Assembly (NCBI RefSeq): GCF_963921235.1
Contig: NC_086097.1
Location: 98,148,001-98,212,000, forward strand
From: Mobula hypostoma
Lineage: Eukaryota
DNA length: 64,000 bases
Reading direction: 5' to 3'
The notes beneath the pieces are model-generated. The model saw only the letters and a program-made list of their open reading frames with translations, did not search any database and was not told the origin of the DNA. A program made the translations under genes and the position numbers. The first letter of the stretch is position 1. Each line of letters begins with the position of its first letter. This document shows positions 1 through 64,000 of the stretch, in pieces.

Positions 1-2006
1 CCATCCTGGATCTACTGGCCTGTAACTGTCCAAAAAAATGTTCACTCCCAAGATGTATGTGTGTTGCAAATGGCCTCAGGTGCACTGACATGTGTAGACT
101 GGCAGACTGTGAGAACCAGGCATCCACCTCAGAGCGTGTGGAAAGTTCAGATGAAGATGTGGAAGACGTAGAAGACTTTATTATGATTATTAATAGGTTA
201 TGAAAGTAAAACAAAGTATGGAAAGCAGCTTTTGATTAAATATATTCATTTTACAACCAAATGGGGTCTAGGTTATGGCCATGTGGAACCCCACATTTGA
301 ATTATTGTACTGTTCACCAATGAGAGGGAACTTGATGATAGTGAGGACAATATGAGTGAGGTTGATGTTCTGCAGCATGTTGATATTAAGGGAGAGGAGG
401 TGTTGAAGTTGTTAAAATACATTAGGATGGATAAGTCCCTGGGGTCTGACGGAATATTCCCCAGGCTGTTCCACGAGGTGAGGGAGGAGATTGCTGAGCC
501 TCTGACTAGGATCTTTATGTTCTCGTTGTCCACGGGAATGGTACCGGAGGATTGGAGGGAGGCGAATGTTGTCCGCTTGTTTAAAGAAGGTAGTAGGGAT
601 AGTCCGGGTAATTATAGACCAATGAGCCTTATGTCTGTGGTGGGAAAGGTGTTGGAAAAGATTCTTTGAGCTAGGATCTCTGGAGGATTGGAGGATTGTG
701 ACTAGTGGTGTCCCACAAGGATCTGTTCTGGGACCTCTACTTTTCGTGATTTTTATTAACGACCTGGATGTGGGGGTAGAAGGGTGGGTTGGCAAGTTTG
801 CAGACGACACAAAGGTTGGTGGTGTTGTAGATAGTGTAGAGGATTGTCGAAGATTGCAGAGAGACATTGATAGGATGCAGAAGTAGGCTGAGAAGTGGCA
901 GATGAAGTTCAACCCGGAGAAATGTGAGGTGGTACACTTTGGAAGGACAAACTCCAATGCAGAGTACAAAGTAAATGGCAGGATACTTGGTAGTGTGGAG
1001 GAGCAGAGGGAACTCGGGGTAGATATCCACAGATCCCTGAAAGTTGCCTCACAGGTGGATAGGGTAGTTAAGAAAGCTTATGGGGTGTTAGCTTTCATAA
1101 GTCGAGGGATAGAGTTTAAGAGTCGCAATGTAATGATGCAACTCTATAAAACTCTGGTTAGGCCACACTTGGAGTACTGTGTCCAGTTCTGGTTGCCTCA
1201 CTATAGGAAGGATGTGGAAGCATTGGAAAGGGTACAGAGGAGATTTACCAGGATGCTGCCTGGTTTACAGAATATGCATTATAATCAGAGATTAAGGGAG
1301 CTAGGGCTTTACGCTTTGCAGCGAAGGAGGATGAGAGGAGACATGATAGAGGTGTATAAGATATTTAGAGGAATAGATAAGAGTGGATAGCCAGGGCCTC
1401 TTCCCCAGGGCACCACTGCTCAATACAAGAGGACATGGCTTTAAGGTAAGGGGTGGGAAGTTCAAGGGGGATATTAGAGGAAGGTTTTTTACTCAGAGTG
1501 TGGTTGGTGCATGGAATGCACTGCCTGCGTCAGTGGTGGAGGTAGATACACTAGTGAAGTTTAAGAGACTACTAGACAGGTATATGGAGGAATTTAAGGT
1601 GGGGGCTTATATGGCAGGCAGGGTTTGAGGGTCGGCACAACATTGTAGGCCGAAAGGCCTGTACTGTGCTGTACTATTCTATGTAATTCTATATGCTATG
1701 ACAAAAGCTTAAGATTGTTTTGATTTGATACAACAATATGGAAAATATCATGACATTGATAAAACTCCAGAAATGTCTCCAAATGAGGTTTTTTACCTTT
1801 TGGGGGGGTGGGGTAACATTTTCTGCTGTACTGATGTTAATATGGAATATATACAAAATGTGATTACTTATTTGAAGTAATAAAGCTACCACTGGTGCAA
1901 TGCTATCACATGTTTTCTAACTCTAGAGATGTATACCTTGCCGAAAATCACTATGAGCATTATTCCCCTCAGATGGTACTGACCGACCCTACTGACTCAC
2001 GGACTG
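1..2006 (+). mobile_element. 3' end of an Academ-like DNA transposon (Cys8 zinc-finger C-terminus at 3-203), interrupted by a CR1 LINE
   Basis: Frame starting at nt 3 reads ILDLLACNCPKKCSLPRCMCVANGLRCTDMCRLADCENQ plus an acidic tail, TGA 201-203; it has exactly 8 Cys. The right end near 2006 (ctcacggactg) is a guess. Confidence 0.5.
311..1695 (+). mobile_element. CR1 LINE, 5'-truncated, internally deleted, degenerate ORF2
   Basis: ORF pieces [33 protein letters not shown] and [12 protein letters not shown]; ends in a tattctatgtaattctat tail. Confidence 0.93.
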
Positions 2007-2129
2007 AAGGATCATTGCAGAAAATCTTTCCTACCAATTGCAATAATCATATTCAACAGTTCATCTCTGTGCAACAGGAGAACACACATGATAGTACAAT
2101 AGTCTCTGCTTTATTATTTTGTACATTAT

Positions 2130-2630
2130 TACAATAGACAATAGGTGCAGGAGTAGGCCATTTGGCCCTTCAAGCCAGCACCGCCATTCCCTGTGATCAT
2201 GGCTGACCATCCACAATCAGTACCCAGTTCCTGCCTTCTCCCCATATCCCTTGACTCCACTATCATTAACAGCTCTATCTAACTCTTTCTTGAAAGCATC
2301 CAGAGAATTGGCCTCCACTGCCTTCTGAGGCAGAGCATTCCATAAATCCATAACTCTCTGGGTGAAAAACTTTTTCCTCAACTCCGTTCTAAATGGCCTA
2401 CCCCTTATTCTCAAATTGTGGCCTCTGGTTCTGGACTCCCCCAACATCAGGAACATGTTTCCTGCCTCTAGCGTGTCCAATCCCTTAATAATCTTCAATC
2501 AGATTCAATGATTCAATCAGATCCCCTCTCATCCTCCTAAATTCCAGTGTATACAAACCCAGTCACTCCAATCTTTCAACATATGACAGTCCCGCCATCC
2601 CGGGAATTAACCTCGTGAACCTCCGCTGCA
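2130..2630 (-). mobile_element. CR1 LINE 3' fragment
   Basis: Minus ORF ESRTRGHNLRIRG..FFTQRV..WNALP; (ctattgt)n tail; same subfamily as 26710-27650. Confidence 0.92.
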
Positions 2631-2944
2631 CTATTACAGTATTATTGTATATATTGTGGCGACCCACTTTCTGGCACCCACGAACCGGCTCACGAAACAG
2701 CGCACGCAGGCAGAGGGCCGTCAGCAAAAAGGGCGCCAGGCCATCTTCACCAGCAGGGGGAAAATCCCGCGCGCAGAAAGGGTCTGGGAATATGCATTCC
2801 CCACAGTAGTCCCGCCCCAGGGAGGGCGGGAACGGGAAGGCTTTAAAGCGGGCCGCGATGTTTGAATAAATCTCTTTCATCGCAACTCTAACTTATCGAC
2901 TCCGTGTGGTTATTCTAGCGCTGTGTGTAGCACACCGCTACAAT

Positions 2945-2958
2945 TGGTGACCCCGACG
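2945..2958 (+). other. Primer binding site complementary to the tRNA-Trp 3' end
   Basis: TGGTGACCCCGACG starts 2 nt after the 5' LTR. Confidence 0.85.
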
Positions 2959-2982
2959 GCCCAAACGATATTTGGACCAGAG

Positions 2983-3687
2983 ATGACCGACGCTGCATCT
3001 GTTCACGCAGTTTCGTTAAAACTGCCAAGCTTCTGGACGCTGCGACCCCATTTCTGGTTCGAACAAGCAGAAGCACAATTCCACATTCGGCAGATAACCT
3101 CGGAGTCCACTCGCTACTACTACGTGCTGAGCTCCCTCGACCAGGAGACTGCTGCACAAGTTGAGGAGTTTATACAGTCGCCCCCGGAGGACGGCAAATA
3201 CACAGCATTCAAAGCCCTGCTCATAAGGACTTTCGGACTCTCACGGCGCGAACGAGCACGCCGCTCAATGCACCTGGATGGTTTGGGAGACAGGCCGCCG
3301 TCAGCATTAATGAACGAGATGCTGGCCCTGGCTGAAGGACACAAACCCTGCCTCATGTTTGAGCAGGCGTTCCTAGAGCAACTGCCCGAGGACATATGCC
3401 TGCTGCTGTCCGACGCAGATTTCAGCAACCCCCGGGAGGTGGCGGCCCGAGCAGATTTGCTGTGGAATGCCAGGAAAGAGAGAGGGGCATCCATCGCACA
3501 GATCACCAAGCCGCGTGCCCAACGACAGACCAGACCAGGCCCGGCAGCAGAGCCTACAAAACCCGGCGGCGGGAGTGAGGAGTCCAACGAACAATGGTGT
3601 TTCTACCACCAGCGGTGGGGCACGGAGGCCCGCCGCTGCAGACCGCCCTGCAAATTCCCGGGAAACGCCAGGGCCAGCCGCCGCTGA
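2983..3687 (+). CDS. gag: Gypsy Gag
   Basis: Open ORF MTDAASVHAVSLKLPSFW..WFEQAEAQF.. with a C-terminal WCFYHQRWG..RCRPPC knuckle. Confidence 0.9.
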   Translation: MTDAASVHAVSLKLPSFWTLRPHFWFEQAEAQFHIRQITSESTRYYYVLSSLDQETAAQVEEFIQSPPEDGKYTAFKALLIRTFGLSRRERARRSMHLDGLGDRPPSALMNEMLALAEGHKPCLMFEQAFLEQLPEDICLLLSDADFSNPREVAARADLLWNARKERGASIAQITKPRAQRQTRPGPAAEPTKPGGGSEESNEQWCFYHQRWGTEARRCRPPCKFPGNARASRR

Positions 3688-3710
3688 TGGCTACGGCGGC
3701 TGGCCATCAG
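3660..3710 (+). promoter_or_regulatory. Programmed -1 ribosomal frameshift signal (slippery site plus pseudoknot)
   Basis: G GGA AAC in the gag frame at 3660-3666; 12-bp stem 3672-3683/3694-3705; loop CTGAT pairs with ATCAG at 3706-3710. Confidence 0.85.
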
Positions 3711-6700
3711 GACAGCCTCCTGTACGTCTGGGACAAGCAGTCGGGACGCCGCTTTTTGGTCGACACTGGAGCGGAGATCAGCGTCTTACCTCCAACGAGT
3801 TACGACACCCGCAACAGAGAACCGGGACCCACCCTGAGGGCCGCTAATGGCAGCACAATACGAACCTACGGCACCCGCACGGTGCGGCTACAGTTCAGCT
3901 CCAGCCGGTTCACGTGGGACTTCACACTGGCCGCCGTGGCCCAACCACTGCTGGGGGCAGATTTTCTACGAGCCCACAGCCTGCTGGTCAACTTGCAGGG
4001 AAGCGATTAGTCCACGCCAAGACTTTTCAAACGTTCTCCCTGGGTGAAGCACAGTTGCCAGCCCCACACCTGGACTCCATCACGCTGTCCGACGATGAAT
4101 TCACCAGGGTCCTGGTGGATTTCCCATCAGTACTGACACCGCAGTTCACGGCAGCCATGCCCAGTCACGGAGTACAGCACCACATCCCGACCCAGGGACC
4201 ACCCCTCCAGGCCCGTGCTCGAAGGCTTCCCCCGGACAAGCTCCGACTGGCGAAGGAGGAGTTCAAGAAGATGGAGGAATTAGGGATCATACGACGGTCC
4301 GACAGCCCATGGGCCTCCCCCCTTCACATGGTGCCCAAGGCAACGGGGGGCTGGAGACCATGCGGTGACTACCGCAGACTGAACGAGGCTACAACACCAG
4401 ACCGCTACCCTGTGCCGCACATTCAATACTTCGCAGCAAACCTACACGGCGCAAGGATCTTTTCCAAGGTAGACCTCGTCCGGGGATACCATCAAATCCC
4501 TGTACATCCGGACGACATCCCCAAAACAGCACTTATCACCCCGTTCGGACTTTTCGAATTCCTCCGAATGCCGTTTGGTCTAAAGAATGCCGCACAGACT
4601 TTCCAGCGGCTAATGGACGCTGTGGGACGCGACCTGGACTTTGCATTCATCTATTTGGACGACATCCTCATAGCCAGCAGTAGTCGGCAGGAGCATCTGT
4701 CCCACCTCCACCAGCTCTACTCCCGCCTGAGCGAATTCGGCCTTACAATCAACCCAGCCAAATGCCAGTTCGGACTCGATACCATCAACTTCCTGGGCCA
4801 CAGGATTACCAAAGACGGGGCAACCCCGCTGCCCGCCAAGGTAGACGCGGTCCGCCACTTCCCCCGACCCAACACAATCAAAGGCTTGCAGGAATTCGTG
4901 GGTATGGTGAATTTCTACCACCGTTTCCTCCCCTCAGCAGCCCGAACCATGCGCCCCTTGTTCACTCTAATGTCGGGTAAGGGCAAGGACATTACCTGGA
5001 ACGAAGAGGCCGCAACCGCTTTCGTTAAAACCAAAGAAGCCTTGACAAATGCCGCGATGCTGGTGCACCCCAGAGCAGACGTTCCTACTGCCCTCACGGT
5101 GGACGCATCCAACACAGCAGTCGGTGGAGTGCTGGAACAACTCATCGAGGGTCGCTGGCAACCCCTGGCGTTCTTCAGCAAACACCTACGACCACCCGAA
5201 CTCAAATACAGTGCTTTCGACCGGGAGCTATTGGCACTATACCTGGCAATCCTGCATTTCAGGTACTTCTTAGAAGGTAGGCCCTTCACCGTGTTCACAG
5301 ACCACAAACCGCTTACCTTTGCGTTCACTAAGGTGTCCGACCCCTGGTCGTCCCGCCAGCAGCGACATCTGTCCTACATCTCCGAGTACACGACGGACAT
5401 CCGGCATGTCTCTGGAAAGAACAATGTCGTGGCAGACGCACTTTCCAGACCCACCATACAGGCCCTGTCCCAGGGGGTGGACTATGCAGCGCTGGCAGAG
5501 GCACAGCAGGCAGACGCTGAGATCCCCAGTTACAGGACTGCAGTCTCCAGTTTGCAGCTCCAAGACCTCCCCGTAGGCCCAGGTGAGGGGACCCTACTAT
5601 GTGACGTAGCTACTGGCCAACCCCGCCCCATCGTCCCAGCAGCCTGGCGCCGGCGGGTGTTCAAATCCATTCACAACTTAGCGCACCCCTCCATCAGGAC
5701 AACTGTCCGGCTGGTCTCCAACAGGTTCGTGTGGCATGGACTTCGTAAACAGGTCAGTGAATGGGCCAAAACGTGTATGCAGTGCCAAACGGCCAAGGTG
5801 CAGCGGCACACCAAGGCTCCACCGCAGCGGTTCGAACCCACCCGCCGGAGGTTCGACCACATCCATGTGGATATCGTGGGGCCCCTGCCAGTGTCACGAG
5901 GAGCGCGGTACCTCCTAACTATGATAGACCGGTTCACCAGATAGCCAGAGGCAGTCCCGCTCAGCGACACCACCTCCGAATCCTGCGCCCGAGCACTGAT
6001 CGCAACCTGGGTAGCACGCTTTAGGGTACCGGCCCACATTACCTCCGACAGGGGCGCCCAGTTCACCTCCAGCCCATGGTCAGCTGTGGCCAGCCTATAG
6101 GGAACACAGCTACGCCACACAACTGCCTACCACCCACAGTCGAACGGACTAGTGGAGCGCTTCCACCGTCACCTGAAATCGGCTCTCATGGCCCGCCTGG
6201 AGGGGCCTAACTGGGTGGACGAACTTCCCTGGGTCCTGCTCGGAATCCGCACGGCGCCCAAAGAGGATCTACACACCTCGTCGGCCGAGTTGGTGTACGG
6301 CGCGCCCCTGGTCGTCCCAGGAGAGTTCATACCAGCCCCAAGGGGGCAAGAGGAAGAACCCACAGCAGTCCTGGACAGACTACGGAAGAGGCTCGGTAAC
6401 CTGGCCCCCATACCCACTTCACAGCACGGACAGAGCCCGACCTGCGTACCCAAGGACCTGCAGAACTGTAAGTTTCTTTTTGTACGACGGGGCGGAGACC
6501 GGGCACCGCTACAGCGGCCCTACAAGGGGCCGTTTAAGGTGATCAGGAACAACGGGTCCACGTTCATGCTGGACATTGGGGGGAGAGAGGAGGTTTTCAC
6601 GGTGGACCGACTCAAACCGGCCCATGTGGACTTGGCGCAACCGGTCCAGGCTCAGGCACCGCGGCGCAGGGGCAGACCTCCCAAACAGAGGCCGATCCAG

Positions 6701-6749
6701 ACTGTGGACATTGGGGGAGGTATCGCCGGTTCTGGGGGGGGGGGGGTTA
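3660..6749 (+). pseudogene. pol: Gypsy Pol (protease, RT, RNase H, integrase), interrupted
   Basis: [34 protein letters not shown] and integrase core; 1-nt deletion at ~3998-4000; TAG at 5942-5944 and 6098-6100. Confidence 0.93.
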
Positions 6750-7929
6750 TGTGGCGACCCACTTTCTGGCACCCACGAACCGGCTCACGAAACAGCGCGC
6801 GCAGGCAGAGGGCCGGCAGCAAAAAGGGCGCCAGGCCATCTTCACCAGCAGGGGGAAAATCCCGCGTGCAGAAAGGGTCTGGGAATATGCATTCCCCACA
6901 GTAGAACGGGAAGGCTTTAAAGCGGGCCGCGAAGTTTGAATAAATCTCTTTCATCGCAACTCTAACTCACCGACTCCGTGTGGTTATTCTAGCGCTGTGT
7001 GTAGCACATCGCTACAATATTATTATTCTGTACTTTATTATTAGTTAAGTCTGTACACTACTAAGTGTGTTTTTAAATGTTGCTACTGTAATGAAAGAAT
7101 TTCCCAATCAGGATCAATAAAGTACTTCTTATTATTATTATTTTCATCAGTCTTCTTAGTGACCTCTTCAAAAATCTTAATCAAATTAGTGGCGCAGGAT
7201 GTCCCACAGAAAGAGCCCTGCTGACTATCCCTGATCAGCCCCTACATTTCCAAATGTACATGAATCCAATCCCTTAGAATGTTCCTCAATAATTTCCATA
7301 GCACTGATGTGAAATTCACAGACTGCTGGAAGTCCAGTGCTGGAAGAAAGCATTGACTCGATAGGCCAAAATTCTTTTCAAATATTAAAATATTTTTGAT
7401 TGATCACAGGTGAGTACAAAAACACTTTCTAACACAGAAGCACCTTGTATAACTGCGTTCACTCTGATCACACAGGGAATTAATTCTGGAGAATTCATGG
7501 CACCTGGATGTAACAAACACTGACAAAAGAGGGTGCTAAAGTACTTTTAAAATCGTGAATCTGTTTGGAAATGGAGAACCTCTTGAATTACTCATTTGTG
7601 TTGTTCAGGCTGCATAGTGTTGCAGTTCCGGAGACTGGTTCAGGCTGTTTGAAGATTGCCCATTCTACATGTGATCGTCTTTTGTTTCCTCCCACATTTC
7701 AATGAAGAACAGAGAGGCTAATGGGTTATAGTACATTCCCCCTTCGTGCAGACATGTGGCAACAAGAGCCAGAAGACTGTTGACAGGAGATGAGACTGAG
7801 AATAACTATGGGGTAAAGGGAATTAAGGAGGCCGGGACTGGGACCGCTGGAGGACAGCACAGACTCCATGTGTCAAAATTCTTCTCATGAAAATTAATTT
7901 GTGATGGTTATGTAGATGTCAGAGGCACT

Positions 7930-9325
7930 CAAGAGCAGTATAGAGATCTCTATACTGAAATGAGGCACAACATCATAAAACAGGGCTGAGAAGCAGAAGA
8001 AGTACCCAAGGACTGGAGAACAGGACATCTAGTTCAAATCCCTAAGAAAGGAGATCTCCAGGAATGCAAAAACTACAGAGGGATAATGTTGCTTTTAGTG
8101 CCAGGGAAAGTTCTGAGCAGAATCATTTTAGAGAGATTGAAAAATGTAGTGGATGAGAAGCTTAGAGATGAACAAGCAGGATTTCGACAAAACAAGTCTT
8201 GAACTGATCAAATTACAACTCTAAGGACTATCATTGAACAGAATGGAACACATCACTCTACATTGATTTTGTAGATTATGAAAAAGCACTTGACAGCCTG
8301 GACAGGGAGACATTGTGGAAACTAGTGAGGCATCTTGGGATTCCAGAGAAGTTAACTAACTTGGGAAAGAAGATCTATGCAGAATAATCCATATAGGTCA
8401 GTTGTCAGATACTTTCAAGGTGAACACTGGGGTACGACAGGGATGCTTACTGTCCCTTTTCTCTTTCTGCTGGTGGTGGACTGGATTATGAAGCAAACAA
8501 CAGATGGCAAGAAGAATGGAATATAGTGGACATTGTTCAGACAGCTGGATGATCTTGACTTTGCTGATGATTTGGCACTACTGTCACACAGCCATGCCCA
8601 GATGCAAGAGAAAATAGATCTTCTAGACTCCACATCGCAGAAAATAGGGCTCCACATCCATGTGGGGAAAACAAAATTACTAAAAGTAAATGCAGGAAAC
8701 AACACAATTATCCTGAGAAATGTTCCTCTAGAAGAAGCGGAGTCATTTGTCTATCTGGGAAGCATTGTCAACAAGGAAAGAGGTACAGACCAGGATCCAA
8801 AAGCCAGAGGAGCCTTCATAATACTACCTCCAGTTTGGACGGCAAAAGAACTAAGGTTAAGAACCAAACTGAGAATCTTCAACTCAAATGTCAAATCTGT
8901 CCCCTTATATGGCTCTGAAACTTGGAGACTGACATCAAAAGCTATCAGAAAAATCCAGACCTTCATCAACAAATGCTTGCGTCAGATTTTGGGGCTAACA
9001 TGGACAGATTATGTGAACAATACAGAATTATGGCAAAGGACCAACCAGACACCATTTGAGGCAGAGATCAAGAGAAGGAAGTGGTGCTGGGTAGGAAGCC
9101 CCCGAATAGTATCACCAGACAAGCTCTCACATGGAATCCTCAGGGCAAGCGAAATCGAGGTAAGCCCAAGTCCACATGGAGGAAGGAAGTGTTAACCGAC
9201 GCCAGGAGAGTGGGAATGACATGGTCACAGCTGGAGAGATATGCACAAGACAGGTTGATCTAGAAAGAGGTTGTTGATGGCCTATGCTCACTAGTGAGTT
9301 GAAAGGCAGAAGAAGAAGATGTAGA
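7930..9325 (+). mobile_element. RTE-clade LINE fragment, degenerate
   Basis: PKKGDLQECKNYRGI, EQAGFR, LDDLDFADDLALLSH, LYGSETW and ALTWNPQGKR motifs; (gaa)n tail. Confidence 0.88.
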
Positions 9326-9499
9326 TGTACCACCCAGTCCGGTCCTGAGTGAAAAAGTAATAGTATTGTACTTAGATGAGACTCAAGGAAATTAACCTCT
9401 GTCAACACCCTGGTAGTGCTGTAATCCCAGGGTAGTGAGGGATAGATGAAAATCAGCCAGGAATCCTGACCCTGGTGGAATTTTCTACTTGTATCTTCA

Positions 9500-9850
9500 T
9501 TGACCATGAGACCATAAGACAAAGGAGCAGAAGTCGGCCATTTGGCCCATCGAGTCTGCTCCACCATTTTATCATGAGCTGATCCATTCTCCCATTTAGT
9601 CCCACTCCCCCGCCTTCTCACCATAACCTTTGATGCCCTGGCTACTCAGATACCTATCAATCTCTGCCTTAAATACACCCAATGACTTGTCCTCCACTGC
9701 CGCCCATGGCAACAAATTCCATAGATTCACCATCCTCTGGCTAAAAAAATTTCTTCGCATTTCTGTTCTGAATGGCCGCTCTTCAATCCTTAAGTCATGC
9801 CCTCTCGTACTAGACTCCCCCATCATGGGAAACAACTTTGCCACATCCAC
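9500..9850 (-). mobile_element. CR1 LINE 3' fragment
   Basis: ESSTRGHDLRIE..FFSQRMVNLWN; gaccat tail repeats. Confidence 0.88.
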
Positions 9851-11269
9851 TTGATCGGAAATGTCGACTCTTTATTCCTCTCTATAGATGCTGCCTGACC
9901 TCCAGCGTTTTGTGTGTGTTACTCTGGATCCCCAGCATCTGCAGAATATCGTGTGTTTTTAAGAAGAGAGATTGGCCAACGTGTGGAGTTTTTTATTATG
10001 TTGACTGCATCACTTAGAAGCTTAGACAAACTCCATGGAGGGGAGGCTGGTTCCTGTGATGGACTGAACTGCATCCACAACTTTCCACTATTTTCTGTTC
10101 TATTTCAAATTTCCAGCCTTTGCTCCTGGACGTTTAAGTTAGTTGTGATTCCCATCAGAAAGTAATTCCTATAAAGAAATTTTAAAAGAGGTAGCCTTAA
10201 CAAGTAGACTAACAGTTCTGATATTGATCTGAAAACCAGATTCAAATGAATGAATACTTAGAAAAAGCAGTAAAGTTCATTCCTTTTTACGGGTGAATGC
10301 AACTTAAATTTATTTCAGTATGGTGTACCAGTAAGCTCGGCTGACTTTACTCATTTGTACTGATTGCTTAAACCGGGTTTTTCCTGGAATGCTGCACACT
10401 GCAACACCAATTGTCCATGGTGGCAGACCAGCAAAAGAAATAATCCAACGTCAATATTATGAAATCAATGCAGCAAATTCCAGAGATACACAAATGAATT
10501 AGGCAGCAGCTTCAAAGGAGTAGTGTTAACATTTCAGGCCAATATCCTTTCTGAAAGATAAAAAGGTGGGAAGGAAAAGAAAGATCTGTTGATTTTACTT
10601 CAGTACTTCTCTCATTATAAAGTTCTGCCTTTTGCGACTGAACAGTTACTAACCTCCACCCTAGCACTGATTGTGCTTTTCTTTCCTCACAGCCCGAGCT
10701 CTGAACTTGATTAAATACATTCACCTTTGACATCCTGCTCTTCAAATGAAAGGGCAGTGAGTACAAGCATTAAATCTGTTTCTCTTGCTGCAGGAGGCCT
10801 TGGCATCTCCTCCATCTACATGACCGGTGAATCATCAAGCAAATCAGATCTTGTTTTCTCACTGGTTGCATCATCCACCGGAGTTTTGCCTCAACAGCAG
10901 ATGACCTGCCAAACTTATCAATGCACAAAGTAGGTTTGTTGAAAATATCCCAGTTTATATTCTGTTGGCGTTTTTGGATTGGGTTACTGAATGATGAGCC
11001 ATGAGTCCAGGTTGGATTTTTTTTAAACTACTCATTTCCCAGGATCTGGGCACCTTCAGCATTTACCATCCATCCTTAACTGCCCTTGAATAGATGATGC
11101 CTCAAATCAATGCACACCACCTGGGTAAGTGACTTCCACACCCCACTCAGTGGGGAATTGCAGGATTTAAACTCACTGTAGATAAAGGACAGCCGATGTA
11201 TTAACAAGTGAGGATGGTGTACAACTTGGAAGACCATGAGGAGGTGATGGAGTTCCCAAGTGCCTGCTG

Positions 11270-11930
11270 CCATAGTCATAGAGCTGACCAGCATCGAAAC
11301 AGGACCTCAAGCCTACCACATCAATGCTCACCTTTCAGTCCATCTACGCTAATCCCATTTGCCTGCATCAGGTCCATATCCTCTTTTACCTCACCTATTC
11401 AAGTCCTGTCAAAATGTCTTTTAAATATAGTATTTGTATCTAACTCCGCCACCTCTTTTGGCAGCTCATTCCAGATACCAACTTCTCATAGTGTAGAAAA
11501 CATTCCCCTTAAAACTCCTTCCTCTTCAACATAAATCTACTTGTTTTTGATACCCCCACCAGGGGAAAAGATTCTAACTATCCTATCTATGTTCTAAAAG
11601 TTTTATGTATTTCTTTCAAGTCACCCCTCAGCATCCTTCACTCCGATGAAAAGAAACCCGGTCTGTCAAATCTCTCTCCAAAACTAGAGTGTTCCATTCC
11701 AGGTAGCATTCTGGTGAATCTCTTCTGTTCTCTCCAGCATGATCACATCTTTCCAATAGTGGGGTGACCGGTACTATGCCCAAAACTCCAAGAGTGGTCT
11801 CACCAGTGTTCTGTAAAGATGCAATTTAATGTCCTAACTTCAGTATTCCATGTGCTGACCTATGAAGCCAAATATGCCATTTGCTTTATTCACCACCCTC
11901 TCTACCCATGTTATTGACTTGAAACCCTAA
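11270..11930 (-). mobile_element. Old CR1 LINE 3' fragment
   Basis: Reverse complement gives degenerate LVRP(H)L..W and RRFTRMLPG motifs. Confidence 0.7.
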
Positions 11931-11934
11931 CTCC

Positions 11935-12362
11935 CTCTGGCCTGGTATGGAGCAGCCACTGCACAGGATCAGAGAAAGCTGCAGAGGGTTGTAAACTTAG
12001 CCAGCTCCATCATGGACACTCCAACGTCAGGGTGGACGCCTCAGAAAGACAACATCCGTCATAAAGCACTCCCACTCAGGATATGCCCTTTTCTCAACTC
12101 TACCACTGCAGAGGAGGCATAGAAGCCTGAAGACACACACTCAACATTTAGGAACAACCTTTTCTCCTCTGCCATCAGATTTCATAATGGACGATGAAGC
12201 CATGAACACTACCTCACTATTATTGCACTACTTACTTAACTTGTTACAGAGATATTTCTCATTGTAATTGATAGTAGATTTTATTTATTGCACTGTTCTG
12301 CTGTCACAGAACAACAAATTTCACAACATACATCAGTGATAATAAACCTGATTTTGATTGTA
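11935..12362 (+). mobile_element. Rex1/Babar-like LINE 3' fragment
   Basis: WYG..AQDQRKLQRVV motif and 3' tail gtgataataaacctgatt. Confidence 0.6.
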
Positions 12363-12929
12363 ATTCATTAACATGCACCCTATCATTTGTACAACATGCC
12401 CGATCCTCATTTGTCCTTCTCCCTTTGTGATGATACCGGTTCTGGTTTGGATGCGCTGTTGGACTGGTCTGGTTAAGCACTGTGTACATGCCACAATATC
12501 ACCCTGCACTGGTGGTGGAGGGAATGAAAATCTTGGATGATTGATGGAGTGCTAATCAATACTAAGCAGAGGACGACATACCTAGACAAACAGATCCGCA
12601 GTTCTACACTGCTGTGTCCCCAGATATTCCTGAGCTTAAGGCTCTGTTTGTCATTTTTAGAACCCACAATCCGTTGGCTTATTTTGCCAGTTTATCACCA
12701 GCTCAGTTGCAACTGATAGCATGACATAATGAAGGTAATTGAGTTATGGTTTATAAAGACAATGGGACTTGCTAAGGGAGAATTCATTTCATAATATTGT
12801 GAAATCCAGTACAAAGGAACATCAAATTAATGGCAGTCATGAAATTAAGGGGGGTCTAATGAAGTGGGAAGGCAAGATTTAATGCACTTCATGACTAGCT
12901 GTGCAAAGCACTTCATTACCATTGAAGCT

Positions 12930-13290
12930 ATTGCCCCTCCTTCATATTTCCCATTCCTTTTCCCTCACTCACCTTATCTCTGTACCTGCCCATCACGTCT
13001 GGTGCACCACCCCCTTTTCTTTCTTCCATGGCCTTCTGTTCTCTCTTATCAGATTCCCCTTTCTCCAGCCCTTTATCTCGATCTCCAATCAACTTCCCTG
13101 CTCTTTACTTCCTCCCTCCCCCTTTCCTGGTTTCACCTATCACCTCGTGCATCTTCCTCCCTCCCCCCCCACCACTCCCACCTTCTGACTCCTCATCTTT
13201 TATTCTCCAGACATCTCAGCCTGAAATACCAACTATACTCTCTTCTGTAGATGCTGCCTGCCCTGCTGGGTTCCTCCAGGATTTTGTGTG
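12930..13290 (+). mobile_element. Penelope-like element terminal remnant
   Basis: Pyrimidine-rich tract and gatgctgcctg..ctccag..tttgtgtg end shared with the GIY-YIG-bearing copies at 28896-30047 and 48150-49170. Confidence 0.6.
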
Positions 13291-14544
13291 TTACAGAATA
13301 CTTGTCTTTATCTTTTAATAATATTGTGTTAAATTATTGTATATGATATTCAATATTGATAATTGGTATGTGATATATGTACTGTGTTTTTCATCTTGGT
13401 CTCTGAGGAATGTTGCTTCGTTTACCTGTATACATGTGTATGATTGAATGACAATAAACTGAAACTTGAATCTGAAATCCAGAAATACCTTCACATGAAA
13501 GGTGGTGCACAATTTGATTTCTCTTTCTGAAAAAAGTCTACAAAAAAAGTCCTGCCAAAGGGTCGTGGCCCGAAACATCGACTGTACTTTTTCCATAGAT
13601 GCTGCCTGGCCTGCTGAGATCCTTCAGCATTTTGTGTGTGTTGTTCAGATTTCCAGCATCTGCAGATTCTCTCGTTTGTGAAAATGTACAAATGCCTGAC
13701 CAGTCAAGGTTCTCAGTTTTTATTCTTGTTAGGTGGTGTCATACAGAGGAGAAAAAGAACAATTGGTATTGTGAATGGATCAGTCTAGACCAGTGGTGGA
13801 ACAGGTTTGAAGTGTTTGTACTTCTGTCTTCCTCTAGCTTTGTGCTGCAGTTTTTGAGAAAGATAAAGCACTTCCTGGAAGAGCTTGTAGGGTCCAAACA
13901 GTCTGATGATAGCTGTCTGACATCATTCAACCTAGCAATGTGTAGCAGCTAGTGCTATTGGCCAGAAGGGGCAGACTAGTGAACTGTGTGGTTTACTTTC
14001 CAGACGTTGGTGTTGGCGCATCCTGACAGACTCGTTGTGGGACCACCAACTCACAGTTTCCCACCTCCTGCAGTCCTGTCTATGCTGAGGGTTAGCAGAA
14101 TGTCAGACAATGGGAAGCTGAACTGGGGTGGATATGACACACAGGTTAGTTCCACACCCTTCCTTCATGTTCCAATGTATGTGGGAAGCTCTTTGTTGGA
14201 CCTGTTGTATGCTTTCTATAGAACATCTCTGCAGCTTTTAAAGGAGCAAGACTGACAGTGAAGCTGTATTTGCTGAATTCCAATTTCATTTGCTTTTAAT
14301 CCTCTGAATATTGAACTGAATCTGGTTTGCACCCTGCAGGAAGAAGGCAACTGTTCATTCACATCTTTCCACTGTATCTGGAGGAAGTGGGGACTACTTT
14401 GGATTATCTCTGTGGTGCATTGAGGAGATTGCTGGAGGTTGCCCAGATCTCAGAAATGTAAAGGAGGTTAACAAACACTGCAGCTGGGTAGACCAATGAG
14501 AATTGTGTAGTTTTGATGTCCGAATCTTCAGTCGACAAAGGCCT

Positions 14545-16505
14545 TACCCATGCTCCAAAGAGAGGCATATCATAGAGCAAAAATTAGTGGGAAGTTCGAG
14601 GATTGAGAAGCTTTTAAAAATCAACAGAAGGCAACGAGAAAGGTCATTAAGAAAGTAAAGATGGAATATGAAAGTCTGCTGGCCAATAATATTAATGAGG
14701 ATACCAAATGTTTCTTCAGATACATGAAGTGTAAAAGAGAGGCAAGAGTGGATATCAGAAAACAATGCTGGAGAGGTAGTAATGGGGGACAATAAAATGG
14801 CGGAAGAACTGAGCAAGTATTTTGCATCAGTCTTCATTGTGGAAGACACTAACAGTACGATGGATGTTCCAGGTGTCGGGATCATGAAGTGTGCGAAATC
14901 ACCATTACTAGATAGTAGGTTCTTGGGAAACTGAAAGGTCTGAAGGTTAAAAAAAAAATCTGGGGGTAAACCCTGCACCCTAGGGTTCTGAAAGAGGTGG
15001 CTGAAGAGATTGTGGAGGAATTAGTAATGATCTTTCAAGAATCACTAGATTCTGGAGTGGTTCCAGAAGACCAGAAAATTGCAAATGTCATTCCACTCTT
15101 CAAGAAGGGAGAGAGGCAGAAGGAAGGAAACTATAGGCCAGTTAGTCTGACCTTAGTGGTTGGGAAGATGTTGGAGTTGATTATTAAGGATGAAGTTTCA
15201 GGATACTGGGAGGCACATGATAAAATAGGCCACAGTCAGCATGGCTTCCTCAAGGGAAAATCTTGCCTGACAAATCTGTTGGAATTCTTTGAAATAACAC
15301 GCAGGATAGACAAAGGGGGTTTGGTTGATGTGTACTTGGATTTTCAGGCAGCCTTTTACAAAGTGCCACACGTGAGGCTGCTTAACAAGCTACGATCCCA
15401 GGGTATTACAGAAAAGATTCCAGCGTGGATAAAGCAGTGGCTGATTGGCAGGAGCCAATAAGTGGGAATAAAGGGAGCCTTTTCTGGTTGGCTGCTGGTG
15501 ACTAGTGGTATTCCACAGGGGTCTGTGTTGGAACCAATTCTTTTTACATTCTATGTCAGTGATTTGGATGATGGAATTCATGGCTTTATTACAAGGTTTG
15601 CAAATGATATGAAGATGGGTGGAGGTGCAAGTAGTTTTGAGGAAATAGAAAGGTGACAGAAGTACTTAGATTAGGAGAATGGGCAAAGAAATGTCAGATG
15701 GAATACAGTGTCGGGAAGTGTATGGCCATGCACTTCAGTAGAAGAAATCAAAGGGCTGACTACTTTCTAAATGGAGACAAAATACAAAAAGCTGACACAC
15801 AAAGGGACTTGGGAGTCCTTCTGCAGGATTCCCTAAAGGTTAGTTTGCAGGTTGAGTGTGTGGTGAGGAAGGCAAATGCAATGTTAGTATACATTTCAAG
15901 AGGACTAGAATATAAAAGCAAGGATGTAATGTTGAGACTTTATAAAGCATTGCTGAAGCCCAACTTGGAGTATTGTGAGCAGCATTGGGCCCCTTATCTT
16001 AGAAAGGACGTGCTGAAAATAGAGAAGATTCAAAGGAGAATCACAAAAGTAATTCCAGGATTGACTGCTTATCATATGAAAAGCGTTTGAAAACTCTGGG
16101 CCTGTGTTCACTGGAATTCAGTAGACTGAGGTGTGACCTCATTGAAACCTATAGAATAGCAAAAAGGCCTTGATAGAGTGGATGTGGAGGGGATGTTTCC
16201 TATGTTTCCTAGAGTCTAAGTCCAGAGGACACTGCCTCAGAATAGAGGGACGTCCTTTCAGAACAGAGATAAGGAGGAATTTCTTTAGCTGGAGAGTGGT
16301 GAATCTGTGGAATTCTTTACCACAGGTGACAGTGAAGGCCAAGTCATTGGGTATATTTAAAGTGGAGCTTGATGCATTCTTGATTAGTAAGGGGTAATGA
16401 AAAGGAGACAGGAAAATGGGGTTGAGAGGGATAGCAAATCAGCCATGATGGAAAGGTGGAGCAGACTTGATGAACCAAACTCTGCTCCTATGTCTTGTGG
16501 TTCAA
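14545..16505 (+). mobile_element. CR1 LINE, degenerate ORF2
   Basis: ANVIPLFKKG..GNYRPVSLT, SQHGFLKGKSCLTNL, TSGIPQGSVL and a CR1 3' end; many stops and frameshifts. Confidence 0.92.
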
Positions 16506-19500
16506 AATTCTGGAGGAAATGAGCAGGTCAGGAATAAACAGTCGACATTTTGGGTCCAGATGAAGGGTCTTAGCCAGAAACATTGACCGTGTATTCATAG
16601 ATGCTCTCTGATTTGCTGAGTTTCTTCAGCATTCTGTGCAAGTTACTATTAGAGCTCAGCTCCAGATGCTGTGCCAGCTGGGATCTTCTGGTGGTCAGCT
16701 ATTTTAATTCTATTTTGCATTGCCACACTATAATGTCTGTCCACAGCCTGGATGAAAGCTACGTGTTAAAGAGGACCAGTATCTCATTCTGCCTGGGAAG
16801 TGTCCAACCAGGCAGGACCGACTTTGAATTCTAACTGCTGGTAGTCGCTCCCCCGTCCCTTCTCCCCTTTTTTCCCCCCATTGCTCTCCCCTGCTGATCC
16901 AACTGACCCCCCTTCACCCTTTCTATTCCCCCCCCCCACTCACCCTCACCATCCGCTCGTCACTCCTCCTACTGGCTCTTCAGTCTCCCTCCCTTTACCC
17001 CGTTCTCCATCGTCTTCTCCTATCAAATTCCAGCCTCTTCAGCTCTTTGCTGCTCCCAACTATCACACACTCACCTATCACCTTTTGCTCCACGCCTTTC
17101 ATACCGGCCAGCTCCCCCAACTCAACCCAAAATTTCAACTAACTCTCCATAGACGCTGCCCGACCTGTAGAATTCCTCCAGCACCTTTGTGTGTTGTTTT
17201 GTATGGTGGGAAGAGGTTGGTATAGGACCTTTGAGTTACAAGTGTTAAGTAAGTGCCCATCTCATTCTACCTGGGAAGTATCCAACCAGGCAGTACGGAC
17301 TTTGAATTCTAACTGCTGGTACGCTTCATACCCCTTGCTGAATTTCCTCATAGTCGCTCCAACAATATTAATACATTTTTCTGTGGTTTCTAATTTCTGC
17401 TGCATTTTCTCTAACTCTCTTACTAAATTCCCATGGAGTCCTTATAACCCTTCCCATTAAATTCCCTTGCAATCCCTTAATTACGTTTACTGAATTCCTT
17501 GTTAAACCTCCTATAAATTCCTATTGCAATCCCTGGAATTTTCTTGTTGCAACCACAAACACTCCCACTTGAGTCCTGATAACATTCTAACTAAACTCCC
17601 TTATAGTTCCTCTAGTTCTTCCTAAATGTCCTTTCTATTATGTATTTTAAAAATTTATATAACTACCAATGCTTACTAAATTTCCCTGCAACTTCAATAA
17701 TTCGAAACAAGAACAGAGGGGCACAACGATTCGAAGTATATTTATTATCAAAGTATGTGTACAGTATACAACCCCCAGGTTCGTCCTCTCCACAGACAGC
17801 CACCAAACATAGAAAACTATGGAACTCATTCAAAAAAATCAACACCCCCCACCACATGCAAAAAGAATTGCACAAATGACAACAAAAAAACCCAGCTAAA
17901 AACACAGAATATCAAACACAAAACTGAAAGAGTCCATATTCAGTTCAGTACCTGCAGGACACCCCGATCAAAATCACCCAAAAATAGCAACATGGAAAAA
18001 AAGGAGCAGCCAGGAGTCAGAAACACAGCACAATGAAAACTACAGACAGTGGCGGCGCCAGAGATTTTTTCTTGCTGGTACTACGGAGGGGCTGAATTAT
18101 TCAGTGATGGTGCTGAGGGATGTACTGTATGGTAATATGTATTCGCAAGGCCAGACGCGAGGCGTTAAAAAGTCAGTTTCAAGCATTATGTGCCTACTAT
18201 AAATACCACTGTTGATTCACAAGCAACAGCAATTGATAGATATAATATAGAAGTGAACTGTTACAGTGTCAAAGGCATTGGAAACAACCTGGGCTACACG
18301 GAGCATAAACAACAAAAGCAAACAGAGCATCCGAGCAACAGCAGACAACGTGAATCAGACACCAATCCCACAATCAGCGTCAAATGCGTGCTTTTCAACA
18401 CCAACCCACTGCTATTCGCATTACATAGACAGCAATGCCAAAAGGTATACCGTTATTAAAGTCAAATAAGGCAAACAACAGATGCAAGGCTTTACCAGGA
18501 GTTGGACAAATCGTACTCTGACCATGCAATACCTCAATTAATTCGGCTATTGAATTTAAACAAAAATAAACAGAATCTGCTTGGAAGTCTAAGCAAAACC
18601 AGTAGGCTTAATAGCAGTAAATGTAATATTTTAGGATTTGCAGGAAACATAAGGACTATGGGGTATCCACCACAAAATAGTAACAATAATCAGCATTAGT
18701 CTTGGCCCAAATTTTTTAAGAAATCAACTGCACTCACCATTAATGTTTTCAGAGAAGCACAATCCGTCTGTTGTTGTGATCGTGGGCAACAGAGTTTGAA
18801 AAGAAGTTGTAAAGCAGCTGCACAGTTTCAAAAAACTCACCCGCTCGTGATACATTGTTCACAACATCCACTAACACAAGATTAAGTCTGTGAGCATGGC
18901 AGTGTATATATAATGCCTGCGGGACCTCTTTCCTGAACCTCTCTTGTACCCTGTTATTGCACCCAGAGATCACTGCCACCCCGTCATAACACTGACCTAT
19001 ACACGCGTTCTTATCAATAACACACTGGGCAAGTGTCTGTTCAATGCTTTTAAGAAGCGACTCTGCGTCCAACCCTTCTGCTGGAGTGAAGTGCAAGAAT
19101 TCTTCAAGCACTGTTTCGTTACTCAAATACCGCACCACCACTGATATTTGCTCCTTTTTACTCAAGTCTTTACTTTCATCCACCATGATGGCAAAATATC
19201 CAGCCTCCTTGATTTCTGCACGTATTTGACGTCTGACCATATCTGCCATAACACCCATAATTTCATTTTGGATATCGTGATGGGTGTTTTTTGCATTTCC
19301 AGGGTTTTCCTCTTGTTTTTTAGCTACAGTCTTATCAAACTTCCCAATTACAGTGAGCAACTCAACAAAGTTTCCCCTATTGCCAGATCCATCATTCTCC
19401 CGGTGTCCTCGCTGGGCAAAGCCTTGGCTCGCAGTACAGCGCAGAGACCCAACCACTGCTCGCATATACTCACGATGTTCTTGGACAATCTTTGCATGTC

Positions 19501-20096
19501 CTTTATCAAGCATATTTCCCAGTCTTGCACCGTCTTGTTTTCTCAATCTGACTTCGGCCCGCGCCTCCATCGCAAACTTATGGGCCGCACTGACACGGTG
19601 GGTTTTGAAAGCTGCTGTCGCTTTCCGCCAGTTGCGGTAACCGGAGACTCAGAATGGAGCCCATGTCCTCCACGCAGGAAATGCCTGCGTGCCAAGCAGA
19701 ATATTCAAACCAGCCACGAATAAAACTCCTTTGCTGATTGCCAGACAGTTCCTCAGGCTGCCGGCGAACAGTATTCCCACTCGCACTGAGACCTTCTCTT
19801 CCCAATCCCGCTCCATTTCCTGTCCCGATCCTCCTCCGATGAACCGCTGCCGTCCTGCATCTCACTTTCCACTCAGACCGGCTCAGGCTGATCCCTCTGG
19901 ATGAGCTCGGCCTCTGACTGACAACCGACCCATTTTTCACGCCCGCCAAAATCGCGCACGTGCCGGGCCCGCGCTCGCGTGTAAAAGCACCACGTGCGCG
20001 TGTGGCATCGGTTCGTCTCGCGAGGCCACGGATCTGCGCCTGGGTGCACTCCCGCGTGAGTGACGTCACCACCTTACGTGATCTTAGATCAGCTGA

Positions 20097-22037
20097 GCAG
20101 CTTAAATTCGAGGATAAATACTATAAAAATGAATATTCTTCCTCGGTTATTATATCTTTTCCGTACTTTACCAGTGGAGGTGGATGATAATCAATTCAGG
20201 GAATGGGACAAATGGATTTCCCGCTTCATTTGGCAAGGAAGGAAACCTAGAATTCGATATAACACCTTACAGTTAGGGAAGGAAGGAGGAGGTATGGTTC
20301 TTCCTTGCCTGAGAAACTATTTTTATGCCTCACAGATAACCCCTCTGTTATATTGGTGTAATAGGGAATATAAGGCTAGATGGAAGGAAATAGAATTTGG
20401 ATTGATAGACAGTTTTCCTCTGCAGGCCTCAATAACTGACAAAGGATTGATGGCCCAGTTGGAAAAATTTAAAAACAGTTGGATAAATCTTACATTAAAA
20501 GTATGGCAGAAGGTGGTTAATTCATGTGGAATTAATAACATGTTAAAACTCTTTAGATGGTGTACGTATGATACCGAATTCCTTCCCAACAGAGGAGATA
20601 AAAGATTTGAGCTATGGATAAAGAAAGGTCTTACAACCTACCTCTCATTTATAGGTAAAAGAGTATTACAAAGTTTCCAAATCCTGCAGGACAAACATGG
20701 CCTAGAACATAATGACTTCTTTAGGTACCTTCAAGTACGAAACTATGTTAACCAGAGTTGTAGATATACAGACCTATCAACAGTAGAATTAGAATTTTTC
20801 AAGATTCTGAATTAGGCTTGCAGTTCAATACCTAGTAAATCAGTTTCTCGAGTATATAATGCACTCGCCCATGCTAAAAATGTAAATACACTGTATATTA
20901 AAGAGAAGTGGGAGAAAGAAGCGGGGTTGGTACTTTCAGAGGAGGCTTGGGGGAAAATCTGCAGCTTTCAATGGTCTTCGACTAATTCTTTGACTTGGAG
21001 AGAACATTGTTGGAAAAACATTATAAGATACTTCAAGACCCCATATCAAGAAAAATATAAAGATACAAATGTGACGTGTTGGAGAAGGTGCGGCTCCAAG
21101 GAGGCAAATCATTTTCATATTTTCTGGGATTGTCCTAAATTAAGTCTATATTGGGAAGGTATTCATAGAACATTAGTTAAGGTACTTAGGTCCCAGATAC
21201 CTCTGAACTTTGAGACGCTCTATTTGGGGCATGTATTGTTTCTTGAACAGAAGGAAGATATAAAGTTGCTGCAGGCCCTCTTAGCGGCAAGTAAGAAATC
21301 AATCACTAGAAAGTGGCTAAACCCAATACCACCTATATTAGAAGATTGGCATGAAATTATCTTGGAAGTATTTAAAATTGAAAAGTTGATTTACTCCCTG
21401 AGAATTCAAAAAGAAAAAATTTATCAAATCTGGAATAAATGGATTGAATATATAACCCCAATGCGAGCAGACTTTAGATGACTCTCCTAATGATTTATAC
21501 TGCTCTTCTCATCAACACAGTAATATTGCTAACGTAAGCACCCCTAGTCTAACTGTCTTTTTTTTTTGTTTTCTTTTGGAAAATAGAGAATTAACACAAG
21601 TAAAGGGAAAGATTTGGGAAAGGGATAAAAAATGAAAAAATTAAGTAAATAAGTACATAGGGATTGGATAATTATGTCTGCGGGCAGGAGCAAGCATGAA
21701 CAAATTAGGATATAAACACCTACAATGGTTGTTACATAGGCTTATATACAACATTTTGGACCAGTGGAAATGGTCCAGAAGAGTTATATGGAAACTATTA
21801 TTACCATTTTTCTTAACAACTAATACCATTACTTAGCCTAATAGATTAGAATTAGCACAGTACATAATTATCTATTTAAGTGTCTAATTTCCTTTTATAT
21901 CATCTCAATGTGTACTTAAGAATGTATAAATAATTATAGTTTTATACGTATAAAAAATGGAAAAGGTTATATGTGTGAAAAAAGTACATGATATTTGTGA
22001 ATTCCTTATCCAAATAAAAATAAAATTTAAAAAAGAA
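20097..22037 (+). mobile_element. L1-clade LINE, 5'-truncated, nested in the hAT
   Basis: SRINTIKMNILPRLLYLF and C-terminal CWRRCG..HIFWDCP; AATAAA plus A tail; 11-bp TSD AGATCAGCTGA at 20086-20096 and 22038-22048; internal TAG 20813-20815. Confidence 0.92.
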
Positions 22038-22172
22038 AGATCAGCTGAACTGATCTGAGGACAGCAACGGCGAGACATTGACAATGAACGAGGTGTACAG
22101 TGGATCTGACAGAGTTTACAACTTTTTTGCTGCGTGGGTGCTGTGGTAATTGGGAATGCTGTTTCACTAGAT

Positions 22173-23582
22173 CAAGGGTCCCCAACCTTTTTTGCGCTGC
22201 GGACCGGTTTAAGATTGACAATATTCTTGCGGATCGGCCGACCCGGGGGCGGTGGGGGGGATAGGGTTGCCAACGGACAAGAGTAGTGTTTGCCCCTAGT
22301 AAGACTACAATGACCATGAAGCCTTGCGCGGGTACCAGTGCGCATGTGTGTACCTACCGGTATTATTCTCTGCAACGTGCATCAAAGTTACTGGTGAACG
22401 CAGCAGGCCAAGCAGCATCTATAGGAAGAGGTGCAGTCGACTAACGTTAGTCCTGACGAAGGGTCTCGGCCTGAAACGTCGACTGCACCTCTTCCTATAG
22501 ATGCTGCTTGGCCTGCTGCGTTCACCAGCAACTTTGATGTACGTTACTTGAATTTCCAGCATCTGCAGAATTCCTGTTATTCTCTGCAAATCGTTTTTGG
22601 CGATTCTGTTCAGGGGTGGGGGGGGTGTTAATTACGACCGGAATATTGGTAATAAGTGGCTAATACACTCAATTTCGTTTCTAAAAGGGTTTATCTAACA
22701 AATTTAATATTAAACACACAACGCTTATTTTCCTCGCATGAATATAGTGATAAGTCAATTATCAGGGGAGGACAGGGGAGCTTGAAGTAAGTGTTGAAAG
22801 AACTTCCAGTAGAAGTGGTAGAGGCAGGTTCGATATTATCATTTAAAGAAAAATTGGATAGCTATATGGACAGGAAAGGAATGGAGGGTTATGGGCTGAG
22901 TGCAGGTCGGTGAGACTAGGTAAGAGTAGCTTTCGGCACGGACTAGAAGGGCCGAGATCGCCTATTTCCGTGCTGTAATTGTTATATAGTTATATAAGTC
23001 ACTTATAATAGCATCATAACATTTTAATTAACGTTTGGATATTAAACATACAGTGCATATTTTCCTTGTATGAACATATAAAATCATTGCAACGCACCAA
23101 TATCGCTGTATCAGTGGGAGCCCTGGGCTTGTTTCCCTGGAACAAGACGGTCCCATCGAGGGGTGATGGGAGACAGCGACACTCGAATGGGTTCCTTATG
23201 TCCAGTCTATTCCACAATTTAGTTTTCGTTACATTCATCGCAGAGATAAGTTGGAAATGGAAGCAATGTTTTTAGTGCTTCCGTAGCTATCTCAGCATAT
23301 TCAGCCTTGACTTTGATCCAGAATGCCGGCAGAGATGTTATGTCAAACACTTTTCAGCCCGCTGTCATTTGCAAGCTTGAGGAGTTGATCTCCTTCCCGC
23401 ATTGACATGGGTGACGCGCGGGTAATGACCTCACGTGCGTGATGGCTCAACAGTGGCCGTGACTGGGAATGAAGAAAGGTGCAGCTGACTCATATCGCCA
23501 AATCATATCGTTTCGCCACGGCCCGGTAGCGCATGCATTGCGGCCCGGTACCAGTCCGCGGCCCGGTGGTTGGGGACCGCTG
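22173..23582 (-). mobile_element. Non-autonomous hAT-Charlie-like element nested in the hAT
   Basis: TIRs CAAGGGTCCCCAACC / GGTTGGGGACCGCTG; 8-bp TSD CACTAGAT at 22165-22172 and 23583-23590; minus-strand transposase C-terminal relic (..NRLDIRNP..KQAQGSH*); CR1 tail piece at ~22790-22995. Confidence 0.88.
22376..22576 (+). mobile_element. Penelope-like fold-back fragment with a minimal hammerhead ribozyme core
   Basis: Inverted arms ~22375-22441 / 22478-22544; CTGACGA-agggtctcggcct-GAAA-cgtcgac at 22453-22483; 13-bp TSD TTATTCTCTGCAA at 22363-22375 and 22577-22589. Confidence 0.75.
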
Positions 23583-24011
23583 CACTAGATCAACTGGAGA
23601 AACAAGCTGTATTCAAAACTATACAGAGAAAGCAAAGCAGCTGCAGTTAATTTCTTGGTGGTGCTATTGCAATTTCTGCTGGGGCTATAGCCCCACCTAG
23701 CACCACCCCTGGGGACCTCTTCTATGGACACGTAAACTGATGAGACTGCGGATTATTACTGGTTTTGCGGGGCGGGGAACACACTGTGGAGGCGGTTAAA
23801 TCCCTTTAGCGTGTCAGTTTCCTCTGCAGACGAAACCGCAATCAATTGGGCCTAGTGCTGCTTTATTTAGATTGCTCGACGGCAACAGTGCGCTGTCGAG
23901 TCATGTGTATCTGTACAGATAATTTGTTAACGTGCCCTGCCCTCTATTGACGGTAAAGGCTGGACTTGCATCACTCTCTTCATGAGCCTATTTCGTGTTC
24001 CATTATTTTAG

Positions 24012-25079
<1,068 letters not shown>

Positions 25080-25121
25080 GTAAGAGAACCTCTATTTCAT
25101 CTTCTTCCAGCTTCTTGCTTT

Positions 25122-25957
25122 TGTGACGACAAACCAAGTTATCAGACGATTGATGCTAATGAGAGAGATAAAGGAGACAATGGAGAAACGTTCAAAATGT
25201 TAATGAGAGAGGAGAGAGATAACGGAAAAGAAACACAATTCAGAATATTGACAGACCGGTTGCTTTGAACCTAAACTGTTTGAAGTTTGATGGACAGGCG
25301 ATACCCCAGCAGGGGGATAAAAAGAACAGGTTCGCTAGGCACGGGACACACCACGAGATCACGAGATAACGAGACCCTGGAAGAGCGGTGTGCCCCCACA
25401 AGTTGGTTGGTGTTTGGAGGTCCAGTTCGCGGGAACTGACCATAGACTCACAGGGTGAAAAGGTACGATCGGTGGGAACCTGGTGTGTGTGTCCGCCCTT
25501 GCCTGGGTGCCAGGTTCACCGCGGAAGAACGGTTGTATCCGGAACGGAGGGGTCACAGTCGGTGACCACAGCGGGATAGAAGACATAAAAGGGTCCGCCC
25601 AAAACCAACTGCGAAGAACTTTAAAGGTCTGCTTCAATCAAATTTGCATCTCTCTCTCTCTCTCTCCAACGGCACAACAGCGATTACTGCGAACTATACT
25701 AAGCTGAACTGAACTCTGCGTCACTTAAGACTGATCATTTTACCCCTAGACTGCGATAGAGCTTGGATGATTCCTATTACCCTAGTTCTGTGTACATGTG
25801 TGTTTTATCATTGCTAACCCAATGCATTTATATCCTTACGATTAGAGTACTGTGTTACTTATTTCTTTAATAAAACTTTATTAGATCCTAGTAATCCAGA
25901 TTCCAACCAGCGTTCAATTTCTGCTGGTTTGGCAACCCAGTTACGGGGTACGTAACA
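25122..25957 (+). mobile_element. Solo LTR (836 bp)
   Basis: TGTGACG...CGTAACA termini; 4-bp TSD CTTT at 25118-25121 and 25958-25961; AATAAA 25869-25874. Confidence 0.85.
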
Positions 25958-26709
25958 CTTTTAAAAACCAGCATAATTTATATTCTCTGAAAGACTTTCT
26001 TCAGATTATTGTTTATGGGACTATTCTCTGTTTCCTCCCATTGATTGACGGAAGGGGTTGGTGCTCGCCCGTGACTTGGTCAAGTGTTCGATTAGACTGT
26101 GTAGTGATTGGATTTAAAACACAGGGTAAGAACTGGAGCTGTTACTTGGGGTCACTGTAGTCTGGCAGCAATAAAGTGGCCAGGAAACTGATGATGGTGC
26201 CACACATCTTAATACTACTCTGAGTAACACCAACTCTTATCGATCAATTTGAGAATTTCCATTATTGTGTTATGTAGAAGTAATATTTCAGCGCTGCTTG
26301 TCCTGGTAAAGCAGGTTCCTACAGGGAAGACCGATTGTTTACTCTGTCAGTGGTCAATCCGTTCTGGTTCTCCCATTATGTTCCCAGTTCAGTGTAGTGG
26401 TTCGATTTTTACCAATTTTGTTTTCTTGTTAACAAGAACGATGATATCTGAATAATTCGCATGAAATATTCACTTTTCTTTACAACACTTCACAATGACT
26501 TTCCTTCACTCACAAGGTCAGAAGGAAATGTGTTGGCTGATGCTCAGCATCTTTCACAGCCGCTAGATAACGAAGCAGTACACACCCAAAATCCAGACAA
26601 TTCTGAGGTCTGGGCCAGTAGGTGGCAAGTAACACTCGACAAATGTCAGACAATGACAGTATTCCGCAAGAGGAAATCCAACACGCCTCTCCTATATGTA
26701 ATGGCATTG

Positions 26710-27650
26710 TCAATAGACAATAGACAATAGGTGCAGGAGTAGGCCAATCAGTCCTTTGAGCCAGCACCGCCATTCACTGTGATCATGACTGATCATCCAC
26801 TATCAGTATCCAGTTCCTGCCTTCTCCCCATATCCCTTGACTCTACTATCTTTAAGAGCTCTATCTAACTCTTTCTTGAAAGAATCCAGAGAATTGGCCT
26901 CCACTGCCTTCTGAGGCAGAGCATTCCACAGAACCACAACCCTCTGTGTGAAAAAGCTTTTCCTCATCTCTGTTCTAAATGGTCTACCCCTTATTCTTAA
27001 GCTGTGGCCTCTGGTTCTGGACTCCCCCAACATCGGGAACATGTTTCCTGCCTCTAGCATGTCCAATCCCTTAATAATCTTATATGTTTCAATCAGATCC
27101 CCTCTCATCCTTCTAAATTTCAGTGTATACAAGCCCAGTCGCTCCAATCTCTCAACATATGACAGTCCTGCCATCCCGGGAATTAACCTCGTAAACCTAC
27201 GCTGCACTCCCTCAATAGCTAGAATGTCCCTCCTCAAATTTGGAGACCAAAACTGTACACAATATTCCAGGTGTGGTCACACCAGAGTCCTGTACAACTG
27301 CAGAAGGACCTCTTTGCTCCTATACTTAACTCCCCTGGTTACGAAGGCCGACATGCCATTAACTTTCTTCACTGCCTGCTGTACCTGCATGCTTACTTTC
27401 AGTGACTGATGAACAAGGACACCCAAATCTCGTTGTACTTCCCCTTTTCCGAAATTGACACCATTCAGATAGTAATCTGCCTTCCTGTTATTGCCACCAA
27501 AGTAGATAACCTCACATTTATCCACATTAAACTGCATGTTCCATGCATCTGCCCACTCACCCAACCTGTCCAAGTCACCCTGCATTCTCAAAACATTCTC
27601 CTCACATTTCACACTGCCACCCAGCTTTGTGTCATCGGCCAATTTGCTAA
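26710..27650 (-). mobile_element. CR1 LINE 3' fragment
   Basis: SKLADDTKLGG through KAGTGY*; (caataga)n tail. Confidence 0.93.
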
Positions 27651-27849
27651 TGTAGGGAATCCTTCGTTCTGGATTTGCTCTTCTAGGGAACGTATGAGCC
27701 GTATGAAGAAGAAGAATTACACCCGATTCTGAGGGGAACGAATACCCTTGCGGAATGGTTTGCTGGACCTGTTGAGATGGAGTTATAGGGCTGAGGGTGG
27801 CGCAGTTGGTATACAAGTATATACAGTGTGTAGTGATACTATGAGGAAG

Positions 27850-30800
27850 GACAAGCAGACGATAGGGCAAAATTTCAGTCAGTGGGATAACATGGGGGCA
27901 AAATTGAAAAGCGTGATGAATACAGGACTGAAGATGTTACATTTGAATGCATGCACTATATGGTACAAGGTAGATGATGTTGCAGTGCAGTTAGGGATTG
28001 GCAGGTATGACATTGTGGGCATCACTGAGATGTTGTTGAAAGAAGATCATAGTTGGGAGCTTAACATCCAAGAATACACATTGTATTGAAGAGACAGGGT
28101 AGGGAGGCAGAGGGGGTGGCTCTGTTGGTATAAAATTAAATCAAATCCTTAGAAAGAGGTGACATAGGATCAGAAATTGTAGAATTCTTGTGGGTAGAGT
28201 TAAGAAACTGCAAGGGTTAAAAACACTGATGGGAATCCAAACCATAGCCAGGATGTCAGCTACAAATTACAACGGGAGATAGGAAAGATATGTAAAAAGT
28301 TCGAAGTTACTGTCATCACGGGAGGGGGGATTTCAATGTGCAGATAGATTGAGAAAATCAGGTTGGTGCTGGATCCCAAGCGAAGGAATTTGTAGATGCC
28401 TATGAGATGGCTTTTTAGAACAACTTGTAGTTGAGCCCACTAGGGGATCAGCTATTCCAAATTGGATGTTGTGTAATAAAGTAGATTTGATTTGGGAGCT
28501 TAAGATGAAGGAACACTTCGGAGGCAGTGATAATAATATAATAGAATTCACTCTGCAGTTTGAGGATGAGAGGCTAAAGTCGGATTTATCAGTATTACAG
28601 TGGAGTGAAAGGAATTACGGAGGCATGAGAGAGGAGTTGGCCAAAATTGATTGGAAGGGGACACTAGCAGGGATGATATCAAAACAGCAATGGCTGAAGT
28701 TTCTGGGAGCAATACGGAAGGCACAAGATAGATACATCACAAAGGTGAAAAAGTATTCTAATAGGCAGATGATGCAACTGTGGCTGACAATGAAGGTCAA
28801 AGACAGCATAACAGCCAGAAAGGGCATATAAAAGAGCAAAAATTAGTGGGAAGTTAGAGGACTGGGAAGCTTTTAAAAACCAACAGAAGGCAACTCACAC
28901 ACACAAAGTGCTGGAGGAACTCAGCAGACCAGGCAGCATCTACGGAAAAGTACAGTTGATGTTTTGGGCTGAGACCCTTCAGCAGGACTGGAGAAAAAAA
29001 GCTGAGGAGTAGATTTAAAAGGTGGGAGAGGGAAGAGAGAAACACAAGGTGATAGGCGAAACCGGGAGGAGGAGGGATGAAGCAAAGAGTTGGGAAGTTG
29101 ATTGGTGAAAGAGATAAAGGGCTGGAGAAGGGGGAGTCTAATAGAAGAGGACAGAAGACCATGGAAAAAAGGAAAGGGGGTAGGAGCACCAGAGGGAGGT
29201 GATGGGCAGGCAAGGAGATAAGGTGAGAGAAGGAAAAGGGATGGGGAATGGTGAAGTGGGGGGGGGGCATTACTGGAAGTTCGAGTAATTGATGTTCATG
29301 CCATCAGGTTGGAGGCTACCCACATGGAATATAAGGTGTTCCTCCTCCAAACTAAGTGTGGCCTCATCTCAACAATGGAGGAGGCCATGGATAGACATTT
29401 TGGAATGGGAATGGGAAGTGGAATTGAAATGGGTGGCTACTGGAAGATCCTGCTTTTTCTGGCGGACGGAGCATAGGTGCTCAGCAAAGCGTCTCCCAAT
29501 CTACGTCGGGTGTCACCGATATACAGGAGGCCACACTGGGAGCACCAGACATGGTAGATGACCCCACCAGACTCGCAGGTGAAGTGTCACCTCACCTGGA
29601 GGGACTGTTTAAGGCATTAAGGGAGGAGGAGTAACACTAGTTCCGGTTGCAAGGATAGGTGCCAGGAGGGAGGTCAGTGGGGAGGGACGAATGGACAAGG
29701 GAGTCGCATAGGGAGTGATCTCTGCGGAAAGCAGGAAGTGGGGGCAAAGGGAAAGATGTGCTTGGTGATGGGATACCAATGGGAATGGCGGAAGTTGCGG
29801 TGCATTATGTGCTGGACGCTGCGGCTGACGGGGACAAGAGGAACCCTATCCCTGGTAGAGTGGCGAGAGGATGGGGTAAGAGCACACGTGTGTGAAATGG
29901 AACAGGGCAGTGTTGACGGTTGAGGAAGGGAAGCTCCTTTCTTTGAAAAAACAGGACACCTCCTTCGTTCTGGAATGAAAAGCATCATGCGGCACAGATG
30001 GAGGAACTGAGAAGGGGATGGCACTTTTACAAGTAACACAGTGGGAGAACAAAAGGCAACTAAAAAGCCATAAGGAGAGAAAAGATTAAATATGAAGGTC
30101 AATAATATGAAAGAGGACACCAAAGGTATTTTCAGATCTCTAAAGAGTAAAAAAGGGGCAAGAGTGGATATCGGACCGCTAGAAAATGACGCTGGAGTAG
30201 TAATGGGGGACAAAGAAATGGCAGACTAATTTAATTAGTATTTTGAGTCAGTCATACCTGTGGAAGACATAGCAATATACCAGAAATTCGAGAGTTTCAG
30301 GGTGCAGAAGTGAGTGCAGTTGCTATTACTAAAATAAAGGTGCTTAGAAAGCTGAAAGATCTTAGCATTCTGAAAGAGGCAGCTGAAGAGATTTTGGAGG
30401 CATTAGTAATGATCCTTCAAGAATCACTAGGTTCTGGAGGACTGGAAAATTGCAAATGTCACTCCATTCTTTAAGAAGGGAGGGAGGCAAAAGACGGGAA
30501 ATGATAAGACAGTTATAATTTCAGTGGTTGGGAAGCTGTTGGAGTCCATGTTTAAGGATGAAGTTTCAGGATACTTGATAGGCCAAAGTCAGCATGGAGA
30601 ATCTTGCCTGAAAAGTCCATTGGAATTCCTTGAGGAAATAATCGGCAGGGTAGACAAAGGAGTCAGTGGATGTTGTTTGCCTGGGTTTTCCCAAGGCCTT
30701 GACTAGGTCTAGACAGAAGACTGGCTGACTGGCAGGACTCAAAAAGTGGGAATAAATGGGGCATTTTCTGGTTGGCTGCCGGTGACTAGTGGTGTTCTGC

Positions 30801-31790
30801 AGATGTCGCTGTTGGAATCACTTCTTTTCACCTCATACTTCAATGATTTGGGTGACCGAACTAATGGCTTTGTGGCCAAATTTGCAGACAAGGTGGAGGG
30901 GCAGGTAGTGTTGAGGAAGCAGGGAATCTGCAGAAAGACTTGGACAGATTGGTAGAATGGAAAAAGAAGTTGGCAGATTGAAAATAGTTTAGGGATGTGT
31001 ATGGTCATGCACTATGGTAGAAGGAATATTTCCTAAACGGTAAAAATTACACAATCAGAGGTGCAAAGGGCGCCCTTGGGCAGGATTTCCTAAAGGCCAA
31101 CTTGCAGATTGTGCTGGTGGAAGGAAAGCAAAGGCAATGTTAGCATTCACTTCAAGGGGACTAGAATATAAAAGCAAGGATGTAATGCTGAGGCTTTATA
31201 AGGCACCAATAAGACCTCACCTCACCTGGAGTATTGTGAGCAGTTTTGGGCCCCTTATCAAGGAAAAGATGTGCTGACATTGGAGAGGGTTCAGACAAGG
31301 CTCTCAAGTGTGAGACTGGGGATGAAAGGCTTAACGTATGGGAGACATTTGATGGTTCTGCACCTGTATTTGCTGGAATTTAGGAGAATGAAAGGAGGGG
31401 ATCTATTAAAACCTATAGAATATTGAAAAGCCTAGATAGAATGGATGTTTCCCATAATGGGGGAGTACAGAACCAGAGGGCACAGCCTCAGAGTAGAGCG
31501 ACATCCATTTAGAACAGAGATGAGGAGGAATTTCTTTAGCCAGAGGGTGGTGAATCTGTGGAATTCATTCTTACATGTGATTGCGGGGGCCAAGTCATTG
31601 GGTATATTTAAAGTGGAAGCTGATAGGTCCTTGATTGGGCAGGATGTCAAAGGTTAGGGGAGAAGGCAGGAGAATGGAGCTGAGAGGGATAATTGTATTG
31701 TGCTATAGGTTTTCTATGTTTCTATTAAATCAGCTATGATAGAACGGCAGAGTAGACTTGATCAGCCAAATAGCTTAATTCTGCTCCTAT
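27850..31790 (+). mobile_element. Old CR1 LINE (endonuclease to 3' end), split by a Penelope insertion
   Basis: YDIVGITE, EHFGGSDNN, TSGVLQ..KFAD and RTRGHSLR motifs, all degenerate. Confidence 0.85.
28896..30047 (-). mobile_element. Penelope-like element fragment (GIY-YIG relic)
   Basis: Minus strand ~29470-29540 resembles CGLLYIGDTRRRLG..FAEHL; flanked by AACAGAAGGCAACT 28882-28895 / AACAAAAGGCAACT 30048-30061. Confidence 0.75.
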
Positions 31791-32950
31791 ATAGAAACAT
31801 AGAAACATAGAAAATAGGTGCAGGAGTAGGCCATTCGGCCCTTCGAGCCTGCACCGCCATTTATTATGATCATGGCTGATCATCCAACTCAGAACCCAGC
31901 CTTCCCTCCATACCCCCTGACCCCTGTAGCCACAAGGGCCATATCTAACTCCCTCTTAAATATAGCCAATGAACTGGCCTCAACAGTTTCCTGTGGCAGA
32001 GAATTCCACAGATCCACCACTCTCTGTGTGAAGAAGTTTTTCCTAATCTCGGTCCTAAAAGGCTTCCCCTCTATCCTCAAACTGTGACCCCTCGTTCTGG
32101 ACCTCCCCAACATCGGGAACAATCTTCCCGCATCTAGCCTGTCCAATCCCTTTAGGATCTTATACGTTTCAATCAGATCCCCCCTCAATCTTCTAAATTC
32201 CAACGAGTACAAGCCCAGTTCATCCAGTCTTTCTTCATATGAAAGACCTGCCATCCCAGGAATCAATCTGGTGAACCTTCTTTGTACTCCCTCTATGGCA
32301 AAGATGTCTTTCCTCAGATTAGGGGACCAAAACTGCACACAATACTCCAGGTGTGGTCTCACCAAGGCCTTGTACAACTGCAGTAGTACCTCCCTGCTCC
32401 TGTACTCGAATCCTCTCGCTATAAATGCCAGCATACCGTTCGCCTTTTTCACCACCTGCTGTACCTGCATGCCCACTTTCAATGACTGGTGTATAATGAC
32501 ACCCAGGTCTCGTTGCACCTCCCCTTTTCCTAATCGGCCACCATTCAGATAATAATCTGTTTTCCTATTTTTGCCACCAAAGTGGATAACTTCACATTTA
32601 TCCACATTAAATTGCATCTGCCATGAATTTGCCCACTCACCCAACCTATCCAAGTCACCCTGCATCCTCTTAGCATCCTCCTCACTGCTAACACTGCCAC
32701 CCAGCTTCGTGTCATCCGCAAACTTGGAGATGCTGCATTTAATTCCCTCATCCAAGTCATTAGTATATATTGTAAACAACTGGGGTCCCAGCACTGAGCC
32801 TTGCGGTACCCCACTAGTCACCGCCTGCCATTCTGAGAAGGTCCCGTTTATTCCCACTCTTTGCTTCCTGTCTGCCAACCAATTCTCTATCCACATCAAT
32901 ACCTTACCCCCAATACCGTGTGCTTTAAGTTTGCACACTAATCTCCTGTT
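31791..32950 (-). mobile_element. Young CR1 LINE 3' portion with an open RT frame
   Basis: Uninterrupted 349-aa ORF 31889-32938; (ttctatgt)n tail; near-identical to ~56835-57992. Confidence 0.96.
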
Positions 32951-35032
32951 CTAAGGAGATATGTTCTAAGTACTCCCTCAGATCCCCTCTAAGCTGCTAA
33001 CCTATACTCTCTTAGACAACACCAAGAGAAAAAAGTATTTTACTATCTATCCTATTTATCTCCCTCATCATTTTAGATACTTCTATCAGGTCAGCTCTCA
33101 GCCTCCTCTGCTTCACATCAGAATTAAGCCAGCCTAGCCAATCTCTCCTTCTAACTGAAATGCTCTAATCCAGGCAACATCCTGATGAATCCACATCATC
33201 TCCCCTCCAAAAGGAAGGGTATATCCATTATGGCACACCAAGATTATTAATTATGGTTTTAATTTCCTTACCTAATAAAAAGATATACTTGATGCAGAGA
33301 GCAGTGAAGGTGCACAGGACTCGGTCCTGGGATGGTTGATCTAGATGTGAAACATACAAAATTACTGGATATCTAAACAGGGAAGTTGTAGGTGGGATCA
33401 TTCGTTGGAATCTACAGTTAGAGTCACAGTTCATAATAAAAGCTACGCCGTTATTATGGAAACAGGCAGATTTGGAATTCTGTGCCCCTGAAGGATGTGG
33501 GGCTGAGCTAAGATTGCTTGGAAAGTAGAAACTTACTAATTTCTAGATTTATCAGGAAGTCAGACATGTGTGGTACAAGATCAGCTATAACTGTGCTGAA
33601 TTTTCAGATTTGAGGGCCTCAGGCAATCTGCAGAGGAACTCAGTAGGTCATGCAGCATCTGTGGAAGGTAAGTTTGACATTTTGAGTTGAAATCATACAT
33701 TGGGGCGGGGGGAATGGTGTTTTCCTCCAACAGATTGTCTGTTGCTCCAGATTTCAGTGTTTAGTCTCTTGTATCTGCATTTGAGGGTCTGTTCCTGATT
33801 CTATCTATGTAATGATTTGATCTGTATAAGCTTTTCACTGTATCTTGGTACATGACAATAATAAACCTACACCAATCTGTGAATGTTGTATATTTAAGAT
33901 TGTACGACTGCTGGCAAATCCTGCAGCAGCTAAACCCCCTAGTCTGGAAACCTGCTCCCAAGAGGTTAGAGGGAGATGGATTCAGAACAAAAATGGAGAA
34001 TAGATCTTCTGAATCCACTCCCCACTATCAAACTCCTTTCCTGAGACTCAAGACCAGGAACTGAATCGAGACCATAGAACAAGAGGAACTGGATCAGGCT
34101 TAAAATAAACGATCGTTCAGTCTTTTTTTAAAAAATAATCTTGTCCTAGTTTCCAACTGCCTATAAAGTAGATTTAGTTAGACTTCGGGATTAGTTTATC
34201 TGTGCTACCAGCTAAGCTAGTTGAGATTGTTCTACTGTATTCCCCATCAGGAAGAGACTGTAATGGTAACACTGTTAAAGGTGCTGTGTACATACATCTA
34301 TTGATGCTCCTGGACACATCTTCAGTGATGTTCCTGGAATCATCGGGTGTTTCGGGTCTTTCAACATCATACAACCTCCTCCAGGTGACCAGCTGGGGTT
34401 GATCAGACCCCAGCTTGTGTCCAGATGGCTATTCCCCATCAGGAAGAGATTGTAATAATAACACTGTTAAGGGTCATAAATTGTAATGGGAAGTTCTCTA
34501 TTAATTTTAATCTCTAATAAATGGTTCATCAGAACACCAGCTCATGGTTTACAATTCATAGTATTCAAAAATTGCTGAACTCGGCTGTGGGTTGGGGTTG
34601 CTCAGTTTTGAGGTCAACAACCTCCCAAAGGTAATCGACAATACACAGGATGACTACAATGCATCTTCCATACAACAGAATTAATCCTCTATTTGTAAGG
34701 CACTGGGGAGTATAATTCATTTGGCCACAAATATTATCTACAAAGAAACAGACAAAAATACAGGAAATAAACACTGGTGCACCCTTGGAACACGGGTCCT
34801 TTATTGCTGTTAGTTCTGTACAGAGGTGAAATCAGAGCAATTGAGCTGCTCCAGGGATCATTCTACATATCAGCGATTCATGCAATTCTTATCCCTTCTC
34901 TCTGAAATGCATAGTTTAATGCAAGCTGCCTCATGCATCTAGAAAACATATAGCACTGGTATTCCATTAAAAAAAAAATCAAATAACAAATTTAGACAGC
35001 AGAATGTTTTATAAACCCAGTGAAACACAGCT

Positions 35033-35038
35033 TTTATT
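35033..35038 (-). terminator. Distal poly(A) signal AATAAA (candidate)
   Basis: tttatt on +; followed on - by GT/T-rich sequence. Confidence 0.55.
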
Positions 35039-37484
35039 GAACAGACAAATTTGAGGACTGAGGCAGTGTGCTCCAATATAGCACTTGATTACACCAGCTC
35101 GAATCAGGCACTACACATGACTTGTACAAAGGGAAACCTGGGACTGAATGTAGTCAGCTGGCTGCGCATTAAGCTTTATGTGGACAGCTGCATCAAGCAC
35201 CAGGTTACCATCAGTGAAGCTTCCCATCCCGACTTTTGAACAGATCAACTTGTAGCAGACGTCACTGATGGGGATTTGCAAACACACCAGCAATTACCTC
35301 AGAAGGGATGTTTAAAAAAATAATAAAATGCATTGTTTCTAACAAAATATTAATCCAGACAGATTACACATGTCCTAAAATATGGAAGAGGCACTTCTAA
35401 ATATATTGAGTAATTTCTTTAAAAAAAATAAAAACAGGAGCTAATGCAGCACTGATAACGGTTTAGAGCCCCCAGGAAACTATAGACTAATTGGTTTACA
35501 AGTGCAGAGTAATGATTCACACTAAAGGAGAAACCAAAAATTGAATTATCAGTGAATTAAAAAAATTGGAAATTTAAAATGGAGAGAAAACACTGGAAAT
35601 ACACGACATTTATGGGAAAATACTAACTTTTCCAAGTGGCTGAACCTGCTGAGTATTTCCAGTCTTTTCTGTTTCCACAATGAAGTCAGCACAAATTCAA
35701 CCTGAAACCTTCCTCAACCAAAAATATCAAAGTGGACAAGGAATATATATTTGTAATTAATTTAGATTTCAGTAATAGCCGTAATGGATTAATAAGAAAG
35801 AGGACAAGTGACAGAATCAATAGGTCTAGCTGCTTCCAGGTGGTGGACGACTGGAGATGAGTGTCAGTCCTCCGGAATGGTTGTGCATAATGATTTATAC
35901 TTCGGACTTGAAAACAATTTCCAAATTTCCAGATGACACTGAATAAACTGCTGAGGGTTAGTCAATTTTTGAAGAAAAACAAAAACACCACCTCTAAAGA
36001 GTCCTGAAAATAATGAAGGATTTTATTGTAGAGAAAGGAATGGCTCCTCTGGTGAGGAAGGCCAGATGCCTTGTGAAAAGGCAGCCACTGAGCACTGAGC
36101 ACTCACTAAAGGGAAAAGCCAAAAGCCTAATGAGCTAGGACAGCAATGCAAGAATGCCTCCACATACTGGTGTCTCTCTCAGTGGCTATGGTGAGTGCTG
36201 GAAATGTACCAGATTTTACCCAATTTCACCAGCTCTGGGAAACCGGGAAACAGGGAGGGAGAGATCCCCACCACTAGAAAAAATGGAACCCAGCTAATCC
36301 CGCTCCTCAGAGTGAAGGGGGGGGGGACTCACCACCTGGGAAAGCAGAACATCTTTAAATCGCCAGTTAGGGAGAACAGATGCACTATCTGCAGTCTGGG
36401 AAAAAGACATAACATACACCCCTCAGTGAGCAGAAGTGTTCTCAACCTTGCCACTACAAGAACCCGGGCTGGCTTAGAAAAATTCTGCGGTACAGATCCA
36501 CGGCTCCTGATCAGCAAGAATGGACAGGGTAGAAGTAGTTGGTGCCCGACTGAGAGGGAGAGCTGTATAAAGACACAAACGCTTGCGAGGCAAAACAAAC
36601 TGGCAGCTGAATGACCATGGAGGAAACTGCTGGTAAAATTATACTAAACACAGAACCAGTGCCTGACTCAGAGCTGGTGCCTCAGCCCCATACAATCACT
36701 GTCCTACCAGCTCAATACCTCGCCCTCTCTGTCTCCTGAAACACAATCAGCTTTGCTGGCTGGACAGCAAACAGGATGGTACATCTGCCATACATTTTAA
36801 TTCCTATTGCTCAGTGTGTTATGCAGTGGACAGGTTTTGTTACAGACTTGGCTATTGTATACGGTACATTTGTGAACATGCAGTTTTGAAGACGTGGCCC
36901 CCTTTTCCCCAGGTTCTTATGATCAGTCCAAGGCTCTGCCAGCATCTAGCAGAGATTTTCCACGCGGGCTCCAGCTGCCTGCACTTAAATCAATGTGGCG
37001 ATGAGCCTCAAACATAATGGACAGCAACCTTTGCTAAACTGGGCGAACACCTGGCTCATGAAGGAGGAGCATTTAGAGTCTAAGAAGTGTGCTGTACTCA
37101 GGACTGAACTTCTTGGGATCGCTTGCTCTGGGTCGTATCCATTAAGACCGTTGTCCCACATTTGTCCTTTTCCCAGTTCTGAGACAGGCTCCTCCTGGCG
37201 TTGGAGCGATGACTGCCAAGAACCAGCCAAGCATTTAGATCCTTGTCAGCCACAGATATTGCTGCTGAACTTGTACCAGCCAAATATAGAGATATCCCAG
37301 TCCTTTTAAAGTCAAGGTTTCCAGGATTAGATGATAGCCTGTACCAGAATAACTCGGTTGAGGTCCGTTTGGTCATTCTACAGCCAGTTCCTTTGGAGGC
37401 CTTCCTCTCTTATACCGTACAGCATTACTAACACACATACAACAGTTATTGCTTCTAATGGCAGATACTCTAAAATCATATGGC

Positions 37485-37490
37485 TTTATT
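37485..37490 (-). terminator. Proximal poly(A) signal AATAAA (candidate)
   Basis: tttatt on +; GT-rich tgttgtatgtgtgtt lies downstream on -. Confidence 0.55.
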
Positions 37491-38776
37491 TGCATTTTAG
37501 TGTGACTACAATTTGTGCTAAGAGTTTCATTTGCAGTTGAAACCCAGGAGGTATTTAAAAATCTTATTCAAAGCAGAATTGTTTTGCAAAGCACTATTTT
37601 TAAAAAAGAAAAGGGACTGTAGTATTAATCTGACCTTCGTGAAGTTAGTCTCAGTTAGCATGAAGGATGTTTCAAGACAGGGTTGTGTGATTAACTGCTT
37701 CAAAGCCTCCAGATGCTGAATAAATGGCACTCAAATCCACCCTCATCACGACAAAGGATCAAGAACAAGCAAAGTAAATGATGACAAATCAGCATTCTGT
37801 GTATGTACGCTGTATTGGAGAACCAGCGTTAAAAGCACTACCAACCAGCCAGCTCGAGGCACAGCTCTCAAAAAAATGTCAAACGCAAAAGGCTGTTCGA
37901 GAAACCCTCTTTAAGATCCCTTCATGTGGCAGATTCACCGTCATGGGCAGCTTTCACCTTTTCCCCATTCCAAATTTACTTTAAAAAAAAAATCAAGGCC
38001 CATTTCCGAGCAAAGGTCTTTTCCTGGGAAGCCCTGCAGAATCCAGTGTCAGGCTGCAAGGTGGTAGGAAACCACTCCAAACCTATGACAGAGCTGCGTG
38101 GTAGATGGATTTACTGCTGGACACAGTACTGTGAACTCTACACATAGTGGGTCTCCAAACAACAAGATGTGTGGACAAAGGATAATGTGGTGCCTAAACT
38201 CCCCTCATCAGTCACATACCCCTCTCTTCCTTGCACAAACAAGTCACCAAGAGGATGTAATTTTTAGATTTCTTATGCATAAAGTTTTGAAATGTCAGTG
38301 GTATTATTTTCAGAAGCTAATTGTTCATATCTGTGTTACACATCACTTTGTTCGTGGACTGGGAAACTGGATGTTCACTTGCTCCAGGTGTTGGGCCAGA
38401 CACTCCCACCAGCAAGATCACCCCTCCCGCTTCACTCCCAACTCACTAGGTTTTCTGAACATCCATATAAGGAATCATTGCCTTCCCCAAAGCAAGCAGT
38501 GGCCTATCTGAACCATCGACATTTCATTGCAAAGCCAAAGCTCAAGAGATGGAGAGACTGAAAGAATGGGTATGAGGTCATCCTGAATCCCTCAAACCAG
38601 TCTGCTGTTTAAACCTGAATTCTGGTTAGTTCATTAAGCTAAACCCCACTTAAAAAAAAATATTTTCGGTTAAACTGCTCATGGCAAGCTCTGCTAACCT
38701 CATGCACTGCCTCTAAAGTTTGGCACTACAGCTGCTACTGAAGCACTAAAGTGGCGTGGAACTATACATCTCCAAA

Positions 38777-38802
38777 TGGAAGACATTGGTGATTTTGTTG
38801 TT
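38777..38802 (-). promoter_or_regulatory. Extended miR-7 complementary site (TDMD trigger)
   Basis: Pairs with miR-7 nt 1-8 and 11-24 (UGGAAGAC UA GUGAUUUUGUUGUU), leaving a 2x4-nt central internal loop. Confidence 0.95.
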
Positions 38803-38853
38803 CTGTTTTTTCTCTTAAAAAAACTCGTCGTGACACATCTTTTCACGTTATAA

Positions 38854-38862
38854 TATTGCACA
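38854..38862 (-). promoter_or_regulatory. miR-25/92 family 8mer site (TGTGCAATA)
   Basis: tattgcaca on +; ~50 nt 5' of the miR-7 site in the transcript. Confidence 0.7.
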
Positions 38863-38982
38863 GCCCGAACTTTTACCTAAATGAATACTAAAAATTAAAA
38901 AATAAATGCAAGTCTAAAAGATCTAAAAAAAATAGGGGTTGGGGAGGGGAAAGGGTAGCACTCTACTCTACCAATACTGCAC

Positions 38983-38990
38983 TATATACA
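38983..38990 (-). promoter_or_regulatory. Pumilio response element TGTATATA
   Basis: Matches UGUAHAUA; a PRE-like TGTATAG is at 38768-38762. Confidence 0.5.
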
Positions 38991-41299
38991 ACAGCCCAAA
39001 TCCTCTCCGGTCCCAATGCGACTATTATAGCTATCAAAGGGCTTGAAATCAACACAGACCAGTTCCAGGAAAGCTCATTTAAAGCAGACTACCCAGACAA
39101 CCCGCCGTTTGAACCTGACACCCTGCCCCACAGTACACAGCTTGCTTCAAACTGGAGCATGTGACTGAAGAAAGTTTATCTATATATTTACGCATTTCTC
39201 CCCCTGCCCCACTGTGGATTAGGGCTGACGTGGTGCTTGGACATCCAGTGGGAATCAAAGTTGCTTACAGTGTTTTGTCAGACACTGAGCTCCAAGATGG
39301 TGCACACTGGTCTCGGCAGATGTCCCGCACTGCTCGGTCTGAGAGCAGAATCTGAACCCACAACTCTTGAAACTGAACAGATCTCTTGATTTTGGATGCT
39401 AGAATATAGGGAGAACAACTCAAATGGAAGGCACAGATTTCCCTCAAGAATTCAGAAAAGTCTTCGCGGATATCTTGTCTTGGTTAGGAACGACCACCGT
39501 TTCTTCCTCTACACACTCATGGCTTTGCCTAACCCACTCTTCCAATGGCCACGAGCTCAGCTCTCACCTTTCCCAGCTCTAATTTTGACTTACATACCAA
39601 GCGACAATTGCAGTGTGCCAAAAGGTGTGTGTGAGAAGGGGGGAGGGGGAAAACACAGTGCTCCATAATGTACCAACCAGTCTTTTCACTTGGCACTCGA
39701 CTGCCTGTCAATTGAGAGACTGCAAGCAGAAAATGCTGCAAACACACAGTCCAAAGGAGAAGAGCCTGCATCTGTGGCAAGAGCACTGATAAAAACTTGC
39801 AGTGTGCCTGCAGTATTTTGAGCTACAGCTCTGAAGGGTTTGGGGGGAGTTAATCGACACTCTTACGCTGAAGCAAGGGTGATGGGCATTTCAAAGGGCG
39901 GAGGGAGATTACGTCCCATCTCATTACCAGAGAGCCTCCTCTTTGATCTCATGGGCTAACCTGAACTCGGTGCAATCCTAGACACTCAACTCACAAACTG
40001 AGTCAGCGGTCAAATGGCTGCACGCCTGGGAGCTGGAGTTTTCCCAAAAAGGGAGGGAAGTCACCACTGCAAATTTAGCGACAGACAGACAAGGGCCTGT
40101 GACTAAATACAAGGGAGACATTGTTCCAGATGCTCGCTGCCCAATTGTCTCTGAAGGAAACGGTGCCGCGGTGCACAACGATGCAAAGCTGCAACAGGTC
40201 AGGCGCTAGCCTCTGCCTCCGGTGACTGGGACAGCACACTGAACCTGCCACAGGCCAAGACGGGAACATGATGATGAGACTTTAAATGACCATTCGCATG
40301 AAGATCAGTAACTTGAATTTCAGCAGAAGGGCACCTCGAGAACAATTCAGTTCAGCCAGTCTAGGTCATTCCTCAGCACAGGCGTGGCGTGGAACTTTGA
40401 TCTGCCACCTTCTGGCATTAAGCTAATCATTGGCATTAAATCTGGGCAGTCCTGACTTGCAGGAAAAGGAACTCAACAACTAGTACAATTGCTGGATCTC
40501 TTCACGAGGTACACAGGAAGGAGTGATTTCAAACAGCAGCACCTTTTGTTTGAATGGTAATGTTGGGGCAGGGGATGGAATGGCGGGGTGCTAGCAGGTC
40601 TTCGTGCGGCTCAGAGTCAACGGTGGACACCACTATTTCTCAGGGATGGTAATCATGGAGAGAAAGCTGAAGCCAAACGTGGACAGCTGTTAATCCAGGC
40701 CTCTTCAGGTCGCACTGTCTCTTACAACCAAAAGAGGAAGAGAGAGGGTGTGTTGATGCAGTGTCTGTCTTGTGACAGCAAATCTGACACCGTCGTTTCA
40801 GCCATGAAGGGTTTTGGAGTGCAGATCTCAAACTTCTGGTCCAGCAACAGCAAGGAGTCACCAACCTGAATTCGAAAACAAAAAAAAATATGCAGGTAAC
40901 AATCAGTAATGGATTCTGCAAAGCTTCTGTCCCGCTGACCTCCACAGAAACATAAAGGGGCTACGGGGAGAGCAAAGGATTCAGGCTTGGGGTGATTGAA
41001 GAGTCCAGGGAGAAGGAAATCAGGGTGAGGTGAGCAAGGGTGCAGTGGGGTAGTCAGTGAGGGCTGGGAGGTGACAGGAGCAGGAAGTCGGGGTTAGGAA
41101 GTGTATGAATCAGTAGACATGAGGAGGACAGAATATTGGAGCTCAGACAGGGGGTGGCTTACCAGGAGAGAAATGTGGGTCCGGGAGGGGATGGTCTCGG
41201 AACGGGGTCAGAGGAGAGTAGCAGTTCAGGGGAGGTTGAGAATGAGGGACTGGAGGGGGAGAGGGGTGCAGGGTCTAAAGGAGGGGCTGAGGTGGCAGT

Positions 41300-44052
41300 A
41301 GAGAGGAAATCCGGAGGAGGTGGTAGGGAGGGAATCCGAAGGAGGTTGTAGGGAGGGAAACCGGAGGAGGGGGTTCGGGAGGTTGTAGGGAGGGTATCCG
41401 GAGGAGGGGGTTCGGGAGGCGGTAGGGAGGGTATCCGGAGGAGGGGGTTCGGGAGGAGTAGGGAGGGTATTCCAGAGGAGGGGGTTCGGGAGCCGGTAGG
41501 GAGGGTATCCAGAGGAGGGGGTTCGGGAGCCGGTAGGGAGGGTATCCGGAGGAGGGGGTTCGGTAGGCAGTAGGGAGGGTATCCAAAGGAGGGGGTTTGG
41601 GAGGCAGTAGGGATGGTATCCAGAGGAGGGGGCTCGGGAGCCAGTAGGGAGGGTATCCAGAGGAGGGGATTCAGGAGGCGGTAGGGAGGGTATCCGGAGG
41701 AGGGGGTTCGGGAGGCGGTAGGGAGGGTATCCAGAGGAGGGGGTTTCGGGAGGAGGTAAGGAGGGTATCCGGAGAAGGGGGTTCAGGAGGCGGTAGGGAG
41801 GGTATCCGGAGGGGGTTCGGGAGGCGGTAGGGAGGGTATCCGGAGCAGGAGGAGGTTCGGGAGAAGGTAGGGAGGGTATCCGGAGGAGGAGATTCGGGAG
41901 GAGGTAAGGAGGATATCCAGAGGAGGGGGTTCAGGAGGCAGTAGGCAGGGTATCCAGAGGAGGGGGTTCGACAGGCGGTAGGGAGGGTATCCGGAGGAGG
42001 GGGTTCGGGAGGCGGTAGGGAGGGTATCCGGAGGAGGGGGTTCGGGAGGCGGTAGGGAGGGTATCAGGAGGAGGGGGTTCGGGAGGCGGTAGGGAGGGTA
42101 TTCCAGAGGAGGGGGTTCGGGCGCCGGTAGGGAGGGTATCCAGAGGAGGGGGTTCGGGAGCCGGTAGGGAGGGTATCCAGAGGAGGGGATTCGGTAGGCA
42201 GTAGGGAGGGTATCCAGAGGAGGGGGTTTGGGAGGCAGTAGGGATGGTATCCAGAGGAGGGGGCTCGGGAGCCGGTAGGGAGGGTATCCAGAGGAGGGGG
42301 TTCAGGAGGCGGTAGGGAGGGTATCCGGAGGAGGAGGAGGTTCGGGAGAAGGTAGGGAGGGTATCCGGAGGAGGAGATTCGGGAGGAGGTAAGGAGGATA
42401 TCCAAAGGAGGGGGTTCAGGAGGCAGTAGGCAGGGTATCCAGAGGAGGGGGTTCGACAGGCAGTAGGGAGGGTATCCGGAGGAGGGGGTTCGGGAGGCGG
42501 TAGGGAGGGTATCTGGAGGAGGGGATTTGGGAGGCGGTAGGGAGGGTATCCGGAGGAGGGGATTCGGGAGGCGGTAGGGAGGGTATCCGGAGGAAGGGTT
42601 TCCGGAGGAGTAGGGAGGGTATCCGGAGGAGGGGATTCGGGAGGCGGTAGGGAGGGTATCCGCAGGAGGTTCAGGAGGCGGTAGGGAGGGTATCGGAGGA
42701 GAGGGTTTGGGAGGCGGTAGGGAGGGAATCCAGAGGAGGGGGTTCGGGAGGAGTAGGGAAGGTATCCAGAGGAGGGGGTTCAGAAGCTGGTAGGGAGGGT
42801 ATCCGGAGGAGGGGGTTTGGGAGGAGCAGGGAGGGTATCTGGAGGAAGGGGTTCGGGAGGCGGTAGGGAGGGTATCCTGAGGAGGGTTTTGGGAGGCGGT
42901 AGGGAGGGTATCCGGAGGAGGGAGTTCGGGAGACGGTAGGGAGGGAATCCGGAGGAGGGGGTTCGGGAGGAGTAGGGAGGGTATCCGGAGGAGGGGGTTC
43001 GGGAGGCGGTAGGGAGGGTATCCGGAGGAGGGGGTTTGGGAGGCGGTAGGGAGGGTATCCAGAGGAGGGGATTCGGGAGGCGGTAGGGAGAGTATCCGGA
43101 GGAGGTTCAGGAGGCGGTAGGGAGGGTATCCGGAGGAGGGGGTTTGGGAGGCGGTAGGGAGGGTATCCAGAGGAGGGGGTTTGGGAGGAGCAGGGAGGGT
43201 ATCCGGAGGAGGGGGTTCGGGAGGCGGTAGGGAGGGTATCCTGAGGAGGGGTTTCGGGAGGCGGTAGGGAGGGTATCCTGAGGAGGGGGTTCGGGAGACG
43301 GTAGGGAGGGAATCCAGAGGAGGGGTTTCGGGAGGAGTAGTGAGGGTATCCGGAGGAGGGGGTTCGGGAGGCGGTAGGGAGGGTATCCGAGGAGGGGGTT
43401 CGGGAGGCAGTAGGGAGGGTATCCGGGAGGAGGGGGCTCGGGAGGCAGTAGGGAGGGTATCCGGAGGAGGGGGTTCGGGAGGCGGTAGGGAGGGAATCCA
43501 GAGGAGGGGGTTCGGGAGGAGTAGGGAGGGTATCCGGAGGGTATCCAGAGGAGGGGGTTCGGGAGGCGGTAGGGAGGGTATCCGGAGGAGGGGGTTCGGG
43601 AGGCGGTAGGGAGGGAATCCGGAGGAGGGGGTTCGGGAGGAGTAGGGAGGGTATCCGGAGGAGGGGGTTTGGGAGGCGGTAGGGAGGGTATCCGGAGGAG
43701 GGGGTTCGGGAGGCGGTAGGGAGGGTATCCAGGAGGAGTAGGGAGGGTATCCGGAGGAGGGGGTTCGGGAGGCGGTAGGGAGGGTATCCGGGAGGAGTAG
43801 GGAGGGTATCCGGAGGAGGGGGTTCGGGAGGGTATCCGGGAGGAGTAGGGAGGGTATCCGGAGGAGGGGTTCGGGAGGCGGTAGGGAGGGTATCCGGGAG
43901 GAGTAGGGAGGGTATCCGGAGGAGGGGGTTCGGGAGGCGGTAGGGAGGGTATCCGGAGGAGGGGGTTCGGGAGGGTATCTGGGAGGAGTAGGGAGGGTAT
44001 CCGGTGGAGGGGGTTCGGGAGGCGGTAGGGAGGGTATCCGGAGGGGGTTCGG
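41300..44052. repeat. G-rich minisatellite, ~37-bp unit, roughly 75 copies (intron 1 of the lncRNA)
   Basis: Unit GGAGGCGGTAGGGAGGGTATCCGGAGGAGGGGGTTCG with length variants. Confidence 0.97.
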
Positions 44053-44059
44053 GTCAGGG

Positions 44060-44500
44060 GAGTCGGCTCGGTCACATGACAACTCCACTCCCAGAATGCC
44101 GCGCGCGGCGAACGTGCCGCCGACCCTCACCTGCCGCCCCGGGGCCGCGCTCCCGCCGCCGTCCCGAACGCACTTTCCCGCCCCTCCGCCGTTCGCCATT
44201 CCTCCGCCACGGTCCAGCTTCCCACTCCAGCTGCAGCTTCGCATCTCTTCCCCGCTACCCTTTCGCCGCCATCTTCACCTCTGCTCAACCCGCCCGCCCC
44301 CGGATGGGGCGCACGCCCAGGGCGTCTGCGCGCTGCCACCTTCACTCCCATTGGCTGGTGTCCACATCAATCACTCTGTCTTCAGCCATGCCTTGCGCCC
44401 ATTGGCTGTGACGATTTTCAGACTCTCATTGGACGAGACTGTTGGCAATGCCTTCAGCTGGGGAACCGCGATAACTCCAACCGCCGGCGGCCGCTCGCCC
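44060..44500 (-). promoter_or_regulatory. CpG-island promoter / first exon
   Basis: CpG-dense; CCAAT on - at 44350-44354, 44401-44405 and 44428-44432; GC box 44289-44300; YY1-type AAGATGGCGGCG 44275-44264. Confidence 0.82.
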
Positions 44501-47500
44501 CGACCGGCCTGAGACCCACACCCAAACCCGGGAGCACCCACCCGCTCCTACCGGCCCACACCCACACCCACACCCAAACCCGGGAGCACCCACCCGCTCC
44601 TACCGGCCTGAGGCCCACACCCGGGAGCACCCACCCGCTCCTACTGGCCCGAGGCCCAGACCCGGGAGCACCCACCCGCTCCTACCGGCCTGAGGCCCAC
44701 ACCCACACCCGGGAGCACCCACCCGCTCCTACCGGCCTGAGGCCCACACCCACACCCAAACCCGGGAGCACCCACCCGCTCCTACCGGCCCACACCCACA
44801 CCCAGACCCGGGAGCACCCACCTGCTCCTACCGGCCCACACCCACACCCAAACCCGGGAGCACCCACCCGCTCCTACCGGCCTGAGGCCCAGACCCGGGA
44901 GCACCCACCCGCTCCTACTGGCCTGAGGCCCACACCCACACCCAGACCCGGGAGCACCCACCCGCTCCTACCGGCCTGAGGCCCAGGCCCACACCCACAC
45001 CCAGACCCGGGAGCACCCACCCGCTCCTACCGGCCTGAGGCCCAGGCCCACACCCACACCCAGACCCGGGAGCACCCACCCGCTCCTACCGGCCCACACC
45101 CACACCCAGACCCGGGAGCACCCACCCGCTCCTACCGGCCCACACCCACACCCAGACCCGGGAGCACCCACCCGCTCCTACCGGCCTGAGGCCCACACCC
45201 ACACCCGGGAGCACCCACCTGCTCCTACCGGCCTGAGGCCCACACCCACACCCAAACCCGGGAGCACCCACCCGCTCCTACCGGCCCACACCCACACCCA
45301 GACCCGGGAGCACCCACCTGCTCCTACCGGCCCACACCCACACCCAAACCCGGGAGCACCCACCCGCTCCTACCGGCCTGAGGCCCAGACCCGGGAGCAC
45401 CCACCCGCTCCTACCGGCCTGAGGCCCAGACCCGGGAGCACCCACCCGCTCCTACTGGCCTGAGGCCCACACCCACACCCAGACCCGGGAGCACCCACCC
45501 GCTCCTACCGGCCCACACCCACACCCAGACCCGGGAGCACCCACCCGCTCTTACCGGCCCACACCCACACCCAAACCCGGGAGCACCCACCCGCTCCTAC
45601 CGGCCTGAGGCCCACACGCACACCCAGACCCGGGAGCACCCACCCGCTCCTACCGGCCTGAGGCCGAGGCCCACACCCACACCCAGACCCGGGAGCACCC
45701 ACCTGCTCCTACCGGCCTGAGGCCCACACCCACACGCGGGAGCACCCACCCGCTCCTACCGGCCCACACCCACACCCGGTAGCACCCACCCGCCCCGACC
45801 GGCCCACACCCACACCCGGGAGCACCCACCCGCCCCGACCGGCCTGAGGCCCACACCCACAGCCAAACCCGGGAGCACCCACCCGCTCCTACCGGCCTGA
45901 GGCCCACACCCAGACCCGGGAGCACCCACCCGCTCCTACCGGCCCACACCCACACCCAGACCCGGGAGCACCCACCCGCTCCTACCGGCCTGAGGCCCAC
46001 ACCCAGACCCGGGAGCACCCACACCCAGACCCGGGAGCACCCACCCGCTCCTACCGGCCTGAGGCCCACACGCACACCCAGACCCGGGAGCACCCACCCG
46101 CTCCTACCGGCCTGAGGCCCACACCCACACCCAGACCCGGGAGCACCCACCTGCTCCTACCGGCCTGAGGCCCACACCCACACGCGGGAGCACCCACCCG
46201 CTCCTACCGGCCCACACCCACACCCGGTAGCACCCACCCGCCCCGACCGGCCCACACCCACACCCACACCCGGGAGCACCCACCCGCCCCGACCGGCCTG
46301 AGGCCCACACCCACAGCCAAACCCGGGAGCACCCACCCGCTCCTACCGGCCTGAGGCCCACACCCAGACCGGGGAGCACCCACCCGCTCCTACCGGCCCA
46401 CACCCACACCCACACCCAGACCCGGGAGCACCCACCCGCTCCTACCGGCCTGAGGCCCACACGCACACCCAGACCCGGGAGCACCCACCCGCTCCTACCG
46501 GCCTGAGGCCCACACCCACACCCAGACCCGGGAGCACCCACCTGCTCCTACCGGCCTGAGGCCCACACCCACACGCGGGAGCACCCACCCGCTCCTACCG
46601 GCCCACACCCACACCCGGTAGCACCCACCCGCCCCGACCGGCCCACACCCACACCCGGGAGCACCCACCCGCCCCGACCGGCCTGAGGCCCACACCCACA
46701 GCCAAACCCGGGAGCACCCACCCGCTCCTACCGGCCTGAGGCCCACACCCAGACCCGGGAGCACCCACCCGCTCCTACCGGCCCACACCCACACCCAGAC
46801 CCGGGAGCACCCACCCGCTCCTACCGGCCCACACCCACACCCAAACCCGGGAGCACCCACCCGCTCCTACCGGCCCACACCCACACCCAAACCCGGGAGC
46901 ACCCACCCGCTCCTACCGGCCCACACCCACACCAGACCCGGGAGCACCCACCCGCTCCTACCGGCCTGAGGCCCACACCCAAACCCGGGAGCACCCACCC
47001 GCTCCTACCGGCCTGAGGCCCACACCCAAACCCGGGAGCACCCACCCGCTCCTACCGGCCTGAGGCCCACACCCACACCCAAACCCGGGAGCACCCACCC
47101 GCTCCTACCGGCCTGAGGCCCACACCCACACCCAAACCCGGGAACACCCACCCGCTCCTACCGGCCCACACCCACACCCAAACTCGGGAGCACCCACCCG
47201 CTCCTACCGGCCCACACCCACACCCAAACCCGGGAGCACCCACCCGCTCCTACCGGCCTGAGGCCCACACCCACACCCAAACCCGGGAGCACCCACCCGC
47301 TCCTACCGGCCTGAGGCCCACACCCACACCCAAACCCGGGAGCACCCACCCGCTCCTACCGGCCTGAGGCCCACACCCACACCCACACCCAGACCCGGGA
47401 GCACCCACCTGCTCCTACCGGCCCACACCCACACCCAGACCCGGGAGCACCCACCCGCTCCTACCGGCCTGAGGCCCACACCCAGACCCGGGAGCTCCCG

Positions 47501-47905
47501 CTCCTACCTGCCTGAGGCCCACACCCAGACCCAGGAGCACCTGCTCCTACTGGCCTGAGGCCCACACCCACACCTGGGAGCTCACGCTCCTACCGGTCTG
47601 AGGCCCACACCCACACCCGGGAGCTCCCACCCACTCCTACCCGCCTGAGGCCCACACCCACACCCGGGTGCACCCACCCACTCCTACTGGCCTGAGGCCC
47701 ACACCCAGACCCGGGAGCTCCCACCCACTCCTACCTGCCTGAGGCCCACACCCAGACCCGGGAGCACCCGCTCCTATTGGCCTGAGGCCCACACCCAGAC
47801 CCGGGAGCACCCGCTCCTACCGGCCTGAGGCCCACACCCAGACCCGGGAGCACCCACCCGCTCCTACCGGCCTGAGGCCCACACCCAGACCCGGAGGAGC
47901 CCACC
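44500..47905. repeat. C-rich minisatellite, ~41-59-bp modular unit, roughly 70 copies
   Basis: Unit CCGGGAGCACCCACCCGCTCCTACCGG(CCTGAGG)CCCACA(CCCACA)CCCAGAC. Confidence 0.97.
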
Positions 47906-48149
47906 TGCTCCGCACTGTCCACTTTCCCCCAGACCCAGGAGCCGCTCGTTAGAGGAGAGCATTACCTCAATGCACAGACTGCCGGCTGTACCCTAATGCT
48001 GCCTCACTACCAATGTGGACCTTGTTTCTGATCACGACAGCAAAGCTCTGCTAAACGGTTTATTCCAGTATAAACTTTAACCCAACCGGTGTGAGCCAGG
48101 CTGCAGATTGGTTACCACGGTTATCTTGACAATATCTCTTACCAACCTA

Positions 48150-49170
48150 CCTCCTATAAAATTGCAATTCCTTTTTCTCAGTTCCTTCGCCTCCACCGTA
48201 TCTGTTTCCGGCACGAGGCATCAGACATGTCCTGCTTCAGAGAATAATGTTTCCTTTCCTCCGCTATTGATGCTAACCTCACCTACATCTCCATCCACGG
48301 TCACCCTTTTCCTTAACAGTGATAGACTTCCTCTTGTCCTTACCTTCCAACACATCATTCTCCCCAACTTCTGCCACCTCCAAAAGTATCCTACCAATAA
48401 ATATTTTACCCCTGTCCCTGCTTTCCACAGGGATTCCCTTCGTGATTTCCCTGTCCATTCATCCCTCCACACTTAGCTCTCTCCTGGCACTTACCCCTGC
48501 AAGTGGCCTAAGTCCTTCACCTGCATATCTACCTCCTCCCTCATGTCCATTCAGGGCCACCAACAGTTCTTCCAGGTGAAGTAACACTCCACCTGCTGGG
48601 GTGGTCTATATTGCAGCTTCCTCTGCATTAGTCTGACCTGTCGTAAATTGGGGGACCACTTTATCGAGCACCTCCCACCCCCCAATACGCCAAAAGCAGA
48701 ACCTCCCAGTGGCCAAACATTTTAATTCCAATTCCCATTCCTGTTCCCGTTCTGACATGTCGGTCCATGCCCTCCTTGTGTGCCAAGATGAGGCCATCCT
48801 CACAGTGGAGAAGCAACAGCTTATTTCCCATCTGGTTAGCTCAAACCTTATGGCATGAATATCAATTTCTCCTTCCCCTCCTATTCCCCATTCTGGTCTC
48901 GTACCTTTTCATCTGCCCATCACCACCCCCTGGGTTCCCTCCTCTACCCTTTCTCCTATGGTCCATTCTCCTCTCCAGCCCTTTATCTTTCCCACCCACC
49001 TATCACCTTCCAACTAACCACATTCTCCTCCCGCCACCTTTTTATTCTGGTGTCTTCCCCTTACCCTTCCAGTCCTGAAGAAGGGTCTTGGCCCGAAATG
49101 TCGACTGTTTATTTGTTTCCACAGATGCTGCCTGACCTGCTGAGTTCCTCCAGCATTTTATGTACTTTGC
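48150..49170 (+). mobile_element. Penelope-like element fragment
   Basis: Homologous to 28896-30047; GIY-YIG relic at ~48600-48675; hammerhead-like CTGAAGA..GAAA at 49075-49105. Confidence 0.72.
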
Positions 49171-49689
49171 TCTTCATTTTTCATGTTATCCGTAACCTTT
49201 TCCTATTTATATAACTGTCCAAATGTCTTTCATTGTAATGTGTTTGGCTCAACCACTTTCTCTGGTAGCTCTTTCCAGAAATCTGTCTTCTGAGAAGCAA
49301 AAGTTGCTTCTCAGGTTCTCTGTAAATTTGTCCCCTCTCACCTTAAAGCTACACCCTCCAGTTTTAGATCTCCTAACTTGGGAAAAGGACTGTGAGCATC
49401 CTACACTCTTTGTGATTTTATAAAACCTGTGACCTGCAGGGAAAACACTCCCAGCTATTCATGTAACTCATGCTCTCCAGTCCTGATAACATCGTAGAAC
49501 ATAGCGTGAGTGTCATTGTGAATCTAAACCTAAAAATGGCCTTGCAAATATTTTCTGCACTCTTTTCAGGTTAATGACATGAGCTAAGGACAGGGTGGCC
49601 CTGAGCAAAACCAAAGAGATGATAACATTTTGCTCCTCAATTTATATTCGTTTGTTGTAGGGTGAGAGTGGTGCTGATTGTTCCTACTG

Positions 49690-51300
49690 GTCCTAAACTC
49701 TGCCACTATTGGAAACATCCTCTCCGTGTCCACTCTTTCCAGGCCTTTCAATAATTAGTTTGAATGAGATCCCTCCTCGTTCTTCTAAACTCCTGTGAGT
49801 ACATGTCCAGAGCCACAAATATTCCTTAGAAGGTAACACTCCCATTCTTGGGATCATTCTCACGAACATTCTTTGGACCCTTTCCGATGTCAGCACATCC
49901 TTCCTTAGACGTGAGGACCAAAACTACTCGCAGTACTCCAAATGTAGTCTGCAGCCTCAGCCTTGTTTCCTTCCTTTTATATTCTAGTCCTCTGGAAATG
50001 AATGCTAACTTTGCATTTGCCTCCTTTACTGCCAATTCAACCTGCAGTTTAACTCTAGGGAAGCGTGCACTCTGAATCCCAATTTCTTTTGCACTGCCCC
50101 GTTTAGAAAATAGTCTATGTCTCCATTCCTTTTACCAAGGTGCATGACCAGACGCTGTGTTCTACCTGCCACTTCTTTGACCATTCTTCTAATCTGTCCA
50201 AGTCCTTCTGCTGACTCCCTGCTTCCTCAGCACTACCTACTCCTCCACCTATCTGTATCATCCACAAACTTGGCCACAAAGCCATCACTTATGTCATCCA
50301 GGTCATTGGCATATAACATGAAAAGCAGTGGACCTAATAACGAGCCCCGTGGGACACCACTAGTCACTGAGGGCCAACCAGTAAAGGCCTTCTTCATTCC
50401 TACTCTGTTCTCTGCCAGACTGCCAATCTTCTGTCTATGGGCTGGTGTTTTTCTTGTAATACCATGGGCCCTCGTCAGGGTTAGCAGCCTTATGTGCAGC
50501 ATCTTGTCAAGGGTCTCCTGAATATCCAAGTAAACAACATCCACTGACTCTCCTTTGTCTTATCTTGCTTGTTATTTCTTCAAAGAATTCCAACAGATTT
50601 GTCAGGCAACATTTCCCCTTGAGGAAATCATACTGTCTTTGGCCTATTTTATCTTGTGCCTTTAAGTACCCCAAAACCTTGGACTCCAATGTCTTACCTA
50701 CCACTGCAGTCAGACTCACTGGGCTGTAGATTCCTGCCTTTTTCCTCCCCCCCCCCACCTTCTTAAACGACTGGAGTGACATTTGCGATTCAAGAAACAC
50801 TTCAGAATCTAGTGATACTTGAAAGATCACTACTAATTCCATAATCTTTTCAGCTACACCTTTCAGAACCCTGGTGCAGTCCATTTGGTCCAGGTGACTC
50901 ATCTACCTTCAGACCTTTCAGCTTCCCAAGCACCTTCCCCTTAGGCATAATCACTTCTGCCCCTTCCCTTGGATGTCTGGTATGTTGCTTATGCATTCCA
51001 TTGTGAAGATTGACGCAAAATACTTATTAATTTTTTGTTCCCCATTACTACCTCTTTTCATTTTACAGCAGTCTAATATTCACTTTGCCTCTTTCACTCT
51101 TTATATATCCGAAAAACTTTTGATATCTTCTTTTATATCACTGACTTACTTTCCTTCTTATTTCATCTTTACTCTCCATATTGTTTTTGGCTTGCCTACT
51201 CAATCCTCCAGCTTGCCACTTTTTTTTTTGTTATATTGCATGCCATTCCTTTTGCTTCTGTCTGTTTTTAAAAGCTTCTCAAACCTCTAGCTTCTCACTA
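49690..51300 (-). mobile_element. Old CR1 LINE fragment
   Basis: SPVSLTAVVGK, TSGVPRGSLLGP..KFVDDT and KLAFISRGLEYK motifs. Confidence 0.85.
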
Positions 51301-51459
51301 ATTGTTGCTATGGTTGCCTCATCCTCCTTTGAGAATGCTTCTTTGGGATGTACCAATCTTGTGTCTTCCAAATTATCCCCAGAAACTCCAGCCATTATTA
51401 CATTATCATCTCTTTCAATTAATTATAGCCAGCTCCTCTCTCAAATGTCATAACAATAC

Positions 51460-52840
51460 ATATCACATCTCCTCTGTACCTACTTCCAAGCACCTTAAAG
51501 CTGTCCCCTCTTGTGTTAGCCATTTCAATCCCAGGAAAAAGCCTCTGGCTATCCACACAATCAATGCCTCTCATTATCTTGTACACCTCTATCAGGTCAC
51601 CTCTCATCCTCCGTCACTCCAAGGAGAAAAGGCCGAGTTCACCAAGCCTATTCGCATAAGGCATGCTCCCCAATCCAGGCAACATCCCTGTAAATCTCCT
51701 CTGCACCCTTTCTATGGTTTCCACATCCTTCCTGTAGTGAGGTGACCAGAACTGAGCACAGTACTCCAAGTGGGGTCTGACTTGATTGGTCCTATTCTCT
51801 CATGTCTTATCCTCTTGCTCTTCACATACTTGTAGAATGCTGTGGGGTTTTCCTTAATCCTGTCTGCCAAGGCCTTCTCATGGCCCCTTCTGGCTCTCCT
51901 AATTTCTTTCTTAATCTCCTTCCTGCTAGCCTTATAATCTTCTAGATCTCTATCATTACCTAGTTTTGGAACCTTTCATAAGCTTTGCTTTTCTTCTTGA
52001 CTAGGTTTTCAACAGCCTTTGTACACCACTGTTCCTGTACCCTACCATCCTTTCCCTGTCTCATTGGAACATACCTATGCAGAATGCCACACAAATATCC
52101 CCTGAACATTTGCCACATTTCTGTCATACATTTTCCTGAGAACATCTGTTCCTGATTTATGCTTCCAAGTTCCTGCCTGATAGCTTCATATTTCCCCTTA
52201 TTCCAATTAAATGCTTTCCCTTCTTGTCTGTTCCTATCTCTCTCCAATGCTGTGGTAAAGGAGATAGAATTGTGATCACTATCTCCAAAATGCTCTCCCA
52301 CTGAGAGACCTGACACCTGATTAGGTTCATTTCCCAATACTAGATCAAGTCCAGCCTCTCCTCTTGTAGGCTTATCTACATATTGTGTCAGGAAATCTTC
52401 CTGAACACACCTAATAAACTCCACCCCATCTAAAATCCTTGCTCTAGGAAGATGCCAATCAAAATTTAGGAAATTAAAATCTCCCACCTGTAATTATTAC
52501 ACCTTTCCAGAATCTGTCTCCTTATCAGCTCCTTGATGTCCCTGTTACTATTGGGTGGTCTATAAAAAAACACCCAGTAGAGTTATTGACCCCTTCCTAT
52601 TCCTAACCTTCATCCACAGAGACTCCGTAGACAATCCCTCCATGACTTCCCCCTCTTCTGCAGCCGTGACACTATCTCTGATCAACAGTGCCACACCCCC
52701 ACCTCTTTCGCCTCCCTCCCTGTCCTTTCTGAAACATCTAACGCCTGGCACTCTGAGTAACCATTCCTGCCCCTGAGCCATCCAGATCTCTGTAATGGCC
52801 ACAACATCATAGCTCCAAGTACTGATCCACACTCTAAACT
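51460..52840 (-). mobile_element. CR1 LINE with a large internal deletion (endonuclease region joined to 3' region)
   Basis: YDVVAITE, GDFNF..LDLVLGNE..SDHN, then MRGDLIEVYKIM. Confidence 0.85.
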
Positions 52841-54114
52841 CATCTGCTTTGTTTATGATGCTTCTTGCATTTTACTTGGACTATATTGGTGATGGTTTCA
52901 AGATCAAAACTCAAGTTCATTGCAATCATAGGCACACATACACAGGATAGAAATGCCATGGAAAATAGATTTTTTTTGCTACAGAAGCACAATACAAGAT
53001 GGTTACAAATACAAGATAACATTCTTACATGAACATTATACCATAATAACTTGCAATGTTTGCTTACTGTTTGTACTTGTTTCAAAAGTATTTGACAGAG
53101 TATGCTTTACTTGATCAAACCAGTGTTCTATGTACCTAGGGTGTGTTTGTATTTGTTATACAATCTTCACAACACAATTAAATGAATAATGGAAACCAAA
53201 ATCTTGTGAAAGGGTGTTATGTTCAGGTCAACTATACTGCAATCACAAGTCCAGGGAAATACTGGGGAGTTAGTCAGCATTAAACAGTAGCAATTACACT
53301 GGTAAACTGTTCCTAAAATGTTGCTTTGTTTCTCTTTGAGGTGATAGTATCGAAAGATTCTTGCTGTTTGAGGGAATTTGATCCAATGGCAGGTTGAGGA
53401 GCTTACTGCGTAATTATTCAAGGATATACATCTCATCTAGGGAAGCAAGCTTGAAATAGACTTCTGATGTGTGCAGAGTTGTTGCTTCTCAACTGGGAAA
53501 TAGGGACAGGGCTCAGTGCCCCGTTACATTAACTGGGATATCAGGTGGATTTTTTTTTTGCCTTATTTCGCTGTGTATCATGGCCTCTTTTCTGAAGAGT
53601 ATGCACTGATGTCAGATGAGTAAACTCTCATTTAGTGTATATTTCAGTCGCTGGACAACCCCCAGAGTCAGAAGTATTGTCTCTGACTTGTATGCATGAA
53701 ATTAACGCTGGTCATGTCAAGGTGCTGGATGGGTAATGGGTTCACTACCCTGCCAAGTGTGAGATCGCAGAGACAGAACCTTGTGGAGTTTATGTGCTAG
53801 CAGAGCCTTTCAGGACTTGTCTGCTGAGTGGAAGATTGCTTGGGTGATCAGTAACTTAGCAAAGGCTGATAAAAAGAAGTAAGGTGTAAGTGGAGCAGCT
53901 GTTTTGGGAGTAACCGTTGTTGGAGTGGTTAGGCTTTGACTCAAGAGGTTACATGAGAACAGCCGGAGATTCTAAGTAAGTTTCTAGTCATTTCTTCTTC
54001 TCTCTTTGTTCATTAGTATATAATTAGTGCATTAATAATGGGACCAGAGTTAGTGGTATGATCTTTGTGTGCAATGTTGCAACTCTGGCAGACCTCCAGG
54101 CTCCCTGACAACTA

Positions 54115-54568
54115 CAAGGGGTGATTGATAAGTTTGTGGCCTAATGTAGAAGGAGTCAATTTTAGAAAACCTAGCACATTTATTTTTCAACATAGTCCCT
54201 TCCTACAGTACATTTATGCACTTAGTCCAGCGGTCGTGGAGCATATGGATCTTGGACCTCCAGAAAGTGCCCACCGCAGGGGTGATTGATAGGTTCGTAG
54301 CCTAAGGTAGAAGGAGATGAATTATACAGCTCTCGTTACATGCACATACAGTTCAACTCGTTGAGTGATTGTGCAGAAAGCTTGAGGTTAATAACTCATC
54401 AGGGGTGATTGATAATTTCATGGCCAAAGGTAGAAGGAGATGTCTTTAACTTCAAAGAGTTGAACTGCTCGTGCATGTAAGGAGAGCTGTATAACTCATC
54501 TCCTTCTACCTTAGGCCATAAACTTATCAATCACCCCTCATGTGTATGTATGTATGTATGTATGTGTC

Positions 54569-54644
<76 letters not shown>

Positions 54645-54961
54645 GTGATTGATATGTTTGTGGCCTAAGGTTGAAGGAAATGAGTTATTAATTTCAAACT
54701 TTCTGCACAATCAATCACTCAAAGAGTTAACCTGCATGTGCATGCAACAAGAGCTGTATAACTCATCTCCTCCCACATTAGGCCATGAACTTATCAATCA
54801 CCCCTGCTGTGGACACTTTCTGGAGGTCCAAGATCCGTATGCTCCACGACCGCTGGACTAAGTGTGTAAATGTAGGAGGACAATGTTGAAAAATAAATGT
54901 GCTAGGTTTTCTAAAATTGACTCCTTCTACCTTAGGCCACGAACTTATCAATTACCCCTCG
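54115..54961. mobile_element. Tc1/mariner-type fold-back MITE
   Basis: TA at 54113-54114 and 54962-54963; TIR C(A/G)AGGGGT(G/A)ATTGATAAG; long inverted arms; central compound microsatellite. Confidence 0.85.
54541..54642. repeat. Compound microsatellite (TATG)n(TA)n(GA)n(CA)n
   Basis: Read directly from the sequence. Confidence 0.95.
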
Positions 54962-55155
54962 TACATCTACATGAAGTGCATCAAGCTACAAATCCTTACA
55001 GACCATGTTAAGGACTGGAATCACAGCTCGATGACCTTTGGCTCACACAGGAGAATGAGGAGGTGATAGACAGGAGCTACAGGGAGGTGGTTACCCCTAA
55101 GTTGCAGGAGGCACGTTGTCAGGAGAGGGAAAGGGAATAGGTTGTCAGTGCAGAG

Positions 55156-55422
55156 TAGCAAGTGTACAGCTTTGGATACTGTCGTTAGCAAGTGTACAGC
55201 TTTGGATACTGTCATTAGCAAGTGTACAGCTTTGGATACTGTCGTTAGCAAGTGTACAGCTTTGGATACCATCATTAGCAAGTGTACAGCTTTGGATACT
55301 GTCGTTAGCAAGTGTACAGCTTTGGATACCGTCATTAGTAAGTATAGAGCTTTGGATACCGTCATTAGTAAGTATACAGCTTTGGATACTGTCATTAGTA
55401 AGTGTACAGCTTTGGATACTGT
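55156..55422. repeat. 30-bp tandem repeat, ~9 copies
   Basis: Unit TAGCAAGTGTACAGCTTTGGATACTGTCAT. Confidence 0.95.
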
Positions 55423-55700
55423 TGGGAGGGAGTGACTGACCAGGAGAAGATGCAGAAGCCGGTCTCTGGTACGGAGTCTAGCTCTATAGCTCAGAAGGGA
55501 AGAGGAGGAGAAGAGAAAAACAGTAGTGATAGAGGATTCCATAGTTAGTGAGGCAGACTGGAGATCGTGTGGACGTGAATGAGAGACCTGGATGGAATGT
55601 TGCCTCCCAGGTGCCAGGGTCAGGGATGTCTTTCTCAGATTGAGTCCACAGCATCCTGAAGGGGTACGGTGAACAGCTGGAAATTGTGGTACATATCTAC

Positions 55701-57992
55701 GAGAGTGACGTAGTTAATTCACAAACAAAGGTTCTGAGAGTGACGTAGTTAATTCAGAAACAAAGGTTCTGAACTTAAAGAGGGGTAACTTTGAAGGTAT
55801 GAGACGTGAATTAGCTAAGATAGACTGGCAAATGACACTTCAAGGATTGACGGTGGATATGCAATGGCAGGCATTTAAAGGTTGCATGGATGAACTACAA
55901 CAATTGTTCATCCCGGTTTGGCAAAAGAATAAATCAAGGAAGGTAGTGCACCCGTGGCTGACAAGAGAAATTAGGGATAGTATCAATTCCAAAGAAGTAG
56001 CATACAAATTAGCCAGAGAAAGTGGCTCACCTGAGGACTGGGAGAAATTCAGAGTTCAGCAGATGAGGACAAAGGGCTTAATTAGGAAGGGGAAAAAAGA
56101 TTATGAGAGAAAACTGGCAGAGAACATAAAAACGGACTGTAAAAGCTTTTATAGATATGTAAAAAGGAAAAGACTGATAAAGACAAATGTAGGTCCCCTG
56201 CAAACAGAAACAGGTGAATTGATTATGGGGAGCAAGGACATGGCAGACCAATTGAATAATTACTTTGGTTCTGTCTTCACTAAGGAGGACATAAATAATC
56301 TTCCAGAAATAGTAAGGGACAGAGGGTCCAGTGAGATGGAGGAACTGAGCGAAATACATGTTAGTAGGGAAGTGGTGTTAGGTAAATTGAAGGGATTGAA
56401 GGCAGATAAATCCCCAGGGCCAGATGGTCTGCATCCCAGAGTGCTTAAGGAAGTGGCCCAAGAAATAGTGGATGCATTAGTGATAATTTTTCAAAACTCG
56501 TTAGATTCTGGACTAGTTCCTGAGGATTGGAGGGTGGCTAATGTAACCCCACTTTTTAAAAAAGGAGGGAGAGAGAAACCGGGGAATTATAGGCCGGTTA
56601 GCCTAACGTCGGTGGTGGGGAAACTGCTGGAGTCAGTTATCAAGGATGTGATAACAGCACATTTGGAAAGCGGTGAAATGATCGGACAAAGTCAGCATGG
56701 ATTTGTGAAAGGAAAATCATGTCTGACGAATCTCATAGAATTTTTTGAGGATGTAACTAGTAGAGTGGATAGGGGAGAACCAGTGGATGTGGTATATTTG
56801 GATTTTCAAAAGGCTTTTGACAAGGTCCCACACAGGAGATTAGTGTGCAAACTTAAAGCACACGGTATTGGGGGTAAGGTATTGGTGTGGGTGGAGAATT
56901 GGTTAGCAGACAGGAAGCAAAGAGTGGGAATAAACGGGACCTTTTCAGAATGGCAGGCGGTGACTAGTGGGGTACCGCAAGGCTCAGTGCTGGGACCCCA
57001 GTTGTTTACAATATATATTAATGACTTGGATGAGGGAATTAAATGCAGCATCTCCAAGTTTGCGGATGACACGAAGCTGGGTGGCAGTGTTAGCAGTGAG
57101 GAGGATGCTAAGAGGATGCAGGGTGACTTGGATAGGTTGGGTGAGTGGGCAAACTCATGGCAGATGCAATTTAATGTGGATAAATGTGAAGTTATCCACT
57201 TTGGTGGCAAAAATAGGAAAACAGATTATTATCTGAATGGTGGCCGATTAGGAAAAGGGGAGGTGCAACGAGACCTGGGTGTCATTATACACCAGTCATT
57301 GAAAGTGGGCATGCAGGTACAGCAGGCGGTGAAAAAGGCGAACGGTATGCTGGCATTTATAGCGAGAGGATTCGAGTACAGGAGCAGGGAGGTACTACTG
57401 CAGTTGTACAAGGCCTTGGTGAGACCACACCTGGAGTATTGTGTGCAGTTTTGGTCCCCTAATCTGAGGAAAGACATCTTTGCCATAGAGGGAGTACAAA
57501 GAAGGTTCACCAGATTGATTCCTGGGATGGCAGGTCTTTCATATGAAGAAAGACTGGATGAACTGGGCTTGTACTCGTTGGAATTTAGAAGATTGAGGGG
57601 GGATCTGATTGAAACGTATAAGATCCTAAAGGGATTGGACAGGCTAGATGCGGGAAGATTGTTCCCGATGTTGGGGAGGTCTGGAACGAGGGGTCACAGT
57701 TTGAGGATAGAGGGGAAGCCTTTTAGGACCGAGGTTAGGAAAAACTTCTTCACACAGAGAGTGGTGAATCTGTGGAATTCTCTGCCACAGCAAACTGTTG
57801 AGGCCAGTTCATTAGCTATGTTTAAAAGGAAGTTAGATATGGCCCTTGTGGCTACAGGGGTCAGGGGGGTATGGAGGGAAGGCTGGGTTCTGAGTTGGAT
57901 GATCAGCCATGATCATAATAAATGGCGGTGCAGGCTCGAAGGGCCGAATGGCCTACTCCTGCACCTATTTTCTATGTTTCTATGTTTCTATA
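55701..57992 (+). mobile_element. Young 5'-truncated CR1 LINE with an open RT frame
   Basis: ORF from 55799 stays open through the whole RT domain; (ttctatgt)n tail; inserted in the older CR1 ORF1. Confidence 0.96.
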
Positions 57993-58763
57993 TTGGTACC
58001 AACAGCCTGGGTAGGAAAAGGGATGAGGTTCTGAAGAGAGAATATAGGAAGTTAGGAAGAAAGCTGAAAAGCAGGACCTCCAGGGTAGTAATCTCTGGAT
58101 TGCTGCTTGTGCCATGTGCCAGTGAGAGTAAGAATGGGATGATTTAGCAGATGAATGTGTGGCTGAGGAATTGGTGCAGGGGGCATGGTTTCAGATTTCT
58201 GGATCATTAGGTATCTTCTGTGGAAGGTATGACCTGTACAAAAACAGATGGGTTGCACCTCAACACCAGGGGGTCCAATATCCTTGTGGGCAAGTCCGCT
58301 AGAGCTGCTGGGGAGGGTTTAAACTAATGTGGCAGGGGATGAGAACCAGAGTGAGATATGGCTGAGAATGGACTAGTTGGTTTACAGTGCACAGTAGATC
58401 CAGAAAGGACAGGCAGATGATAGGGCCAAGTTTCACAGCAATGAGTTGGAGTGTAACATGGGGCAAAATCAAAAAGGATGATGAATACAGGAGTAAAGGT
58501 GTTATATTTCAATGCACCCAGTATATGGAATAAGGTCAATGATCTTGTAGCACAGTTAGAGACTGGCAGATGTTACGTTGTGGCCATCACTGAGTTGTGG
58601 CTGAAAGAAGATCATAGTCGGTAACTTATCATCCAAAGATACATATTGTATCAAAAGGACAAGCAGGCAGACAGGGTGGTGGCTTGGTTCCTGGTAAAAT
58701 ATAAAATCAAATCCTTAGAAAGTGATATCAGGAAGGGAAGATGAGGGTAAAGTTAAGGGTAAA

Positions 58764-59252
58764 CAGACCCTGATGGGAGTTATTTATAGACCCCGATGGG
58801 AGTTACATACAGACCCTGATGGGAGTTATTTATAGACCCTGATGGGAGTTACATACAGACCCTGATGGGAATTATGTACAGACCCTGATGGAAGTTATTT
58901 ATAGACCCTGATGGGAGTTACATACAGACCCTGATGGGAGTTATATACAGACCCTGATGGGAGTTATTTATAGACCCTGATGTGAGTTACATACAGACCC
59001 TAATGGGAGTTATGTACAGACCCTGATGGGAGTTATATACAGACCCTGATGTGAGTTACATACAGACCCTAATGGGAGTTACGTACAGACCCTGATGGGA
59101 GTTACATACAGACCCTGATGGGAGTTATATACAGACTCCGATGGGAGTTATATACAGACTCTGATGGGAGTTATATACAGACCCTGATGGGAATTACATA
59201 CAGACCCTGATGGGAGTTATATACAGACCCTGATGGGAGTTATATTCAGACC
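58764..59252. repeat. 23-bp tandem repeat, ~21 copies
   Basis: Unit ACAGACCCTGATGGGAGTTATAT. Confidence 0.95.
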
Positions 59253-59677
59253 TCTGAGTTTTCATTTTGAACTCCTTGTGGTGCCTGGACGCAATGGTCT
59301 TGTCATGCTATTGTTCCTCTGAACTGGAACATCGAAAGATTTAGTGCCAGCTGTTCTACCTACCAGGAGAGTTCTCTGACCACAGTATACATTTTGCCAA
59401 AGGCAGAAATTAAGCAGGCATTTGAGGTACTGAGCACCGCCAACAACCAACTCTGACGCCTTTTAATTCATTGTCTTGGACTTCATTTGGGCTTGTTTGA
59501 AGAAATTTATGCCCAATTATCATCAACATATCACCTCCAGCACAGTGATTCGACCCTGCCGGCTGTGTAGTGAACTATTGTAGGAAGTAAGCAGCTCTCC
59601 CCAGTGTGTCAGTATTAATTTATCCCCGGCCAGTACAACTTACTCACTCATCTACCTCGCTGCTGCCTGTGGGAGTT

Positions 59678-59945
59678 GGTTTGTTTGTTTATTGAGATAC
59701 ACCTCGGAATAGGCCCTCCCACCACGCCACCCAGCAGCTCCCCATTTGATCCTAGCATAATTACAGGACAATTTACAATGACCAATTAACCTCCTAACTG
59801 TACGCCTTTGGACTGTGGGATGAAACTGAAACTCACACAGTCATGGGGACAACATACAAACTCCTTTCAGGCAGCAGTGGGAATAGAACCTGGGTCTCTG
59901 GTACTGTAAAGCATTGTGCTAACTACTACACTACCATGATGCCCA
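59678..59945 (-). mobile_element. tRNA-derived SINE
   Basis: Minus strand begins with A-box-like tggtagtgtagtag and B-box-like ggttctattcc; ends aataaacaaacaaac. Confidence 0.65.
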
Positions 59946-60264
59946 CACTTGCGCTGAATGAGTTGCCCTTTCCTACATTAAAGCAAGGGTTGTACTTTAA
60001 CATAAAGTACAGTGAGATACATTGTAAAAGCAAGCCTTTCTTTCTCATTAGATCTGTAGAAAGTTTGAGATGTTGAAGGTGAGTTGAATGTGGATTTTAT
60101 TGAAGTATTTATGGGAATACCAGGTTATAGTGCACAATAAAAATCTGTACTTCTCAAATTAAAATGGAAAATATTCAGCAGGTCAGGCAGCATCTGTGGA
60201 TGGAGGGTTAGAGGAGCAGTTAGCTTCAGGTGTAGGTACTGGGATTAGGGTTAAATTCCTCTTC

Positions 60265-61058
60265 AGAATGCCCATGTTAAGCAGGCACTTGAGGTACTGA
60301 ATGCCACTGTCAGCAAACAAGAAACAACCTACCCCAACACCTTTCAAATCATTGTTGGGGACTTTAATCAGACTCGTTTGAAGAAATTTCTGCCCAATTA
60401 TCATCAGCTTATTACCTGCAGTACCGGGGTCCAACACATTCAACCACTGCTATACTATGATTAAGAGTGCCTACAGTTCCATGCCTAGGCTGCAGTTCGG
60501 GAAATCTGATCACCCGATTGTCTTTCTCTGACCTGAATGCAGACAGAGGCTAAAAGGCAGGGCTCCAGAGGTGAGGACAACAAAGGGGGTTGCAGGAGGC
60601 AGAGGAGCGGTTACGAGATTGCTTCGAGTCGGTGGCCTGGGCTGTGTTCAAAGACTCATCAGAGGATATGAATGAATACACCATGGTTGTCACGGACTTT
60701 ATAAAAACAGTCGTAAACACCCACAAAATAATTGTCTCACCAAACCAGACGACCCATGAGATAGGTCTGCAATCTGCTGAGGGCCAGATTAGTGGCATTC
60801 AGGTCAGGGGAACCAAAATACAACAGGTACAAGCACACTCTTCAGAAAGCCATCTCTCACACAAAATGGCAATTCTGGACCAAACTGAAAGATGTTCAAC
60901 AGCTCTGGAAGGGCTTGAATGGTGTCACCTTCTATGAAGTGAAACAAAGTGACAAGGGTGACTGAAATGCTTCACTCGCAGGTGAGCTCAATGCCTTCTA
61001 TGCCTGCTTTGCCCGTCAAAGCATGGAGGAAGCTTCACTCACTCCCACCACCCCTGAT
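60265..61058 (+). mobile_element. Rex1/Babar-like LINE endonuclease-region fragment (related piece at ~59400-59550)
   Basis: IVGDFNQ, FGKSDH and AEERLRDCFESVAW motifs. Confidence 0.7.
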
Positions 61059-62285
61059 TAGAACCAGGTATGATATCACTGGCATATGTTGAGACATTTG
61101 TTAACTTTGCAGCAGCAGTACAATGCAATAATGATAAATATAGAAAAAAACTGAATTACAATAATATATATGTATATTAAATAGTTAAAGTAAGGAATGC
61201 AAAAACAGAAATTTTAAAAAAGTAGTGAGGTAGTGTTCATGAGTTCAATGTCCATTCAGGAATCGGATGGCAGAGGGGAAGGAGCTGTTCCTGAATCGCT
61301 GAGTCTGTGCCTTCAGGCTCCTGTACCTCCTACCTGATGGTAGCAGTGAGAAAAGGGCATGACCTGGGTGGTGGGGGTCCTTAATGATGGATGCTACTTT
61401 CTGAAGCATCACTCCTTGAAGATGTCTTGGATACTATGGAGGCGAGTACCCATGATGGAGCTGACTAATTTTACCACTTTCTACAGTTTACTTCGATCCT
61501 GTGCAGTAGCCTCTCCCATCCCATACCTGATGGTGGTGCAGCCTGTCAGAATGCTCTCCATGGCACATCTGAGAAGTTTTTGAGTGTTTTAGGTGACAAA
61601 CCAAATCTCCTCAAACTCGTAATGAAATATAGCTGCTGCCTTACCTTCTTTATTGCAACAATATGTTGGGACCAAGTTACATCTTCAGAGATATTGACAC
61701 CCAGAATCTTGAAATTGTTCAATCTTTTCACTTTTGATCCCTCCATGAGGATTGGCTTGTGTTCCCTCATCTTAACCTTTCTGAAGTCCACAATCAGCTC
61801 TTTGGTCTTACTTACATTGAGTGCAAGGTTGTTTCTGCGACAACACTCAACTAACCGGTATATCTCGCTTCTGTATGCCCTCTTGAAATTCTGTCAACAA
61901 TAGTTGTATCGTCAGCAAATTTATAGATGGTATTTGAGTTATCCCTAGCCACACAGTCATGTGTATATAGAGAGTAGAGCAGTGGGCTGAGCACACACTC
62001 CTGACGTGCGCCAGTGTTGATCGTCAGCAAGGTGGAGATGTTATTACCAATCTGCACAGGTTGTGGTCTTTCAGTTAGGAAGTTGAGGATCCAATTGCAG
62101 AAGGAGGTAAGGAGCCACATGTTCTGTAGCTTTTCAAACAAGACTGTGGGAATGATGGTGTTAAACGCTGAGCTATAGTCAATGAACAGCATTCTGACAA
62201 AGGTGTTTGTATTGTCCAGGTGATCCAAGGCCACATGGAGAGCCATTGAGATCACGTCTACTGTAGACCTATTGTGGCAATGACC
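61058..62285 (-). mobile_element. Rex1/Babar-like LINE RT/3' fragment
   Basis: [29 protein letters not shown] and YKFADDTTI motifs. Confidence 0.85.
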
Positions 62286-62532
62286 CTGGGTGATGACCTC
62301 GTGATTTCAGTCTCTGAAACTGATGTGAGAGTGCAGGTGTTTGCAAATAAAACGGAGTGAGGTATTTTTTGTTTAAGAAAAACCATCACACATTTTATTG
62401 AACTCCAAAATCTGAATACCAAAGCACACAAAAAACTTTTTATGTAACTAAGTCATCACGTCAGACCAGCCTCTTAAAGTGAAACCCCAAGTCAATGTCA
62501 GTGGTTGGGAATTATGTACATCTCCATTAATT

Positions 62533-64000
62533 ACCATATAACCATATAAACATATAACAATTACAGCACAGAAACAGGCCATCTCGGCCCTTCTAGTCCA
62601 TGCCAAACGCTTACTCTCACCTAGTCCCACCGACCATAACCCTCCATTCCTTTCCTGTCCGTATATCTATCCAATTTAACTTTAAATGACAATATCGACC
62701 CTGCCTCAACCACTTCAGCTGGAAGCTCGTTCCACACAGCTACCACTCTCTAAGTAAAGAAGTTCCCCCTCATGTTACCCCTAAACTTTTGCTCTCTAAC
62801 TCTCAACCCATGTCCTCTTGTTTGAATCTCCCCCACTCTCAATGGAAAAAGCCTATCCACGTCAACTCTACTTATCCCCCTCATAATTTTAAATACCTCT
62901 ATCAGGTCCCCCCTCAACCTTCTACGCTCCAAAGAATAAAGACCCAACTTGTTCAACCTTTCTCTGTAACTTAGGTGATGAAACCCAGGTAACATTCTAG
63001 TAAATCTTCTCTGTACTCTCTCTATTTTGTTGACGTCTTTTCTATAATTTGGTGACAAGAACTGTACACAATACTCCAAATTTGGCCTCACCAATGTCTT
63101 GTACAATTTTAACATTACATCCCAACTCCTATACTCAATGCTCAGATTAATAAAGGCCAGCATACCAAAAGCTTTCTTCACCACCCTATCCACATGAGAT
63201 TCCACCTCTAGGGAACTATGCACCATTATTCCTAGATCCCTCTGTTCTACTGCATTCTTCAATGCCCTACCATTTACCATGTATGTCCTATTTTGATTAG
63301 TCCTACCAGAATGTAGCACCTCACATTTATCAGCATTAAACTCCATCTGCCATCTTTCAGCCCACTCTTCTAACTGGCCTAAATCTCTCTGCAAGCTTTG
63401 AAAACCTACTTCATTATCCACAACTCCACCTATCTTAGTATCATCTGCATACTTACTAATCCAACTTACCACCCCATCATCCAGATCATTAATGTATATG
63501 ACAAACAACATTGGACCCAGTACAGATCCCTGAGGCACACCACTAGTCACTGGCCTCCAATCTGACAAACAGTTATCCACCACTATGCTCTGGCGTCTCC
63601 CATCCAGTCACTGCTGAATCCATTTTACTACTTCAATATTAATACCTAACGATTGAACCTTCCTAACTAACCTTCTGTGTGGAACCTTGTCAAAGGCCTT
63701 ACTGGTCCATATAGACAACATCCACTGCTTTACCCCTGTCAACTTTCCTAGTAACCTCATCAAAAAATACAATAAGATTTGTCAAACATGACCTTCCACG
63801 CACATGTTGACTGTTCCTAATCAGACCCTGTCTATCCAGATAATTATATATACCATCTCTAAGAATACTTTCCATCAATTTACCCACCACTGATGTCAAA
63901 CTCACAGGCCGATAACTGCTAGGTTTACTCTTAGAACCCTTTTTAAACAATGGAACAACATGAACAGCACACCAATCCTCCGGCACCATCTCCATTTCTA
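62533..64000 (-). mobile_element. CR1 LINE, runs off the window
   Basis: 277-aa [23 protein letters not shown]..; (ttatatgg)n tail. Confidence 0.93.

Follow-up and report, generated by a model that had tools for sequence, protein, structure and literature searches.

Cyrano is known from mammals, where it also bears the names OIP5-AS1 and Oip5os1, and from zebrafish, whose cyrano is reportedly due to Ulitsky in 2011. In the available text on these animals, the RNA is long, spliced, polyadenylated and non-coding, and has its miR-7 site in the terminal exon; there is a single site, in which a loop at nt 9-10 of the microRNA separates an 8mer seed match from 14 contiguous 3′ pairs (10.1101/279687). 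The mouse and human site is described there as bringing about a multiple-turnover, ZSWIM8-dependent destruction of miR-7, for which the 8mer and the 3′ pairing are both needed, and the loop at nt 9-10 of the duplex should prevent slicing. Other triggers of target-directed degradation (TDMD) combine, as Cyrano and the locus described below do, a seed match with extensive 3′ pairing and an unpaired centre; these include NREP/libra (miR-29), Serpine1 (miR-30) and BCL2L11 (miR-221/222). A non-coding position within a conserved block and a dependence on ZSWIM8, which would also apply to the ray locus, are common to them in the text available of PMC10899785. According to the same text, these triggers act on different microRNAs and mostly from sites in the 3′UTR of an mRNA, whereas in Cyrano, a dedicated lncRNA, the 3′ pairing is the longest.

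The conservation of Cyrano was analysed with LncLOOM (PMC7798263). The elements named in the available text of that paper are an AUGGCG micro-ORF at the 5′ end, UGUGCAAUA, two miR-7 blocks, UGUAUAG, WGCAUGA, CUAUGCA and GCAAUAAA, a poly(A) signal that in the literature doubles as a miR-137 site. UGUGCAAUA is placed ∼60 nt 5′ of the miR-7 site in all 18 species, the Rbfox motif ∼55 nt 3′ of the Pumilio element, and the miR-153 seed match ∼100 nt before the poly(A) signal; the AUGGCG at the extreme 5′ end of Cyrano is described as conserved, as opening a short ORF and as having a YY1 ChIP signal. Seven elements, UGUGCAAUA among them, are reported in all 18 species including the elephant shark, and nine in all species except the shark. 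A later review, of 2026, takes the two elements missing from the elephant shark to be the miR-7 site; according to that review, sharks lack this site and Cyrano originated in bony vertebrates (PMC13125240). In the text available of Kleaveland (10.1101/279687), Cyrano is instead 'broadly conserved in vertebrates', and its emergence is linked to the vertebrate amplification of mir-7. Within the literature searched, the LncLOOM paper and the 2026 review are the only sources that bear on the question of a cartilaginous-fish Cyrano, and a 20-nt string of the site described here was not found in the text of that literature.

The DNA analysed (the window) is a stretch of 64 kb, C1:98148001-98212000 of a 3.48-Gb assembly. 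One of its plus-strand exons (24693-25079) encodes a Methyltransf_16 domain whose 21 named relatives are, without exception, elasmobranch 'EEF1A lysine methyltransferase 3-like' proteins, with 98% identity in Mobula hypostoma, 91% in M. birostris, 86-87% in sawfish and stingray, and lower values in skates and sharks. Since its relatives are elasmobranch only, the genome is that of a myliobatiform ray, in agreement with an earlier note on this DNA, which had called it cartilaginous-fish-like. That note had also claimed that the minus strand at 38777-38802 pairs with miR-7 nt 1-8 and 11-24 around a small central loop, and had read this as the hallmark of Cyrano. Re-reading and folding showed the first claim to be exact. 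When the pairing was computed with the 24-nt mature miR-7 of the same genome (mir-7 locus L002), nt 11-24 formed 14 contiguous pairs and nt 1-8 formed eight, on either side of a 4 × 2 internal loop in which four target nucleotides face nt 9-10 of the microRNA. The 8mer, the 14 contiguous 3′ pairs and the position of the loop are those of the published architecture, as far as the available text gives it, and the second claim is supported. The site forms a duplex of –28.6 kcal/mol, where a perfect complement would reach –36.7; 2000 shuffled sites gave –7.2 ± 2.1 kcal/mol, the best of them reaching –21.8. The sense-strand context of the site has no significant structure (z 0.33), with most of the site unpaired in the centroid; on this value, the idea of a structured element there was rejected.

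A search of public runs with positions 38300-39300 found all the sampled words in four small runs of one organism (A), labelled 'RNA?'. DNA runs of organism A were found as well, and three related organisms had runs with 0.67, 0.67 and 0.32 of the words. Contigs from three of the organism-A runs (X2, X3 and X4) and from one run of organism D (X19) were then mapped onto 33000-41300. X2, X3 and X4 rendered one contig each, of 6160, 6146 and 6138 nt and with word depths of 81, 156 and 222, which align to positions 34774, 34886 and 34777 (respectively) through 40868, in all three cases with no differences and no gaps. Beyond 40868 they extend for another 65, 163 and 46 nt of sequence that does not follow on directly in the genome. 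Within the X3 continuation, 30 letters are an exact and unique match to window positions 44134-44163 (plus strand), and positions 40866-40868 (cag in the RNA sense) are common to the end of exon 1 and the end of the intron. This continuation, together with the 3-nt overlap, defines a GT-AG intron at 44130-40866 in the minus-strand sense; the splice junction, in turn, means that the contigs derive from RNA, and from the minus strand. As the public runs are labelled 'RNA?' and are available as contigs, the strand assignment relies on the GT-AG intron together with the poly(A) signal instead of strand-specific reads. Thus, the minus-strand transcript that the reading of the earlier note calls for is present over the site, as spliced contigs, in three of three organism-A runs. 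In the organism-D run X19, exon 2 had no coverage at ≥90% likeness, which says nothing either way.

The minus-strand RNA is therefore spliced, with two exons and a length of ∼6.26 kb (6258 nt), and has the miR-7 site in its terminal exon (Table 1). The 5′ end of exon 1 is the end of a contig, and hence a minimum, as contigs cannot show where transcription starts. At the other end, the contigs of two of the three runs stop 25 nt (X2, 34774) and 22 nt (X4, 34777) past the poly(A) signal. The longest ATG-initiated ORF in the 6258-nt transcript has 92 codons' worth of protein (92 aa), and a Pfam search at E ≤0.01 with ten sense stop-to-stop ORFs (all those of ≥70 aa that overlap exon 2) matched no family; the ray Cyrano RNA is without protein-coding potential. 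Long, spliced, polyadenylated and non-coding, with its site in the terminal exon, it resembles the mammalian and zebrafish transcripts in the features that the available descriptions give. It differs from them in having two exons, the 2026 review placing the site in the third exon (PMC13125240), and in length, ∼6.3 kb as compared with ∼8 kb in the mouse according to the available text of 10.1101/279687. A further difference is that GC-rich minisatellites fill intron 1 and the upstream flank. The region with three CCAAT boxes and a GC box, from its position just 5′ of the end of the RNA contig, would be the promoter.

Table 1. Features of the ray Cyrano locus and of its 3′ neighbour (positions in the window)
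Feature	Position	Strand	Remarks
Putative miR-7 degradation-trigger site	38777..38802	–	Minus-strand reading AACAACAAAATCACCAATGTCTTCCA, 38802 down to 38777
8mer seed match of the site	38777-38784	–
3′ pairing block of the site	38789-38802	–	14 nt; 4-nt loop CAAT between this block and the seed match
Exon 1	44131..44296	–	At least 166 nt; 5′ limit given by 163 nt of the X3 contig past the junction
Intron 1	40866..44130	–	3265 nt; GT donor 44130-44129, AG acceptor 40867-40866
Exon 2 (terminal)	34774..40865	–	6092 nt; miR-7 site ∼2.06 kb in
Putative core promoter	44290..44432	–	CCAAT at 44428-44432, 44401-44405 and 44350-44354; GC box 44290-44300
AUGGCG upstream ORF	44255..44272	–	MAAKG-stop, within AAGATGGCGGC; ATG at 44272, 25 nt from the contig 5′ end
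miR-25/92 seed match UGUGCAAUA (DNA TGTGCAATA)	38854..38862	–	Starts 60 nt before the start of the miR-7 site
Pumilio element UGUAUAG (DNA TGTATAG)	38762..38768	–	8 nt 3′ of the miR-7 site
Rbfox motif UGCAUGA (DNA TGCATGA)	38700..38706	–	55 nt past the end of the Pumilio element
miR-153 seed match CUAUGCA (DNA CTATGCA)	34908..34914	–	107 nt before the poly(A) signal
Two further Rbfox motifs	34931-34937, 34878-34884	–	Flank the miR-153 seed match
Poly(A) signal GCAAUAAA (DNA GCAATAAA)	34800..34807	–	LncLOOM conserved element
Minisatellite, 37-bp unit	41341..44048		∼69 copies; G-rich on the plus strand; inside intron 1, most of its length
Minisatellite, 46-bp unit	44496-47911		∼71 copies; just upstream of the promoter
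EEF1AKMT3-like (Methyltransf_16) gene	24012-24122, 24693-25079	+	Converges on the Cyrano 3′ end

The sequence around the start of the upstream ORF, AAGATGGCGGC, is one that we take to be a YY1 consensus. The ORF itself has five codons, as compared with two to three in the known Cyrano RNAs described in the available text of PMC7798263. Like mammalian and zebrafish Cyrano, as far as these are described, the ray RNA has, besides this 5′ AUGGCG micro-ORF, the miR-25/92 seed match, the Pumilio and Rbfox elements, the miR-153 seed match and GCAAUAAA, all at a like spacing. The chain of named elements is complete and in the published order, with successive spacings of 60, 8, 55 and 107 nt where the LncLOOM text has about 60, adjacent, about 55 and about 100; this check covers the elements that the available text names, one element being unnamed there that lies within the core of ∼67 nt over which human and zebrafish Cyrano can be aligned. 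The joint chance of finding the flanking motifs within ±15 nt of the published spacings is ∼1.6 × 10–15, given the base composition. The similarity to Cyrano that the earlier note expected in the flanks of the site is thus found, in the order and spacing of published motifs and not by alignment. Another cartilaginous-fish Cyrano, that of the elephant shark, was curated for LncLOOM (Ross et al. 2021, PMC7798263). It is without two of the nine elements, which the available text does not name, while the ray has every element that is named there, the two being compared by description.

On this evidence, the minus-strand stretch from 44296 to 34774 is very probably the ray orthologue of Cyrano (OIP5-AS1), whose site would trigger a ZSWIM8-dependent degradation of miR-7. 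That it would be a genuine orthologue, as the earlier note had proposed, is supported by its motifs, spacing and architecture, which were compared with those given in the papers, not aligned. The architecture of the site, the spliced, non-coding minus-strand RNA, the ordered motifs and the presence of INO80 on the 5′ side all speak for this identity. The link to the Cdr1as circuit that the note gives for mammals does not apply here, as Cdr1as is described, in the text available, as specific to eutherians; unlike in the mammalian circuit, no Cdr1as partner is expected outside that group.

The partners that such a degradation would require are present in the genome. The 23-mer of mature miR-7, as printed in the literature, occurs exactly three times in the assembly, each time in a full-length Rfam mir-7 hairpin (85, 76.5 and 76.4 bits), and in all three genes it is followed by T, rendering an identical 24-nt mature form. 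A ZSWIM8 gene is encoded at C63:4780569-4783059, with two TPR_ZSWIM8 exons (113.7 and 57.7 bits) in open frames; a search for the SWIM domain had no matches among 97 candidates, which is uninformative for a short domain split over exons. The TDMD components are therefore all encoded: an expressed trigger, three mir-7 genes and a ZSWIM8 gene. From these conserved parts, TDMD of miR-7 would be expected to operate in the ray. AGO-loaded miR-7 would bind the Cyrano site, and the extensive 3′ pairing, with a centre left unpaired and so not sliced, would give AGO a conformation recognised by the ZSWIM8 cullin-RING ligase. AGO would then be ubiquitinated and degraded, and the exposed miR-7 destroyed, while Cyrano would be spared for multiple turnover. 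The miR-25/92, Pumilio, Rbfox, miR-153 and miR-137/poly(A)-signal elements may tune how abundant or how effective the trigger is, in line with what has been proposed for bony vertebrates.

A true Cyrano orthologue might also carry a site that acts mainly as a decoy or regulatory element, titrating miR-7 or being repressed by it without any ZSWIM8-dependent degradation. We regard this as improbable. Retargeted Cyrano-type sites in a synthetic context in 293T are indeed described, in the available text, as inhibiting a microRNA without clearly engaging ZSWIM8, and the literature searched holds no data on miR-7 degradation from any cartilaginous fish. However, the ray site is, letter for letter, of the TDMD architecture described as working in mouse and human; the genome encodes ZSWIM8; and the accessory motifs are kept at their published spacing, which argues for selection on the same function.

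As another reading, the miR-7 complement might have arisen by chance, or by convergence, in an unrelated lncRNA. Partial complements of this kind do occur in this genome: a short pattern, in which a gap separates 9 nt of 3′ pairing from a 7-nt seed match, had 77 matches, compared with 21 for a reversed control, and a dispersed repeat carries one by chance. Against this reading, the AACAACAAAATCACCAATGTCTTCCA pattern, with up to three mismatches, occurs once in the two strands of the 64-kb window and in none of 100 dinucleotide-preserving shuffles of it, and base composition gives an expected count of 2.1 × 10–11 for the 26-mer. An extended pattern, in which 0-8 nt separate 13 nt of 3′ pairing from a 7-nt seed match, had four matches in the assembly: the ray site and, on their antisense strands, the three mir-7 genes. 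Those antisense strands aside, no second extended miR-7-complementary site was found in the 3.48 Gb. When 10 of the 77 short-pattern loci were inspected (Cyrano and nine others), the pairing at the other nine stopped at 9-11 nt, and the Cyrano flanks sought there were found at none. With the ordered motifs flanking the ray site and INO80 as its neighbour also arguing against it, a coincidental match is hardly credible. A second Cyrano-like locus was likewise rejected, the nine other loci inspected being without extended pairing or common flanks. The dispersed repeat carries CAAAATCACTCAGAGTCTTCC, a 7mer-m8 miR-7 seed match with 9-11 nt of 3′ pairing and a duplex energy of about –22 to –25 kcal/mol; the identical 21-mer accounts for 22 of the 77 short-pattern matches, examples being L009 (C1:100054802-100054822), L010, L007 and L012.

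That the match might be the remnant, or the antisense strand, of a fourth and decayed mir-7 gene, rather than a target site, can practically be dismissed: its plus strand necessarily resembles miR-7 with a 2-nt insertion, and vertebrates typically have four mir-7 paralogues (PMC13125240) where three were found here, but Rfam recorded no mir-7 in the window at the gathering threshold or in 38500-39100 at E up to 10, the folding of the plus strand is no better than that of its shuffles (z 0.29), the RNA covering the site is a 6-kb spliced minus-strand transcript, and the flanks hold Cyrano-specific motifs. A decayed mir-7 hairpin was rejected on the Rfam result and this z value. The search of the window at the gathering threshold gave no match to Cyrano either, and the sole match in 38500-39100 was a chance riboswitch (E 0.8).

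If the locus is read as Cyrano, the miR-7 site, its fixed-spacing companions (miR-25/92, Pumilio, Rbfox, miR-153 and poly(A) signal) and the AUGGCG micro-ORF probably predate the split between cartilaginous and bony vertebrates. The claims that sharks lack the site and that bony vertebrates are where Cyrano originated (PMC13125240) would then be wrong, or valid only for the elephant-shark lineage, in which the site would have been lost or altered. For a ray, the locus contradicts the statement of absence; being complete and expressed, it makes that statement fail for elasmobranchs. An early date would fit the link between the origin of Cyrano and the amplification of mir-7 in vertebrates that is put forward in the available text of 10.1101/279687. 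Among the known endogenous triggers of microRNA degradation, Cyrano is the most potent, and its age sets that of the circuit controlling miR-7. A cartilaginous-fish Cyrano is not new in kind, since that of the elephant shark had already been curated by LncLOOM, and the ray locus offers no new mechanism; its value lies mainly in dating and in correcting the literature. The ray copy also provides a distant sequence with which to spot the flanking elements that are truly invariant, which would be candidates for the efficiency of Cyrano.

On the 3′ side, the ray gene lies tail to tail with the EEF1AKMT3-like gene, and not with OIP5. This neighbour closes a tandem cluster that has 10 or more copies over ∼1.2 Mb (C1:96.99-98.17 Mb). 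On the 5′ side of Cyrano, INO80, recognised by its DBINO exons, lies 213 kb past the window on the opposite strand, and further along the same contig are NUSAP1 (1.53 Mb away), NDUFAF1 (1.57 Mb away) and RTF1 (6.7 Mb away). NUSAP1 and NDUFAF1 lie together at C1:99737212-99777636; the NDUFAF1 match has one in-frame TGA, which may be an intron. A Yippee-Mis18 search for OIP5 found nothing near Cyrano and one match on another contig (C18), a result that is uninformative for a short domain split over exons. In human, the order is presumably INO80, EXD1, CHP1, OIP5-AS1, OIP5, NUSAP1, NDUFAF1, RTF1. Set against this order, the ray neighbourhood agrees only in part: the INO80 side, with INO80 on the strand expected, seems to be conserved, and the OIP5-NUSAP1 block seems to have moved relative to Cyrano, which suggests a rearrangement that separated the two. 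With OIP5 not found near ray Cyrano, linkage between them would not belong to the conserved module, and OIP5-AS1 is not a fitting name for a gene that here does not lie antisense to OIP5.

Some further observations were made on the composition of the window. Two GC-rich minisatellites of opposite strand skew flank the 450-bp stretch that holds the Cyrano promoter and exon 1, and these arrays, with units of 37 and 46 bp, are the cause of the GC and skew anomaly of the window. Just 3′ of the poly(A) site, short segments within 33554-34661 reached a very high summed depth, and contigs that fit only in part were numerous there in all RNA-type runs, a pattern typical of an abundant transcribed interspersed repeat. 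The window is also rich in mobile elements, located at 2866-6904 and 55718-58147 on the plus strand and at 31889-32950 and 18749-19648 on the minus strand. They include a pol of the Ty3/gypsy type, with RVT_1, RNase H and an integrase zinc domain; an 809-aa LINE reverse-transcriptase ORF, of which a near-identical partial copy is also present; and an ORF resembling a DUF4371 transposase.
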